In this document: positions 1 to 64,000 of the stretch, piece after piece
Position numbering within the stretch: position 1 is the first letter of the stretch
Layout of the letters: the number at the start of each line of letters is the position of its first letter
NCBI GenBank assembly: GCA_002269645.1
Contig: NIVC01003920.1
Coordinates: forward strand, 5,652 to 69,651
Direction: 5' to 3'
Source of the DNA: Macrostomum lignano
Lineage: Eukaryota
DNA length: 64,000 nt
The notes under the pieces: generated by a model
The model's input: only the letters and a program-made list of their open reading frames with translations
Told to the model about the DNA's origin: nothing
Databases searched by the model: none
Position numbers and translations under genes: made by a program

Positions 1-2326
1 GGGCGCCCACAAGGCGAGATGGACGCCTGGTGCACCTGGTGCCGAAGAGGTTTTTCGATTCGCAGTGGCTTCACTAACCTACGAAGTCACTCCTGCGCTG
101 CTAGTCATCGTTCAGTATCTGCGGCTCGAAATCTGCACTTGGGACCCTCATTAGAAATCCCAATGCAACTGCACTTGACGGCTCTGCCTCTGGCAGCGTC
201 ACTTTGTCATCAGCTGGCTTCGACCCCTGTTCTGCAGCTAGAGTATCAGAGGTCCGATGTGTTGCTCGAATTATTCTGAAAGCACAAAGCTTTCAATCTC
301 AGGAAGATATAGTTGATGATTTGGGAGCCATCTGCAACGACTCGAAGATACCAGCGAAGATGCAACTGCACGCAACTAAAATGACCTATCTAGTGACTGA
401 TGCCGTTTATCCACATATGCTCGATGTAGTGCTTGCCGACATTCGAGATGCCGAGTTCTATTCACTGCACATCGATGAAACAAATAACCAAGGGACCAAG
501 TATCTAGTTGTGGCACGCTACCTTCCACAGGATGCATTTGAGGTACGAGTTGTTTGCATTGGATTGCCATCTGTAGCTAGCACATCAACGGAGCACCTAT
601 CAAGCGCAGTGTTCGAGCTAGTTGCGAAGTGAGAAAAGAAACTGTCTGTCAATCATGATGGACAATTGCAACGTAATGTGAGGCGCAAAAAATGGTGTCG
701 TTGTTTGCCTAAAGACGGAGCTAGGCTTCGATAGCGTAGTTGATGTGGGTGGTTGCTCGTTGCGCCATGTCCACAATGTTGCAAAACATGCGTGTGCCGC
801 ATCAAAGCTTGGCCAAGATGTTGAGGTACTTGTCCGCGATATCTATTGCTTTTTTAAATATCACGAAAGTAAAAGCGAGCGCCTTGAAAAATTTCGCACC
901 GAATTTTCGGACATTAAAAAGCTTGCCTTCCTGCGCCCAATAGACACTCGTTGGCTGCAGACTCTAGCGGTTGTTGAGCGCGTCCGGGCTATGTTGAAGC
1001 CTCTTCTGCTTTACTTCACTGAAGTAAAGCCATCCAAGCATAACGTCCCCAAACATTCAAGCATCAAAGGCGCTCTGGAGGACTCTAAGACGGAGTTCTT
1101 CCTCTGCTTCCTAGCTGAGGTTTTAAAGCCGCTTCAGCAGTTTGAGCTCCTCTTCCAGCAGGAGGGATGTCATGTACAGAAGCTGTACAATAAGCTCACC
1201 GACATCATGAAGCGATGGCTTCTGCGCTTCGTCAAGCAGCAAAGTCTGCCCGAAAAGTTTTGGACGGTAGATGAGACAGACATTACGATTCAGCTATCGC
1301 CCTACCAGCTGGGTATTGGAGAGTCAGCCAGACGCCTTTTCAACAACATGGCAGCTGATGATCAGAAAGTTTGTCTGCAGTCTGTCGGAAATTTTTTGCA
1401 GTAGGTACGTCAAAGCTTCGTGAGTACCTGCCCTTCGGCAACAAGATTTTGCGCGCTTGCCAAGCCATGGACCCACAAAAGCAGTTGGATGCCCAAGCTG
1501 TTAACTGGGTTCGGATTCTGGCCCGTGGCTTGCCGAGAGTAGTTTCTGAAGATGTCTGCAGTCTTGAGGTTGAGATGCGACTGCATCGGCATGCCATTGA
1601 CCAGGCTGAGATTGAGGCCAACAAACCAACAGTCACTGAATTTTGGAGCGCTGTCGAGAAATCAGGTGACAGGAACTACTTGTTCGCCTGATTAGAGCAT
1701 TATTGGTGCTTCCGCCTGGCAATGCCGAGGTGGAGCGGATCTTTAGCAACCTTAAGGACGTCATGACAAAGAAACGCAGGAGTTTGGCTCCTACGACAAT
1801 CAATGCTTTGATTGTTGCAACCTCGTGTCTTCGAGTCAAGGGCTGGACAGCGGCGACACTTCCAGTCTCTTCTAGATTGCTAAACTTGTGCGCTAGTGCC
1901 AATGCCGCTTTTAAGCAGCGCCTGAAAGACGAACGAAAGGCGGAAGAAGTGGCGCAGCAGAAGCAACTGGAAGAGACGCTCCGGCTTGAAGTTCGATCTG
2001 AAAAAAAATCAAGCAAGACATTCAAAGACGTGGAAGAGGCTATTGAGAACTCAAAAAAGGAAATTGAGCGCGTATTGGAAAGGAAAGAATCGGCTCAGAA
2101 GCTGCTAGTAAAGGCACAGAAAGCTTCACAGTCTGAGGAGAAAAAGCTGGATGAGTTGAGGCGGCAGCATGAGAAGCTGCTCAAAAAAAGAGAGCAAGAG
2201 TCGCAGCGTGTGACCGACTCGGTGATCAAGCGTGCGGCAAGCGCTATGTCAGCTGAAAACAGCACTGCGTCTGTGTCTGACAATCTGCCCGAGTCTGTGA
2301 AGAAGAAGAAATTTCGGCTGAACTGA
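1..2326 (+). pseudogene. hAT transposase (ZBED/ZNF862-like), broken by stops and frameshifts
   Basis: N-terminal BED-like zinc finger WCTWCRRGFSIRSGFTNLRSH; YSLHIDETN catalytic-like motif; LRPIDTRWL; C-terminal dimerisation motif LPPGNAEVERIFSNLKDVMTKKRRSL; then a Lys/Glu-rich tail. Split over ORFs 19-279, 204-632, 745-1404, 1371-1691 and 1703-2326. Confidence 0.85.
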
Positions 2327-3108
2327 GTTGCACTGATTTAACTTTTTAACTAACTGAAGTCTTCACTATTGTCTGTTGTCTGGTTATACATGTATATAGC
2401 CTGTAGGGAGTGAAGTGAAATAAGGGATCCACCGTTAAGTAGGTTATTTTTTCCTCTTTTGTAAGCTCATTCAAAAAACTAAAAAGGGTTGCTATAAATT
2501 CTAAGAATTTATAGACTAAAATTGATACTATAACTAAGATGTTTACTGAATTGATGGTTAGGCTATACTTTATAGTTCAATTATTAGTTTACTTTACTTG
2601 TTTAGGTTTTGTATGCGTTTATAATTACAAGTGGAATGTTAAGGATGCTCTTGTAGTTTTACATGCTCCTATTTGAACTGATCTCCTGGAATTGGCATAA
2701 CTGAAACTGAAAGTCTGAGCAGCCATTTTTACAAATATTATTGTTCACGCCAATGCTTGCATACAAGGTAGTTTGTTGTTCTATCTGCGAAATATAAGCA
2801 TATTTTGTAATCATTGAAGCAGGTACTAACTGATTCAGGAATGAGGTATTTTTGAAAAAAAATTACTGACACTTGGCTTTGGCTTCACTTTTTGTAACAT
2901 ATTTATCTATGAGCATATGCATAAATTAGGTTTTTATTTCCCCATAATGTAGGCTTACACTTGTACGCAAGATTAAGTGTGGAATTTTTTAATGCACACT
3001 GATTTACAACTGAGAAATGTGCCAGCACTTTCAGGTGCAAAAATGATCATTGGCACGAAAATTCAGTTCCAGGCGAAAAAAAATTGGTGTAGCTGAGTGG
3101 GACCACTG
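1..3108 (+). mobile_element. hAT-superfamily DNA transposon, left end outside the window, decayed
   Basis: Transposase fragments at 1-2326. Candidate right terminus ...AGCTGAGTGGGACCACTG ends at 3108; its reverse complement starts CAGTGGTCCC, a hAT-like CAG terminus. The left TIR and TSD cannot be checked. Confidence 0.75.
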
Positions 3109-3629
3109 TCTTGGACTCCACATATGGAGTTTGATAAATAATATTTAATTTGACAAAGTTGCTTAAAGTTTTACAAGATGGTATAATGATTCAATATTGA
3201 CTTTTATTTTCTTATAAAAATTAAAAGATGAAAACATCTCTTTCTGGGCCAAATAACCATTTTGTGACAGTCTGCATAGTTGGTTTATTCTGCACAGTTG
3301 TGTGTGATTCTTCTGCTATAAATAACTAGTGCACTTACTTGTTTCATTAGAAAGAGTCTATGCATATCTTTCTAGGACAAATTGTCTCACCATTGTGAAC
3401 TGTTTCCTTGTCTTCTTTTATTCTTCATACCTGTCAAGTCCACAAAGGCAACCACTCTTGGTAGAATCACCTAAAAAACTGAGTGCACCAATAGTGCATG
3501 CATGACCAATTTTATGCCTTCTAATTTTAGCAATATAACATAGCCTATCTTGTGGTAGGACTTATCAGGCCACTACCTAGATCTCTGATCTGATGTATCT
3601 ATCTGGCAAACTCTAAATCAATGCTTAGC

Positions 3630-3860
3630 ACCTGGAGCTTGCTGGCAACCACAATGCCAATTTTATCCTTGATGGCATTGAGCATGGCTTTCCTACTGCT
3701 AAGTTTAAGGCCTATGACACAGATGGCCATGTGGTATTACACTTTTACAAGTGATTTGACCTAGTGGCTTTTTATTAACTATCAGCTTGATTGTAGCTCC
3801 ATATTAATCTGAAGGAGTGCACTGCCACTCTGGTTATTATCCTAAAGTACTGAGGCCCTT
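3630..3860 (+). mobile_element. Possible highly decayed DIRS/Ngaro-type RT relic
   Basis: Translation from 3632 gives LELAGNHNANFILDGIEHGF, resembling the 'ilDGi..GF' motif upstream of DIRS RT. A TLVIILK-like segment follows. No intact YxDD motif found. Confidence 0.3.
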
Positions 3861-5989
3861 AATGACTGCTCTATTACTATGTATATAGACAGTATAATTG
3901 CCTATAGCATTATCAACTCTAGCTTGGCCAATCACTGAAATATATTGGACCTGCATCTAACATGACATTATTGTGCATGCATACTATGTGCCTGGCCACT
4001 TTTAGCTTCTTACCAACCTACTGTCCAGAGCTAACAACCCTAGTCAGCTTACTTTCTTTTTTATGGCACTTACTATATGCCTGCCTGCTTGCTTCTATCT
4101 GCTTACTTGAGTTTTGCTACTGCTTCTCACCTTTTTAGGTGTCTTATATTGCCCTAATGCCTTAGCTAATATACCTGCCAATTGCTTGGCAAAGGCTTTT
4201 CAAGCTTAACCAGCTCTGCTTATACCACCCAATGTGCATTTTGGCTATGGTTCTGTAATTTCCATAGAGTTGGGCCACTATTAATATAGCCTGCCAACAA
4301 TTCCAAACACTTGACAGAGCTAGTCAGAAACTGACTATCAGATATAGTAGTATATCTTACTATTTTGCTACTATGTCCTAGTTCTACAATGCAAATGGTA
4401 TGGCCAACCCTACTAAGCAACCTCTGATATAGCTTGCATTGCATTTGATGGCTTTGATGATACTATTCCAAAGAGCAAACAAGTGCTACTGCCAATTAAT
4501 CTCTAGCAATTACAATGAGCATAGTAGCTAGAAGAATCCCATGAAAATATATTCTGGTATTTCTGCATTTTTGGATAGTATTTGTGAGACCAATAGGGTA
4601 AATATAAATATATATTATCAATTAGAGTATGGTTAACAAAAAGCTAGAACTGCACAATACTACATAGTGAATAGAACAAAAAATTCTAAGGTGCACATTG
4701 CTGCCTCTCCTTGCCAATTAAAAATTAAGAGAGGGTTTGCAGTCTTTAATGTGTAAAGCTTCCAATATCAAAAGTTTACTACAGTGCTCAGTGCAATTGA
4801 TAATTAAAAAATTATGAGCAGGGTTCACATTAACCTATCAATATCCACAAATACTTGAAAAAAATGTTTCCTATTAGCTTTGTCTTTCTAATCTTATTAA
4901 AGAAAAGTAGCCTGCCTCAATTCTACTTTGTTATAAGTTTAAAATGAGATTGTAATCATAATTAAGAAGACATATATACTAGAAATTTTTAGGGTATACT
5001 CAAGAAATGTTTGGCATATATGTTGGCATATAAAAAGTGATTTTAAGCTTTTGGTATACACGTTTAATATTTTGGTATATGATACCAAACTATACCATAC
5101 TATATAGTTTAAAAGGTGACATTTCTTAATAGTTTAGATTTCTTAATTCTTGGCATAAAAAAGGTACTTGCCATTTTTAGTGTATATTAGTGTATATATA
5201 TCCTATAATCCTATTGTAAATGATACAATAGAAATTTTTTAGCTTATATCTGACATATCTATGTATATTTTAGGATCAATTAGTGGCTTTATATAAAATA
5301 TGCTATATGCAACACTTTCAACATAGAAGAAAGAATAATAAAAAACAATTTTAAACTTTATGCTCAAAAAATTTTTTCCCTAATTTTTAGCCAATAAAAA
5401 GTATTTATATAAAATAATTTTTTTCATTTTCTCCTAAGTGCACATTGCAAAAATGCATAATTTTTAAGTTTGTTAGGCCTAATCTACATGAATAATAAAT
5501 TCAAGAATGAAAAAATGTACAACTTTGGTATATATAGATAGCTAAGAACATTTTTTAGTCCTAGTATACAAATGTAGTCAACTTTTTTTCTTACTGGACT
5601 AGGCATACACTAATATACAATCCAAACTATAAGATATATACAAAAAAGTTAGGTTTTGTTGTTATTAATAATATAGACACAATAGTTGTTTATAATACTG
5701 TAAAAAGAAATAATTAAATAATGCAAAACTGACTTCCATGTTTTTTACAAAGGTAAAGGTTTAAAGTTTTAATAAAATTGCATAAATTTTACTTTTGTTC
5801 TTTAATTGTTAAATTAATTAAATTAAATTAATACAAAGCATTAATAAATATAACTTTTATTTTTAGTTTTATAACTAATGTTTCACCATAAGGGGGTCCA
5901 TATATATAGTATAGCCATAGCTATACATTAAACAATAGGCCTAGCTTATTCCAATTTTCATATTCTGTAGCCATAAAGACCCCAATATT

Positions 5990-6612
5990 CCATAGTCAGG
6001 AAGGTGTCCAGTGTACGCCGGAATGAAAATTAAGAAAAAATGTTGTGTACGCCAAAATTGAAAAGCCCTAAAAAAGCGCTTTTTGACGTACGCCAAAATT
6101 TGAATAGCCCAAAAAAGCGTACGCCAAAATTTGCAACTTAAATCTTAACTTACCTGTATGTCATCTGTTGTAACGTGAAGAAATCTAAAATACTAAAGTA
6201 ATTATTGTACAGAATTAGTTAATAAGTTAAAATAAATAACTGACTTACACAAAACTTTAGTAAAGTTTTGTTAACAATAAATCAGATTTAAAATTTACGT
6301 AATTTCAGCGTTTTAAAGATGAAAATAGATTTACCAATTCACTAAAATTGAACGATATACAATACTTTGTCGAAGTAATTGGGTTGTTTGCAGGTTTTTT
6401 AAACGTTTGTTCGTACGCCAATCACATGCAAATATTGTAGGCCGATTTTTGGACAGATTTTTGCATGCGAAAACTGTGTTGTGTACGCCAAGAACTCTGT
6501 ACGCCATTTTTCGGACCGCGTGTACGCGAAACTGTACGCCATTTTTTTTTGGGGGGGGGGGGGCTGATGTACGCCGGAAAATTCCGGCGTACGGACACCT
6601 TCCTGACTATGG
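5990..6612. mobile_element. Non-autonomous DNA transposon (MITE) with ~33-bp TIRs and 8-bp TSD
   Basis: Left end CCATAGTCAGGAAGGTGTCC(AGT)GTACGCCGGAAT; right end ATTCCGGCGTACGGACACCTTCCTGACTATGG. TSD CCAATATT at 5982-5989 and 6613-6620. Many subterminal GTACGCC repeats. Confidence 0.9.
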
Positions 6613-6695
6613 CCAATATTACCATATTCTTGTAGTTCCCATAGCCATAGTTTTAACAAAAAGTCTAGGAAACAAAATATTTTGAATCAAGAATA

Positions 6696-6937
6696 GGATT
6701 TCCCCGAGATATTTGCTTCCAAAATGTGTTTATAAGGGGTGCCAATGAATTTGTCTTTTTACACACTGCATTTGTGCCAATTTTTTTTCCTTTGGGACAG
6801 AAAATTTCTGCTTACAAATTTTTAAAGCCGAATATGGCGTGAGAGTAGGGAATGTATCCTAAAGCATGCATTCATTTTTTGTTTGAATTATCTGTTCGAA
6901 GGAAAAAATATCTGTCGGGAGATATGTCGGGGAACCC
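6696..6937. repeat. Short imperfect inverted-repeat pair, possible small MITE
   Basis: GGATTTCCCCGAGATAT (6696) versus ATATGTCGGGGAACCC (to 6937). No TSD seen. Confidence 0.3.
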
Positions 6938-7662
6938 GCACATCATTGGTCAACATGCAGAAGACTAGAGTAGAAGTTAAACTAGGCCTAAAGCTATAAT
7001 TAAATTGGATTCGTATTTCACTTAACATTTTACTTCTTTTCTATTCCTATTCGTAATCGTACATTCCTTGGTAATACAAAAATGGTGTTTTAATAACATT
7101 AAGTTGTCCCTATAACATAGAGTTGCTAACAAAAAATAACTGAAAGAAGCAGCTCTGTAAAGAATTAAAAAAACAATGAAATACAAAAATGACTAACACC
7201 ACGCAAAATTGTTAAGCAATTTTTTACATTTTTGAATTAATAAAACTTTACTAAACGTATTTCTTATGAAAAAAAAGTTTTAAGCTACCTTTACAAAGGC
7301 TTATGTATGTTTTTGTTTATCAGAACTATTACTTACTGTAAATCAAACGTTGAATTTTCCAAGATACCGTTTTGAATAAAAAAAGCTATAAGAGAGGGAC
7401 TAAGTCTCATAGAGTTAGGCCCTATCGTTTTCATCGCATACATTGCCAGCATTGCATAGGCCGATTTCAATCTAGGACGATTGGATATAGTTAGTTGCCT
7501 TTTTATATTCCTTTATACTTTTTCGTCGTCATATCGTATATTTATATGCAGGTGTATTCAAATTTGACATCTTTGCTAATGCCAGGCAATGCGGCGATGA
7601 ACCAGTGGTAAGCAGTGTTGCAGCTGCGAGGTCAACAACAGGAATCATGATGCACTTCCTGG

Positions 7663-8744
7663 CAGTGTTGGGCACTGTTAATGAAAAGCTTAACTTCCGT
7701 TAATGCCAATAGCGTTAGCGGTAAAACAAAAAATCTTAACTTATTAATCGTTAATAAACATTAATCCGTTAAAGTTAACTCACAAAATAGATAAATCTCG
7801 CACTTTTTTCCAAAACAGACTTCATAACGCACTGTTTGCTTTTCCATCTTTTTAGCAAAATACAGAGGTCATCTAATCTAAGCAATTTACAAGCTAAAAA
7901 GTAATAAATAATTATTTAAAAAACTTGTATGCATAATAATAATATTAATACTACTAAAAGAAAGCATACAGTAAAAGAGTAAATTATTTATTTAAAACTT
8001 TAAAGCTAATTAGTTAATAATAAAATATGAATAGGAAGGTTGCTTCAGTAGCATTAGTAGACATAGCAGAAAGTTACAAAAGATTGTTAAAGAAGTGAAT
8101 CAAAGCAATTGATGCTCATGCGAGAGCACTAAAATTCACAATTTTAATTTGCATGATCATCATTATAAACAGAGATTAATAAGGCATTTAAGTAAATTCA
8201 AAAACATCTATAATGTTGTAACTTCTTGTCAGACATATTTTTGTTTTTTCTTTGCATCTTTGGTCATTTATATTGCCATTAATGTTAACAATGAATTTGT
8301 CGTTAGCTCACAAAGTTAATAACACAAATTTGTTAATCCGTTGGATCAAAAAAATCTTAATAGCAGTCCATTAACATTAATAAAAAATCTAAATGCTTAT
8401 TAGGCCTAATGCTCATCCCTATTGCAGCGCATGGCTTAAGTACGCCAGACGCCTACACAACCTGCGCCACGCTGTGAAATGACTTACCTGTGAAAGAAAC
8501 CCTAAAGCAAAATTAACGCAGTTTTGGGTAAACGGCAGGAGTAACTATGACTGTCTTATCAAGCCTAAATGCCTCGGCATCTAATTAGTACCGCGCCGCG
8601 CCGTACTAATCGCCGCGCGCCGTACACGCCGCGCCGCGCCGTATTAGATCCGCGCCGGACGCCGTCCGCCAAAATGCCCATGCGCTGCAATCAGGATGCT
8701 CATTAATGGATTAATGCTTAATAATGGATTGGTGCCCAACACTG
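7663..8744. mobile_element. Non-autonomous hAT element
   Basis: TIR CAGTGTTGGGCAC / GTGCCCAACACTG. Perfect 8-bp TSD CTTCCTGG at 7655-7662 and 8745-8752. Subterminal TTAA(C/T)-rich repeats. Confidence 0.92.
8526..8589 (+). pseudogene. Degenerate 28S rRNA fragment (helix 69-71 region, R2 target region) inside the hAT element
   Basis: GGGTAAACGGCAGGAGTAACTATGACTGTCTTATCAAGCCTAAATGCCTCGGCATCTAATTAGT versus the conserved LSU sequence GGGTAAACGGCGGGAGTAACTATGACTCTCTTAAGGTAGCCAAATGCCTCGTCATCTAATTAGT (recalled from memory). Confidence 0.85.
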
Positions 8745-11700
8745 CTTCCTGGCACTACATTTAACTATGCCAAGTACCTACTGAATAGGCTAATATAGTA
8801 ATATGCATCTTGTCCTTGGTAATACTTAAAGTACTTAAAGTTTGTAAAAAGAAGTATGATTTATCTATATGTCTACTTTGCTGTTATAAGGACCACCAAG
8901 TTCTACAAATGCTAGGGGCCTACACCATGTTTGGAAGGTGACATATATGCTAGGATTTCCTGGCATACAACAGGAATACTTGTACTTGCCCTATTTTAAT
9001 GAATTTTTTTAACTTTCAAAATCTCATTGGAGTCCCTAATAAATATCAGGCATAGTATAAATAGCTTGGCTTCAAAAATGTGCCTTTTCAAAATTTAAAT
9101 CTAGATAATCCAAAAATTGGTCATCATTTTAGTACTAAAGACAAATTACTAGTGCCATATTGTTAGCACTGCCTGGAAGGCATGTTGAGCATGAGTGTTG
9201 GTTAGAAATAATATAGTATATTGTTGGTAACTAACCCTAGTTAATTATAACTTTAGATGTTATAATTTTAGTGAGCTTTCATATATTAAACTTAAGGTTA
9301 TATAGCTCAAGTGTAAATTATACTTGTCTAAGAGACTAGGAACCCTATTTGAATAAGTTTAAAAAGCCTATAGATGTACAACATAGGCTACAAAAATGGT
9401 TGCAAATGATTGCAAAGCACTTTTAGCAAGTAACAGTTGATAAGAATGCTATAAATAAAGCATTGGGACCTCTGGGCTCATACTGCTGGCTATTATAAGT
9501 GCAAGAAAACATTTACCCAGTCTAGTTGGAACACCTTAGAAAACAGAGGAATACAAAGGTTGGCAAGAACATAAAGATAAAGCAGAGGCCTCTAAGCTTG
9601 TATATTTAGTGACAAACACTATATCAATAGCTAAATAAAAAACAAAGAGAATTTTTTTTAATGTCTAAGGTTAACAAGAGCTGGAACATAGGAGCTCCTG
9701 CAAAACTAGGCATAAAAAAATTTAAGGCCTAAGCAGGCAGAGAGAGGAAGGCCATTGCACATAGGAGAATAAAAACCAACACAATAAACAACCCCATGCT
9801 AACCCTACAGACCCAGGCATAAACCCAGGCATAAACCTAGCCCCCTATGGGTATTAAACTTAGTCTGCTCATTAGCATGCCTCAGAGCAAACCAAGGCAT
9901 TAGTGCCCAACCTAGAAAGAGCGACATTTAAGTAAACAGAGGAACACAGAGATTATAAGAATACAAAGGCAAAGCAAAAGCCTCCAAAGCCAAGATTAGG
10001 GAAAAAAGAAAAAAGAAAATTAAAATCAACAACATTAGCATTAGCATTAGCAGGGGATGTAGAAGAATGCAAATAACACTAAAATGTGACTTAAACAAGG
10101 CACAGACCACCTAAGCAAATAAAACAGATATTGCTGCCATCTGATAAAACTGTGGCAGGTACTGCTGCATTGCATTGCTTCTTTTCTCTAGCCCCTATTA
10201 TGCATGACATCCAACATGGGTAGACCTAGTGTCAATACCTAGGTTGCATCCCCTTGTCACAGGCTGTGGGCAGAGAAGAACTTTTTGCTTGAAATAGGCC
10301 ATGGCTAGCTTGCTGTTGAAAAAGTGGTCTAGCTGCAGGCCTGTCAGTAAATATTTGTTGTTGGTGCCACAGCTCCACTAACATGAAGAGGGATACTAGC
10401 TGCTTCTTGGTAGCTTGCAGTCCCAACTCACACTTGGTGCCACATAGAAGCAGTGTTGTGGCAGTATCCCTAGTCAGGTCTAGCATAGATTTGACTTAGA
10501 ACCAGAGCAATAGGGAGCTAGCCACAACAGGAAATATCACTAAAGGAGTGCATCCTGGTGCCTACAAGGTCAACCAGATAGTTGAGCAATGCTACCACAA
10601 GGCAATGGACCAAGTCTTAACTAGATTGCAGACAGAACTTATGCCACTCTAAGACATGTCTATTGATGGCTCTCCTTGATATGAGGCACTCAGCAGCAAG
10701 GTGGTGTGGTGGCTGATAGTGTCTGAAACAGCTTGGTAGCCTATAAATGAAGGGATACATTAGTGGCAAGGCAGAAAGAATGCATGTGCAGGTTGCCAAT
10801 ATCCACTAGAACACAGATCTATGATAACAGAGTAAAAAGGTTAAGACTCATGTAGCCAAGAAGCTGCATCCACAAAAATCTGGTAACTCACCCAACATGT
10901 GGAAGGCACAATCACTTATCTTATAGTATAGGCATGAGTATAGCTCACAGTAATATTGTTACTATAGACAATGCAAAACATATCTATAGTGCTCAAATGC
11001 CAATCAATATGATTGCCTTTGACTATGTTCTTTATTCTCTAATCTCTCCCTTTATTATCTTTACTCTCTTTATCATTTTTGCCTAGTAGTCCTAGGTAGG
11101 CCTAAATTTTATAGAGAATCTCATGATCTCTAGACTCTAGACAATGAAAAAGCAAAACTTATAAGTAAAACCAATTGTATAATGGGTTGTGTTTTTTTAT
11201 ATTTCTTAACATTATAAAATAAGTCAACAAGAATTTAAAAAAAATTATTAAGGTTTAATAAAGACAAGATCCTAGTAGACTTCTAACAAGAGCCTCATTG
11301 TAGAGAGCTTTATATTTATAGGATATATTTACCATAACATTTTTAGCAAGTGTTTACACTATTATGTTTTCAGTCTATAGTAGAATTCTTGCTTTATTTT
11401 TTCGAATTTCATGTGGCTCAAAGAGTATGCTAGGATAGCCTTTCTAATTAGGCATGAAAATAATCAAATGGTACAATTTCATAAACCAATTTTGGAATTT
11501 ATGTAAATGGTAAAGGAGTAGATAGACCTTGGCATCAATATATTAAAAAATGTTTAGGCAACTTTAAGAAAATATTTGTCTATATGCCAATTTGTACAAT
11601 AAATTATATATTATACAAAAGCAAATTATAATCTGCTAGGCCTATACCACTTTCCAGGTACTTCTAAGGCTATTAGGAATTTATTGTGAAACAATAATCA

Positions 11701-11952
11701 TCCATTTTTATACTTTGCTTTTTTATATTGCAATAAAACCTATAGAAATTGACATTGCACTTTAGTTACTACTTTAGCATAATTTTGCATATTATTAAAT
11801 TATTACAAGTATATCTTCATTTATATCTTTTTCAGAATTTTATATGCTTCCTTGTAAATGTTGTTCATCTTTGTAAGTAAATATTTAAATAGTTTTTTAG
11901 TCAGCTGTATTTGCTATATCATGCTCAGTTTCTCTTATGACTAACATTTTAG

Positions 11953-14900
11953 AAATTCATTGCAATTGTGGCAACATTTCTTCATTGTGCTACTGGAATG
12001 CAGGACTATAGCTCAGAAATGCCAAGTAGTAAGTATTGCAATATTTTCTATATTTTCAGCTTTTAAAATAAAGTTTTGAAATTTAAAGGACTGATATATC
12101 CAAGTTTTGAGTATAAATTATAATTCTCTGCTTAACTGTGTTGTGCTTTTTTGTTTGAATTTTTGGTCAATCCAGCTTGCTGTGTGAGATTTCAATTTCA
12201 GGGAAGTTAGTTTTTTTGTTACACACTAAATAACACAAGTGACAAAAAATCCATTTGTCAGTTTTGACCATCACTCCGCCATTTGCTCTGCTGGATCACG
12301 ATAAAACTGTGACCTTCAACTGCTCTGCTGCCGCTGTGGGACCGGCCATAGACTACAACAGAGTGACTGTGCAGTGCAACCGTCGGCCCCTGCCCATCAG
12401 CTGCCAGGCCAGCTACGCCCTGTATTATTCCAGTCACACCTGCAGCACCAGCCTGCTGGAGTCGGCCGACTGTCTCTGCGTGTCTAGCGGAGACCCATCT
12501 GGCAACTCAGCCGATGTGAAAGCTGCCGTGTCGCACGATGCTGCGATGTACATTGCGTGTAAGTTTTCCCGAAAAGTGCGATATTCGCTATATAAGGAAG
12601 CACCAAATTATCGATACCGAAATCCATTGCCTGCTGTGATTGGGTAGCAGCTGTGAGCTGCAGCTCACCCTGCTGTGATTGGATAGCAGCTCTGAGCTGC
12701 AGCTCACCCTGCTGTGATTGGGTAGCAGCTGTGAGCTGCAGCTCACCCTGCTGTGATTGGATAGCAGCTCTGAGCTGCAGCTCACCCTGCTGTGATTGGA
12801 TAGCAGCTCTGAGCTGCAGCTCACCCTGCTGTGATTGGACGGCAGCTCTGAGCTGCAGCTCACCCTGCTGTGATTGGATAGCAGCTCTGAGCTGCAGCTC
12901 ACCCTGCTGTGATTGGATAGCAGCTCTGAGCTGCAGCTCACCCTGCTGTGATTGGACGGCAGCTCTGAGCTGCAGCTCACCCTGCTGTGATTGGACGGCA
13001 GCTCTAAGCAATGTTAAGAATGCAGAGTAGGAATTGTGGTCCTCACAGTCTCAGCATCGCATTCGCCAGCAGCTAAAGCCGTGCACAGCCTTCAGTTTCG
13101 CCTTGCAGTGGCAGAGGCTCTGCCGTTGCCTGCACATCTGGCCACATTATTGAATTAGCATTCTATAAAGTATTTATTTACACTTCTGTAAAAATTATAA
13201 ATATCCATACATAAACGGATATAACAGATGGGTAAATAGGCAGATAGGCTATTTCAGCCTATTCTACGTGCAGAAGCAGGGCGCCCCACTCTTGGGGTTT
13301 TGCGTGCCCAGCAGCTCAGCTCGGCGTTTCTTCCGATTTCAGCGGCTCCGCAGTCGCCGCGCCTGGCCGCCTGCGAGTGGAACGAGAGCCTCGCCATGGG
13401 GTCGCCCTTCGTCTGCGAGCTGTGGCCCGGCCTGCTGGAGCTCGAGAGCCGCTCCGAGCTGCCTCTGAGAGCCGCCGAGCTTTCGCTAAACGTTAGCTTT
13501 AGCCACTGGTCAGCGACTCGGGTGTTTGTGCATGTCTAGTGCATGTCAGGGAACCTTCCCACCGAGTGAGGAACTCCCTACTCCAGTAAGAATTTTCCCA
13601 CCGAGAGGAACTCCCTACTCCAGTAAGAATTTTCCCACCGAGAGGAACTCCCTACTCCAGTAAGAATCTTCCCACCGAGTGAGGAACTCCCTACTCCAGT
13701 AAGAATCTACCCACCGAGAGGAACTCCCTACTCCAGTAAGAATCTACCCACCGAGAGGAACTCCCTACTCCAGTAAGAATCTTCCCACCGAGAGGAACTC
13801 CCTACTCCAGTAAGAATCTTCCCACCGAGAGGAACTCCCTACTCCAGTAAGAATCTACCCACCGAGAGGAACTCCCTACTCCAGTAAGAATCTTCCCACC
13901 GAGAGGAACTCCCTACTCCAGTAAGAATCTACCCACCGAGAGGAACTCCCTACTCCAGTAAGAATCTTCCCACCGAGAGGAACTCCCTACTCCAGTAAGA
14001 ATCTACCCACCGAGAGGAACTCCCTACTCCAGTAAGAATCTTCCCACCGAGAGGAACTCCCTACGCAAACTGCAGGGCAAACGGCTACACGTGGCAGCAG
14101 TGCGACATGAGCGGCGCGTCGGCAGCCCCCAGCATCCTGAATCGCTGCCCCACTGGCCAGTCCCTGTGCTGCGACTGTGACTCTGCAGCCGCGGCCGCTG
14201 CCTCCGCCAAACCGCAACGCTGCGTCTGGCTCGCTGCCGATTTCGAGGAGTTCGCCAACGACACCCTCCTGGTGCGCCTGGGCGTGTGCAACCGGCTGGG
14301 CTGGTGCAGCAGCAAGCAGCTGGTGCTGGACAGGTCCGACTACAGTGAGTGTTGGGTTTTGGACTGTTATTAAGCCTTTGCATTTGAGTTCGTGTTATTA
14401 CTATAAGTAGTAGTGTGAGCAATACAGAGCAAGAATTTTCGTGCTTCACCGATTAAACAATCCCCAGAGCGGCCCCTCCCGCTGCTCCTGAGGAACGTGA
14501 CCTTCGCGGTGAGCCCGACCGGTGACTCCGTGCTGGCTTGGCTGCTGCCGCTGCCGCAGCTGCACCACCTCACCACCGCCTTTGACACGGAGGTTTCGAT
14601 GACGGCTGGCAGTCATCTGCTCGCCCGAAACTCCACTCGAACAGTGTCGGCGCCGCTGAGCTTAGCCGTGCCGCCGCTGGCGACTTTGCAGTTCTGCGCC
14701 CGCCGGCGACCTGTCAATGGCCGGCACTGGAGCCAGCCGACCTGCTTGACTGCTCGCAGCCCACCCGCTCCGCTGCTGTGTCCGCCTGCTCAGGTTTAAC
14801 TGACATTTTGACTGTGCTCAGCCATATATGCCTATCTGCCATATATCTCGGACCTGCATGAATCCGTCTCGGACCTGCATGAATCCATCTTGGACCTGCA

Positions 14901-17900
14901 CGAATCCATCTCGGACCTGCATGAATCCATCTCGGACCCGCATGAATCCGTCTCGGACCTGCATGAATCCGTCTCGGACCTGCATGAATCCATCTCGGGC
15001 CCGCATGAATCCATCTCGAACCTGCATGAATCCATCTCGGACCTGCACGAATCCATCTCGGACCTGCATGAATCCATCTCGGACCTGCATGAATCCGTCT
15101 CGGACCTGCACGAATCCGTCTCGGACCTGCATGAATCCGTCTCGGACCTGCATGAATCCGTCTCGGACCTGCATGAATCCATCTCGGACCTGCACGAATC
15201 CATCTCGGACCTGCATGAATCCATCTCGGACCTGCATGAATCCGTCTCGGACCTGCACGAATCCGTCTCGGACCTGCATGAATCCGTCTCGGACCTGCAT
15301 GAATCCGTCTCGGACCTGCACGACTCGATCCTTTTTGCAACCGCATAAATAACTCCCGCTGGATGCCTGATCTCAGCTGCCATTCCGATTCCGCAGTCAT
15401 TCGTTGACGCAACCTGGCGCTATTTGTGGATCGGCATGTCGGAGCTCGGCTGCGTCTCCCACTCGGCCGAGGCCGCCGCCGCATCTGCAGCCGCCAATTT
15501 GTCGGCCTGTTCCCCGCCGCTGCCCGAATCCAGCGATCTCGTGCAGTGCCGCTGCGAGCGCTGGCCCGGCTACCTACAGCGCCACCCGGCGACCGCCGCT
15601 TGCCGTCAGCGACAGTCCGAGGGGCTCGGTGGCTCCTCGGCCAGTCAGCAGCCTGTAGCGAGTTGGTGCAGAAAAATTCAGCTTGATCCTCCTGAGTGAG
15701 CCTTCTCCACAGTACTGCATTGCTTTCGGGATCGCATGTAACCTGTTGAGCATGAGGGAGACCTGTTAAGCATGAGGGAGACCTGTTAAGCATGAGGGAG
15801 ACCTGTTAAGCATGAGGGAGACCTGCTAAGCATGAGGGAGACCTGTTAAGCATGATAGAGACCTGTTAAGCATGATGGAGACCCGTTAAGCATGAGAGAG
15901 ACCTGTTAAGCATGAGGGAGACCTGTTAAGCATGAGGGAGACCTGTTAAGCATGAGGGAGACCTGTTAAGCATGATGGAGACCTGTTAAGCATGAGGGAG
16001 ACCTGTTAAGCATGATGGAGACCTGTTAAGCATGAGGGAGACCTGTTAAGCATGAGGGAGACCTGTTAAGCATGATGGAGACCTGTTAAGCATGATGGAG
16101 ACCTGTTAAGCATGAGGGAGACCTGTTAAGCATGAGGGAGACCTGTTAAGCATGAGGGAGACCTGTTAAGCATGATGGAGACCTGTTAAGCATGATGGAG
16201 ACTTGTTAAGCATGAGGGAGACCTGTTAAGCATGAGGGAGACCTGTTAAGCATGAGGGAGACCTGTTAAGCATGAGGGAGACTGGAGGCGGCAGTCGCAG
16301 CCAGGGAGGAGACTCTAAGCTTCATCATTCCACCAGTCCCCGAGCACACATAGTGAGGCCAGTAGCCCAACTACAGTAAGTACCTTGGCTTGGAGACTAT
16401 TGGGTCTCTGCTACAGCTGTTATATCAACTCTGCCCAACTCCACAGCTCCAACGCCTCGTTGACGGGCTCCGGCCTGCCAGCCGCTTCGGGCCTCACTCG
16501 CCTGCAGCCGCTGCTGCTGCAGTGCCGCGGCGGCGGCTCCACCCCGCTGATTTCGGAGGACGGCGCTGCCTGCCAGTCCAACCGGCTGCTGCTGCTGCTG
16601 CGCGCCAACTCGTTGTGGCTCTCCGGCCCCCTGATGACGCTCAGCTGCTCAGCCGCTGCCAACCGGACCGCGGTGCGCGCCGTGGCTGCTGAATGCTGGG
16701 CAGCAGGCGGTGCCAACGCCCACCTGCTGTGCCTGTCGGTGTCCTCCGACTGCCTCCTGGAGGACGGCGGCCGCTTCCGCTGCCCGAGCTTGGCGTCTCT
16801 CGCCCGAGCTCTCGGCTGCCCCTTCGAGTCTCGAACCAGCGGCGCCGTCTTCCCCCCTTTGCTTCTGCCGCTGATTGTTGCCGTTCTTGTCTGCCCCATT
16901 CTGTTGCTGTTTTGCTTTGTGAGGAAAGAAGGTCGTCCCTGCCTGCGCCGGAATCCGCCAGTTCCTCCTGCCAGAGATTATGGGCCCGAACCTGGCTCTG
17001 AGGCCGATCGGGTTAGTCAGTTTGCACTTTTGTCCTGAGTTGCACTTTTACAGCTTGGATTTTGTTGTAGTCTGAGTTGGATTCTGTTGCAGTCTGAGTT
17101 GGATTCTGTTGCAGTCTGAGTTGGATTCTGTTGCAGTCTGAGCTGGATTCTGTTGCAGTCTGAACTGGATTCTGTTGCAGTCTGAACTGGATTCTGTTAC
17201 AGTCTGAACTGGATTCTGTTGCAGTCTGAACTGGATTCTGTTACAGTCTGAACTGGATTCTGTTGCAGTCTGAACTGGATTCTGTTGCAGTCTGAACTGG
17301 ATTCTGTTACAGTCTGAACTGGATTCTGTTACAGTCTGAACTGGATTCTGTTACAGTCTGAACTGGATTCTGTTGCAGTCTGAACTGGATTCTGTTACAG
17401 TCTGAGCTGCATTCTGTTGCAGTCTGAGCTGGATTCTGTTGCAGTCTGAGCTGGATTCTGTTGCAGTCTGAGTTGGATTCTGTTGCAGTCTGAACTGGAT
17501 TCTGTTGCAGTCTGAGCTGGATTCTGTTGCAGTCTGAGTTGGATTCTGTTGCAGTCTGAGCTGGATTCTGTTGCAGTCTGAGTTGGATTCTGTTGCAGTC
17601 TGAACTGGATTCTGTTGCAGTCTGAGCTGGATTCTGTTGCAGTCTGAGTTGGATTCTGTTGCAGTCTGAGCTGCATTCTGTTGCAGTCTGAGCTGCATTC
17701 TGTTACAGTCTGAGCTGGATTCTGTTACAGTCTGAGCTGGATTCTGTTGCAGTCTGAGCTGGATTCTGTTGCAGTCTGAGCTGGATTCTGTTGCAGTCTG
17801 AGCTGGATTCTGTTACAGTCTGAGCTGGATTCTGTTACAGTCTGAGCTGGATTCTGTTACAGTCTGAGCTGGATTCTGTTGCAGTCTGAGCTGGATTCTG

Positions 17901-18251
17901 TTGCAGTCTGCAGACAATTTGGGTTGCCTCTGAACTAAATGTGTCAGAAGGTCTGGGAGCGGCCAACTCAGAGCTCACGCAAACGTCACCCCGCAGGTGA
18001 ACTGCAGGTACTCGCTGTCCAACGTCGCCGGCTGGCACTCGGACCGCACGGAGTCCACGAGGGCCACGAAGGAAGCGGAGAGCCCCAATAGCCAGAGCAA
18101 GGCGCTGCGAATGGGTGAGGCTGCTGTGCTATGGAGGGTAGGCAGTGCCATGCATTGAGTCGGGCAGAGCTGATAATCTCATTAAACAATTTCGCACCTG
18201 GCAGAAATCGCAGAGGGCTACCAGCCCTGGTCGGAGCAGGGCGGCATTTGA
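11953..18251 (+). CDS. Multi-exon class I cytokine-receptor-like (gp130/Domeless-like) Ig/FN3 membrane protein; first exon not located
   Basis: Exons approximately 11953-12028 (signal-peptide-like KFIAIVATFLHCATG), 12262-12558 (Ig-like LTITPP...VTFNCSA), ~13259-13510, 14076-14344 (Cys-rich, VRLGVCNRLGWCSS), 14468-14793 (RPLPLLLRNVT...LQFCARRRPVNGRHWSQP, WSxWS-like), 15397-15695, 16337-16375, 16417-17011 (ends with hydrophobic LLLPLIVAVLVCPILLLFCFV then RKEGR..NPPVPPA), ~17914-18115, 18205-18251 (EIAEGYQPWSEQGGI*). Several junction phases match; the exon structure at 12560-13510 and 17914-17997 is uncertain. Confidence 0.55.
12631..13006. repeat. 39-bp minisatellite, ~9.5 copies, intronic
   Basis: Unit CAGCTCACCCTGCTGTGATTGGATAGCAGCTCTGAGCTG. 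Confidence 0.95.
13556..14063. repeat. 37-bp minisatellite, ~13 copies, intronic
   Basis: Unit ACCGAGAGGAACTCCCTACTCCAGTAAGAATCTTCCC; ends 12 nt before the acceptor at 14075. Confidence 0.95.
14845..15325. repeat. 21-bp minisatellite, ~23 copies, intronic
   Basis: Unit ATCCGTCTCGGACCTGCATGA. Confidence 0.95.
15741..16283. repeat. 20-bp minisatellite, ~27 copies, intronic
   Basis: Unit ACCTGTTAAGCATGAGGGAG. Confidence 0.95.
17059..17910. repeat. 22-bp minisatellite, ~38 copies, intronic
   Basis: Unit GGATTCTGTTGCAGTCTGAGCT, each copy with an acceptor-like TTCTGTTGCAG; runs into CTGCAG at 17913. Confidence 0.95.
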
Positions 18252-19105
18252 GAAGTGGCGTCTGCTGAACACAGAACCGATTTCAGAAGCTCAAGAATGC
18301 TTGCCTTCGGGAGCCCCAACAGTCATTTCTCTGTGTTTAATCAATTTAATCAATTTTTTATCGAATTTCATAGCCCGTTTTTCAGGCGGGTGTTTTTTAA
18401 ATAAATTCTTTACAGCCCAGTAGTTTTATTATTCATTAGCATCGAAATCTAAACAAAAACTGTACACCGCCATTCTGAAGTATTGATTTTTGCATTTTGC
18501 TCTTTGTTGTCACAGAAGTCTTCAATGAATGCATGAATTATTTACTGCCTGATTTTGGCCGTCAGTTCGTATTAAGGTGCGATGTATATTTACACTGCAA
18601 TGAGTCTGATTCGAATCTCTAAGCACTTGTTTTTACTTTTTACACCCATCATGCCCTCGGTGTTGTCCTGTGTCTGTTGTAATTCGCTGGCTTGCAGACA
18701 GCAGCACTTCAATTGCATTTTCCCACTGCCTGTTCACGAGCTCCCGCTGACCCGGAGTCATTGAATTGAATGCCTTTGTTTGTTGCAATTTCTGCTTTCA
18801 TTTTCCCTGGACTCAGTGGTCCCATTAATGGCTCACTGCATGACTCATTGTGAAATCGCTTCAATTGAGCTCAAGTTATCTCTAATCCGTTTGTTAGTCC
18901 GAATTTATTCTCAAATGGTCTGATTTTCTGGCATCCACAGTAAGTCAATTAAAACCGTGTACAGCGGCCTGCTGGCTTCAATCCATACAGCTGCTGCTGC
19001 CATCAAATGAGGCAAATTTCTGCGTGATCCCACGGCTTGCTCATCTTTTCCCAGGTGATTTGGCGGCTCAATTGATGGCGGTTTGAACGCGACTTTGCTC
19101 ACCAC

Positions 19106-19531
19106 CAAGGTTGGGCGAGTATTGGCCGGGGTTCAGCTACTTCCGAGTACCGAGCAGTCTAACCCAGGGCCAGGGGTAACCGAGTACCGAGCTAGCAGTC
19201 TAACCCAGGGCCAGGGGTAACCGAGTACCGAGCTAGCAGTCTAACCCAGGGCCAGGGGTAACCGAGTACCGAGCTAGCAGTCTAACCCAGGGCCAGGGGT
19301 AACCGAGTACCGAGTGCAAAAAGACAAAATCAAAAGCGTACTGAACTGTTCAGTTTTATCTTCAACGTTTTAAAAGTTGATTTCCTACTGCCTTTTCTAG
19401 GAAGCAAAATCGAGAATGTTACTCTTAAGGTTTTAATCCCACCAGTCGAGACAAAACTTGACAGTTCAGTTGCGAATTGTTGTTTTTTTGTGCTTGCTCG
19501 TACCGTACACGTCAAAACACGCCCACCCCTA
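19106..19531. mobile_element. Possible degenerate hAT-type MITE with an internal 41-bp tandem array (19143-19315, ~4 copies)
   Basis: Imperfect TIR CAAGGTTGGGCG versus CGCCCACCCCTA; only a partial 8-bp TSD match. Unit TAACCCAGGGCCAGGGGTAACCGAGTACCGAGCTAGCAGTC. Confidence 0.35.
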
Positions 19532-19654
19532 GGTCATCACTCAGTAACTGCAAACTAAATATAACCACTTGCCTGCACTCGTCTTGTTTGGTTTGAAATC
19601 CACCTATACTAAATGTCTAAGATTTGTCTGTCCATTTCATATACTAAAATTCAT

Positions 19655-20995
19655 ATGATGGGTTTTGACCTTTCAGGCCCCTTGTGGGGAAGCCTTCGGG
19701 CCTCAGGTCTCAGAAATAAATCAATTAGAGTCCTGGCCCCCCACTCCTGTCAGATGGTCAGCCCCATGGTAGCTTGATCGTGTGGCGAGCAGTCTAGGTC
19801 CTATAGCTAAGAGAGGGACAGCGAGAGACAAGCAGGGAGAATTCTGAAGGTAGAAATTAGCTAATCCGCAGACTAAGCTAACTCGCTGCCACCAGCCCGT
19901 GCGTCCTGGCTCACCACACCGGGACTCTCGAAATCGGGCTTCCGACTAGAAGGGGCTTTGCACTTACCTGCCAACTAGTGTCTTTTTGCTGTCTATCTCG
20001 AAGTCATAGCCGATGATAAGGGACACTGCTGGGACTAGATCGCATTGGCCATGCAGGTACAGAGGGGACTTGTGCAGGGGATTCTTGCAGTGGCGAGTCT
20101 ATGGGGTAGCTACATGTACTATTACATTGCTAAATACGAAGATATGTACTTTTGGCCTTCAACGCGCCAACTAGCCTCTCATAGCGCTGATGATAGACTA
20201 ACTCGAACTTCAGAGACCGCATGATTCAGTACCCGAGCCGCTTGGCGAACCTGGAGTGCACAAAGTACATCTCCGGCGCCGATTTTGCACTATTGGCAAT
20301 TTTTGCTCACCGATTTGGTAGATCGATCGACTGAGAACTGCCTTGCCATTGGTCCACTGTGACCGGCGCCTACTAGCTTAGCTACTCATCTGAACCATTG
20401 GCGAACAAAGAAATAAAACCGATAAAAATAACTGTCAGATTTAACCTTCTCCTTAAATCACTTCACACTTCAGATCGAATTCAGTTTTTCAGTAGTTTCA
20501 GACTACTAGCAGTATTCTTGAATGACTTCTGCCTCAGCAACAGCACTACTGAACAAACTGAGCTAAAGTGTGCGCCTAATCCAGCTACTGAAACAGGGGA
20601 CAGATAGGGGGTCACCCAATCAAGCAAGTCTAGGTAGCCTCTCACCCAACCAATCAGAAACTCAACAGCCGGAGACCAGGTAATCCACAGTGACCGAATC
20701 GGATTGATGCTTCGCAGCTGTAGACTCGGGATGATGCTGACACAATCCACCTGCGCCTGACACAACTGAGTGAGGCGCAGGTGGCTGTCAGATAAACTTT
20801 GAAAGCGATGATTTACGACCCAAAAAGCTGCGCCTGTTATTATGACTACTAGTATGACCAAACATTATATCTAGTACAGATTCTATGACAATTCGCAGAA
20901 AAAGAATAAAAATGCCCTTAGCCTGCTGTCAGTAGGCTAGTAAGTTTAGAGCCCATGTGCTAGCGCGGGATTTGGGAAAAAGTGCGTCCTCATCA
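19655..20995 (-). repeat. Dispersed ~1.3 kb unclassified repeat, copy A (inverted relative to copy B)
   Basis: Reverse complement aligns by eye to 61276-61507 plus 62183-63258, with long near-identical stretches. Confidence 0.9.
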
Positions 20996-21849
20996 CATAC
21001 CTAAATATCTACTGAGTCTATTTATCAAGTGCTGCATGCACAGTATAGCACCGTGCTGCTTTGTTGAGGAAGCGTTTGCCGTTAGGGAACGCTGTGCATG
21101 CTCTGATCTGAGGATTTTAACCTAACTTTATTATTAACTTTAAACTAATAAAACTACTATATGATTAGAACAGGCCCTGCTCAAGGCATGTACGTAGAGT
21201 GTCTAGTTAGCATCTGGGACACTGTTCTCATTCTTAACTTTCACTTTCTTAACTTCGTGAATCGTTTTTTGTAAGGATTTTTGAAAATGACACTCATTTG
21301 TGCCATGATGTATCAGCATTAGAAGCAATGAATTCAAAATTGGACACATGTGCAATTTTATTAATGACTACGCAAGGCACTAGCCTCTGAACTAGCAGTA
21401 TGTATTAGCGATTAGCTAGAGAAGCTAAATGCTTAACGAACTCGAAACCGCAGTAGCGATCGCACAGGACAAAAAAGCAGCAAAGCGGTAAGCAAATTTG
21501 TAAAACAGAGAAGCGAATGAAAAGTCGATCAAGAGCGAAACTCCTGCAGGCGAAACAATGAAGCCTCTCGGGTTTGGGCAAAATTGAACAGCATTTTGAC
21601 TGAAATGACAAGCAACATCCGTCTAAATTGTGATCTGCTGCATAGGGCAGCGCAGATTGTTAAGGCAATTTAAAAAGCAGACTGCAACTATAAGCGAGGC
21701 ATTTCGTTTCTGAGCATTCTGAGTAACCGACTGCAGATGTAGCTAACAGCTTATGCAGCTCGCGAGTCGCTTAATTTGATCAGTTATTTTATCTGCTTGA
21801 GTCAGCTGGCCACCACAGGCCGTTACTGCGGAACCCCCATCCGTTCCGC

Positions 21850-24800
21850 TCACTCCCTCTTCTTGTCGGTGGCCGCCTTCTTTGGGGCGCCGTTTGCGGC
21901 GGCTCCCGCGCTGCCGTCCGTCGCTACGACTGGAGCAGCCGAAGGAGGACGGCTTGCGGCGCCACCTTGCCGGAACAGGCCGCTTATGGCGTCCGCCAGA
22001 CCGCCGAACAGCAGGGCGCCCGCTAGCCATTCGAACGGGTAGAACGGGTCCATCGGGCCCAGCAGCTTGACGGCCAGCCTGCGGATTGGGGGAGAGATTT
22101 TTCAGCAATGTGATTCACCCACCAACCAAATTCGCCACAGGCATTCACCCACCAACCAAATTCGTCACAGGCATTCACCCACCAACCAAATTCGTCACAG
22201 GCATTCACCCACCAACCAAATTCGTCACAGGCATTCACCCACCAACCAAATTTGTCCCAGGCATTCACCCACCAACCAAATTCGTCACAGGCATTCACCA
22301 ACCAACCAAATTCGTCACAGGCATTCACCCACCAACCAAATTCATCACAGGCATTCACCCACCAACCAAATTCGTCACAGGCATTCACCCACCAGTACCA
22401 GCAAACAAATTTGTCACAGGCATTCACCTACCAGTACCAGCTAACAAATTTGTCACAGGCATTCAACCACTAGACCCAGATATGCAACTGTCACAGGCTT
22501 TTACCTAAGCAGGACAAAGAAGGCCGCAGCGCCCAGATAGACGTGATTGTGATACTGAGCAGGCAGGTGGCCCGTGTGCTCCATTAGAAAGACGATAGCC
22601 ACAACAAGGCAAGCCTTGGTGGTGCTGAAATTCGAAGATGGGAATGAAGTAAGTAACGAGCATTGGTGTCGCATTAAGGGATTATCAAATATTTATCTTG
22701 ACAGAATGCACCATAACAGATCGCAGCATTTCTGCTTATGCACACAGATAGGGCGCTAAAAATGAGACTTCACACGAACCCAAAATGGGAAGGCAATGGC
22801 GTGCTGTGTAACTAAGTGGCTGTGCGAACTAAAAATCTAAAAGCTAAAAAAGCAACCCTGAAGCTGCTGAACTACTCAGAGTGAATCAAGCCACTGCAGT
22901 TCAGCACGGCAGGACATTCTGCTGTCTCTTACGCAGAGGGGCGCAGCATTTCGCTGACACCCGGCAGCCAGACTCCGCGTATTAGCCGCTCAAACAGCTT
23001 CATCTCGGCCGAGCCGGAGCCTTGAAAATGTTTCACGGGTGAATGAAAAGCGATGCTAGGAAAATCAAAGTGCGCCACTATGAGTAGTTTGCACCGCATC
23101 TTTAAATGGGTTGCTTTGATTTGCTAGCGATAGATAATGCTAAAGCGACCTGCAGGTACCAAGGCGGATGCCTTGACCATTTCTGCTGCTGTAAAAGCCT
23201 TTTAAAATTTTTAATCACTGAAGGTCCGAAGTCTGATGATGAATCTGAATTTTCAATCTAAACTCAAGTGCTCGATATACTTTGACAACACACAGAGGCT
23301 CAGAAAGATCAACAGATCAAAGATCAGTTTTACGTTCAAAATCTGACCTGGGCTATCGTTGAACATCTTAACATTTTTTAAGGCTGCGGACTAGAAAACA
23401 AAAGTTATGCCCACCTTTATGGAACGTAGCGAACCTGCACTGTTAGGGTGCAGCAGCAAAAATGTCTCCTAATCCGACTTGGAGATACAGGAGGGCTTGA
23501 AAAGCGCCAGTGTTCCTAACTGGCAACCAACACATGTGCTATGTTAATCAGGTGAGATTCTGATACAAAAAGGCAATCTAATAGTCGCCAGGTGAGATCG
23601 GTTAAACATATTCAGCGAGCTAGCTCAGATGATTGAATAAAAAAAATCGGTAAGACTTTCGTGCCGGACGAAAAAGGGATAAAAATAACATTAAATCATC
23701 GTTCTCTATACGAAAAAAATTGCACAATATACATGTACTACTAAAATAGCATTAAAGAAAGCAAGGAGAAAACAAAAGACCGGTAAGAGTTTAGAATTAG
23801 CCATATTAAAAGCCTTCAATGTGATTAAACGCACTATTAAACTATCGCGATATTTCATGGCTTTTAGTGCAAAATGAAACGAAACCGCATAGCAACACAG
23901 AGGAAGCCCCCGCCTGCAAATACCGAAGGCCTTACACTGAGAATGCTCCCACAATGGGCGGACGGAACTGGCCGGTGACGAGGCGGGCGAACAGCAGCAT
24001 CACCGGGCTGCCGTTGGCTTATCAGCGCATGGATGAAGGAAATTCGGCAGGTGAGTTCAAATTAGTCATGCACTACAAGCAGGTGTTGATGGGCGGCCAG
24101 ATATGCGTTCGTACGGTACTAATCGGAGGAAAATGCACCAACACGGCTAGAACTTGAACTTTAACGATGCTAAATGCCAGTCAGCGGTGCCCCTGCCTCT
24201 ACCAGCCAGTCAGCTAAGCTAAAAATAGACGTAATCGAACAGCCGAAGCTGCCGCAGACTGCTGCAAAACTGCAGTGGCGTCCGCCAAAGCCATCAAGAT
24301 GAACCGCAGCCATTAAAGTACGCAGACCGCAATGGCGAGGGAGGCAAAGCTGAAGGGAAGATGCACGGAGGGATCGAATCCGCCTGCGAATTCCGCAATG
24401 ATGGGAGAACTTGAGGGATTTGGGAAGTTAACTGCGGGCAGCCGCTCCCCTCCTGCTGCGCTCTTGAAGCGGCAAGTCAGCAGGCAATCAATTCCCCCCT
24501 GGCTGGCCAATGGCTGCTTCTAGCTGCAGAAATTGCTGCTTCCGTGTCCGCGGGGCTCGTTTCGCTTTGATTTCCTTGAAGCGAGCGATCGCAGGAAAGT
24601 GGATGGCGGGGAGCCTCCGCTTCTGCAGAGCGCTGATAAGGTCAAGACAAACGGGCTCGTAACAAACAGAAACAGGCAGAGTCCCGGAGGCAGGGAAGGG
24701 TTTGGGTGAAGTTTCTTCCAAATAAGGCCAACCCAGTTCGCAACAATGAGGCAGAGGCTGGCCAGAGAGCAGACCAGAAACCCTTAATTACAGCCATACA

Positions 24801-26213
24801 AATTACGCATTCATTTTTATCTTGCGACACTGAAGTAATCAGCAGTGAGCATCGAACACGCATGCCAGTCCCATTCATAGGCCTACCTTTCACAAGGCCG
24901 ATGAGTACATTGAGCAAGTAGGCCTGGGGGTAAAGCCGAACGCCTGCAGCCACTCCATCAAAGACTTTCCGTGTTCTCTGAATTTCTTTTAAAAGGCAGA
25001 CAGCCAGATGGACAGGTGCAAACTTAGCTAATTTGTAGACTAGGTCAAAGGGTGCATAGTTGAGGACATACCTGTAAACAGTGTATATTAATGTTGTAAA
25101 AAATTAAAATAAATACTTTCCTTAGATCATTTTAGTAATATCTCGCTAAGCCCATTGAAACAAAATTTCTACACTTAACACCAAATTTGATAAGTAAATA
25201 AGCTTATATGCACAGAATTAACTAGCATTGAAATTAATTTGGAATACTTTAACTAGGTAGTACTGATAACAGTAATAAAAGGAAAAATGACAAGCATCTA
25301 AATACAAACAAGAACAGAAGCTTAAAAAACACAAAATAACTTACCATACAATTGTTGCCACCAGAATGTCTCTATGGTTTTGAAAGGGCACAATTAGTGG
25401 TTCACCAGTCAAGCCATTACCAATTATAGTGCCTGCAAAGCACATTAGCATGCTTGCTAGCCAAGATGCAAATGAGTGATGTCTTGAAAATGTTGGTGTA
25501 CCTGAAAAATTAATAAGCATTTTATTAATTTTTAGGTATGTTTTATAAATTCTTTAAAATGTTTTCAAGCAGGTTTTACAATAGAATAATAAAACAATTT
25601 TATTACATAGGCCTAAAAACACAAATAAGCAAATGTAGGCTTAATTCATAATATATTGAGCAAATATATAATTGTGAAATCATTTTAATTTGTTTTAAAA
25701 TTAATAAGGTCAATAATAAGGTCAATAATATATTGAGCAAATATATAATTGTGCAATCATTTTAATTTGATTTTTTAGTCAAATGTTTTGATAATTGATA
25801 TCATTGATTAATAAATGAGATTAGCCTATACAAAGATTTTGGCTTTGCCTATAAGGAAATATGTAGATTGTAGGCCGACTATGCAGCAATATAAATGCTA
25901 AGTGCTCTTATATTGTTCTTAGTGCATAATAATGCTCATTGCAATCGTTTTTAATAGTCCCATGCTTTTAATATTTTGGGACATGTTTATCCAAGCTTTA
26001 CAAGAAATTATTATAAATTTAAATTCTAAGCAATAAAAAGGTTTACAAGAAAAAAATCTTTTCATCAAGCTCACCAAGTTGAGGAGTATCTTCCTTAACA
26101 AGCAAACACATCAAAATATAATGTGATATGTCGAAAAATGGATACATATTAATTCGCTGTAATGTTTTAGATACATCACTGAACGGGAAATAGTAGTCCA
26201 GATCCAAATCCAT
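21850..26213 (-). CDS. TMEM38: Trimeric intracellular cation channel (TRIC/TMEM38 family), 6 coding exons, 305 aa
   Basis: Exons 26213-26075, 25501-25345, 25071-24887, 23020-22933 (4B), 22624-22505, 22078-21850. All GT-AG, phases consistent, 918 nt total. Motifs MYPFFDISHY, SWLASMLMCFAG..GNGLTGEP, WYVLNYAPFD, LKEIQRTRKVFDGV, LYPQAY..IGLVKGSG, LFERLIRGVW, TKACL, DPFYPFE..LFGG, Lys-rich tail. Confidence 0.93.
22107..22470. repeat. 30-bp minisatellite, ~12 copies, in the last TMEM38 intron
   Basis: Unit GGCATTCACCCACCAACCAAATTCGTCACA. Confidence 0.95.
23936..24017 (-). CDS. TMEM38: Alternative exon 4A of TMEM38 (candidate mutually exclusive exon)
   Basis: 82 nt, AG|...|GTAAGG, phase 1 to phase 2 like exon 4B. 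Encodes (A)NGSPVMLLFARLVTGQFRPPIVGAFS, homologous to 4B (G)SGSAEMKLFERLIRGVWLPGVSEMLRPS. Confidence 0.65.
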
Positions 26214-26989
26214 AATAGCAATGAAAGTCGTGCTCCTCTAAACGTTCGAAAGACTAAGAAGCCGAAAAGGACGAAAAAGTCCGAATATGAGAAATTATCG
26301 CGCAAGTCAAGTTTGCCAGCGTATCGTCAATCAAAACAAGCCCACAGTCATAATCGTGAAAAACGAACAACGATTTTTATGCTTATTGCAGTACTTAGGA
26401 ACGAGTTGATAGTCAATTTTAAAGTTCAAATCGTTAATCGTATAGTCGGATCTTTGGCTAGGTTTGACTTTTAATGTCGAAAAATGTAAAAAAATGAGAA
26501 ATTGAGGCTGTAAAAATTTGAGTCGTACCAATAAGCCGTACAAGCATACTAATCATCAGTTAGCACAAGATCGACCTATGATGTAGTTTACAATTACTCC
26601 TAATCGGTTGTGGTGAAATCGTCCTCTTCTCTAAGTATTAGTCGCCTTAGAGCAGGGACAGCGTTGTCGAAGCGAATCAATTGCATCGGCAAAGAACAGT
26701 GACTGACTCTGATGCACTGCAGCTGAGTGCATGTGAGTCCCGATTATCTGCGTTGGCGGCAGAATTGCTTTAAGCGAGTGAAGACAGCGAAGTCCAACGG
26801 AGCTATGTCAATGTAGGCCTCGGGTATATATATGGTGGGTGTGGCAAGAACTTCAGGCAACCAGAGCTTCTTAAGTCGTCTGGCTCTCTACATGTTTTGC
26901 ATGGGCATGGCGTTGTGATGGTGTCATGTCAACGCAGTGTCTGTGTGTGACCTCCAAACCTCTCGTTGCTGATGTCTCGCCGATTGAAG

Positions 26990-28530
26990 TTTGTTCAGTG
27001 TTTGACGCTGCCGCCGGAGATGCCGTTGCCGGCAGAGGAGAGCTTCAGCCTAGCACCAGTCAGCACAACCGACGTTGTGAGGCGATCGCCCAGCAATCAC
27101 CGGGCGGGAAAGTGCTGCGTCTGGACGAGGTGCCCATCGAGGCGCTGCGCATCCACTGTGTGGCCAGTAAGATCGCCAGACTGATGAATCGCATGCTCTT
27201 CGGTGAGGAGGCACCCAACGAATGGACCACGGCGCACATCGTCGCAGTTCCTAAGAAGCCGGGCACCACGAGGCTTGAGGAGCATCAAGGTATCTGCCTT
27301 CAATTCTGCACTATCGCGATTGCAGCCCGTGCTGGATCCGTACCTGCGTCCTGAGCAGAACGGCTTCCGACCGCGGCACAGTGACGCAGATCTTCGGCGA
27401 CTCATCGAGGAAGCACGCGGATACGCCAGTCGATCCTGATTTTTGTCTTCTTAGATTTCAAGAAGGCATTCGACTCGGTCGACAGGTCTGTGCTCCCAAA
27501 GGTGCTCCGTGCGTACAACGTGCCACAGCAGCGGATTTCCGCCATCATGGCGATGTACCGTGATAGGAAGCTGCTGTTTCAACACCCGATGGCCTATCGG
27601 ACTTCTTTTTAGACATCGATCCTCCGGGGTGCTTCAGGGAGATACGCTGTTCGTTCTGGTGCTTGACTGGGTGCTGCAGACCGCTCTTCCTACTAACGAC
27701 GACCCGCGGCTTTCTGTTGCGGTGACGCGTGGGTCTACGTTGGCTACGCCGACGACCTCGCCCTGCTGTCCTCAACTGTCGAGGGCGCCCAGCGACAACT
27801 GGACAAGCTAGTTGCTGTTGCGGCGAGTTTCGGCCTGCTGGTCAACACGCAGAAGACCGTCGTGCTCTGCGTGCCGGACGACATCGAGGCTGCGATTCCG
27901 GAGTCGCTGATGGACAGGCGACAGAGCTTCCGCGTTGTCAGCAGTTCGTCTACCTCGGCGGTCTGGTTCCCGGCGTCCGCGAGGATTTGCAGCGTCGCCG
28001 CGTGCTTGCCTGGGTTGCTTTTCGTTCTGTGAGGGCAGTCCTGCAGTCTGAGGCCTTACCTGACCGCCAGAAGGCGGCGTTATTCCAGGCGGTGATCGAG
28101 ACCGCGTCCTGCTGTACAACGCCGAGACCTGGACGCTGACGGAGTCGCTCGAGCAACAAGTTGATGCGGCGCACGCTGGCCTGCTGCGCGCCGCCTTCAA
28201 GATCGGCTACGAGCGAGTGACCAACGCGGCTTTTTATCGCCGCGCCGGCCTGGTCCGTCCAAGCGACCTGTTGCGCCGTCGGCGACTCCAGCTGGCAGGC
28301 CACATCATCCGCGCCGAGTCGTACTGCCCAGAGTCGGTGCAGGAGGTGCTGCTGCTAACTCTGCAGGCACCCTACCGGCGGGGGCAGGCGCGCACTCGGC
28401 GTTTCGTCGACTGCCTGCTAGCTGACGCCGGCGCCCCGGATTCGGCCGGCGGCGCGTGGCGTTCTTTCGGGACCTGGCCTTGAAGCGCACCATGTGACGC
28501 TAACTGCGTATTCTGTTGTTGTATTGTCAG
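26990..28530 (+). mobile_element. 5'-truncated non-LTR retrotransposon (RTE-like RT), many frameshifts
   Basis: PNEWTTAHIVAVPKK, LRPEQNGFRP, LDFKKAFDSV, GVLQGDTL, GYADDLALLS, GLLVNTQKT, FVYLGG, YNAETWTLT found in shifting frames. Confidence 0.85.
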
Positions 28531-28879
28531 GGTTTGACGTACATGTACATGTATATAACGGTCAGCATTGACCAATGACAATCAAACAAAGAAGCTTGAT
28601 CTTCTCTTTTGTGCTTTGATTGGAGGATATTCGATCCCTTCGTTGTCCAGACCATGGACTGTGATTTTGGTGAGAGAATTGAAGTGAGTTATCCATGTCT
28701 CATAATCACCGGTGACAATGTGCTCGCTAAGTTCTCCCAGCCGAGCTTATCCGCACAGCCCAGGTTCGCTTGGCAAATCTCAAGCGGTTGTCTCATCAAA
28801 ACCTCTGTTAGAAGTCGCGGGACCCAACGCGAACACTGAGTTTCACCAGTCCCCATGCTGTCAACCATTCAGCCACTGC

Positions 28880-31140
28880 AGCACACGAGGAGTGCGTGAA
28901 GCTGCTTGACGCATTCTATGACGAGCTCCTTCAGCAAGAAGCCACAGAAGAAGCTCGAGACAAAGTTCTGGACGAGCTGGATCAAGTTGAGAAACAGTTT
29001 CAAGACACCATGAAATGTGTAACTCAGTTCATCACTGCTCATCAGACTGCGGCGACTGCCGCGACTGCCGCGACTGCGGCGACTGCCGCGACTGCGGCGA
29101 CTGCCGCGACTGCGGCGACTGCCGCGACTGCGGCGACTGCGGCGACTGCCGCGACTGCCGCGACTGCAGCGACCGCATCTCCGTCAAAATCTTGCATGCT
29201 GTGTAAAGATCAACATGAGCTGTGAAAGTGCTCAACATTTAGACAGCTGTCAATTGAAAATCACTGGAAGGCTGCGCGTGATTCGAAATCGTGCTTTTGC
29301 TGCTTAGCTCGCGGTCATGCTGCTCGGATATGCCGTCATGGACGCCGATGTCGAATCGGTGAATGCAACAGGTTTCACCCCCGCTTGCTGCATTCTGACG
29401 AGGCGGTAAAAATTGAGTCGAAGAAGAATTCGCCGGCAGAAGGGGTCAAAACGAGCGCTAAGTCGGGTCGCAAAGGAGCCGTGATAACGATGATGGCAGG
29501 AAGTGGAGGTGGTTCTCAAGGCAGGCAGCTGTGTTGTGAAAGTGAACGCGCTTTTGGACGACGCGAGTACAAGGACATATGTGAATGCAGAGATTTCCGA
29601 AGCTGTGGAGCGAGTGAAAGTGAACGTTTTGAACGGACAGACAGAGAAATTCTTGACAGCTCCGGTTACGATGACGCTCGAAAGTGTAGATGGAAGTCTG
29701 AGTCGTCCGATCATCACAGCATTCACGACAGACAGCGTCACCGGGAAGCTGAAGGCCACGGATTGGCAGACGACAGCAGCGGATTGGAAACATCTGGAGC
29801 ATATTCCATTTCCTCAGCTCCATGCGCCGCATCTCATAGACCTGCTGATAGGAGTGGATCATGCGGAGTTACATGTGTCCTACCGAGAAGTTCGCGGTGG
29901 CCCTGGGGAGCCACAGGCACGTTTGACTCCCCTTGGATGGACAGGTGTGGGTCAAGTAGAACAGATTCAGCACCAGAAAAACTTGGCCAGCACCTTTTTC
30001 TGTTTCACCAGCGAGGAGATGCTGTCACCAGTGCGACGTAAGTTCCGGGAGGTAGAAGAAATCTGGTCAGCTCAGGACCAAAATTGGACAGCGGACGAGC
30101 AAGCTGCAGTCGAGCAAGCCAAGTCTTCGTTAAAGCTAACTAACGGCCGATACCAGCTGGGAATTCCGTGGAAGCCAGAGGCGAAAGTTCGCTCGAATAA
30201 CTATGAGATGGCGATCAAACGGCTTTGCAACACAGAGACCCGGTGGAAGAAAGATGTGGAGGTGGCAAAGCAATACAAGCATGCCTAGAGCGATATGGGC
30301 AGCAAGGCTACATTCGGCACGTTGCAGTAGAGGGGTTCTCAGCCAGAAGGTGCTTTCTGCCGCATTTTCCGATCATTCGATTCGACAAGCTGACGACAAA
30401 GGTTTGCATCGTCTTCGATGCCTCGGCGGGCGGGAACGAAAAGTCCTTAAATTCTCTGGTCTTTCCACGGCCGAAGCTTCAGCGAGAATTGTTTGACGTT
30501 CTGCTTTGCTTCAGGAGAGATGCGGTGGCTGGGGCTTGTGACATCTCCGAGATGTACCTCCAGATCGAAATGGCACCGGAGGACAGGCCGACGCATAGCT
30601 TTCTATGGCGTGAGATGGACTCCAGCAAGCCTGTTAAAATTTTTGAGAGCAACCGCATCGTTTTCGGCAACTCGAGCTCGCCGTTTCTTGCTCAGTTCGT
30701 AGTTCGTGAGCATGCGGAACGCCTGAAAGAAGAGCTGCCATTAGCTGCAGATGCTGTTCTCAACTCCACCTATATGGACGATTGTTTAGATTCGGTCGGG
30801 TCAGAGGCTGAGGCGATCCAGCTGTTTCAAGAGTTGAAGACTCGCTGGGAGCGTGCAGTCATGCACCCCAGGAAATGGATGTCCGATTCGCGAGAACTGT
30901 TGAGCAGAGTGCCACCAGAAGATCGAGTAGCCGAAGTAACATTGGAAGGCACACCGCTGCCATCCATCAAGACGCTTGGTGTAGAATGGAGAAGCGATCG
31001 GAACAAGTGCACCTTTAAAGTCGACCAGAGAGATCAGAGAGACCAAGTCTGTCACAGATCCGGACCAGTGGAGGTGTGTCACGACCGAATTCCATCCAGC
31101 CGATGCGTTGTCTCGAGGAACTTCAGCGAAGCAGCTGACG
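28880..31140 (+). mobile_element. BEL/Pao LTR retrotransposon internal fragment (gag, protease, RT), degenerate, no LTRs seen
   Basis: Gag CFCCLARGHAARIC..C.IGEC..FHPRLLH; protease ALLDDASTRTYV; IDLLIGVD; KVCIVFDASA; DISEMYLQI; FGNSSSPFL; STYMDDCLDS. Confidence 0.88.
29045..29175. repeat. 9-bp microsatellite (ACTGC(G/C)GCG)n inside BEL gag, in frame (poly Thr-Ala-Ala)
   Basis: Direct reading of the sequence. Confidence 0.9.
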
Positions 31141-33370
31141 GAGGTTGACAGCTGGTGGCATGGACAAAGGGTGACTGGTCGGAGCAGAGTCGTTAGCATG
31201 AATGAGGAACGATCGGCGGTCAGACGATTAGACCCGACCATGGCGACCAGGTTCTTGAGCTCAAAGCGGCGCATCTGCATGCAAGGCGAGACGGCTCGAT
31301 TCGCGACCATCTGCTGGCTGCCGCGGAGAGACGGGTGCGAGTTGCGAAAGTGCAGCTGGTTGGCAAGGCCTCCGCGAGGCCGATTGCGAGGCTGCGTCCG
31401 CTAATCACGAAAGGGGGCTTGAGAACTGAGTAGTTGACATTTTTGGCCAAACTTTAATTTATTGAAAAAATTCTGCGATTTAGCGATCATTTCCTTAACT
31501 TCGACTAACCGTTGCATGCGTTTCGATTTCGATGTTTTCAGCTTCAAGCTATTTTGGTGATGGGATAACGCGCTATATTTTTCTTTTTGTGGCTTTTGAG
31601 AGTTTTGCTTCCCTGCGCATTAAATCCAGTTTGGTTCTAACGCATTGTGTTTTTTCATGTCGGCTGTCTATTTTGGGAGTTTTTGTTCTGTTTTTTGTGT
31701 TTGTTTTCTGTTTATGTGTTTTTTGTATTTCTTTGTTTTTTGGCGTTGTTGCGAAGACGTTTTGCATACTCTGTTCGGTTAGTTTTCCCATTTTCAGCGT
31801 TTATCCCCTTTGCTCATTTCATCGCACTGTACGCTACGTTTCAGGTTCGATCCCGTTTGCTAACCCAGTTCGAATATGTATCGCATCCCCGTGATTCGTT
31901 TACTAACCTAGTTATTTGATCCTATTTTCACTTTGTCATTTTGTCGAGCGTATTTCATCCTAGCGATTTAACTTTATTCCTGAAAAGTACGCGGTACGAT
32001 GATAATTGAATGTTTCCATTTTTAAGATCCTTGTTCGAGGTGCTCTTTGTTGTTGGCATGTGCTCATGCCAAGAAGGGAGGTATGGATTGAAGAGGAAAG
32101 GTTTTGCTTATTTCATTGTACGTCTGTACTATTACTCATCATTTGCCTATTTTACCTGCCCCCTCCGCGCCTCACGCCACCTTTCTCACTCCCCATTCTG
32201 ATTGGTTAACGTACGAGTACATAGTAATTCATGCACATTTACACCCCCCCCTGTGTCAACCCCGCCTTCTACTTAATAAATTGAGTAAAATATACCTAGC
32301 AAGACTAGACGGCGTGTACCCCTTTTGATTTGTTGTCTGCTACAACTGTCAAATGCGAGGCCAGCCGCCAAGTGGTGCATTCTCGATTCTTTGGATTCTC
32401 TTGTCAACATAGTAAGTATAAAAAATTAACAAACGTTTATACTTGGGGCAGAAACCGAAATTGATACTATTTCTGGGACGCCCCGCACATATTTTCATGC
32501 ACCTATAAGCTATATTTATTGTATAAAAAATATCACCCGGTATGCATTTGAATCTGCGGATATATTTATTATTCGATTATTTTTCTAGCCAAACAGTTCG
32601 GCAGCAGATAGGGACTACTTGCTATAGCCAAGCCTCATGTGCAAGCAGCGAGAGATGGAACGAGCCATAGGAACCTGGAATTTGACAAGAAACTTTCCTA
32701 CAATCATCGTGCTCAATAATTTAAGTTTCAGCATTGCATGGCTGGGAGCACTGAAAATTGCATCTTTCCCTCGAATATTAAATAGCAGAAAATTTCCACC
32801 GGCGGTATGCGAACGAGCTGCCAAGCTGCAGCCTCGCAATTACGGACAATGAGAGTTGAAACTGCAGGTTTCATCTGCAATCAATCTGCCTTGCAATTTA
32901 AGGAGCTATTTCCCTTCAACTCGAATTGCAGACTGAATCGTTGCGAGCTACACTTGGCCCTGACTAATTACTGACACGTCAGTTATGCTCGTGAAATGGC
33001 TAGGATTTAAAAAGATATGGTGGGGCAGATTTGGACATGAAACTGCTAACAAACCTGATGAACTGAGGATACGCATGCTTCAGTCCTAAACCATCGGCCA
33101 GATACTGTGTTTTCCGAGTCCTGCAGTTTCAGCCAGTGAGAGTTGCTCACTTGCGGCAATCACTCAGTTCCTCTGATCAGAGAGCGGGCATTGGCTAGCA
33201 GCTCACGCAGCAGGTTAAAGCTTTTCCCTCTGGGGATAAATCCAGATCCAGAATCCCACACAGAGCTTTCTATTCATTGAGCTTCAAATCTTATCGATAG
33301 ACTGAACTTGCAATTTCGCTGTTAAAAGCAATTTCTCTCGCCTAAATTCTGCCGAGTCACTTACAGAGTG

Positions 33371-36300
33371 ATGCGGCACCAAAAAATTGTCTTTTTAGGC
33401 CTCTTCCTGCTCTGGCCAGTTGCTGGGGCGGCTCGACAAGCGGCTACCGTGCTCTGCATCATCTCTGACAAGGCTCCGTTCTCAGCCGACGCTGACTACT
33501 TCCGGTATGCTTTTGGCTACATCAACACTAACTTGAGCAGCCTGTTTCCCGAGGTGCAGTTCAACTACCAGCAAATTGTGACTGACGGGGTGAGAATCCC
33601 GCTATTCTACCTGCATGACTATTCATACTGTAAAGACTTCACTTTAGATTGTAGAACGAAAATTGGGGGGGGGGTGCTTGCTATCTGGACAGATTGCAGA
33701 AACAGGTAAAAACACCACCCCCAAACACTGAATAAAGTACAAGCTAACATCACTAACAAAAATCAACCCAGCCAAGTCACCACACTAATATTAGAAATGG
33801 CGAAATTTCAATGCGAACTCCGCACCGCAGGACAAGCTCGGCAGCGCGGCCAAGGCTCTGTTCGATGGCTACCTGAGCCCGCCCAACAAAGCTCTGCTCC
33901 TCGGACCGGCCTTCTCCCAGCAGGCGCAGATCGTGGCCGACATCGCCCAGTTCTACTACCTGCCGCAGGTGACTGCAGGGACGGCAGTCAAACAATTGTT
34001 GACGCCTTGATAGTATAGAAACTCCCCTATCAGAACATCGAGTTATTTAACTCAGTTCCACTACAAGGTCCAAAGAAGGAGTGAAAATAAATCTCTGCTG
34101 TGTGTGGGCTCAGGGCCATAGACACCTGGGAACCACCACAGTAAGTTTATTTTATAAAGTAGAGCAGAGCAGAATTTAAAGAAAGCCAAGAGGCCTAGAA
34201 GACGCTTGGCGTGAGCGCTCTGAAATATATCACTATTTTCCATTGGGTATTGTATAATTAAATTGATGCAAAATGTGGGTATTATAAAAAGAAATAATGC
34301 CATTATATAAAATTAATTATGAGTACAAAACTCTCGCAATCGTCTGACAACAACCGAATGACTCCGTCTCCTTAGTGCATACATAACAGTGGCGTCGCAA
34401 GCTTTTGGACTTAGTCAACTTGCGAGATATGTCGAAGTCACCAGGAAAAGTACCTGGTAAGACACCAGTGAAGTCTCCAGTGAAGATGCCAGCAATAGCT
34501 CCGAGCATGCTCTCACAGGATGCGACTTTGTCGAACCAAAGCAGCCGTCCAACGTCGGGAATGGCCGAAATAGAGCGATTGGACGAGAACTCTAGCCTGG
34601 AGCGATGGATGGATCGCTTCGAGATCGCGTCGAAGTTCTTCAACTGGAGCGCGACCGACAAGGCTCAGGTGCTGCTTTTGAGACTCGCACCGCAGCTGTT
34701 TGAAAAACTGGCGGACTATCTGGCGCCCAAAAAGCCTGGAGATAAGATATTCGACGAGCTGAAAACAGCGCTGGAGGATATAATGCTGCCCAAAACGTAC
34801 GTCCTTGCCGAAAGATTCAATTTTCAAAGTATAAGACGAGAACCAAACGAAACAGTGCGAGTGTTCTCCGAGCGATTGATCAAAGCGGCAGAAAAGTGTG
34901 AGTTTCAAAACAAAGACGAAAGACTGCGTGATCAGTTCATTTGCGGCCTAAACAACCAAGGCATTATTGGGAAGCTCATCGTCAAAGATCACAAGAAGCT
35001 CAGTTTTAAGGACGCAGCTAGCGAAGCAGAAGCGCATGCAAGTCTGTTGGAGACTCCTATTATGAAGAGTGCACCAAAAACTGATGCTGGGTCCATCTTA
35101 AAGGTCGATTTATCGAAGCCTAGAACCGTCGAAAAGAAGAGCAATCGGACTCACGGAAAGGGTCTCGAGAAGGCGTGTCAAAAGTGTGGACGCGCACATG
35201 CCAGGATGCAGTGCCCAGCGTTTGGGAAAATTTGTAATAAGTGCGGTAAGCCTAATCATTTTGCGAAGGTCTGCAGAAATGGTGAGAGTAAAAGCAGGAC
35301 ATCAGGCGGAAATTCTGTACAACATGTAGCTGGGAGTGGAAACATTTTCGCGGCGGAAGCCCGAAGGTGTTGTCAGCGACAGCAGCCTCGAGAGCCGATT
35401 GCTATCACGGTGAAGATTCTCGAAGCAAACAGAGGGCATCCCATCCGTTGCGAGCTCGATACGGGAGCTGGAGTGTCGATCTTGTCAGAAGCCTTGTGGA
35501 ACCAACTTGGTCGCCCAACTCTAAGACCTTCGGAAGTAAAGCTGGGAGGCTATGCGAGTGACCATACGTTTCAGGTATTGGGAAGGTATGAAGCGACTGT
35601 TGATATCGAAGGCGAATTTCGGACAATCAATTTTGAAGTTGTGAAAGGGAACAAGAGCTACGCTCTTCTTGGAAGGGACGTGCTTTGTGTCCATTTGGAA
35701 TCAAGTCAGGCTGTGGGAGAGGCGGCACCTTGTGCATCTATGAAAGCGCATCTAGAGTTAAAGGCGGGCGCGACACCGGAGCACATAAAGGCAAGGCCGT
35801 TGCCTTTTGCCCAACGTGAAGCTGTTCAGAGAGAGATAGATCGATTGCTCCAGGAGGGAATCATAGAGCCTGTACGTTTCGCAGAGTGGGCATCGCCTAT
35901 TGTGGTCGTGCCGAAACAACGTGGAGGAATTCGGCTTTGCGTGGATTACAAAAGGACTCTAAACCCGCAATTGGTACCTGACAGCTACCCGATGCCGACT
36001 CCGGAAGAGGCGTTTTCAGTAGTATCTGGCTGCAAGCGATACACGCTGCTCGACTTGGAGAAAGCCTACAATCAAATCGAGCTGGATGCCGGATCAAAGC
36101 CGCTAACAGTGATGTCAACACCATTTGGGAATTACCAATATAACAGACTAGTGTGCGGGATAAAAACGGCGCCGTCCATTTTCCAAAGATATATCTCAGA
36201 AGTAATTCAGGGAATTAATGGATCTATAGCCTACATAGATGATGTGTTGATCGGTGGAAAGGATGAGGACGAGCTGTTGTCAAGAGAGGAGGAGGTTCTG

Positions 36301-39300
36301 CAGCGGCTGGAAGCAGAGGAACTGCGTGTAAATAAGGAGAAGTGCCAGCGGAATCAAAGCAGGATTCGGTTTTTGGGCCACATACTCGACAACGGCAACA
36401 TTTACCCAGACGAAGAAAAAGTTCGTGCAATTAAAGACATGGAAGCGCCTAAAAACCTGGCTGAGCTAGAATAATTCCTGGGATTAGTGGCATTTTGCTC
36501 GCGGTTCATTCAGAATTTAGGTGACCTGACTGCTCCGCTGATGCAGCTGAAGCAAAAAAATGTACCCTTCGAGTGGGGACCGAAACAGAGCAAGGCGCTG
36601 GAAAACCTCAAAGCTTCAATATCTAGAGATGCGCAGCTAACGGCCTATGATCCAGATCGGCCTGTGGAGCTCGAGGTCGATGCTTCGCAGAAGGCCCTGG
36701 GAGGAATTCTGAGCCAGGAGGGTCGTCCAGTGCTCTACATCAGCAAAATATTGTCGAAGGCTGAGCGAAACTACTCGCAGATAGAACGTGAGGCGTTGGC
36801 CATAGTTTGGGGTGTTCGCAGATGCCATCGATTCTTGTGTGGCAGGAAGTTTACGCTGGTTACCGACCACAAACCGCTGGTTTACATATTTGCCGTGGAC
36901 AGCGAGCTACCTGCTCGTGTTTCAGCGAGATTGCAGCGTTGGTCGATTTTGCTTACGGCGTATGACTACGAAATCAAATATCGAAACACCAAGGCGATGT
37001 CATCAGATGCGTTGTCCAGACTAGTATCGCAGCATAAGAGTGAAGCAACTTTGGAGATTGGAAATGTAAATTCTTTCTGCACGCTGTTGCCAACTGAAGA
37101 GATTGTAAAAGCAACTCGAGAATGCAACGAGATGCAGCGCTTGTTGAGTGCTGCATCTCGTTGCATTAGATGCATAGATCAGATCAGGAAGTTTCAAGTC
37201 ACCGAAGCTACGAGCCTTCAAGCCGGTCCGAGATGAGCTCACAGTACAAGACGGTCTAATTCTTCGAGGTCATAGAGTAGGGATACCTCGATCACTGCGT
37301 TGTAAGACGATCGGAGTGGTTCACCAAGCACACCTGGGAATAGTCAAATCTAAATCTCTGGCAAGAACTGAGCTCTGGTGGCCAGCGATGGACAAAGACT
37401 TGGAGAAAACCATTAGCAAGTGCCGGGTATGCCGATCAGCCAAACCACAAAATAGAGATTTTCGGACGCCCTGGCCGCAGGCTGCTGGGCCATGGCAGCG
37501 AGTTTATGCAGATTTTGCAGGACCAATTCAGAAACAGTACATCTTGGTGCTGGTAGACGCATACACTGGTTACCCAGAGATTTACATCGTTAATGACATG
37601 AAGTCGACCACAGTAATAGAGCGTCTCCGTCGAACGTTTTCCCAGTTCGGAGTACCACAAACTTTGGTTACCGACAACGGGCCGAGCTTTATGAGTTCTG
37701 AATTGAACCAGTGGCTCACGGAAATCGACTGCGAGCATCTTACTACGCCAGCATATCATCCGCAAAGCAACGGTGCGGCTGAACGGCTGGTAAGAACTGT
37801 GAAGGAGACAATAGAAGCAAACGGGTTCAGTCAGAAGACGATTGACCGTTTTTTTTGTTTTATCGAGCGTCGGCTGGCAGAAACGGTGTTTCACCTGCAG
37901 AGCAAATGTTTGCGAGAAGGATTCGGGTGCCGTTCACTGCTAGGCAGGTCGGTCTCGAGGAGCAGGTGATTTACAAGAACTTCCGAGATGCTGCGGTTCC
38001 GGCAAGAATTGTGCTACCGCTAGGAAGGAGCATGGCGCTCATCAAGACTGAGGAACAGAAGCCAGTCTACCGGAGGGCTCATCTGGATCAACTGAGGCCA
38101 TGCACTGACTCTGATCAACAGCCTGGAGGGCAAACGGATCAGACGGCAGAGCAGTCCGATATCGACCAGCTGCCCAAGTCCGGGGAAGAGGGAGAGCCGG
38201 AGGACAAAGAGCATCTCCCACCGGAGGATCAAGGCCAGCCACGGCGCAGCTACCGACTGGCGCTAAAGCCACGAGTTGACTATAGATGCTGATGTTGGCT
38301 TGCATTGTCTATTCACTAACTTGCGCTACCCATTGTAAGGGGGAAGGTGCTGTGTGTGGGCTCAGTGGGCTCAGGGAACCACCACAGTAAGTTTATTTTA
38401 TAAAGTAGAGCAGAGCAGAATTTAAAGAAAGCCAAGAGGCCTAGAAGACGCTTGGCGTGAGCGCTCTGAAATATATGAGTACAAAACTCTCGCAATCGTC
38501 TGACAACAACCGAATGACTCCGTCTCCTTAGTGCATACATAACAATCTCGAATGACACAACTACAGAGTACGGATTGGGGCATCATCCATTGACACGAAA
38601 AAATAGCGGCAGGGTTGGTGGGGCGTTTCTCAAAACCATGAATTTCTAGGTTGGCTACTCAAAATAGTTCAATCAAATGCGATTTTTCGATTGTCTGAAG
38701 CGCAATGATGCCTGTGACCTTATGGTTTTGCTAAAAATGATGCTTACGACAGGTTTTTTGGAAGAACTTTTCGTAACCTGAGCTGTCAAAGCGCTGGATT
38801 CGATTACAGCTTGAATCTTAGGCACATCGTATAGATATTAGCAAGTACTGACTTTCCAGCCTCAGGCAATCCTTGGTGTGCTAGAAGCAATAGTAAAATC
38901 GTATACCTCGTGAAGCTATAGTAAAATGAATAGGCCGTCACCTACGTCTCCGTCTCTCAAATAGGCCGTCATCGGCTCCGTCTCTCAAATAGGCCGTCAT
39001 CGGCTTCGTCTTTCAAATAGGCCGTCACCCATGCCTCCGTCTCACGAATAGGCTATCGCTCTTACCTCCTAGTGATGGCTGCAAAGGACAGCAGATGTTG
39101 CCAGTTGATTCTCGGTGAAGGGCAGCCCACGATTTTGATGGGGACCCGCAGATTGGCTACTCGAACACGATGCCGGAGCTGAGCGTGAAGTCCCAGTATC
39201 CCTACTTTGTCCGGCTGCCCACCAGCCCGAGCCAGTTCGTGCAGCCGGCGATCGAGCTTCTGCTGAGGTACCGCTGGAGCAGATTTGCACTGCTCACCAC

Positions 39301-42300
39301 CGACTCGGAGACGGTCTACCATGTGAGTAACTTACTGCAGAATGCGGGTGCTGGATTTACCGCGGCAGAATAATTCCATGCAGTTGCTTTTGCCTTATCT
39401 GTCACTGGGACGATCATATTGCTACCCAAAGTCAGTTAATCGACCATTTTACTCGTATTTAACTTGAAATCAATTCAACATGAATGCAGCTGTGTGAGCA
39501 GGAACTGAGACTGAGTGATTGAGCTGCCGTGAATAAACCCCCGCAGACGTCCCAGGAGCTGGAGACCGCGCTCCAACGAAGAAACCTCACCAACTACCGG
39601 AAAGCGATTTACGGCCGCGATGCAACTGAGGTGATCGCCAGCTCGCTGGTACGGCTGGGGTTTTTAATTGCAACTTGATTCTCTGACGATTTTGCTCACG
39701 AACTGCAGCTCGAACCATTTCGCCCTTTTTTCAGCGCAACAACTATCGAGTTTTCGTGGTCGTTCGCGATGCTTCCGATGAGCTTCCCAGCAAGCGGCTC
39801 GAATGCATTGTAATTCTGGCTTGCAGTTTGACTTAATGAGGAACTGGGAGTAGCTAGGAATTGCTCAAGGGATTTTTATGATAAGTTAACGTGGCTTTTC
39901 AATTCACATCAGAGAGATTCGAAGATGACAATGGCTGGTCTTCAGAAAAAATCGGCTTCAACTGGAACTGTTAGGCCTCTTCACCTGGAAGCTTAACGAA
40001 TACGAGCTAGAAACTTATAGAGATTTATCGTTCGATGACTCAATAAATGACTGACTCGTGCACAATATTGAAATTTTTCTCTGAAGCCAATCCAGACATT
40101 TTTTCGTTCGAAATTGAGGTGCTCGTCGGAACCAAGGCACGGAGCACGGGGTATGAGGTTTCGAGGTACCCACGTTAATTAAATATCAAGGGGCTCATGA
40201 AAAATGTAATATTTTATTCTGGGCATAATCTTTTAGTGGTGACCTGGAAGTTTTTCGAGTATTAAATAATTCACAGATTTCTATTTACCCCGAGCAAAAC
40301 ATTTTGGTTCCATGCGGAAACAAATGTTAAAATTTCAAATTTCCAATTTCGAAAAAAAATTTGTCGTGACGCAATACTTGTGCCAAAATAGCATCTCGCT
40401 TAGAGCTTTTTCGGGCTCCTTGGCTCCATGTGAAAGGATCCCTGTGAAAAATACCTGAGCCAGGATTAGCGCTTCATTCCATTCATTCTTCTGTGATGAG
40501 AGCACATTGTGCGGTAGTCTTGTCAAAGTAACTGCCTCGATGGCACAAACCCTGCAGATTTACAGCCTCAGGGCCTACGGCATGAAGTACTTCTGGATTC
40601 AATTGGGATTTCCGGACTCTGCCACAGCGTCGTCGCAGGACAGCTGCACCGACTCGGAGCGGGCCCGGAGCCTTGAGGGCGCCGTGGAGTTCGACACGCC
40701 CGTCATGGAGCCCGGCCTGCCGGAGGCCCGGGTGGGCATCGCTGGCAAGGTGAGGCTCAGATGAGCAGCCATATTGACTGATTTATTCTTAATATAGAGT
40801 CAAAGCGTCCGGTACGCGAATTGCTGATCTCAAAGATAAAGCCAAACACTTTTTGTTGCTGAAGTCTTATTGGAAGTTGAATTTTGTCTCAAAATTTCAC
40901 AGGACTTTTGTTCAGGTCCTGTTCGAAAGCCCGAAAATAATCGCCTCCCTGCTCCCCATCAGCTGCTTCTGGTCGGCTCACAAAAACTATAAAGATCAAA
41001 AGAGATGGCAAATTATTGAAGGTTCTAATAAAGACTTACTTGACCTTCAATGTTGTTCAACCTTGGTGAGTGTGAGCTTCAGAGAGGGTTTACCGGCTAG
41101 AAAGTACATCATGTTCCCAATCTGCAGACGCTGGGCCAGTTGTACGCCGACTTCCTGGCCTCCAGACCGGCCGGGGCGAGCGCCACCCCGATAAAGTCGG
41201 TCTCCGGCTTCGACCTGCGCTTCGACGCCGCGATGGCGGCCGCTCTGGCTTTGAATTCCAGCCTGCAGACGGAGGCCTTCCAGGCCAGCCCACAGCTGGC
41301 GAACTCCAGCTTCAAGGCCCGCCTGTTCCGCAGCCTGCTGTCGCTGGACTTTCTCGGACTGTCAGTGAGCGAAAGACCAAGGGGCATTCCGTTCCTTTGA
41401 TTTCACTTGTGGCGGGTTAAATGCCAAGGAGCAAAAAAAATCATTACTGGATGCCTTGGAACAAATCCTGATATTTCATTGTTGTAAAGGTTTCAGAGCA
41501 CCTTCTGACTGATGCGCCATTTTATTTTACATCCTAGACGATTAATTTTGGTGCACCAGAAAGACACCTGTATTACTAACTTCTTCCGGTACTGCTTCAA
41601 CACAGGAAATACTACTTGTGCTTGCATTATTCTCTACCATTTACACAGTGCAGCTGGGATACCACAAAGGCTGTTTTATACACAAGCGAAGCAGACCTTA
41701 CATTGGCCAAAAAACTGGATCGTCTAACAACATCCCGTCTACACCAATCCTCTCAGGGTCCAGTGAGGTTTGACCGGCGAGGGGACAGGCTGTCTCAAAT
41801 TCGATTTTATCAGCTCAAAAGTGAGAACTGTTATTTTTGCTGCTATTTGCCACTGTAGGCTGTGTACCAAGTAGCAAGTAGGGAGCTAAAATATCTGCAA
41901 TCCTATTTGCCACTGTAGGCTGTGTACCAAGTAGCAAGTGGGGAGCTAAAATATCTGCAATCCTATTTGCCACTGTAGGCTGTGTACCAAGTAGCAAGTG
42001 CGGAGCTAAAATATCTGCAATCCTATTTGCCACTGTGGACTGTGTACCAAGTAGCAAGTGGGGAGCTAAAATATCTGCAATCCTATTTGCCACTGTAGGC
42101 TGTGTACCAAGTAGCAAGTGGGGAGCTAAAATATCTGCAATCCTATTTGCCACTGTAGGCTGTGTACCAAGTAGCAAGTGCGGAGCTAAAATATCTGCAA
42201 TCCTATTTGCCACTGTGGACTGTGTACCAAGTAGCAAGTGGGGAGCTAAAATATCTGCAATCCTATTTGCCACTGTAGGCTGTGTACCAAGTAGCAAGTG

Positions 42301-45300
42301 CGGAGCTAAAATATCTGCAATCCTATTTGCCACTGTAGGCTGTGTACCAAGTAGCAAGTGGGGAGCTAAAATATCTGCAATCCTATTTGCCACTGTAGGC
42401 TGTGTACCAAGTAGCAAGTGCGGAGCTAAAATATCTGCAATCCTATTTGCCACTGTAGGCTGTGTACCAAGTAGCAAGTGGGGAGCTAAAATATCTGCAA
42501 TCCTATTTGCCACTGTAGGCTGTGTACCAAGTAGCAAGTGGGGAGCTAAAATATCTGCAATCTTATTTGTCACAGACCTCAAAAGAAACCTGGTTGCAAC
42601 ATTTGACCCAACTGAAGGCAACGTCACTTGGCTTGAGGACCTGTGGTTCATCGGTGAGTTTCCTCTGGTTGGGGTGGCCGAGTATCACCTAATCAATACG
42701 TAAAGTCTAGCTCGTTTAATACATTATTTTCAATTTTAGCTCATAATTTATTCTGTTGGAAATTCAGTCTGCTCGTTTGCTGAAAAGGCGATCTGCATCG
42801 AGAGAAGAGGTGCCGATTTCACTGATCCTGAGCGCAAGCACGCGCATAAATAACTCATCCCCCTTGCAGTCTGAATCACGCACGCGCCAGTCTGAAGCGC
42901 AGATTTGCTGCCATGCACCCGCTAAGTCTAATGGGACGCGTTGTCCGCCACACCTTTTTGACCCCTCCGTTTTCAATTCGCTGCAGTAGATGCTGCAGAA
43001 ATTCACGTGCTGCCAAAAAGATTCGCATGCACTTTGCTTTCAAGAGTCCCATTCTGGCCCTCAATCCAGGCGGTCAGCCCCCATTGGACACCCCAGAAGT
43101 GATCATTGAGGACATCAGGCTCAGCCTTCCCGCCACGACTGCCATCGCGTCAATCTCATCGCTGGGCATGGCTCTGTCCGTGGCGGCGGTCGCTGTGAAC
43201 GTTCACTACAGGGAGCTGCGCCTCATCAAGATGAGCAGCCCGCTGGTGAACAATGTGATTGGCGCTGGCTGCCTTATGTGCTACGCCTCCTGCATAGTGA
43301 TGGCCGCGAACTCGCACTGGTCTGTGAGCACCGCCCTGTGCTGGGCGCAGACGGCCCTGCTGACCCTCGGCTACTCCGCCGCCTTCGGCGCCATGCTGGC
43401 TAAAACCTGGTGGGTGCACCGCATCTTTGCGAACCTCAAGCTGCGCAAAGCGGTAAGTCAAGTTGCTTGAGCCCGACTGGGTAAATCTGAGATACCAAAA
43501 ATTCCCGTTTACTTTTTGCGTGCAGCCCGTGCAGAGCCGGTACCTGCTGCTCTTCATCGTGGTGGTGGTGGTCGCTGACATTGTGCTCCTAGCACTGTGG
43601 GCCGGCCTGGACCCGTTGGCTTTGCAAGCTAGCGAGTATCTTGTTGAGGTGAGAATTGTACGAGTAATTTTGCATTGTAGCTCGTATATTGGAACCTTTG
43701 TTGCTGCGCTGAAGTGTGATCAGCTTCACGTCAGGTTGCACTTCCGTTATTTTCGGACTTAGGAAAGTGACCAAAAATTTTGAGCTTATAAAAGGGACTG
43801 AGTTTCGAGCAGGTGAAACGTCCGGTGTGCAAAAGGCTAGCACCACTGGTGGCGAAAATTTCACACTTTCCAGGAGCGATCGGACGGGTCAACTCTGAGC
43901 GCCAGAATTCTGCTGTGCGCCAGCCGCAACCAAGCCGTCTGGCTGGGCGCCGAATTCGGAAAAAAGGGTGAGCTCACTGTCTCCGTGAAATCCTGCGCTG
44001 CTGCAGGCCATATAACATCATCCATCGAAACTATCTGCAGATTTTTATCAGGTGGATGTCGAGCCTGGGTCTAGGGGCGTTGGGACGCACAGAGTAGAGC
44101 CTGGGACTAGAGGCGCTGGGACACACAGAGTAGAGCCTGGGTCTAGGGGCGTTGGGATGCACAGAGTAGAGCCTGGGTCTAGAGGCGTTGGGACGCACTG
44201 AGTAGAGCCTGGGTCTAGAGGCGTTGGGACGCACTGAGTAGAGCCTGGGTCTAGAGGCGTTGGGACGCACTGAGTAGAGCCTGGATCTAGAGGCGTTGGG
44301 ACGCACTGAGTAGAGCCTGAGACTAGAGGCGTTGGGACGCAATGAGTAGAGCCTGGGTCTAGGGGCGTTGGGATGCACAGAGTAGAGCCTGGGTCTAGAG
44401 GCGTTGGGACGCACTGAGTAGAGCCTGGGTCTAGAGGCGTTGGGACGCACTGAGTAGAGCCTGGGTCTAGAGGCGTTGGGACGCACTGAGTAGAGCCTGG
44501 ATCTAGAGGCGTTGGGACGCACTGAGTAGAGCCTGAGACTAGAGGCGTTGGGACGCAATGAGTAGAGCCTGGGACTAGAGGCGCTGAGACGCACTGAGTA
44601 GAGCCTGAGACTAGAGGCGCTGGGACGCAATGAGTAGAGCCTGGGACTAGAGGCGTTGGGACGCACTGAGTAGAGCCTGAGACTAGAGGCGTTGGGACGC
44701 ACTGAGTAGAGCCTGAGACTAGAGGCGCTGAGACGCACTGAGTAGAGCCTGAGACTAGAGGCGTTGGGACGCACTGAGTAGAGCCTGAGACTAGAGGCGT
44801 TGGGACGCAATGAGTAGAGCCTGGGACTAGAGGCGTTGAGACGCACTGAGTAGAGCCTGGGTCTAGAGGCGTTGGGACGCACTGAGTAGAGCCTGGGTCT
44901 AGAGGCGTTGGGACGCACTGAGTAGAGCCTGGATCTAGAGGCGTTGGGACGCACTGAGTAGAGCCTGGATCTAGAGGCGTTGGGACGCACTGAGTAGAGC
45001 CTGAGACTAGAGGCGTTGAGACGCAATGAGTAGAGCCTGGGACTAGAGGCGCTGAGACGCACTGAGTAGAGCCTGAGACTAGAGGCGTTGGGACGCACTG
45101 AGTAGAGCCTGAGACTAGAGGCGTTGGGACGCACTGAGTAGAGCCTGAGACTAGAGGCGTTGGGACGCACTGAGTAGAGCCTGAGACTAGAGGCGTTGGG
45201 ACGCACTGAGTAGAGCCTGAGACTAGAGGAGTTGGGACGCAATGAGTAGAGCCTGGGACTAGAGGCGTTGAGACGCACTGAGTAGAGCCTGGGTCTAGAG

Positions 45301-47703
45301 GCGTTGAGACGCACTGAGTAGAGCCTGGGTCTAGAGGCGTTGGGACGCACTGAGTAGAGCCTGGATCTAGAGGCGTTGGGACGCACTGAGTAGAGCCTGG
45401 ATCTAGAGGCGTTGGGACGCACTGAGTAGAGCCTGAGACTAGAGGCGCTGGGACGCACTGAGTAGAGCCTGAGACTAGAGGCGTTGGGATGCACAGAGTA
45501 GAGCCTGGGCCTAGGGGCCGTTGGGACGCACAAAGTAGAGCCTGGGCCTAGAGGCGCTGGGAACCGCCATGGACCTTATGAGTACAGTTACGAGTATGGC
45601 AGCTACTGTAGATCTCGAATGTCTCAAGCGTAGGACGCACTGACGATACTCACTACTATAGATATATGAGTAAATGAAGGTCAGGCCTATAGTAGCGGGT
45701 CTGGCAATCCCGAAAGATTTTTCGCGTGTTTGCGGCCAAGGTAGAGCAAAAAATTCTGAATTCGCGATACAAGCCGAGGTTAGCGGGAGAGGCCAGCCAG
45801 ACGGAGAAATAAATGGGTCCATGAGGTCCATGGTCCGCCAATTGCCCGCAGACGAGTTGCCCGTCGAGATTTGCCCGCAGTGCAATTTGCCCTCGAGTGA
45901 ATTGCCCGCGAGCGAATTGCCCACTGAGTTTTTTCCCGCCGAGGATTGCCCGCAATGCTTTTTTTCCAGCAGCGCATTTGGCAGCTATAGCTTCTGTCTG
46001 CATTGCCCCCCCCCCAAAAAAAAATATGCATTTGATATGCAGTTACTATCAAAACGTTTTGATCGGGTAAATCTCTTTATTAAGACCTACAAAGCATTGG
46101 GGAGACAATGCAGACAAAATCTGCCGCGTGGCTAAATGCGCAACTGCTTATTGCTTGACGTACACCGCTGAGATTAGGAGCCAGGATCGATGTTATCGAA
46201 TGAAGTTTCAAAAACTGGGTGCTCCAAATACCACCAATAATGCATAGAGCTCTTCGCCGGATGAACCGCAGGGATTCTCCTGTTCGCTGCCATCATCTTC
46301 GCCTGGGAGACTCGCACCGTGCAGCTGGATGCCGTCAACGACTCAAAGAAGATCGGAGTCTGTGTGTACAACACCACCGTGCTGGCGCTCATCGGGGTCG
46401 TCGTGGCCTTCGTGCTGCCCGACTCCAGCTATGAGCTGCGGCTGATTCTTGTCGCCATTTGCACCTGCGGCTGCGCCACCATCACGCTGGCCCTGGTGTT
46501 CGGCACGAAGGTGAGCTGCCCCGCCCGTGGCACCTGGGGCTCTGCTTCTCTGGGGTGCTTGCTTTATACCTAGAAGAGAATCCCCTTAGTCCCCCTCCCG
46601 CTAGTCTGTTGTTAATCCATCTGTAGCCGATGTATCTCAACCCCCTCCCCGCTAGTCTGTTGTTAATCCATCTGCAGCCGATGTATCTCAACCCCCCTCC
46701 CCGCTAGTCTGTTGTTAATCCATCTGCAGCCGATGTATCTCAACCCCCCTCCCCGCTAGTCTGTTGTTAATCCATCTGCAGCCGATGTATCTCAACCCCC
46801 CTCCCCGCTAGTCTGTTGTTAATCCATCTGCAGCCGATGTATCTCAACCCCCCTCCCCGCTAGTCTGTTGTTAATCCATCTGCAGCCGATGTATCGCAAC
46901 CCCCCTCCCCGCTAGTCTGTTGTTAATCCATCTGTAGCCGATGTATCTCAACCCCCTCCCCGCTAGTCTGTTGTTAATCCATCTGCAGCCGATGTATCTC
47001 AACCCCCTCCCGCTAGTCTGTTGTTAATCCATCTGCAGCCGATGTATCTCAACCCCCTCCCCGCTAGTCTGTTGTTAATCCATCTGCAGCCGATGTATCT
47101 CAACCCCCTCCCCGCTAGTCTGTTGTTAATCCATCTGCAGCCGATGTATCTCAACCCCCCTCCCCGCTAGTCTGTTGTTAATCCATCTGCAGCCGATGTA
47201 TCGCAACCCCCCTCCCCGCTAGTCTGTTTTTAACCCATCTGCAGCCGATGTATCGCGACCCCCTCCCCGCTAGTCTGTTGTTAATTCATCTGCAGCTGAT
47301 GTATCGCGACCCCCTCCCCGCTAGTCTGTTGTTAATTCATCTGCAGCCGATGTATCGCAATTCCCCTCCCCGCTAGTCTGTTGTTAATTCATCTGCAGCC
47401 GATGTATCGCAATTCCCCTCCCCGCTAGTCTGTTGTTAATTCATCTGCAGCCGATGTATCGCAATTCCCCTCCCCGCTAGTCTGTTGTTAATTCATCTGC
47501 AGCCGATGTATCGCAATTCCCCTCCCCGCTAGTCTGTTGTTAATTCATCTGCAGCCGATGTATCGCAACCCCCCTCCCAGGTGCACGCCATCTGGCGCCT
47601 CAGGCCCAACCGCATCGATGCCCAAGAGGCTCTGGAGACGGTGGACGGCCAGACCTCAAAGGCCAACACCGCCGGGTCGACGAGTGCGGCCGACACTTGC
47701 TAA
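33371..47703 (+). CDS. GABA-B-receptor-like class C GPCR (Venus flytrap + 7TM_3), 14 exons, 757 aa
   Basis: Exons 33371-33589, 33795-33968, 39152-39322, 39547-39648, 39735-39809, 40558-40749, 41128-41364, 41757-41820, 42576-42653, 43070-43452, 43526-43648, 43874-43967, 46272-46510, 47581-47703. All GT-AG, phases consistent, 2274 nt. Signal peptide; LLLGPAFS, YPYFVRL, GPVRFDRRGDR, IKMSSPLVN, AKTWWVHRIF, AWETR, NDSKKIG motifs. Confidence 0.9.
34096..38544 (+). mobile_element. Ty3/Gypsy (Mag-like) LTR retrotransposon, full-length but disabled, in GPCR intron 2
   Basis: TG...CA LTRs 34096-34388 and 38348-38544; 5-bp TSD ATCTC at 34091-34095 and 38545-38549; PBS-like TGGCGTCGC at 34390; PPT AAGGGGGAAGG at 38337-38347. 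Gag with double zinc knuckle, protease LDTGA, RT YIDDV, RNase H DAS/TDHKPL, integrase DNG...ERLVRTVKE. In-frame TAA at 36472 and frameshifts near 37236 and 37855. Confidence 0.96.
38930..39055. repeat. ~28-bp repeat, ~4 copies, intronic
   Basis: AAATAGGCCGTCATCGGCTCCGTCTCTC-like units. Confidence 0.8.
41846..42575. repeat. 60-bp minisatellite, ~12 copies, filling GPCR intron 8 up to the acceptor
   Basis: Unit CTATTTGCCACTGTAGGCTGTGTACCAAGTAGCAAGTGGGGAGCTAAAATATCTGCAATC; last unit ends TTATTTGTCACAG. Confidence 0.97.
44062..45570. repeat. 36-bp minisatellite, ~41 copies, GPCR intron 12
   Basis: Unit GAGTAGAGCCTGGGTCTAGAGGCGTTGGGACGCACT. Confidence 0.97.
45838..45956. repeat. Degenerate ~15-bp repeats of the (A/G)ATTGCCC motif, typical of MITE subterminal arrays
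   Basis: About 8 TT(G/C)CCC motifs in 120 bp. Confidence 0.5.
46597..47577. repeat. 51-52-bp minisatellite, ~19 copies, GPCR intron 13 up to the acceptor
   Basis: Unit GCTAGTCTGTTGTTAATCCATCTGCAGCCGATGTATCTCAACCCCCCTCCCC; last unit ends CCTCCCAG|GTGCAC. Confidence 0.97.
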
Positions 47704-48321
47704 GAGTTGAATTGAAGATTGACACAGTCTGAAACTCTTGCAGATTTTGAGACCATATGGAGACGTCACTGACAGCCCCAGACTGAACGGGGGTAAATAC
47801 ACAGCTCGCTGGAATGGCCAGCAGCTTAGCATAGTCTCTTGCACAGCATAGAGTTCCTAGCAGCACTCGGCATTCCAATCTGCGCGAAGAGCCTCACTGG
47901 CGCCTTGGTTATCTCCAATACTATCGATTCAAATTATTGCAATGCATTATGAAGGTAAAAAATCTTATTAAGAACATGAAGGATGCAAAAGTAGTCGCCT
48001 GTGCTCACGAGTTCAGCAGTTGAGTTTTCCGATGAAATTATAATTAGTAAACCAAAGTAGCTATAAGAGCATGCAGCTGCTGTTCGCCATCAACTTGTGC
48101 ATTCGAAATTGAACTAGAGTCAGTGACGTTCATTTCAAGATTGGACTCTGTGACCAGAAGCAGTATTTCTGTGACCAGTAAGGCCCTGATTTAGTTGTAA
48201 TGATTTCTCCATCATCACCAGCGCGGCAATCTCGAAATGCTCAGCAGTAACCTCGGGCACCGAGGAAATCGTCAAGACATCAGCATGTCGAAATAAATTC
48301 ATAATTTCTCTCTAGTTGAGG

Positions 48322-48663
48322 TCGTCAGCTGTCATGGCCTTCTAGCCAATCCCCAGTTTTCATGTACTTCTAGCCAATCATCAGCTGTCAAGGATTTCTA
48401 GCCAATCATCAGCTGTCATGGACTTCTAGCCAATCATCAGCTGTCAAGGATTTCTAGCCAATCATCAGCTGTCATGGACTTCTAGCCAATCGTCAGCTGT
48501 CATGGACTTCTAGCCAATCATCAGCTGTCATGGATTTCTAGCCAATCATCAGCTGTCATGGATTTCTAGCCAATCATCAGCTGTCATGGATTTCTAGCCA
48601 ATCATCAGCTGTCAAGGATTTCTAGCCAATCATCAGCTGTCATGGATTTCTAGCCAATCATCA
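48322..48663. repeat. 28-bp minisatellite, ~12 copies, each with CCAAT and CAGCTG
   Basis: Unit TCTAGCCAATCATCAGCTGTCATGGATT. Confidence 0.93.
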
Positions 48664-49519
48664 TCTCGACAGACATTTGGAGTTTCTGAAGACATTTACG
48701 AGGGGTGTCCATATTTGTACTGCTTCTGCTGCGTGGTTTTTGTCTTGTGTTTGGGCCACAGACATGCTCATAAAAGTGGTGATTTTTCTTAAAAATTTTT
48801 CGCACAGCGTAAAGTTCAAGCTGCTCTTTGGCATAATTTTTGGCTGCCCAACTTCTGTCAGTTGTGTCCTTACCAACTGCACTCGTTTGTTCATAACTCA
48901 TCAAAGCTAAATTCCATTCATAAATTTCCTAAAATATGTTACTCACAGATGCTCTCACTATGATTTAAAGGCTTTTTTATTGATATTGTTGTAGCCAGAC
49001 ATGTGCCACATCAAATATTCCCACAACTTTCGGACACCCCTCGTTTAACTACTGAAAAAATTCTACGTACCTGTGCCTCTTCGTTTGATTGCAACTGAAA
49101 AGCTCCGAGATCAGGGCCTCTGGCATTTCTGCTGTTTATAGTTCCTATTGTTTCAGAACTATGAGCTAGAATGCTTTGAAATATTCAGATCCTTGAGTCG
49201 AAGTCAGCTACTTGGAGCTGACAAGTGTTGAAGGACTCGGTCAGTTCTCATTGCTTTCCGATGCCGCTCTGCCGTGCTGAAAATTCGCTGCTCACAAAAG
49301 CAACGCCAATACCTGCACGAACTGCTCAGTGCACAAATCGATCCCGAGCATTCGCGCTGCCCACGGTCGATTGAGTAGCCATGCAGCTCAGAGCGGCTCT
49401 TCCTCAGCTCGCCTCCCCAGCTACGCCCACCGCTGCGCAGCTGACGGAAGGGCGACCGCCTCTCCATATCCAGTCAGTTCGGTGAGTTTGTGAATTCCTG
49501 GAAACTGTTGAGACGAGAG

Positions 49520-49740
49520 AAGCAATCAACGGCCGCGCTGCTTTCTACTCGCTGAGAAATTCACTGAAATCAACGGCCGCGCTGCTTTCTACTCGCTGAG
49601 AAATTCACTGAAATCAACCGCCGCGCTGCTTTCTACTCGCTGAGGAATTCACTGAAATCAACGGCCGCGCTGCTTTCTACTCGCTGAGAAATTCACTGAA
49701 ATCAACGGCCGCGCTGCCTTCTGCTCGCTGAGAAATGCTT
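49520..49740. repeat. 44-bp minisatellite, ~5 copies
   Basis: Unit AATCAACGGCCGCGCTGCTTTCTACTCGCTGAGAAATTCACTGA. Confidence 0.93.
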
Positions 49741-50009
49741 CCGTGATTCGCAGCTACACGTACTTGATTCAGTCGGAGATGACAATGTGAATTGTTTGCT
49801 TCACGGCTTCTCTGATTTATTCGTGCAAACAGCTTTCTTCCTACTAGTGGTAAGCTTTCTAAGTTCGAACGCACCCGGTAAGAGCTGAGGCCATCAACAA
49901 TGCCGTTTCTATGCTGAAAATATGTTATAAGCTACAAATTAGCTGAAACAATGAATGGCCAAGCATTGCAGAATCGCACTGAGTCAGCGGCATCTGCACC
50001 AGCCTGCGA

Positions 50010-52805
50010 ATGACCGCCTGGCGGCTGCCCTGCTGGCTCCTCACTGCCGCCCTGTGCTTGCGCGCCACATCAGTGGCCGGATACACAAGTGAGTCCAGCG
50101 CAGTATTTAATGCAAAAGCACTTCATGCTTGGACCACTGGCTTATTATTGTACCAAGATCATTGAAACTACATCAGCAGGAAAGTAGCTCGTAGTTCGAT
50201 TGGAGGTTGGCTGACAAAGTTACAGTTTTGACAAAAAGCATTTTGGAGACCGGTAAGACGCAAAATCACAAAGTGACTCTAAGCCGAAAGCACATCGAAT
50301 GGAAATTTGCAACAAAAATATCAACCAAAAATACAGAAATCCGATTGATTTTGAAAAAAAAATATGTGGGAAAATTAGCTCCTCTGAGAGCGGCCCGGCA
50401 CTGCATGGTTCTTCGCCTTTAAACAATTAAACGCTATTATCTAGCACGGGTGATTTAGCGACTCAATTTCAGCTCTTTCGAGCTATTCCAGCGGCTTTGA
50501 GAGCCTTCAGAGGAACATTTAGGCCAGTCTGATAGTTTTAAATGTACATCACGTCGACTCATGTATCCAGCGGTGCTGATCTCATCCGTAATGCTCAGAG
50601 CACATCCATTCAATCGCTCACAAAATCAGAGTCAGATTGCTACTTCCCGTTTCTCTACAACGGCACTGAGTACTCCTACTGTACTCGAAATGCGTACCAC
50701 GTGCTCTGGTGCTCGCTCGACCGGGTGTACAAGGGCCGCTGGGCTGTCTGCGGACCGGAGGTGCCCAAGAAAGTGCTCGACAGCATACGGGCAGCCGTTG
50801 ACGAGGTCGGCAAGGAGAAGGCCAAACTGGCTCAGGAACAGAGCGACATCGACAAAATGGCGAAGTCCGTAGCGCAGCTCTCGGCTGCCAACCAGATGGG
50901 TGAGTGCAGCTTCTTTTCTTTTCTTTCTTTTTCTTCAGGGCTCCTCCGTATCCGGCTCTGCCGATCTAGAGGGGGACAGGCGCTCCATGCTGCGAAGTAG
51001 GCCGATGATGGCCTCCGGGACTCCATCAAGTCCTCGGAGGCGAGCCCATGGACTGCCCGGTAGCGGTCGCCACGGGGGCAGTCGTGTAGGATGTGGCGCA
51101 CCGTGTCCTCCGCGCCGCAATCGGGACAGGCAGCAGAGTCCGCGATGCCAAGCCTGTGGCGGGTGCTGAAGTTAATCATGCTGGCGCCAGCGCGGAGCTG
51201 ATTTATCAGCACCTGGAGGCGGCGTGGGAGGTGGGCCGGTGGTGGTTTGGCCGGTGCCGCGTAGTCGGCGTCCATGGCCCGGTGGCGGCGGCGGCGGAGG
51301 GCTGTCCTAGCCGCTTGAAGCTGGAGCGGCACGTGTTGTTGGTCGAGGGCGGCCGCTTCCGTCGGTAGCGATGGTGACAGACGGGGGGCATCGTTGGAGA
51401 GAAGTGAAAAAACTTGGCTTACGTTGGCAGTAGCCAGAAAACCCTTGCACGAAAACTCCAACTGTAGCGACTTTTATATTTGACAACGATTTTATAAAAA
51501 GGACTAAGAACGCGAAGTAACAACTGTACGAGTGTAAATGAGTACGCGTCAATGTACGCACAACGAAAGTACTGAGAGGAGATAAAATAACCAGAGCCGC
51601 GCAACACCAAAAATACACACAAACAACCCAGCCCCAACCCCAAACAAGCGACACCCGCCACACGCCACCACAAGAAGGAGCCTTAGGGCCTCGCGGATGG
51701 CGACCAGCTCCGCCGTAAAGCTGCTGCACCAGGCTCCGGCGGGTACGCAGTGGCGGGTGCCAGGGGCCTCCCATTGAGCGATGGCCGCTCCCCGCCGTTC
51801 CGCGAGCCTTCGCCGACGGACCCGTCGGTCCAGAGTGCAGCATCTGCTACAGCTGCTGCTGGCTTTGGAACATGAAATTCGCTCTGAAACATATTTAAAT
51901 TATATTGACCAAGTACCGTTCCTGGGTCGGGGCTGGTAGTTCAAGGTTTGGGTCGGCAATTTCCAGATGAGGGCTGTGTTCCTGGTTCAATTTAGAAATC
52001 CTACCTACATGTACCTACCTAGTATTTTTCCACTACACTTACTGTACACGAATTTCGCCTCGATGCCGCGTCAGATTGTCACTCCTGCGCCCTCTCATCC
52101 ACTTCCTGCCTTGCCTGCAGCCCACAGCAACAAATCGGCAGCCATCAACGCACTCGACCAACGCCTGGCGGCCCTCAACCGCTCCCTGTTGCAGATGGAG
52201 CTGGAGCAGCGCAACCTGGATCATGTGAGACGAACATTGGAAGCTCAATTTTGATTCGTTGAAAGCCCCGGCTCTGCAAAATCAACAATACTAACTAGAT
52301 TTTAATCGCCGATTCACAGCGTGCGGCCAATCAGGAGTCGCTGCGACCGCTGGAGATCGGCACGATGATCCTGCTGACCGTGTCTGTCATCACCATGGGT
52401 GTCCTGCTGTATGTATTCCACTGCTGCTCCAGCCGCAAGGGTGACGGCGGCGGCCCGAGCCCGTCGCTGCCGGAGACGCCGCAGCTGAGCTGTCTTGCGC
52501 TGCGCCGGGTGCAGCCGCCTGCAGATTCGACGGCCGAATCGGAGGTGGCAGCGGCGTCGACGCGACAGGTGGAGAGCGCAAAGAAATTTCCCGGCCACTT
52601 CTATCACCTGACCGTTGATGAGGTGGACGAGGAGGCTGGCGATGAGGAAGAGACCGAGGATGATGATGAAGTGGATACGGGAGACGACGCCAGCAGCGAG
52701 CAGCACAGCAGAGCAGCAGCGGCCCTGTCCTCGGCCGCCCCTCCAGCCCAGCAGGCTGCTGGAGAGGCCAGCCGCAAGCGGGGCAGCAGGTTCCTCAACA
52801 GGTGA
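50010..52805 (+). CDS. Type I membrane protein: signal peptide, fibronectin type II domain, coiled coil, TM, acidic cytoplasmic tail (312 aa)
   Basis: Exons 50010-50088, 50630-50899, 52121-52224, 52320-52805; phases consistent, 939 nt. FN2 pattern CYFPFLYNGTEYSYCTRNAYHVLWCSLDRVYKGRWAVC; heptad-like LDSIRAAVDEV...LDQRLAALNRSLLQMELE; TM MILLTVSVITMGVLLYVF; DEVDEEAGDEEETEDDDE. Confidence 0.85.
50910..51860 (-). mobile_element. I/Ingi-group non-LTR retrotransposon 3' fragments (RNase H, CCHC, A-rich tail) in intron 2 of the FN2 gene
   Basis: Minus strand: ALWTDGSVGEG and PAGAWCSSFTAELVAIREAL (RNase H, 51680-51850); INQLRAG..CPDCGAEDTVRHILHDCP (CCHC, ~51070-51210); (AAAAG)n tail at 50910-50935. 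An unrelated segment at ~51390-51680 interrupts it. Confidence 0.8.
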
Positions 52806-52934
52806 TGCACCTGCCTCACACCAGCTGACAGCCATCCGGCACGCATCGCTAATCCAATTGATTTTGTGAATTCACCTGACCTGACTGATCGGTTTGCCGC
52901 TTTGCTTTTCTGCGACAGATTAGAAATTCATTGA

Positions 52935-53980
52935 GTTAGTTCTCATGCAAGCTGCTGCACCTGAACAGAATTCCACCGATTAGTTCTCATGCAAGCTGCT
53001 GCGCCTGAACAGAATTCCACCGATTAGTTCTCATCCAAGCTGCTGCGCCTGAACAGAATTCCACCGATTAGTTCTCATGCAAGCTGCTGCGCCTGAACAG
53101 AATTCCACCGATTAGTTCTCATCCAAGCTGCTGCGCCTGAACAGAATTCCACCGATTAGTTCTCATGCAAGCTGCTGCGCCTTAACAGAATTCCACCGAT
53201 TAGTTCTCATCCAAGCTGCTGCGCCTGAACAGAATTCCACCGATTAGTTCTCATCCAAGCTGCTGCGCCTGAACAGAATTCCACCGATTAGTTCTCATCC
53301 AAGCTGCTGCGCCTGAACAGAATTCCACCGATTAGTTCTCATCCAAGCTGCTGCGCCTGAACAGAATTCCACCGATTAGTTCTCATCCAAGCTGCTGCGC
53401 CTGAACAGAATTCCACCGATTAGTTCTCATCCAAGCTGCTGCGCCTGAACAGAATTCCACCGATTAGTTCTCATCCAAGCTGCTGCGCCTGAACAGAATT
53501 CCACCGATTAGTTCTCATCCAAGCTGCTGCGCCTGAACAGAATTCCACCGATTAGTTCTCATCCAAGCTGCTGCGCCTGAACAGAATTCCACCGATTAGT
53601 TCTCATCCAAGCTGCTGCGCCTGAACAGAATTCCACCGATTAGTTCTCATCCAAGCTGCTGCGCCTGAACAGAATTCCACCGATTAGTTCTCATCCAAGC
53701 TGCTGCGCCTGAACAGAATTCCACCGATTAGTTCTCATCCAAGCTGCTGCGCCTGAACAGAATTCCACCGATTAGTTCTCATCCAAGCTGCTGCGCCTGA
53801 ACAGAATTCCACCGATTAGTTCTCATCCAAGCTGCTGCGCCTGAACAGAATTCCACCGATTAGTTCTCATCCAAGCTGCTGCGCCTGAACAGAATTCCAC
53901 CGATTAGTTCTCATCCAAGCTGCTGCGCCTGAACAGAATTCCACCGATTAGTTCTCATCCAAGCTGCTGCGCCTGAACAG
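52935..53980. repeat. 44-bp minisatellite, ~24 highly homogeneous copies
   Basis: Unit GATTAGTTCTCATCCAAGCTGCTGCGCCTGAACAGAATTCCACC. Confidence 0.97.
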
Positions 53981-53989
53981 AGCCCACAA

Positions 53990-54101
53990 CTGCTCCAATC
54001 AAGTATCTTGCTCAATGACACAAATTGTTCCAGTGGGATCGGGAATCGAACCCCGACCTTCAAGTAGTTGAGTCCCACGCTCTAATCACTGGGCTATAAC
54101 C
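53990..54101 (-). mobile_element. tRNA-derived SINE head with CORE-like segment
   Basis: Minus strand GGTTATAGCCCAGTGATTAGAGCG (A box)...GGGGTTCGATTCCC (B box), then TGTGTCATTGAGCAAGATACTT, similar to the CORE-SINE TGTG.CCTTGGGCAAG.CACTT motif. Acceptor stem does not pair, so it is not a functional tRNA. Confidence 0.75.
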
Positions 54102-54940
54102 CTACTAGGCTATACAACCTTCTGCTAGGCAAAATTTTAATCGATACAAAAAAATTACAGGCTCCAATGCTTTACTCGTACTAAATTATTTGGGTGAAAG
54201 TTGAACTCGTACCTACAGTACTCAAGCCAAGAGATATTTAGTTAATTAGCTGTAGCACATGTCATTTCTGTATTATGATATGAAATATAAAGTGCAATCA
54301 TCACTGAAATAACAGGCTATGATAAGCTCTACGAGCCTACCAACCACTGCAGTTACTGGCGAATGATATCGCACGCACGGTACAGAAAATGCACAGTAAA
54401 ACAAAACAAAATAAAATTCAAAGAAGAACCCAAATTCGATTTTATAACATTTACTAACTATAGAGCAGGATCTAACTCAGTTCGACAATAGCCTTGTATT
54501 TTCTTTAATAATATGTAAGTCTTCATTGAAACTTAGCATTACAGAGCATGGGGAGGGGGTGGCTGTCTGTGCCAATCCAGCACGTCAGGCAGCAGCTTCA
54601 ATCTTTACTGAGATGAAAAACCGCAGGAACGGGCAATGAGAAGCATTTCATTAGTCTACGAAAATGTTAGAATTATTTATTCACTAACGCTGATACGAAA
54701 AGTCTCGGCCCAGTTCCGACTAAAATAAAAAAGTGCTGGCAAAAAATTACATCAAAAGCACAGCTAAGCAAACCCTACAAACAGCTGAATGGCTCGAGCT
54801 GAAGCTCTGAGCCACAGGACTGTCTTGGCTTGTCAGACTTGACCTAATTTCATTCGCATTTCTATGCTGCATTTTTGAGAACAAAAATGCCTCTTCACTC
54901 TACAACAAAAACTTGTCAGCCTGGGTCTCACAGCAGCAGC

Positions 54941-57449
<2,509 letters not shown>

Positions 57450-57492
57450 TTAGAAGCACAGGTATTGCTTGAGTATTGAAAGCAATTCCCAA

Positions 57493-57693
57493 GTTATCAA
57501 GCAACTTTTTCAATTGATTTAAAACAACATTTTGCTTTATTACTTTGGCATGGATAGAGTATAGTGCTCATTAAACTAGTTTATAGGGTTATCAAGCAAC
57601 TTTTTCAATTGATTCAAAACAACATTTTGCTTTATTACTTTGGCATGGATAGAGTATAGTGCTCATTAAACTAGTTTATAGGGTTATCAAGCA
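57493..57693. repeat. 95-bp tandem duplication (2 copies + 11 bp) just upstream of the DLD ATG
   Basis: GTTATCAAGCA recurs at 57493, 57588 and 57683; the copies differ by about one base. Confidence 0.9.
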
Positions 57694-58549
57694 TTGGGGT
57701 TGCAACTAATTATATTGTAGCAAGTTTCTAAAGGACTACAAAGAAATTGTTCAGCCATCACCGAGTTAGCATTTATATAACCATTTTTGATAGTTAGCAT
57801 AAAATTGCAAAAATCAAACATTTTGCATGCCTTTCATAGAAAAAAATTAAATATTCTATAGCTCGTATTCTATGCATATGAAGTATACCATAGTTATCAA
57901 TACAAGCTTCATATAACATGATCTTGATATTCTATTCCTACAAATGCTATTTTCATAGTGTAGTTATCTTATTAATGAAAATAAAGATCAAGATCAGTTC
58001 ATTAATACTTGAAATGACACAAAAATATCTGATGATCTAATTTTATTTTTGATATTATACCTATAAATAAATACTATATTTAATGCTGATATACATTCAA
58101 ATTTTAATGCAAAATCAGGCTTTTTTAATTAAATGTTTTAGTCATTAATTGATTGATATTTCATAACCTTTACTCTGCTAAGAAACTGATTTTTCTCTAC
58201 TAGTTAAATTTTATTTGTTTTGTTCTAGGTTAATTATGTAATTTTATTATACTAGTATTAGATAACTTTTTGGAAATTACTATGTCAAGAATACTATCAA
58301 GCATTCAATTTTAGGTTAATTAAAGTCATTCTTAATTGTCAATCATTCTAAAAAGAAGGCACAAAAGTTCCTATTGTCCTCATTTATTGTACCCCATTAA
58401 CTTTATCTCACTATTTATTATAAGCGTGAAAAATTATATTTTTAGAAAACTTTTTTATATCATATGGTTATACTTAAAATACAATTTTATATATTAATAG
58501 GTCTAATAATATATATAGACAAGGGCATCAAAAGACATCAAAGGGCATC

Positions 58550-59450
58550 TTTCACAATGAAGTTGAAATCTTCACCAACTTGCTTAGCTACAATGGCTAC
58601 CCTAGGAACTTTGTGTTGAAAATTATTGAGACTTTTCTCAATGACAAACTGATGGAACCTACTTAGATGAAAGTTTGTGAATCCACCTCTGATTGTCCTT
58701 TGATCACTTTACCTTTTTTGGGGTTTGTTCTATTGAGTTCAAAAAGAAGATTGAAAAGCTGTTCTATTAAGACTTAAACACTCAAATCCATGTTGTGTTT
58801 TGCACTGAAAAGGTTGCTAAGTTTGTCTATAGGCTGAAATCTAGTGTTCCTTGTCCTCTTGTGGCAGGTGTTGTGTACAAATTTATTTGCTCTGAGGACC
58901 AGAGCATTTCCTATATTGGGAAAACTAAATGACATCTATACACAAGTTAGAGAGCAGTTAGAGAGCACTGGCTAAGCAACTGCCATTAACGAACACCTGC
59001 TAACTTGCAATAGTTGTTGTGTTGCTGACCCACACAAGATGATTACGGCTATTGATCTTTTCAATAGAGATCACATGCCCTGCCTATTAGAAGCCCTGTA
59101 GATTAAAATGAGATAGCTTACATTAAATAATTAACTTGCAATAGTCAAATTAGTCAAATTACTAAAATAGTCAACTCTGCACATTTTAGTTTACCTTGCT
59201 AATAACCAGACTGGATTGAAACCAACATGTACTCTCCCCTTACCAATAATGCTTCTACTCTTGATTAAACCATCAAGCTTTTAATGTACAAGCTTTTAAA
59301 CCATCAAAATTACTGTATACACTTTCATACTTCTCTCCATTCACTATATATACTATTTGTGTTTAATAATTTGGTTTAAATAGATTTTGACCCTGAAGAT
59401 GTCTAATAATAATATTGGACAAAATGCATTGGCAACTCAAATAAATAACT
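58550..59450 (+). mobile_element. Penelope-like element 3' relic (RT C-terminus, GIY-YIG, decayed hammerhead)
   Basis: FHNEVEIFTNLLSYNGYPRNFV; LKSSVPCPLVAGVVYKFICSEDQSISYIGKTK*HLYT...REH; CCTGAAGATG...GGACAAAATGCATTGG then AATAAA at ~59391-59444. Confidence 0.8.
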
Positions 59451-61275
59451 AATACTTAATGTTGATATTGACTTATACTCAAACAAATTTATCTACTTTT
59501 TATTAAGCAAGCCACTTTATCTAAATATAGGCAATAGGCCTACCATAGTTCAGAAAGTGACATATAGCTAGGATTCCTCATTGTATAACAAGGATACTTG
59601 CCATTTTTAGCATATATCAGTATATATCTCGGCATACATAACATAGTGGAAACATTGTGTCAATGACACATTTTTAGTCTAAGAATACAAACAAGGTCTT
59701 GTATTTATTTCTGGTATTGGACCCAATGTACACAAATACACAATCCAAATGATGGACCCTATTAGAAAAATTTGCTAAATGGCAAACAGCCATCTGGAAC
59801 ATTTTCAAAATGACCTTGTAGCACACTGTTTTCTATGACATAGCGCAATGCAGTGCCACACATAAAAGACATGCAACAAAATACAAGTGTGTATAACGAT
59901 TACAATAATTTTAAAGAAAGTGTCTTTCTAATTAAAGGATTAAATATAAGACTAAGAGTGGTTTTTTAGAGATATATAGTAGAATATCTCAATATGATTT
60001 TTTTAGTAGCTAGCTGTATTGTTAGATTAGTTTTAGTCAAAGATTACATTGCTGAGTGATATTAAAACTGTTAAAAAAGTGGCAACTGCAAATAAGGTCT
60101 TTTATTGCATGTTGTAACTGCAAAAAAAGGTTTTTTGTCACAACTATGGTCCCTTAAGTTAACATGGCCCATGTACCTTGGAGAGTGACCCCTTGGCATG
60201 TTTTTGCTAGACCCTTGATGCGCGTCTGTACATTTTCAGAATTTATTCCAATAGGGACTATGGGGGAAATATAAGTAAAAAATTAAGAGACTCCTAATTT
60301 TCTAAACAAAAAGCTTAAAGAATATCAATAAAACTAGGGCCTATAAGAAAGACAAAACATATTAAAAGATAAACATTAGGTCTGCTTCCTTTAAAAATAA
60401 AAAATGATTTTGTCCTAAAAAATGAACATCTTTTTATCTCTATGACTATGTAAGTATGGGGCATTTTCTAAAAAACGACCTCCTAAATTTTTCTAATAAA
60501 TATAGTTTCCTGTCCTTCCAATTAAACAATACTTGATTTATATGTACATGTTATCTACTGCACTAGGTAGTTATAACTTGATATATTTTGGATAATACCA
60601 TTGACATTGAGCCAATTTTTTATTATACCTCTAGCTTTTGCTATATATCACTGTACATTAAAAGTTTCTACTAAGCTTTTATTTTATAAATTTTGTGTAC
60701 CATTTTTTTATACACTTGGGTGGGGGGGGTTCGTCTGTGTTGGCTCGGTCGAGATTTAATTCGTTCGTCTCAGCCGTTCAAATCAGTGCGGCTTCTACGA
60801 TTCAAACAAACTTAAGCAAAGATCTCAGCTTGCAGATGACGGGGAGCTCCGGCTGCTGAGTTCCCCAGGCTCAGAGAGAGGGTAGCTGTGGTCGCGGTTG
60901 AGCAGTCTAGTTTTGCCGACGTCCAGAATGCCGAATGCAGAAATTTGTAGCAGCCGAAATGGGGAAAACTTCAAAATAAGCTATATATTTAAACTAAGTT
61001 TGTCGAGATTGTTGCTGATAGTAGTAGTTTGCTGCCACCACCGCGTTTATACGCGGGAAAAGCTCTCTAAAGCTCAAAACTAGCTCGATTTGGCTCTAGG
61101 ACTTCTCTTGAGACCGCTAGGCGTCAAATAATAAAGCTTCCGAGGTGGTCACGAAGGCCAAGACACCGTTTCAACACCAGAGATTAATTGGCTGGCGTTA
61201 CAGGGGCCAGGTAGCTGAATAGACTTATTGTTATTAACTGTTGCACGAGCCACAAGCAATGTACTATGCTGTTAT

Positions 61276-63265
61276 TGATGAGGACGCACTTTTTCCCAAA
61301 TCCCGCGCTAGCACATGGGCTCTAAACTTACTTGCCTACTAACAGTGGGCAAGGGGTATTTTTATCCTTTTTCTGCAAATTGTCATAGAATCTATACAAG
61401 ATATTATGTCTGGCCATACTAGTCATAATAACACATAGGCATAGCTTTTTGGGTCATAAATCATCGCTTTCGAAGCTGGTCTGACAGCCACCTGCGCCTC
61501 ACTCAGTGTTGAGGCGGGCGCCAGATGGTCTGAGAGGATGCGGGCGGTAGCTTTTTTCTCATCATTTTGACAGGCCATCAAGATTTATGAGGTCAGAGCC
61601 TATTGTTCGTGTTCACTCAAGCGTGTGACAGCTTTGACAGCTATGCGTTTTACCCCTAAAAGTACCTTGAGATTAGCGATTAGCAATTTCTCTTCATTAT
61701 CTTCACTTTCTATTTAATAAGAGCTTTCTAATGTATATTTTTTCATTAATTTCTGTCAATCCTACGCGAAAAGTCATAAATCATTTTGTTGCGATTTTGA
61801 TTGATTTATGGCCGCACCTGTCATCTTTTTACGACCCTGTGGGAACTGATAGGATCTCTCGGTCACGTGATTCTGGGTGGCAACAAGCTTAGCCAATCAG
61901 AAAATTCGGCGCTCATTTTAACAAAACGGCTCAGCCAATCAGAATCGACGTGTTCCATTATAACAAACTGCGGTCCAGTTGGCGGCTATTTAAACCGGAG
62001 TTTTTGGCCCGCTCGGAGGCAACTCTTGCTCGGGCCCAGCACGCAACTTCTGGTTCCCGGAGCGCGACCGTCGTTTCTTGATCCCCGGATTGCGACTTCC
62101 CCCCATCATCATCAAGGACGAATCCCCCGGTCGTCAGCAGCGAACATCAAGCGAAGATCATCACCTGCTAGCTATTAGCGAAGATTGTATCAGCATCATC
62201 CCGAGTCTACAGCTACAGAGCATCAAGCCGATTCGGTCACTGTGGATTACACTGTGGTCTCCGGCTGTTGAGTTTCTGATTGGTTGGGTGAGAGGCTACC
62301 TAGACTTGCTTGATTGGGTGATTCCCTGTCTGTCCCCTGTTTCAGTAGCTGGATTAGGCGCACACTTTTGCTCATTTTGTTCAGTAGTGCTGGTACTGAG
62401 GCAGAAATCACTTAATAATACTGCTAGTAGTCTGAAACTCCAATTCAATCTGAGGTGTGAAGTGATTTAAGGAGAAGGCTAAACCTGACAGTTATTTTTA
62501 TCGGTTTTAGTTCTTTGTTCGCCGATGGCTCAGATGAGTAGCTAAGCTAGTAGGCGCCGGTCACAGTGGGCCAATGGCAAGGCAGTTCTCAGTCGATAAA
62601 GCAATCAAATCAGTGAGCAAAACTGCCAGAAGTGCAGAATCGGCGCCAGAGATGTACTTTGTGCACTCTAGGTTAGCCAAGCGGCTCGGGTAATGAATCA
62701 TGCGGTCTCTGAAGTTCGAGTTAGTCTATCATCAGCGCTATGAGAGGCTAGTTGGCGCGTTGAAGGCCAAAAGTACATATCCTCGTATTTAGCAATGTAA
62801 TAGTACATGTAGCTACCCCATAGACTCGCCACTGCAAGAATCCCCTGCACAAGTCCCCTCTGTACCTGCATGGCCAATGCGATCTAGTCCCAGCAGTGTC
62901 CCTTATCATCGGCTATGACTTCGAGATGACAGCAAAAAGACACTAGTTGGCAGGTAAGTGCAAAGCCCCTTCTAGTCGGAAGCCCGATTTCGAGAGTCCC
63001 GGTGTGGTGAGCCAGGACGCACGGGCTGGTGGCAGCGAGTTAGCTTAGTCTGCGGATTAGCTAATTTCTACCTTCAAAATTCTCCCTGCTTGTCTCTCGC
63101 TGTCCCTCTCTTAGCTATAGGACCTAGACTGCTCGCCACACGATCAAGCTACCATGGGGCTGACCATCTGACAGGAGTGGGGGCCAGGTCTCTAAGTGTT
63201 TCTGAGCCTGAGGCCGAAGGCTTCCCTAACAAGGGGCCCGAAGGTCGAAACCCATCATTATTATT
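61276..63265 (+). repeat. Dispersed unclassified repeat, copy B, with an extra ~675-bp segment (61508-62182) and an (ATT)n end
   Basis: Homologous in reverse complement to 19655-20995. Confidence 0.88.
61861..61994 (+). promoter_or_regulatory. Compact Pol II promoter-like cluster: E-box, two CCAAT boxes, TATA-like box
   Basis: GGTCACGTGA 61861-61870; AGCCAATCAG 61891-61900 and 61933-61942; TATTTAAA 61987-61994. Confidence 0.5.
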
Positions 63266-63414
63266 AAAAGATTAATAATTAGCTGGCTGGGTGAGGAGCT
63301 GGTCGGGTCGGTATGTCGGGCTTACACGTAGGGGCCTCTCGTAATGGGCTGTATTAGAGTTAAAGAAGATGGGCAATACCACAGAAGTCGGTATCACAAG
63401 GGATCGGGGCAAAA

Positions 63415-63550
63415 CCACGAGAGTTGGGGCGGATTCCACGAGAGTTGGGGCGGATTCTACGAGAGTTGGGGCGGATTCCACAAGAGTTGGGGCGGATTCC
63501 ACGAGAGTTGGGGCGGATTCCACGAGAGTTGGGGCGGATTCCACAAGAGT
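63415..63550. repeat. 21-bp minisatellite, ~6 copies
   Basis: Unit CCACGAGAGTTGGGGCGGATT. Confidence 0.92.
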
Positions 63551-64000
63551 CTGGCTGGGAAAGGCGGGGCGCAGACTCTTAAATAGCGCTCTCATGAGCC
63601 ACCGGGAGGAAAGGGGTTACCCCGGGTGGAAGAGAGTGACACCGGATGGAAAAGGGGCGGTACCACCGGGTGGTGACGACTAAACACCGGGTGGACCCCC
63701 TATTCAAAAGCATTAAAAACGAACAAAAATACGGGGAGTGGAACGGGGAGTTACATTAACTGTAGCCGCGCGTGACGTTAGGATGACGTAAAATTACGGC
63801 AAAGGGAAATCGCGCGGTGGAAAATAGAGTTACACACTGTGGGAAAAGCCAGTGGCGGCCTCGCCTGCCACAATTTGTTTGAGTAGTTTTGGCGAAACGT
63901 TAATATATTTAAAAAACAAAAAACAAAAAACACAAAGGTAGGGTAAGCATATGACGCCATTGTTATTGTTTGTTTTTTGATATTTCCACTGCTATTTTGT

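What the first reader, a model, noticed from the sequence alone, without database searches (positions are those of the whole stretch)
11953..18251. Candidate invertebrate gp130/Domeless-like cytokine receptor
Seen: signal peptide, Ig-like exon, Cys-rich FN3-like exon ending VRLGVCNRLGWCSS, a second FN3-like exon starting RPLPLLLRNVT and ending GRHWSQP, more FN3-like exons, a 21-residue hydrophobic stretch, then RKEGR..RR, PPVPP and a tail with tyrosines. Known: class I cytokine receptors have a two-FN3 module with a WSxWS motif and a proline-rich Box1 that binds JAK. Inference: a highly diverged JAK/STAT receptor, a class poorly catalogued outside arthropods and chordates.
Basis: partly seen in the sequence, partly recalled or inferred. 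Interest (0 to 1): 0.7.

Follow-up and report, generated by a model that had tools for sequence, protein, structure and literature searches.

The report
Divergent cytokine-receptor-like gene in a flatworm
This is a real, transcribed gene of the flatworm Macrostomum lignano for a single-pass membrane glycoprotein whose outer part looks like a very diverged cytokine-binding module of the gp130 type, but nothing shows that it signals through JAK/STAT.

Summary
The window is Macrostomum lignano DNA. My 10-exon model (11858-18251, + strand, 725 aa) is identical to the RNA-seq-guided public protein PAA49287.1, annotated only as hypothetical.

Standard homology methods see nothing: no Pfam match, no relative outside M. 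lignano among 1.8 billion representative proteins, no hhalign or HMM signal against gp130, and AlphaFold pLDDT of 34-38. The WSxWS motif and the strict cytokine-receptor cysteine signature are absent.

Gene structure tells another story. After a 297-nt phase 1-1 exon, exons 4, 5 and 6 have the phases of the gp130 cytokine-binding exons (1-2, 2-1, 1-0). The phase-2 intron splits the same Trp codon (TG|G GCA) in both genes. Exon-anchored alignments are significant only for the matching pairs: exon 4 z about 5, exon 5 z about 4.

The low-confidence model of exons 4-6 hits cytokine-receptor two-domain modules in 37 of its top 50 PDB matches.

The cytoplasmic tail is short (84 aa). It has PPVPP but no YxxQ and no significant similarity to Box1.

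Verdict: a probable diverged cytokine-receptor-homology ectodomain. JAK/STAT coupling is unproven.

The parts
11858..11872 (+). Exon 1: ATG plus 4 codons (MLFIF), start of the signal peptide; phase 0 out
   Evidence: identical to PAA49287.1
11953..12028 (+). Exon 2: rest of the signal peptide (KFIAIVATFLHCATG...); phase 1 out
   Evidence: hydrophobic N-terminus
12262..12558 (+). Exon 3: 297 nt, phase 1-1, 99 aa with 6 Cys. It has the size and phase of an Ig-domain exon (the gp130 Ig exon is 306 nt, phase 1-1), but no sequence similarity to it.
   Evidence: UniRef calls the protein 'Ig-like domain-containing'. No Pfam match.
13343..13508 (+). Exon 4: 166 nt, phase 1-2. Candidate first half of the N-terminal cytokine-receptor-homology domain. 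It reads S-A-P-Q-S-P-R-L-A-A-C(140)-x13-C(154)-E-L-W-P-G ... N-V-S-F-S-H and ends TG| inside a Trp codon.
   Evidence: (rank 1 of 671 windows)
14076..14344 (+). Exon 5: 269 nt, phase 2-1. Candidate second half of the N-terminal domain. It starts |G GCA (W-A), then C194-x14-C209, a Cys/Ala-rich insert of about 34 aa, and ends LLVRLGVCNRLGWCSSKQLVLDRSDY.
   Evidence: (rank 1 of 636 windows)
14468..14793 (+). Exon 6: 326 nt, phase 1-0. Candidate C-terminal domain in a single exon. It reads KRPLPLLLRNVTF..SVLAWLLP..STRTV..LQFCARRRPVNGRHWSQP. It keeps only one WS and has no WSxWS.
   Evidence: z 1.4-2.4; z 2.0-3.3 against the first half of gp130 D3; not significant
15397..15695 (+). Exon 7: 299 nt, phase 0-2, 99 aa with 6 Cys; no recognisable domain
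   Evidence: The duplicated copy g1 has a 1-bp deletion here, at window position 15621.
16447..17011 (+). Exon 8: membrane-proximal Cys-rich ectodomain (8 Cys), membrane span (nt 16847-16921), stop-transfer RKEGR, and PPVPP (nt 16955-16969); phase 2-0
17997..18114 (+). Exon 9: cytoplasmic tail (VNCRYSLSNVAGWHSDRTESTR...)
18205..18251 (+). Exon 10: end of the tail (EIAEGYQPWSEQGGI) and the TGA stop
12630..17910 (.). Five intronic minisatellite arrays, not part of the protein: 12630-13009 (39-bp unit), 13551-14064 (37), 14845-15320 (21), 15741-16282 (20), 17056-17910 (22)

Best explanation
The locus is the expressed M. lignano gene Mlig033348.g2. It encodes a 725-aa type I membrane glycoprotein.

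Proposed architecture: an Ig-sized N-terminal domain (exon 3); a strongly diverged two-domain cytokine-receptor-homology-like module (exons 4+5 as the N-domain with two Cys pairs, exon 6 as the C-domain with WSxWS decayed to a single WS); a Cys-rich region of about 230 aa with no known counterpart (exons 7-8); one membrane span; and an 84-aa tail.

Shown: the exon chain, the topology, the shared intron phases and split Trp codon with gp130, and the exon-specific sequence similarity.

Inferred: it sits on the cell surface and binds a secreted protein ligand at the junction of the two module domains, as cytokine receptors do. Ligand binding would bring it together with itself or a partner chain.

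The tail is short, has no kinase domain and no STAT-docking YxxQ. The output most likely depends on a partner protein. That partner could be a cytosolic kinase or adaptor docking at the membrane-proximal PPVPP and the three tail tyrosines. Alternatively the protein could be a ligand-binding or regulatory chain, like IL-6R alpha or Drosophila Latran, rather than a gp130-like STAT-recruiting chain.
For: 1. Gene model. My model is identical to an RNA-guided public model.

2. Gene structure. I derived the gp130 exon structure here from the Nannospalax locus: signal exon (ends phase 1), Ig exon 306 nt (1-1), 121 nt (1-2), 167 nt (2-1), 155 nt (1-0). This gene has: signal exons (end phase 1), 297 nt (1-1), 166 nt (1-2), 269 nt (2-1), 326 nt (1-0). 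Both genes split TG|G GCA (Trp-Ala) at the phase-2 intron. In both, the first Cys is residue 11 of the 1-2 exon, with Pro at residues 3 and 6 and a basic residue at 7.

3. Exon-anchored global alignment against shuffles.
- Exon 4 vs gp130 exon 3: z=5.2 with 0/20000 shuffles (human); z=2.5-2.8 (platypus, turtle).
- Exon 5 vs gp130 exon 4: z=3.9-4.2, with 5-12/20000 shuffles.
- Of the other 81 pairs, only gp130 exon 5 vs exon 4 (z 2.6-3.0, both N-terminal halves of FN3 domains) and the colinear pair gp130 exon 5 vs exon 6 (z 2.0-3.3) exceed |z|=2.5, under three gap settings.
- The signal survives masking of Cys and Trp (z 2.7-4.3).

4. Sliding windows. Among all windows of the protein, the one that equals exon 4 exactly ranks 1/671, and the one that equals exon 5 ranks 1/636. 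No translated segment elsewhere in the 64-kb window reaches these scores (0/3312 and 0/1570).

5. Fold search. The AF2 model of aa 148-384 is nearly all beta. Its best PDB matches by Foldseek are cytokine-receptor modules: ranks 1-19, and 37 of the top 50, including EPOR, gp130, IL-10R beta, IL-23R, PRLR, TpoR, IL-11R alpha and CRLF3. The poorer 471-aa model gives unrelated hits.

6. Topology. Signal peptide, nine sequons all extracellular, and one membrane span followed by RKEGR.
Against: - No Pfam family matches at E<=10, for the whole protein or exon by exon.
- phmmer against the PDB finds only marginal antibody V-domain hits to exon 6 (E 0.04-1.2).
- hhalign against a gp130 alignment finds only 10 columns at the end of the membrane span (probability 0.2%).
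- gp130 domain HMMs score no better on the segments than on shuffles.
- The strict signature C-x9-10-C-x-W-x26-32-C-x10-15-C is not met. The observed spacing is C-x13-C-xx-W-x36-C-x14-C. A pattern loosened to fit it occurs in 5.6% of shuffled ectodomains.
- WSxWS is absent.
- Exon 6 vs gp130 D3 is weak (p 0.015-0.09), and exon 6 ranks only 39/617 in its own scan.
- Both AF2 models are low confidence (pLDDT 34.5 and 38). All Foldseek E-values are >=0.025 and TM-scores about 0.2.
- Only gp130 was available as a comparator, so the test rests on one family.
- I noticed the exon correspondence first and tested it afterwards.
Confidence: 0.65

Rival explanations
1. It is a lineage-restricted Cys-rich, Ig-superfamily-like membrane glycoprotein (an adhesion or recognition molecule) with no evolutionary relation to cytokine receptors. 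The shared phases and local similarities would be coincidence or generic beta-sandwich features.
For: - No relative outside M. lignano in an exhaustive HMMER scan of 1.84 billion representatives with aa 1-471, nor in word-indexed searches with the whole protein and with the C-terminal 230 aa.
- No Pfam match, no hhalign or HMM signal.
- The best PDB sequence hits to exon 6 are antibody V domains.
- UniRef labels the protein, and a fragment containing only exons 8-10, as 'Ig-like domain-containing'.
- Phase-1 exons are common in genes for extracellular domains (general knowledge).
Against: - The signal is specific to the cognate exon pairs and absent for 81 other exon pairs, apart from a weaker one between gp130 exon 5 and exons 4 and 6.
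- The best-scoring windows coincide exactly with the exon boundaries.
- The phase-2 intron splits the identical Trp-Ala codon pair.
- Foldseek hits are cytokine receptors rather than the far more numerous antibodies.
Confidence: 0.25
2. It is a full JAK/STAT signalling receptor. PPVPP would be a working Box1 that holds a JAK. Tail tyrosines phosphorylated by JAK would recruit a STAT.
For: - The ectodomain evidence given for the best explanation applies here too.
- PPVPP lies 12-16 residues after the membrane span. The gp130 motif WPNVPDP lies 11-17 residues after it.
- The phase-0 intron after this region falls 27 residues after the juxtamembrane FCFVRKE, against 28 residues after FCFNKRD in gp130.
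- In a free scan, the best window for the gp130 Box1 exon is aa 640-692, directly after the membrane span. However z=4.3 is within the scan background.
- The tail has three tyrosines.
- JAK, STAT and SOCS exist in another lophotrochozoan, Mytilus, where the receptor was still unknown in 2012 (PMC3308963).
Against: - The tail and the gp130 Box1 exon are no more similar than shuffles (z=-0.05 to 0.34).
- P(x)PxP within 25 residues of the membrane occurs in 3.5% of shuffled tails.
- The strict Box1 pattern (aliphatic-P-x-P) and PxxPxP are not met. There is no YxxQ or YxxV in the tail and no Box2-like cluster.
- The tail is only 84 aa.
- The S. mansoni tyrosine-kinase family table lists no JAK (PMC3135232).
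- JAK and STAT in M. lignano could not be checked.
Confidence: 0.2
3. It is a decaying or non-functional gene copy, whose open frame and transcripts do not reflect a working protein.
For: The duplicated copy g1 (contig NIVC01001368.1) carries a 1-bp deletion in exon 7 that truncates the product to 471 aa without a membrane span. The gene has no detectable orthologues.
Against: The copy in this window has an intact 2178-nt frame over 10 exons, with canonical splice sites at all nine introns, and it is part of an RNA-guided annotation. Outside exon 2, the two copies differ in their exons by only three substitutions and that single indel, which may equally be an assembly error in a G run.
Confidence: 0.03

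Closest known systems
gp130 (IL6ST)-type 'tall' class I cytokine receptors (Ig - CHD - FN3 - TM - Box1)
   Same: - The order signal peptide, Ig-sized exon, two-domain module, membrane span, proline motif.
- Exon phases 1-1 / 1-2 / 2-1 / 1-0, with the phase-2 intron in the same TG|G GCA (Trp-Ala) codon pair.
- Two Cys pairs, one in each half-exon of the N-domain.
- P-x-x-P-basic-x-x-x-C at the start of the module.
- K/R-P-x-P...N-x-T/S at the start of the second domain.
- A membrane span ending LFCF followed by charged residues.

   Different: - No WSxWS, and Cys spacings outside the family signature.
- An insert of about 34 aa, rich in Cys and Ala, in the N-domain.
- The second domain sits in one exon and ends in phase 0.
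- No recognisable FN3 stalk; instead about 230 aa of Cys-rich sequence.
- An 84-aa tail, against about 277 aa in gp130 (own knowledge), with no Box2 or YxxQ.
- No similarity visible to HMMER or hhalign.
Drosophila Domeless and its short paralogue Latran (Eye transformer)
   Same: Both are invertebrate single-pass receptors with a cytokine-binding module followed by a region of about 200 aa not found in vertebrate receptors (PMC2914635). Latran has a short tail without STAT-binding sites, as here. From my own recollection, not checked here, Dome also has an incomplete WSxWS.
   Different: The Dome module is encoded by a single exon (PMC1963337), whereas here it is split as in gp130. Dome has three FN3 repeats before the membrane. 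No sequence comparison with Dome or Latran could be made here.
Non-signalling alpha chains (IL-6R alpha, IL-11R alpha, CNTFR alpha)
   Same: Ig domain plus cytokine-binding module plus stalk, with a short tail or none. IL-11R alpha and CNTFR alpha are among the Foldseek hits.
   Different: Those chains keep WSxWS and the canonical cysteines. Their stalks are short and not Cys-rich. Their partnership with a gp130-type chain is established, whereas no partner is known here.
Class II cytokine receptors (e.g. IL-10R beta)
   Same: A two-FN3 module without WSxWS. IL-10R beta is the top Foldseek hit. From my own recollection, the D200 exon phases are shared with class I.
   Different: Class II receptors do not have two Cys pairs in the N-domain. 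No exon-level comparison was made here.

Membership tests
Class I cytokine receptor (gp130/Domeless type) | Type I single-pass topology with a signal peptide | tested here: met
   Hydrophobic N-terminus; one 25-residue span at aa 617-641 followed by RKEGR; all nine N-x-S/T sequons on the N-terminal side.
Class I cytokine receptor (gp130/Domeless type) | N-domain signature C-x(9-10)-C-x-W-x(26-32)-C-x(10-15)-C (PMC1963337) | tested here: not met
   The strict pattern is absent. The observed pattern is C140-x13-C154-xx-W157-x36-C194-x14-C209. This has the same order and the same distribution over the two half-exons, but three spacings are out of range. A pattern loosened to fit it occurs in 5.6% of shuffles.
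Class I cytokine receptor (gp130/Domeless type) | WSxWS motif at the C-terminal end of the second FN3 domain | tested here: not met
   No WS.WS and no relaxed version. There is a single WS in G-R-H-W-S-Q-P, at the position that global alignment pairs with the first WS of gp130.
Class I cytokine receptor (gp130/Domeless type) | Two tandem FN3-type folds forming the binding module | tested here: inconclusive
   No Pfam fn3 match. AF2 pLDDT is 34.5 and 38. The second model is nearly all beta and its Foldseek hits are cytokine-receptor modules in 37 of the top 50, but E>=0.025 and TM is about 0.2.
Class I cytokine receptor (gp130/Domeless type) | Conserved exon structure of the module, as in gp130: 1-2, 2-1, 1-0, 0-1 | tested here: inconclusive
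   The 1-2 and 2-1 exons and the phase-1 entry into the second domain match, and the phase-2 intron splits the same Trp codon. The second domain is not split, and it ends in phase 0 instead of 1.
Class I cytokine receptor (gp130/Domeless type) | Sequence similarity to family members beyond chance | tested here: inconclusive
   Negative by Pfam, phmmer, hhalign and domain HMMs. Positive in exon-anchored global alignments: exon 4 z about 5, exon 5 z about 4, both specific to the cognate pairs.
Class I cytokine receptor (gp130/Domeless type) | Membrane-proximal Box1 that binds JAK | tested here: inconclusive
   PPVPP lies 12-16 residues after the span. The strict aliphatic-P-x-P and PxxPxP patterns are not met. 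There is no similarity to the gp130 Box1 exon beyond shuffles. Binding itself cannot be tested with these tools.
Class I cytokine receptor (gp130/Domeless type) | STAT-docking tyrosine motif (YxxQ) in the tail of signalling chains | tested here: not met
   The tail tyrosines are in RDYGPE, CRYSLS and EGYQPW. There is no YxxQ or YxxV in the tail.
Class I cytokine receptor (gp130/Domeless type) | JAK and STAT present in the same genome | not testable with these tools
   Only a 64-kb window of the genome is available. The S. mansoni tyrosine-kinase table lists no JAK family (PMC3135232). The M. lignano supplementary tables held are partial and uninformative.
Immunoglobulin superfamily | A recognisable Ig domain (Pfam/PROSITE) with a B-F disulfide and a core Trp | tested here: inconclusive
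   No Pfam Ig family matches. Exon 3 has the size and phase of an Ig exon but no similarity to gp130 D1 (z about 0). UniRef names the protein 'Ig-like domain-containing', which is the source's own label.

The most novel reading that the evidence does not exclude
This is a bona fide JAK/STAT-coupled cytokine receptor of a flatworm. It would be the receptor class still missing from lophotrochozoan catalogues, diverged so far that only intron positions and exon-anchored comparison reveal it. The same approach could then uncover hidden cytokine receptors in other spiralians.
Probability: 0.2. Interest if true: 0.75.

Novelty: new variant of a known kind. Interest (0 to 1): 0.55.

Why it matters
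Class I cytokine receptors are well described in vertebrates, tunicates and insects. In lophotrochozoans the receptor that would activate JAK was reported as still undiscovered, even where JAK, STAT and SOCS are present (Mytilus, PMC3308963).

A flatworm gene that keeps the gp130-type exon structure of the cytokine-binding module would show two things. First, the module predates the split of these lineages in its intron-bearing form. Second, receptors of this class can escape every routine annotation method.

It would also give a concrete candidate for receptor-level studies in M. lignano, a regeneration model that can be made transgenic. If the resemblance is coincidental, the gene is simply one of many lineage-restricted membrane proteins.

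Tried and rejected
- **Pfam.** The whole protein and each exon segment at E<=10 gave nothing.
- **phmmer against PDB sequences.** Only marginal antibody V-domain hits to the end of exon 6. I considered a V-set Ig reading of exon 6 and left it as unproven.
- **Homologue searches.** The full-length search, the exhaustive HMMER scan with aa 1-471 and the C-terminal search returned only M. lignano copies. One repetitive junk hit (P0003) was rejected.
- **A kinase domain.** P0002's UniRef name ('Protein kinase domain-containing') prompted a look downstream. The translation of 18001-26500 shows no kinase. P0002 is a frame-shifted model of the same gene, so this was rejected.
- **Internal repeats** between exons: none. 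**Paralogues in the window:** none.
- **hhalign and local domain HMMs against gp130:** no signal.
- **Conservation between the two gene copies as a test of constraint:** uninformative, because introns are as similar as exons.
- **Literature searches for JAK/STAT in flatworms.** These gave only the S. mansoni kinase table. The supplementary tables of M. lignano papers are partial.
- **AlphaFold with a cytokine-receptor alignment as a guide.** I did not run this, because it would bias the result towards the hypothesis.
Full report
**What is there**

The region is eukaryotic: GC-rich exons separated by introns with GT-AG ends. Five of the introns are largely filled by tandem minisatellites.

Chaining the open segments through canonical splice sites gives a 10-exon gene on the + strand. 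The exons are 11858-11872, 11953-12028, 12262-12558, 13343-13508, 14076-14344, 14468-14793, 15397-15695, 16447-17011, 17997-18114 and 18205-18251. The frame is 2178 nt and encodes 725 aa.

A protein search identified the organism as the flatworm Macrostomum lignano. A cluster look-up returned GenBank PAA49287.1 (BOX15_Mlig033348g2, 725 aa, contig NIVC01003920.1). It is identical to my model over its whole length and spans exactly 6394 nt, as 11858-18251 does.

That annotation was produced from RNA-seq and a genome-guided transcriptome (PMC5730564). The exon chain is therefore independently supported, including the exon with the hydrophobic stretch and PPVPP.

**The protein**

It has the following features:
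- a hydrophobic signal peptide;
- an ectodomain of about 590 aa with 33 cysteines and all nine N-glycosylation sequons;
- one membrane span (aa 617-641);
- a stop-transfer RKEGR;
- an 84-aa tail containing PPVPP (aa 653-657) and three tyrosines.

A second, 98%-identical copy of the locus (g1, L001) reflects the known duplication of this genome. That copy has a 1-bp deletion in a G run of exon 7, which truncates its product to 471 aa.

**Routine homology methods find nothing**

- Pfam gives no family at E<=10, for the whole protein or for any exon segment.
- phmmer against PDB sequences gives only marginal hits of the end of exon 6 to antibody heavy-chain V domains (E 0.04-1.2).
- An exhaustive HMMER scan of 1.84 billion representative proteins with aa 1-471 finds only M. 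lignano copies and one junk repeat.
- Word-indexed searches with the full protein and with the C-terminal 230 aa also find only M. lignano.
- The family signature quoted in PMC1963337 is not matched, and neither is WSxWS.
- I collected real gp130 sequences and aligned 18 of them. hhalign against the M. lignano alignment gives only 10 columns at the end of the membrane span (probability 0.2%). HMMs of the six gp130 ectodomain domains score no better on the segments than on shuffles.
- AlphaFold on single sequences gives pLDDT 34.5 (aa 1-471) and 38 (aa 148-384).

**Gene structure changes the picture**

I derived the exon structure of a gp130 gene from its locus (Nannospalax galili, L003). The spliced translation reproduced the protein exactly.

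| Segment | gp130 | This gene |
|---|---|---|
| Signal exon(s) | ends in phase 1 | ends in phase 1 |
| Ig or Ig-sized exon | 306 nt (1-1) | 297 nt (1-1) |
| First module exon | 121 nt (1-2), with the first Cys pair and C-x-W | 166 nt (1-2), with C140-x13-C154-E-L-W |
| Second module exon | 167 nt (2-1), starting W-A, with the second Cys pair | 269 nt (2-1), starting W-A, with C194-x14-C209 |
| Next exon(s) | 155 nt (1-0), starting VKPNPP.NLTV, then 160 nt (0-1), with WSDWS | 326 nt (1-0), starting KRPLPLLLRNVTF |

The phase-2 intron interrupts the same codon pair in both genes. In gp130 it reads GAG TG|gtaagg...tttag|G GCA. Here it reads CAC TG|gtcagc...ctgcag|G GCA.

In both 1-2 exons the first Cys is residue 11, with Pro at residues 3 and 6 and Lys or Arg at residue 7.

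The correspondence stops after that. The second domain here is in one exon and ends in phase 0, 18 residues after HWSQP.

**Testing the correspondence**

I had noticed this by eye, so I tested it with global alignments anchored on exon boundaries (BLOSUM62), against composition-preserving shuffles.

- Exon 4 against the cognate gp130 exon gives z=5.2 (0 of 20000 shuffles, human). With platypus and turtle it gives z=2.5-2.8.
- Exon 5 against its cognate gives z=3.9-4.2 (5-12 of 20000).
- Exon 6 against gp130 D3 gives z=1.4-2.4.
- In a matrix of 14 gp130 exons against six exons of this gene, under three gap settings, the three highest values are always the colinear pairs: 4.5-5.1, 3.4-4.4 and 2.0-3.3. 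Only gp130 exon 5 against exon 4 comes near (2.6-3.0); both are N-terminal halves of FN3 domains. Everything else lies within about +/-2.5.
- Masking all Cys and Trp leaves z=2.7-4.3.
- Sliding windows give a null made of natural sequence. Of 671 windows of 55 aa in the protein, the one that is exactly exon 4 scores best. Of 636 windows of 90 aa, the one that is exactly exon 5 scores best.
- None of 3312 and 1570 windows from other stop-free translations of the 64-kb window reaches these scores.
- Exon 6 does not stand out in that test (rank 39 of 617).
- A free scan over window lengths shows background maxima of z 3-4.5. Only gp130 exon 3 (starting exactly at aa 130) and the membrane-span exon exceed that background.

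**Fold evidence is weak but points the same way**

The 237-aa model (aa 148-384) is predicted to be almost entirely beta. Its strands include those that align with the F and G strands of gp130 D2 and D3.

Against 350,542 PDB chains, its Foldseek matches at ranks 1-19, and 37 of the top 50, are cytokine-receptor two-domain modules of class I and II. They include IL-10R beta, EPOR, gp130, OSMR/LIFR complexes, IL-23R, PRLR, TpoR, IL-11R alpha, CNTFR alpha and CRLF3. Seven more of the top 50 are other FN3 domains and only one is an antibody chain.

The scores are poor: E 0.025-0.4, TM about 0.2. The tool warns that low-confidence models give meaningless matches, and the 471-aa model, which is mostly coil, does give unrelated hits. 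I therefore count this as suggestive only.

- The juxtamembrane sequence and the gp130 Box1 exon are no more similar than shuffles (z -0.05 to 0.34).
- A P(x)PxP within 25 residues of the membrane appears in 3.5% of shuffled tails.
- The strict Box1 patterns, YxxQ and YxxV are all absent from the tail.

Two coincidences are noted but not weighed heavily. First, PPVPP lies at the same distance from the membrane as WPNVPDP in gp130. Second, the next intron is phase 0 and falls 27 residues after the juxtamembrane FCFVRKE, against 28 residues after FCFNKRD in gp130.

JAK and STAT could not be searched for in M. lignano. The tyrosine-kinase family table for Schistosoma mansoni lists no JAK (PMC3135232). 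In Mytilus, JAK, STAT and SOCS are present and the receptor was unknown in 2012 (PMC3308963).

**Interpretation**

The most likely reading (about 0.65) is a strongly diverged cytokine-receptor-homology ectodomain on a lineage-restricted type I membrane protein. On this reading:
- the N-domain is reasonably supported;
- the C-domain is weakly supported and has lost WSxWS;
- exons 7-8 (about 230 aa, Cys-rich) have no known counterpart, a situation reminiscent of the Lat-Dome homology region after the Drosophila module (PMC2914635);
- the short tail suggests a ligand-binding or regulatory chain, or coupling through a partner, rather than a gp130-like STAT-recruiting chain.

Coincidental resemblance in an unrelated Cys-rich, Ig-like protein remains a serious rival (about 0.25). 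Full JAK/STAT coupling has a probability of about 0.2.

By the family's own definition, two defining features were tested and not met: the strict Cys signature and WSxWS. I therefore do not file it as a member. I describe it as a new, diverged variant of that kind of receptor.

**Limits**

- Only gp130 served as comparator.
- The exon correspondence was seen before it was tested.
- No orthologues exist to build an alignment.
- No confident structure was obtained.
- Function, ligand and signalling are inferred.

Noticed in passing
window 12630-13009, 13551-14064, 14845-15320, 15741-16282, 17056-17910: Five of the gene's nine introns are 48-91% filled by one tandem minisatellite each, with unrelated units of 39, 37, 21, 20 and 22 bp. 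Every array begins 42-71 nt after the donor site. The duplicated gene copy (L001) has the same arrays at the same places, but copy number differs in four of the five (for example 38.9 vs 30.9). Fourteen more rows of arrays occur elsewhere in the window.
   Followed up: partly
window 15621 (exon 7); L001 about 13660: The 98%-identical second copy of the gene (BOX15_Mlig033348g1) lacks one G of a G run. Its annotated product therefore ends after 471 aa, without the membrane span. This could be a soluble form, a decaying copy or an assembly error.
   Followed up: partly
window 11955-12012 (exon 2): Almost all coding differences between the two gene copies are concentrated in the signal-peptide exon: 8 substitutions and a 6-nt insertion in 76 nt. 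Exons 3-10 differ by two substitutions and the one indel.
   Followed up: no
window 34405-37966 (+), 29503-31145 (+): There is an LTR-retrotransposon-type pol region with aspartyl protease, reverse transcriptase, RNase H and integrase in consecutive ORFs. Upstream of it lies a second, fragmentary reverse-transcriptase ORF.
   Followed up: partly
window 204-2326 (+): ORFs here show a weak hAT-family dimerisation-domain match. This is probably a remnant of a hAT transposase.
   Followed up: no
window about 21850-26213 (-): The next annotated gene downstream, on the opposite strand, encodes a 305-aa TRIC-type cation channel (PF05197; L002 19993-24356).
   Followed up: no
window 42913-43467 (+), 50542-50997 (+), 56874-57446 (-): These are exon-sized ORFs of other genes: the start of a class C GPCR seven-helix domain (7tm_3), a fibronectin type II domain, and the FAD-binding N-terminus of a dihydrolipoamide-dehydrogenase-like oxidoreductase.
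   Followed up: no
window 20481-20861 (-) and 62078-62470 (+): Two ORFs in opposite orientation, 41 kb apart, encode nearly the same peptide (...SLQL.SI.PIRSLWIT..SPAVEFLIGWVRGYLDLLDWV...). This is a dispersed repeat of unknown type.
   Followed up: no
P0002, P0007 (UniRef A0A1I8JR51, A0A1I8FWQ5): Older UniRef entries for fragments of this same gene carry the names 'Protein kinase domain-containing' and 'PKD_channel domain-containing'. Their sequences do not justify these names: they are frame-shifted or partial models from an earlier assembly.
   Followed up: partly

What the first reader, a model, noticed from the sequence alone, without database searches (positions are those of the whole stretch)
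22933..24017. Mutually exclusive exon pair in the TRIC/TMEM38 channel
Seen: exon 4A (82 nt) and 4B (88 nt) are homologous and both run phase 1 to 2. Either alone keeps the frame (303 or 305 aa); including both would frameshift. 4B keeps the family consensus (KGSG..LFERLIRGVW), whereas 4A changes it to KANG..LFARLVTGQF and loses two charged residues. Known: this segment holds the glycine-rich motif of the second TRIC repeat, and vertebrates use separate genes (TRIC-A and TRIC-B). Inference: one gene may make two functionally distinct channels by splicing. I am not aware of this being described.
Basis: partly seen in the sequence, partly recalled or inferred. Interest (0 to 1): 0.8.

Follow-up and report, generated by a model that had tools for sequence, protein, structure and literature searches.

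The report
Alternative exon pair in flatworm TRIC channel
A flatworm (Macrostomum lignano) gene for an intracellular potassium channel carries two interchangeable copies of one exon, so it can encode two versions of the channel's gate region; parasitic flatworms have the same arrangement, which sits in databases but which I did not find discussed in print.

Summary
The window is Macrostomum lignano scaffold NIVC01003920.1. On the minus strand it carries a 7-exon TRIC/TMEM38 gene. Exons 4A (24017-23936, 82 nt) and 4B (23020-22933, 88 nt) are homologous, both phase 1 to 2 and both GT-AG. Using either one gives a 303 or 305 aa protein. Using both or neither shifts the frame into an early stop.

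Both products already exist as exact database entries. 4B is PAA49288.1, an RNA-seq-derived model. 4A is UniRef A0A1I8FWR2.

The same layout (exon 3, divergent A, canonical B) occurs in Paragonimus, Schistosoma japonicum, Taenia crassiceps and Schistocephalus. A and B isoforms of one gene are annotated in at least seven trematode and cestode species.

A rotifer gene, a nematode gene and the second M. lignano TRIC paralog each have only one copy of this segment. Whether Macrostomum 4A shares its origin with the parasite A exon is unresolved.

The exon encodes the lower half of the TM5 glycine kink, the cytoplasmic half of TM5 and the TM5-TM6 linker. 4A drops most charges, the invariant Gly161 and Trp178.

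A second, 99.9% identical genomic copy has a 28-nt deletion in 4B, so only 4A can give it a full-length protein.

I could not obtain direct RNA evidence for 4A in M. lignano. I found no paper describing this. It is a new example of a known kind of splicing, of moderate interest.

The parts
26075..26213 (-). TRIC exon 1 (ATG at 26213; 139 nt, ends in phase 1)
   Evidence: Translation MDLDLDYYFPFSDVSKTLQRINMYPFFDISHYILMCLLVKEDTPQL(G), donor TTG|gtgagc.
25345..25501 (-). TRIC exon 2 (157 nt; TM2 region)
   Evidence: Acceptor tttttcag|G, donor ATG|gtaagt.
24887..25071 (-). TRIC exon 3 (185 nt). It holds the KEIQRTRK motif (the KEVxRxxK PIP2 motif) and ends with ..LVK + G, phase 1.
   Evidence: Motif role taken from PMC5143425 and PMC5401562.
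23936..24017 (-). Exon 4A, the divergent alternative (82 nt, phase 1 to 2). Peptide: ANGSPVMLLFARLVTGQFRPPIVGAFSV.
   Evidence: Acceptor gataag|CC, donor AGT|gtaagg. Second-best window-wide hit of the exon-4 profile, E=0.023. GC 0.66 against flanking introns at 0.53 and 0.40. The resulting 303-aa protein equals UniRef100_A0A1I8FWR2.
23021..23935 (-). Intron between 4A and 4B (915 nt)
   Evidence: Too long for steric exclusion. Inverted repeats in the cluster are not above shuffled controls.
22933..23020 (-). Exon 4B, the canonical alternative (88 nt, phase 1 to 2). Peptide: GSGSAEMKLFERLIRGVWLPGVSEMLRPSA.
   Evidence: Acceptor tttcaag|GC, donor TGC|gtaaga. Profile hit 52.4 bits. The resulting 305-aa protein equals PAA49288.1 BOX15_Mlig006406g2, an RNA-seq-derived model.
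22505..22624 (-). TRIC exon 5 (120 nt; TM6, starts ..TTKAC)
21850..22078 (-). TRIC exon 6 (229 nt including TGA; TM7 and a disordered tail ending KKRE)
   Evidence: pLDDT is below 50 after about residue 273.

Best explanation
Exons 4A and 4B are a genuine mutually exclusive exon pair in a TRIC-B-type ER/SR monovalent-cation channel gene of Macrostomum lignano.

Each mRNA must carry exactly one of them. Both are 1 mod 3 in length, so double inclusion or double skipping shifts the frame into a premature stop upstream of further exon junctions. Such transcripts are unproductive and probably removed by nonsense-mediated decay (inferred).

4B gives the canonical channel and is probably the major form. 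4A swaps a single cassette: the second half of the TM5 glycine kink, the cytoplasmic half of TM5, and the TM5-TM6 linker. In C. elegans TRIC-B that linker caps the PIP2 head group at the cytoplasmic gate. The cytoplasmic half of TM5 lies at the trimer interface, as described for prokaryotic TRIC structures.

4A makes this cassette almost uncharged. It replaces Gly161, Arg175 and Trp178, which are otherwise invariant or nearly so, and shortens the linker by two residues. The inferred result is a second channel subtype with altered gating, lipid dependence or trimer pairing. It would come from one gene, where nematodes use tandem genes and vertebrates use TRIC-A and TRIC-B.
For: Shown:
- Exon coordinates, phases, splice sites and frame consequences.
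- Homology of 4A to exon 4 above window-wide background.
- An old duplication that preserved residues through synonymous change, an in-frame 6-nt length difference, and exon-like GC (0.66) and GC3 (0.81).
- Both products are exact database entries from two independent assemblies and annotations. The 4B model is RNA-seq derived.
- The same exon 3 / A / B / exon 5 layout, with the same phases, occurs in Paragonimus, S. japonicum, T. crassiceps and Schistocephalus.
- A and B isoforms of one gene are annotated in S. mansoni, S. japonicum, S. haematobium, S. margrebowiei, O. felineus, D. dendriticum and M. corti.
- Every A-type exon, in trematodes, cestodes and Macrostomum, lacks the Arg of LVRGVW.
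- AlphaFold models of both isoforms give the TRIC fold with similar confidence across the cassette. The 4A model superposes on 5EGI with TM-score 0.88 and rmsd 2.7 A.
- A second genomic copy (L004) has a 28-nt frameshifting deletion in 4B but an intact 4A. Its 4A product equals UniRef A0A1I8FW95 exactly.
- Structural role of the segment: PMC5401562 and PMC5143425.
- Both alternative exons use AAG acceptors, while all four constitutive acceptors are CAG.
Against: - There is no direct RNA evidence for 4A in M. lignano. The only RNA-derived model uses 4B, and a junction-peptide search found no transcript-derived fragment.
- I could not verify how the A-type UniRef models were built; they may be ab initio predictions.
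- 4A changes Gly161, invariant in 34 other TRICs, and the nearly invariant Trp178. It lowers the Pfam score by 28 bits.
- Alanine substitution of the three C-kink glycines reduces C. elegans TRIC activity (PMC5143425). 4A could therefore be a decaying exon.
- The M. lignano copies are 99.9% identical, so no selection test is possible.
- NMD enforcement and any functional difference are inferences.
Confidence: 0.65

Rival explanations
1. 4A is a relic of an old exon duplication that is no longer, or only negligibly, spliced in. M. lignano makes only the 4B channel, and the 303-aa database entries are gene-prediction choices rather than real proteins.
For: - The RNA-seq-derived annotation carries only 4B.
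- 4A lacks the invariant Gly161 and the nearly invariant Trp178 and Arg175, and lacks the NE(F/L)LxPS linker motif.
- 4A scores only 11.6 bits against the exon-4 profile.
- Its acceptor (gataag|C) has a weak pyrimidine tract.
- A stop-free 27-codon frame in 66% GC sequence is not rare by itself.
Against: - About 50% nucleotide divergence has accumulated without any frame-breaking indel; the only length change is 6 nt, in frame.
- Five of nine conserved residues are kept through codon changes.
- GC and GC3 are exon-like and above the flanking introns.
- The splice sites and phase are intact.
- The equivalent divergent A exon is clearly maintained in trematodes and cestodes: 73% identity between S. 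mansoni and S. japonicum, and between T. solium and M. corti.
- In the second genomic copy it is 4B, not 4A, that is broken.
Confidence: 0.27
2. On origin: the Macrostomum 4A/4B pair arose by its own exon duplication after the Macrostomum-specific TRIC gene duplication. It would then be convergent with the neodermatan A/B pair rather than inherited from a common flatworm ancestor.
For: - 4A shows no specific affinity to parasite A exons: -1.0 bits against the trematode-A profile and 9.0 against cestode-A, versus 6.3 and 8.6 against the two B profiles.
- The two M. lignano TRIC genes are sisters with 100% bootstrap, and the paralog has a single exon 4 with no A-like candidate in its intron 3.
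- Intron 3 is 869 nt here but about 50 nt in neodermatans, and 4A is 82 nt rather than 88 nt.
Against: - The same exon is duplicated, with the same phases and the same order (divergent copy upstream).
- The same Arg of LVRGVW is lost in all three groups.
- Trematode and cestode A exons also fail to recognise each other by profile, although they share the distinctive ~50-nt intron. A exons therefore evolve too fast for this test to be informative.
Confidence: 0.45
3. The pair is an assembly or annotation artefact, for example a collapsed or chimeric scaffold joining pieces of two gene copies.
For: The Mlig_3_7 assembly is highly redundant (PMC5730564).
Against: The same exon order is present on two scaffolds of this assembly (L004, L005). 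It is also implied by three gene models from an independent assembly. The two exons are only about 50% identical at nucleotide level, unlike the 99.9% identity between gene copies.
Confidence: 0.02

Closest known systems
TRIC genes of parasitic flatworms with annotated A/B isoforms (S. mansoni Smp_021600; S. japonicum 'isoform 2' and 'isoform 3'; O. felineus CRM22_004975; D. dendriticum; M. corti)
   Same: - The same exon is duplicated in tandem, with the same phase 1 to 2.
- The divergent copy comes first and the canonical copy second.
- The A copy lacks the Arg of LVRGVW.
- Either exon alone keeps the frame.
   Different: - There, both exons are 88 nt and A follows exon 3 after only about 50 nt. 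Here 4A is 82 nt and follows an 869-nt intron.
- Parasite A exons keep the G-x-G-S start, whereas M. lignano 4A has A-N-G-S.
- Sequence gives no support for orthology of the A exons.
C. elegans TRIC-B1 / TRIC-B2 (Y57A10A.10 and Y57A10A.28; PDB 5EGI, 5EIK)
   Same: Closest solved relatives: phmmer E=2.5e-70 and 1.1e-65, and model TM-score 0.83-0.88. They share the KEVxRxxK motif and the TM5 kink K-G-x-G-S. Two channel variants exist in one organism.
   Different: The two nematode variants are whole-gene duplicates and both keep the canonical EQLVRGVW segment. Here only a 28-30-residue cassette differs, and one version is non-canonical.
Vertebrate TRIC-A (TMEM38A) and TRIC-B (TMEM38B)
   Same: Two channel subtypes with distinct gating and regulation (abstracts of PMC6567852 and PMC10522464).
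   Different: These are separate genes that differ along their whole length, and both keep FEQLVRGVW/KGDW-type TM5b. The flatworm isoforms are not orthologues of A and B. The 4B isoform scores slightly better against TRIC-B (1.9e-45) than against TRIC-A (3.5e-41).
Mutually exclusive exons in other helminth or channel genes, e.g. coq-2 in helminths (PMC7434440) and voltage-gated channel exon pairs (own knowledge)
   Same: Tandem homologous exons of which one is chosen per mRNA, swapping a functional cassette. These are a precedent for a functional switch of this kind in helminths (title and abstract).
   Different: Different gene families. For coq-2 the functional consequence has been shown experimentally; here nothing has been tested.

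Membership tests
TRIC / TMEM38 channel family (Pfam PF05197) | Significant match to the TRIC domain above the curated threshold | tested here: met
   188 bits with 4A and 215.7 bits with 4B, against a cut-off of 25.9.
TRIC / TMEM38 channel family (Pfam PF05197) | Seven-helix TRIC fold resembling solved eukaryotic TRIC structures | tested here: met
   phmmer hit to 5EGI with E=2.5e-70. AlphaFold2 pLDDT 82.5 and 83.9. Foldseek against 5egi_A gives TMt 0.88 and rmsd 2.7 A.
TRIC / TMEM38 channel family (Pfam PF05197) | KEVxRxxK PIP2-binding motif of eukaryotic TRICs | tested here: met
   K127-E-I-Q-R131-T-R-K134 lies in constitutive exon 3. E128, R131 and K134 are invariant in the 35-sequence alignment. 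Motif definition from PMC5143425.
TRIC / TMEM38 channel family (Pfam PF05197) | Glycine-rich kink in TM5 (K-G-x-G-S/G) | tested here: inconclusive
   The 4B isoform has K-G161-S-G163-S, so the feature is met. The 4A isoform has K-A161-N-G163-S-P165: one Gly is kept, the invariant Gly161 is lost, and a Pro is added.
TRIC / TMEM38 channel family (Pfam PF05197) | Homotrimer conducting K+/Na+ in the ER/SR membrane | not testable with these tools
   Needs expression and electrophysiology.
Mutually exclusive exon (MXE) cluster | Adjacent tandem exons that are homologous to each other | tested here: met
   9 of 21 residues identical. 4A is the second-best exon-4 profile hit in the window, E=0.023.
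Mutually exclusive exon (MXE) cluster | Same splice phase, similar length, own canonical splice sites | tested here: met
   82 and 88 nt, both phase 1 to 2, both AG...GT.
Mutually exclusive exon (MXE) cluster | Including both or neither destroys the reading frame | tested here: met
   With both, a stop falls 13 codons into 4B. With neither, a stop falls in exon 5.
Mutually exclusive exon (MXE) cluster | mRNAs observed with exactly one of the two exons, each in turn | tested here: inconclusive
   The 4B form is an RNA-seq-derived model. The 4A form exists only as gene models of unverified basis. No transcript fragment was found.
Mutually exclusive exon (MXE) cluster | Pair conserved in related species | tested here: inconclusive
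   An equivalent pair is present in trematodes and cestodes, but orthology of 4A is unresolved. No other macrostomorphan or planarian sequence was available.
Docking-site / selector RNA-structure MXE control (Dscam type) | Competing intronic base-pairing between one docking site and selector sequences next to each alternative exon | tested here: not met
   The best inverted repeats (15/17 and 13/14 nt) are matched by 5-10% of dinucleotide shuffles, and their arrangement does not fit the model. There is no comparative data.
Steric-hindrance MXE control | Intron between the two exons too short to be spliced | tested here: not met
   The intron between 4A and 4B is 915 nt.

The most novel reading that the evidence does not exclude
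The A/B exon choice is an ancient switch predating the split of macrostomorph and neodermatan flatworms. It gives these animals two TRIC channel subtypes that differ only in the cytoplasmic gate / PIP2-cap / trimer-interface cassette, so it would be the flatworm counterpart of TRIC-A versus TRIC-B. In polyploid M. lignano the switch may be resolving into separate genes, since one of two near-identical copies has lost 4B and can make only the A form.
Probability: 0.3. Interest if true: 0.65.

Novelty: new member of a known kind. Interest (0 to 1): 0.45.

Why it matters
TRIC channels are thought to supply counter-ion current during Ca2+ release. How their cytoplasmic gate, PIP2 and the kinked TM5 control opening is still unsettled.

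A natural cassette swap confined to TM5b and the TM5-TM6 linker is a ready-made structure-function experiment. It is maintained in many flatworm species and removes the near-universal Arg of LVRGVW each time. Comparing the two isoforms tests that segment directly.

It would also show a third route to TRIC subtype diversity: exon duplication, alongside the tandem genes of nematodes and the dispersed paralogs of vertebrates.

Practically, it exposes annotation errors. Chimeric models in several parasite genomes contain both exons plus intron sequence, and an A exon in Schistocephalus is unannotated.

Tried and rejected
1. Transcript evidence for 4A. A junction-spanning peptide search of the 5.8-billion-protein collection returned only the known 132-aa fragment. 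No Logan- or JGI-derived M. lignano fragment appeared either. The word index clearly misses some exact relatives, so this negative result is weak.

2. dN/dS within M. lignano. The second copy differs at 3 of 3,595 aligned bases and not at all in 4A, so there is no information.

3. Orthology of 4A with parasite A exons, tested by profile cross-scoring. The test is uninformative, because trematode and cestode A exons do not recognise each other either.

4. RNA-structure control of exon choice. Inverted repeats are at chance level.

5. A hidden A exon in the M. lignano paralog. An exhaustive scan for phase-compatible AG...GT candidates and a profile scan found none.

6. The same duplication outside flatworms. 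The Brachionus and Meloidogyne loci have one copy. Among the 202 proteins retrieved, only flatworm models show two exon-4-like segments, plus one fused tandem-gene model from Diploscapter.

7. Unnamed metatranscriptome TRICs with a non-canonical TM5b could not be assigned to organisms. I dropped them.

8. Literature searches. TRIC or TMEM38 combined with 'mutually exclusive', and Smp_021600, found nothing relevant. The C. elegans TRIC-B structure paper (Nature 2016) is not held. Residue roles are therefore taken second-hand from PMC5401562 and PMC5143425.
Full report
**What is there**

The window is eukaryotic. Its 21.8-26.2 kb region carries a seven-exon gene on the minus strand:
- e1 26213-26075
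- e2 25501-25345
- e3 25071-24887
- e4A 24017-23936 (82 nt)
- e4B 23020-22933 (88 nt)
- e5 22624-22505
- e6 22078-21850

All introns are GT-AG. Splicing in 4A gives 303 aa and 4B gives 305 aa. Using both gives a stop 13 codons into 4B. Using neither gives a stop in exon 5. Both proteins are TRIC channels: Pfam PF05197 scores 188 and 215.7 bits. Their closest solved relatives are C. elegans TRIC-B1 and TRIC-B2, at E=2.5e-70 and 1.1e-65.

**Is the similarity of 4A and 4B real?**

I built an exon-4 profile from trematode, cestode, nematode, rotifer and vertebrate sequences, with no Macrostomum sequence, and ran it over all 2,682 six-frame ORF pieces of the window.
- 4B scored 52.4 bits (E=3.7e-15).
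- 4A came second at 11.6 bits (E=0.023).
- Everything else scored 5.7 bits or less.

The second hit lies in the right intron, strand and phase, and is flanked by AG and GT. Over the first 21 codons 9 residues are identical, and 5 of those use different codons, including AGC versus TCG serine. Nucleotide identity is 32/63. The only length difference is 6 nt, in frame. 4A has exon-like GC (0.66, GC3 0.81) against flanking introns of 0.53 and 0.40. This is the pattern of an old duplication in which both copies stayed coding.

**Source and database status**

The sequence is Macrostomum lignano scaffold NIVC01003920.1 of assembly Mlig_3_7.

The 305-aa 4B product is exactly PAA49288.1 (BOX15_Mlig006406g2). 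The 303-aa 4A product is exactly UniRef100_A0A1I8FWR2. Two further A-type entries exist, A0A1I8FW95 and A0A1I8I9N8.

The GenBank BOX15 models come purely from a genome-guided RNA-seq assembly (StringTie plus TACO with --isoform-frac 0.75; PMC5730564). The exon 3-4B-exon 5 junctions are therefore RNA supported, B is probably the major form, and a minor A form would have been filtered out.

To my knowledge the A0A1I8 entries derive from the earlier, independent ML2 assembly imported through WormBase ParaSite. I could not verify whether RNA evidence underlies them.

**The same arrangement in other flatworms**

Several parasite gene models contain both an A-like and a B-like segment joined by translated intron: P. 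westermani P0009, S. japonicum P0024, H. microstoma P0032 and T. crassiceps P0034.

I read three loci in detail: P. westermani L001, S. japonicum L006 and T. crassiceps L007. Each has this layout:
- exon 3 ending ...AAAG|gt
- an intron of about 50 nt
- an A exon, 88 nt in the two trematode loci
- an intron of 0.7 to 6 kb
- an 88-nt B exon
- exon 5 starting with TTK
- phases identical to M. lignano

Schistocephalus solidus is annotated only with B. It has an unannotated A exon about 215 nt upstream of B.

A and B isoforms that are otherwise identical are deposited for the same gene in:
- S. mansoni (Smp_021600)
- S. japonicum ('isoform 2' and 'isoform 3')
- S. haematobium
- S. margrebowiei
- O. 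felineus (CRM22_004975)
- D. dendriticum
- M. corti

In these lineages A evolves faster than B but is clearly maintained. Between S. mansoni and S. japonicum, identity is 73% for A, 97% for B and 94% for the rest of the core. The T. solium / M. corti comparison gives the same 73% for A, and E. multilocularis / M. corti the same 97% for B.

**Outside flatworms and in the paralog**

A rotifer locus (Brachionus) and a nematode locus (Meloidogyne) each have one copy of this segment. Among the 202 TRIC proteins retrieved, only flatworm models show two exon-4-like segments, apart from one fused tandem-gene model in Diploscapter.

M. lignano has a second TRIC gene (P0002; 58% identical in the core). 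It has a single 88-nt exon 4, and its 1.1-kb intron 3 contains no A-like candidate. A neighbour-joining tree of the constitutive core puts the two M. lignano genes together (100% bootstrap) and Neodermata together (100%).

**One origin or two?**

This is unresolved. M. lignano 4A has no specific affinity to parasite A exons in profile cross-tests. But trematode and cestode A exons do not recognise each other either, despite sharing the distinctive ~50-nt intron. The test therefore lacks power.

For a single origin:
- the same exon, phase and order
- the same loss of the Arg of LVRGVW in all A types

For independent origin:
- the paralog lacks A
- the intron length and exon length differ

I put it near even.

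**What the cassette is**

The AlphaFold2 models (pLDDT 82.5 and 83.9) place residues 150-174 in TM5, 175-187/189 in a loop, and TM6 after that. Confidence across the cassette is similar for both isoforms. The 4A model superposes on 5EGI with TM-score 0.88.

Published structures give the following:
- The glycine kinks of TM2 and TM5 shape the central constriction.
- Alanine substitution of the C-kink glycines abolishes bacterial TRIC activity and reduces C. elegans TRIC activity.
- In prokaryotic TRIC structures, the cytoplasmic half of TM5 contacts neighbouring subunits.
- In C. elegans TRIC-B, the PIP2 head group enters between TM5 and TM6, binds the KEVxR basic residues and is capped by the TM5-TM6 loop.

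These come from PMC5401562, PMC5143425 and PMC5477506. The basic residues lie in constitutive exon 3 here. The alternative exon supplies the rest of that gate.

Compared with 4B, 4A:
- has 2 charged residues instead of 7
- changes Gly161 (invariant in 34 other sequences) to Ala
- changes Trp178 to Phe and Arg175 to Thr
- adds Pro165
- lacks the NE(F/L)LxPS linker motif

**How exclusivity is probably enforced**

The 915-nt intron between the exons rules out steric hindrance. All sites are U2-type GT-AG. Inverted repeats in the cluster are no better than shuffles. What the sequence does show is that only single-inclusion mRNAs are in frame. Removal of the others by NMD is an inference. Both alternative exons have AAG acceptors while the four constitutive ones have CAG. 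That fits regulated, weak sites, but the sample is small.

**A second gene copy**

Scaffold NIVC01001368.1 (L004) carries a copy that is 99.9% identical over the first 3.6 kb. Its exon 4B has a 28-nt deletion (window-equivalent about 23005-22978). This leaves 60 nt, so using it shifts the frame. Its exon 4A and flanks are identical to the window. Its 4A product, with the copy-specific R133Q change, equals UniRef A0A1I8FW95 exactly. GenBank annotates only a 132-aa C-terminal fragment there (P0020).

If the deletion is real, that copy can make a full-length channel only through 4A. It is then either a decaying redundant copy in a neopolyploid genome or an A-only gene in the making. I could not check the raw reads.

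**Verdict**

Use of 4A in M. lignano and any functional difference remain unshown. I put the chance that 4A is a working alternative exon at about 0.65, and the chance that it is a relic at about 0.27.

The isoforms are already in databases for this and many other flatworms. I found no paper that describes the exon pair. It is a new gene-family example of a well-known splicing mode. Its interest is moderate and comes mainly from where in the channel the swap falls and from its recurrence across flatworms.

Noticed in passing
L004 9683-9742 (NIVC01001368.1; equivalent to window about 23005-22978 inside exon 4B): A second, 99.9% identical copy of the TRIC gene has a 28-nt frameshifting deletion in exon 4B but an intact 4A. 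Its 4A product equals UniRef A0A1I8FW95 exactly. GenBank annotates only a 132-aa fragment there (BOX15_Mlig004454g1).
   Followed up: partly
window 22113-22470 (intron 5 of the TRIC gene): Tandem array of a 30-nt unit (9.4 copies, 96% matches) running into 2.9 copies of a related 39-nt unit. The array differs in length between the two gene copies.
   Followed up: no
window 21850-26213: Sharp composition switch inside one gene. Exons 1-3 and introns 1-2 have 24-47% GC, while exons 4A to 6 have 55-69% GC. The boundary lies near exon 3 / intron 3.
   Followed up: no
window 34405-37969 (+), and 30225-31148 (+): Ty3/gypsy-like retrotransposon pol region in three consecutive ORFs: aspartyl protease and reverse transcriptase, RNase H, then integrase. 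A separate reverse-transcriptase fragment lies upstream.
   Followed up: no
L010 6972-7058 (Schistocephalus solidus UYSU01032306.1): Unannotated A-type exon (GTGSSFMRSFASVVYGTWKPMSIEFLSIS) about 215 nt upstream of the annotated B exon.
   Followed up: partly
P0009 (P. westermani), P0024 (S. japonicum), P0032 (H. microstoma), P0034 (T. crassiceps): Deposited gene models that include both alternative exons, bridged by translated intron sequence. These are likely annotation errors caused by the exon pair.
   Followed up: partly
P0066, P0090, P0103, P0142, P0160, P0187 (unnamed metatranscriptome/metagenome proteins): TRIC proteins of unknown organisms with K-G-N-G-S-G and a TM5b lacking the usual Glu and Arg (for example FMKPITRLVCG). 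The canonical charges are therefore not universal outside flatworms.
   Followed up: partly
window 29045-29173: 9-nt tandem repeat (14 copies, GACTGCCGC) that reads as Arg/Ser/Gly-rich or Ala/Val-rich open frames on the minus strand.
   Followed up: no
window 24263-24286 versus 22890-22906 and 23957-23970: One stretch of intron 3 is complementary both to a site just downstream of 4B (15/17) and to a site inside 4A (12/14), using overlapping arms. This is at the level expected by chance in shuffles and the geometry does not fit a docking/selector model. It would be worth rechecking if other Macrostomum sequences become available.
   Followed up: partly

What the first reader, a model, noticed from the sequence alone, without database searches (positions are those of the whole stretch)
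50010..52805. Unusual FN2-coiled coil-TM-acidic tail receptor architecture
Seen: a clean 4-exon ORF with one canonical FN2 domain on a coiled-coil stalk, a single TM followed by CC, and a very acidic tail. Known: FN2 domains are best known from vertebrate fibronectin, MMP2/9, mannose receptors, SEL1L and seminal BSP proteins, and bind collagen/gelatin or choline lipids. I do not recognise this combination. Inference: an oligomeric collagen- or lipid-binding surface receptor.
Basis: partly seen in the sequence, partly recalled or inferred. Interest (0 to 1): 0.7.

Follow-up and report, generated by a model that had tools for sequence, protein, structure and literature searches.

The report
Flatworm membrane protein with FN2 head
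This is a real, expressed gene of the flatworm Macrostomum lignano, already in GenBank as a hypothetical protein. It encodes a membrane protein with one collagen/choline-lipid-binding FN2 module on a coiled-coil stalk, an arrangement found nowhere outside this lineage and of untested function.

Summary
Four GT-AG exons on the + strand (50010-50088, 50630-50899, 52121-52224, 52320-52805) encode 312 aa. The parts are a signal peptide, one FN2 domain (Pfam E 3e-9), an unbroken 12-heptad helical stalk, one transmembrane helix ending in Cys-Cys, and a disordered acidic tail.

The translation is identical to GenBank PAA68839.1, a hypothetical protein of Macrostomum lignano whose annotation is RNA-seq-guided. 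A 76%-identical homologue lies on an intronless 1-kb contig that matches the exon 2-4 blocks and reads straight through all three predicted junctions. dN/dS is 0.11 overall and 0.006 in the FN2 domain.

A full HMMER scan of 1.84 billion representative proteins found 313 FN2 hits. Among the 150 listed, only that one homologue matches over the whole length. Four others extend somewhat past FN2, without detectable stalk homology in the two tested.

The FN2 is the short seminal-plasma (PDC-109) type, and all four phosphorylcholine-pocket aromatics are conserved.

My best reading is an oligomeric type I surface or endosomal receptor presenting FN2 pockets about 13 nm above the membrane. The ligand, oligomer order and tissue are untested. 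It is a lineage-restricted domain shuffle of modest interest.

The parts
50010..50088 (+). Exon 1: start codon, signal peptide (residues 1-24, nt 50010-50081; predicted cleavage VAG|YT) and the first base of codon 27. GTGAGT donor at 50089.
   Evidence: 50010 is the first start codon after a stop in this frame. The n/h/c regions and the -3/-1 rule were judged by eye. The homologue has the equivalent VAA|YT.
50630..50899 (+). Exon 2: FN2 domain (residues 30-67, nt 50638-50751) and the first half of the stalk. Acceptor aaaatcAG at 50628-50629; GTGAGT donor at 50900.
   Evidence: Pfam fn2 E 3.3e-9. PDC-109 1h8p E 1.4e-9 with a gapless 41-residue alignment. L002 117-389 aligns to 50627-50899. This is the only FN2 motif in all six frames of the window.
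50900..52120 (+). Intron 2 (1221 nt). It carries a degenerate fragment of a non-LTR retrotransposon ORF2 3' end on the minus strand.
   Evidence: Minus-strand ORFs 50832-51461 and 51683-51892 contain a CPDCG...HILHDCP zinc knuckle and a WTDGS motif. Pfam gave nothing significant, so the identification rests on my own knowledge of LINE ORF2 C-termini.
52121..52224 (+). Exon 3: second half of the coiled-coil stalk (residues 117-151). Acceptor cctgcAG; donor GTGAGA.
   Evidence: L002 389-492 aligns to 52120-52223.
50767..52346 (+). Coiled-coil stalk, residues 73-160, spanning exons 2-4 (coordinates include introns 2 and 3). Conserved N-glycosylation sequons at N120 and N136.
   Evidence: Single heptad register with 14/25 a/d positions hydrophobic; 2/20,000 shuffles reach this. 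Substitutions against the homologue are 1/25 at a/d positions and 11/63 elsewhere. AlphaFold2 helix 73-188, pLDDT 80-95. Sequons.
52320..52805 (+). Exon 4: end of the stalk, transmembrane helix (residues 164-186, nt 52356-52424), Cys-Cys (nt 52422-52427), cytoplasmic tail (residues 188-312), acidic cluster (residues 250-278, nt 52614-52700), stop TGA at 52803-52805.
   Evidence: Kyte-Doolittle 2.26 over residues 166-184 and charge counts. The tail is disordered in AlphaFold2. L002 491-910 aligns to 52317-52736.

Best explanation
This is an expressed, selectively constrained Macrostomum lignano gene for a type I membrane glycoprotein.

Shown here:
- A signal peptide, so after cleavage the mature N-terminus is essentially the FN2 module.
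- That module is the compact seminal-plasma (PDC-109/BSP) type, with cysteine spacing C-13-C-9-C-12-C. It keeps all four aromatic residues that form the PDC-109 phosphorylcholine pocket.
- About 88 residues follow in one uninterrupted heptad register, continuous as a helix with a single transmembrane segment.
- A juxtamembrane Cys-Cys and a disordered, strongly acidic cytoplasmic tail with conserved motifs.

Inferred:
- The stalk forms a parallel coiled coil, so two to four FN2 pockets are held about 13 nm above the membrane. Beta-branched residues at d, Gln at a and Asn at d lean towards a trimer. This would give avidity for a repetitive ligand, either denatured or fibrillar collagen or the choline head groups of a membrane or lipoprotein surface.
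- The Cys-Cys is palmitoylated.
- The acidic cluster, with Thr residues in casein-kinase-2-type contexts, directs adaptor binding or sorting between surface, endosome and trans-Golgi network.

Functionally this would be a type I counterpart of the coiled-coil-necked scavenger and lectin receptors.
For: Gene reality:
- The protein is identical to PAA68839.1, from an RNA-seq-guided annotation.
- The homologue lies on an intronless contig that aligns to the exon 2-4 blocks and reads through the junctions.
- dN/dS is 0.11 overall, 0.006 in FN2, 0.08 in the stalk and 0.19 in the tail.

FN2:
- Pfam E 3.3e-9.
- The best solved relative is PDC-109 domain a, aligned without gaps over 41 residues.
- PDC-109/a pocket residues Y30, W47, Y54 and W58 (PMC2823774) align to Y36, W53, Y60 and W64.

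Stalk: heptad test, conservation of a/d positions, and period-3.5 signal; a long confident helix in AlphaFold2.

Topology:
- Three N-X-S/T sequons (N37, N120, N136) lie on the N-terminal side of the membrane helix. All are kept in the homologue despite S-to-T and R-to-K changes.
- R190 and K191 lie on the C-terminal side.

Tail: net acidic, with the conserved blocks FHCCS, LPETPQL.CLALRRVQP and FPGHFYHLTVDE.
Against: - No ligand, localisation, tissue or oligomeric state was tested. No expression record for Mlig031717 was found in the text or held supplements of four papers.
- The pocket aromatics are conserved in most FN2 domains, so they do not discriminate between collagen and choline ligands.
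- The middle of the stalk (S111, N114, H118, K121 at a/d) is polar and could be a weak point or hinge.
- The tail has no canonical YxxPhi or [DE]xxxL[LI] endocytic motif, so the trafficking role is weakly based.
- The AlphaFold2 model of the FN2 part was poor (pLDDT below 50; the alignment had 2 sequences), so there was no structural comparison of the head.
Confidence: 0.45

Rival explanations
1. It is an intracellular cargo receptor of the secretory pathway rather than a surface receptor. A lumenal binding domain on a coiled-coil stalk, one transmembrane helix and a sorting tail would resemble ERGIC-53/LMAN1 or the p24/TMED proteins. It would escort a collagen-like or lipid-bearing cargo, for example into gland-cell granules.
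For: It has the same type I layout: a binding domain, a helical oligomerising stalk, then a transmembrane helix. Acidic clusters are known sorting signals for cycling between the trans-Golgi network and endosomes (established knowledge from furin and the cation-independent mannose-6-phosphate receptor).
Against: There is no C-terminal KKxx or FF ER-retrieval/exit motif; the protein ends RFLNR. There is no sequence relation to L-type lectin or GOLD domains. The tail is long (125 aa), unlike the roughly 12-residue tails of those receptors.
Confidence: 0.15
2. It is a cell-matrix or cell-cell adhesion anchor, or a precursor whose ectodomain is shed to act as a soluble BSP-like coating factor on sperm or eggs of this hermaphrodite.
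For: The FN2 is closest to the sperm-coating PDC-109 type. The nearest FN2 relatives are annotated ELSPBP1-like, and one is the coral protein named euphy. Unnamed proteins P0088 and P0127 have a signal peptide, an FN2 and a coiled-coil-like region but no transmembrane segment, so secreted versions of a similar layout exist.
Against: No furin-type cleavage site lies near the membrane. The transmembrane helix and tail are under purifying selection (dN/dS 0.15 and 0.19), which argues that the membrane-bound form matters. The gene was not found in the held supplements of two papers on germline- and reproduction-related M. lignano genes, although those files may be truncated.
Confidence: 0.2
3. It is an annotation or reading artefact: the four exons belong to different genes, or the ORF is a chance product next to repeats and a transposon fragment.
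For: The gene is bracketed by tandem arrays and has a LINE fragment in intron 2. The exon 1/2 junction needs a specific acceptor.
Against: The homologous intronless contig encodes the same 310-aa protein. It aligns block by block to exons 2-4 and reads ...TACACAA|AGTCCGAC... across the position homologous to the exon 1/2 junction. With dS 1.2 and dN/dS 0.11, there are 20 synonymous changes against 1 non-synonymous change in FN2. All introns are GT-AG. The deposited model is identical.
Confidence: 0.02

Closest known systems
Binder-of-sperm / seminal plasma FN2 proteins (bovine PDC-109/BSP1, ELSPBP1)
   Same: The same compact FN2 subtype. It aligns without gaps over 41 residues with identical cysteine spacing, and the WCSLD..Y.GRW..C motif and all four phosphorylcholine-pocket residues (Y, W, Y, W) are conserved.
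   Different: BSP proteins are small secreted proteins with two tandem FN2 domains. This protein has one FN2, a coiled-coil stalk, a transmembrane helix and a cytoplasmic tail. There is no similarity outside FN2.
Mannose receptor family (MRC1, MRC2/Endo180, PLA2R1, LY75)
   Same: Type I membrane receptors with a single membrane-distal FN2 domain. In Endo180, FN2 binds collagen for endocytic uptake (established knowledge).
   Different: They carry a ricin-type domain and 8-10 C-type lectin domains and no coiled coil. Pfam finds none of these here. The tail motifs also differ.
Cation-independent mannose-6-phosphate receptor (IGF2R) and SEL1L
   Same: Both are type I membrane proteins containing one FN2; weak FN2-only matches to 2v5p, 6um1 and 8kes were seen. 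IGF2R also has an acidic-cluster sorting tail (established knowledge).
   Different: The FN2 is embedded in 15 MRH repeats (IGF2R) or precedes Sel1 repeats (SEL1L). Neither is present here.
Coiled-coil-necked receptors (class A scavenger receptors, CD23, langerin, LOX-1; and the type I ERGIC-53/LMAN1)
   Same: The same working principle: a small ligand-binding head, multimerised and held away from the membrane by an alpha-helical coiled-coil stalk, which gives avidity.
   Different: There is no sequence or domain relationship. Most are type II proteins with C-terminal SRCR or C-type lectin heads, and ERGIC-53 has an L-type lectin head and a short KKFF tail.
Other invertebrate FN2 proteins found here (Acropora and Hydractinia 'ELSPBP1-like' tandem-FN2 proteins, coral euphy, a Branchiostoma 2489-aa protein matched in 19 FN2 stretches; unnamed P0116, P0065, P0088, P0127)
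   Same: The closest FN2 sequences, at 41-53% identity. Some are type I membrane proteins (P0116, P0065, P0003). Some have a signal peptide, an FN2 and a coiled-coil-like region (P0088, P0127).
   Different: None combines a single FN2, a coiled coil, a transmembrane helix and an acidic tail. The stalks of P0088 and P0127 show no detectable similarity to this one.

Membership tests
FN2 domain (Pfam PF00040, kringle-like fold) | Score above the Pfam gathering threshold over the whole model | tested here: met
   37 bits against a cut-off of 22.2, E 3.3e-9, model positions 1-42 of 42.
FN2 domain (Pfam PF00040, kringle-like fold) | Four cysteines in the FN2 pattern, plus the conserved FPF, CT and WC motifs and the aromatic pocket | tested here: met
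   C30, C44, C54 and C67; the sequence CYFPF...YCT...WCS...Y.GRW..C. It aligns without gaps to PDC-109 domain a. The homologue differs at one residue only.
FN2 domain (Pfam PF00040, kringle-like fold) | FN2 three-dimensional fold with 1-3 and 2-4 disulfides | tested here: inconclusive
   The AlphaFold2 model of residues 30-69 had pLDDT below 50 with a 2-sequence alignment. No fold search was run because it would have been meaningless.
Binder-of-sperm (BSP) family | Two tandem FN2 domains joined by a short linker, in a small secreted protein | tested here: not met
   There is one FN2 only, and a transmembrane helix is present. BSP definition: PMC4476173 and PMC2823774 abstracts.
Mannose receptor family | Ricin-type domain, FN2 and multiple C-type lectin domains | tested here: not met
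   Pfam finds no Ricin or Lectin_C domain at E up to 1.
SEL1L / Hrd3 | Sel1 (TPR-like) repeats after the FN2 | tested here: not met
   There are no Sel1 hits. The match to 8kes covers only the FN2, E 0.064.
Parallel coiled-coil stalk receptor (functional class, not a homology family) | A long uninterrupted heptad repeat with a hydrophobic a/d core | tested here: met
   The register is unbroken over residues 76-160, with 14/25 a/d positions L/I/V/M/F (2/20,000 shuffles reach this). Period-3.5 power has p about 0.008. The a/d positions are conserved.
Parallel coiled-coil stalk receptor (functional class, not a homology family) | Actual oligomerisation | not testable with these tools
   No multimer prediction or experiment was available. 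The monomer model gives only a single long helix.

The most novel reading that the evidence does not exclude
This may be a Macrostomum-specific, membrane-anchored and multimerised BSP-type FN2 receptor that recognises choline phospholipids on another cell's surface (for example received sperm, or yolk or egg material), or collagen debris during tissue turnover. That would make it an independently evolved invertebrate analogue of the vertebrate sperm-coating and collagen-uptake FN2 systems, built by fusing an ancient FN2 module to a stalk, transmembrane helix and tail that have no detectable relatives.
Probability: 0.2. Interest if true: 0.5.

Novelty: new variant of a known kind. Interest (0 to 1): 0.3.

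Why it matters
If the reading is right, an ancient small binding module (FN2) has been recruited into a coiled-coil-stalked receptor by domain shuffling in one flatworm lineage. This mirrors the design of vertebrate scavenger and lectin receptors.

It would also give a tractable way to ask what compact BSP-type FN2 domains bind outside vertebrates, because M. lignano has RNAi and transgenesis. The closest FN2 relatives found here are in cnidarians and amphioxus, so this FN2 subtype is much older than the mammalian seminal proteins it is known from.

The finding does not bear on a long-standing open question. The sequence is already public as a hypothetical protein.

Tried and rejected
- Acceptors at 50571 and 50599 for exon 2 were rejected as out of phase with the exon 1 donor.
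- The weak Pfam hits (V-SNARE, SPAM, COG6_N, MCU and others, E 0.02-0.6, all far below their cut-offs) were rejected as coiled-coil noise.
- I looked for full-length relatives three ways: a word-indexed search with the whole protein, the same with the stalk, transmembrane helix and proximal tail only, and exhaustive phmmer on 1.84e9 representatives. Only P0002 was found. Only the best 150 of 313 hits were listed, so weaker FN2-level hits were not inspected.
- I tested whether P0088 and P0127 share the stalk. BLASTP gave no significant similarity.
- I scanned the 149 listed hits for an FN2 followed by a transmembrane segment. Eight were found, none with this layout.
- AlphaFold2 with the 2-sequence alignment informed on the stalk but not on FN2, so no fold search was run.
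- Literature: nothing was found on Mlig031717, on SRR28338165, or on FN2 or BSP proteins in Macrostomum. Hits for 'fibronectin type II' were mostly type III by prefix matching. The gene id is absent from the held supplements of PMC5730564, PMC5816591 and PMC7336406. PMC2374232 is not held.
- The two 44-bp tandem arrays flanking the gene were tested for relatedness and are not related.
Full report
**1. What is in the sequence**

The region is eukaryotic. On the + strand, four exons with canonical GT-AG introns give a 939-nt coding sequence:
- Exon 1, 50010-50088, donor GTGAGT.
- Exon 2, 50630-50899, acceptor aaaatcAG, donor GTGAGT.
- Exon 3, 52121-52224, acceptor cctgcAG, donor GTGAGA.
- Exon 4, 52320-52805, acceptor ttcacAG, stop TGA.

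These rest.

The only detail needing care is the exon 1/2 junction. Exon 1 ends in phase 1, so the more obvious AGs at 50571 and 50599 are out of phase. The acceptor at 50630 is the one that works.

**2. Identity and reality of the gene**

The 312-aa translation is 100% identical over its whole length to GenBank PAA68839.1, 'hypothetical protein BOX15_Mlig031717g1 [Macrostomum lignano]'. The UniRef entry is A0A267F6X6, 'Fibronectin type-II domain-containing protein'. It lies on contig NIVC01001368.1 of assembly GCA_002269645.1. That annotation was built from a genome-guided RNA-seq transcriptome (PMC5730564).

The window itself is not byte-identical to that contig. The gene differs at 5 positions, all intronic, and the flanking tandem arrays differ in copy number. 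The window is therefore another haplotype, duplicate copy or assembly of the same locus.

Independent support comes from P0002. This is a 310-aa protein, 76% identical by BLASTP and 79-80% by other alignments. It is encoded without interruption on a 1008-nt Logan contig from SRR28338165. The contig aligns to the window in three blocks whose ends coincide with my exon 2, 3 and 4 boundaries; exon 1 is too divergent for BLAST to align. Its sequence reads ...TACACAA|AGTCCGAC... straight through the position homologous to the exon 1/2 junction.

Nei-Gojobori estimates are dS 1.20, dN 0.136 and dN/dS 0.11 overall. By region, dN/dS is 0.006 in FN2 (20 synonymous against 1 non-synonymous change), 0.08 in the stalk, 0.15 in the transmembrane helix and 0.19 in the tail. 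This is a functional gene under purifying selection along its whole length.

**3. Anatomy of the protein**

- Residues 1-24 form a signal peptide, MTAWRLPCWLLTAALCLRATSVAG|YT. The homologue has ...SVVAA|YT. This was judged by the -3/-1 rule, not by a predictor.
- Residues 30-67 are an FN2 domain: Pfam PF00040, E 3.3e-9, 37 bits against a cut-off of 22.2, full model length.
- Residues 73-160 are the stalk. All a/d positions fall in one unbroken heptad register from L76 to R160, about 12 heptads. 14 of the 25 a/d positions are L/I/V/M/F; only 2 of 20,000 shuffles reach this.
- The hydrophobicity spectrum of the stalk peaks at period 3.5 (p about 0.008) rather than at 3.6. Against the homologue, a/d positions changed once in 25, and other positions 11 times in 63.
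- AlphaFold2, with only a 2-sequence alignment, predicts one continuous helix over residues 73-188 with pLDDT 80-95 across most of the stalk. The FN2 part scored below 50 and the tail is disordered.
- Residues 164-186 are the only strongly hydrophobic segment outside the signal peptide (Kyte-Doolittle 2.26). They are followed by C186-C187 and R190-K191.
- The tail, residues 188-312, has 25 D/E against 13 K/R. Residues 243-278 have 18 D/E and no basic residue.
- The blocks FHCCS, LPETPQL.CLALRRVQP, FPGHFYHLTVDE and SEQHSRAAAAL are conserved between the two proteins.
- All three N-X-S/T sequons (N37, N120, N136) lie on the N-terminal side of the membrane. They are retained in the homologue despite neighbouring substitutions. 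This fits an extracellular or lumenal ectodomain.

**4. The kind of FN2**

The best solved relative is bovine seminal plasma protein PDC-109 (1h8p), E 1.4e-9. Query residues 28-68 align without a gap to residues 22-62 of its domain a. The cysteine spacing is the compact C-13-C-9-C-12-C. By contrast, the gelatinase FN2 alignments need two-residue insertions, and the fibronectin matches are only partial (query 28-61).

The PDC-109/a phosphorylcholine pocket is Y30, W47, Y54 and W58, with Y60 on the rim (PMC2823774). With the gapless offset of six, these correspond to Y36, W53, Y60 and W64, all conserved. The rim residue corresponds to V66.

These aromatics are shared by most FN2 domains, including collagen-binding ones. 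They show an intact pocket but do not identify the ligand.

**5. Relatives and distribution**

An exhaustive phmmer scan of 1.84 billion representative proteins gave 313 hits at E up to 1e-3. Among the 150 listed, only P0002 aligns over the full length (query 7-301). Nearly all the others match only about residues 28-70, often many times per protein. Four listed hits (P0077, P0085, P0088, P0127) have alignments reaching query residue 129-150.

The named top hits are the following:
- A Branchiostoma belcheri protein matched in 19 FN2 stretches.
- Acropora and Hydractinia 'epididymal sperm-binding protein 1-like' tandem-FN2 proteins.
- The coral protein named euphy.

A word-indexed search with the stalk, transmembrane helix and proximal tail alone found only P0001 and P0002 among 5.8 billion clusters.

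Among the 149 listed hits, eight have a hydrophobic segment after an FN2. Examples are P0116, with two FN2 domains, a Ser/Thr/Ala-rich spacer and a transmembrane segment, and P0065, with four FN2-like repeats, a short coiled coil and a transmembrane segment. None has the layout seen here.

Two unnamed proteins, P0088 and P0127, have a signal peptide, an FN2 and a coiled-coil-like region without a transmembrane segment. Their stalks show no detectable similarity to this one. The non-FN2 two-thirds of the protein therefore have no detectable relatives outside this pair.

**6. How it most likely works**

Shown: it is a type I membrane glycoprotein with a membrane-distal, pocket-intact BSP-type FN2 on a long heptad-repeat helix.

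Inferred:
- The helix forms a parallel coiled coil. Beta-branched residues at d, Gln at a and Asn at d lean towards a trimer by the GCN4-variant rules, but this is weak. The stalk would be about 88 residues x 1.5 Å, or about 13 nm.
- Several low-affinity FN2 pockets would then act together on a repetitive ligand, either collagen or gelatin, or choline head groups on a membrane or lipoprotein.
- The juxtamembrane Cys-Cys is a likely palmitoylation site.
- The acidic cluster, with T249, T264 and T271 in S/T-x-x-D/E contexts, resembles the casein-kinase-2-dependent sorting clusters of furin and the mannose-6-phosphate receptor. No canonical tyrosine or dileucine motif is present.

The design principle matches coiled-coil-necked scavenger and lectin receptors, which are type II, and ERGIC-53, which is type I. 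There is no homology to any of them.

The rivals are an intracellular cargo receptor, an adhesion anchor or shed sperm/egg-coating factor, and an annotation artefact. The first two cannot be excluded without localisation and expression data. The third is effectively refuted by section 2.

**7. Comparison, novelty and score**

The protein is a bona fide member of the FN2 domain family. It is not a member of the BSP, mannose-receptor, SEL1L or IGF2R families, because each of their defining additional domains was tested and is absent.

The sequence is already public as a hypothetical protein. No paper in the searchable library mentions it, and it is absent from the held supplements of three M. 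lignano papers.

I rate it a new variant of a known kind: a lineage-restricted domain shuffle placing an old module in a new, sensible receptor architecture. Interest is about 0.3. It is a well-supported and tidy finding but not surprising for a metazoan extracellular module, and no function is yet attached.

**8. Context in the window**

- The gene sits between tandem arrays: 44 bp x 4.8 copies at 49524-49736 and 44 bp x 23.8 copies at 52936-53981. The two units are unrelated.
- Further arrays lie upstream at 44061-45562, 46591-47578 and 48325-48663.
- Downstream, on the minus strand (54722-57204 in L001-derived coordinates, a few bases less in the window because array copy number differs), is a 495-aa pyridine nucleotide-disulfide oxidoreductase gene.
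- Upstream are a class C GPCR exon (42913-43470) and a Ty3/gypsy-type pol region (34405-37969).

Noticed in passing
window 39439-63073 compared with L001 (GenBank NIVC01001368.1): The window is not identical to the GenBank contig that carries the same gene. Identity is about 99.7% around the gene. There are five differences inside the gene (50115, 50131, 50138, 50170, 51637), all intronic, and the tandem arrays differ in copy number. The window looks like another haplotype, duplicated copy or assembly version of the M. lignano locus.
   Followed up: partly
window 50930-51890, minus strand (intron 2 of the FN2 gene): Degenerate fragment of a non-LTR retrotransposon ORF2 3' end. It has a WTDGS RNase-H-like motif and a C-terminal CPDCG...HILHDCP zinc knuckle, split over two ORFs. 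Pfam gave no significant hit, so the identification rests on motif knowledge.
   Followed up: partly
window 44061-45562, 46591-47578, 48325-48663, 49524-49736, 52936-53981: Five tandem arrays with periods of 36, 52, 28, 44 and 44 bp and up to 42 copies. The FN2 gene is bracketed by the two 44-bp arrays, whose units are not related to each other (104 of 300 shuffles score as well). The 500-aa minus-strand 'ORF' at 44031-45533 is an artefact of the 36-bp array.
   Followed up: partly
window 34405-37969, + strand: Ty3/gypsy-type retrotransposon pol region (aspartic protease, RT, RNase H, integrase), split over three ORFs and therefore probably interrupted. A further RT fragment lies at 30225-31148 on the + strand.
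   Followed up: no
window 42913-43470 (+) and 41843-42573: An exon encoding the start of a class C GPCR seven-transmembrane domain (7tm_3, E 3e-22). Just upstream is a roughly 60-bp periodic array, whose ORFs give only spurious repeat-driven Pfam hits.
   Followed up: no
window about 54722-57204 (L001-derived coordinates), minus strand: Neighbouring gene for a 495-aa pyridine nucleotide-disulfide oxidoreductase (Pyr_redox_2 and Pyr_redox_dim; of the dihydrolipoamide dehydrogenase / glutathione or thioredoxin reductase type), convergent with the FN2 gene.
   Followed up: no
window 4001-12000 and 58001-60000: AT-rich blocks (GC 0.29-0.36) within a window that is otherwise 0.46-0.58 GC.
   Followed up: no
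proteins P0088 (162 aa, ENA) and P0127 (261 aa, Logan), not in the window: Unnamed proteins from unknown organisms with a signal peptide, one compact FN2 and a long coiled-coil-like region but no transmembrane segment. They have a similar layout in secreted form, with no detectable stalk homology to the window's protein.
   Followed up: partly
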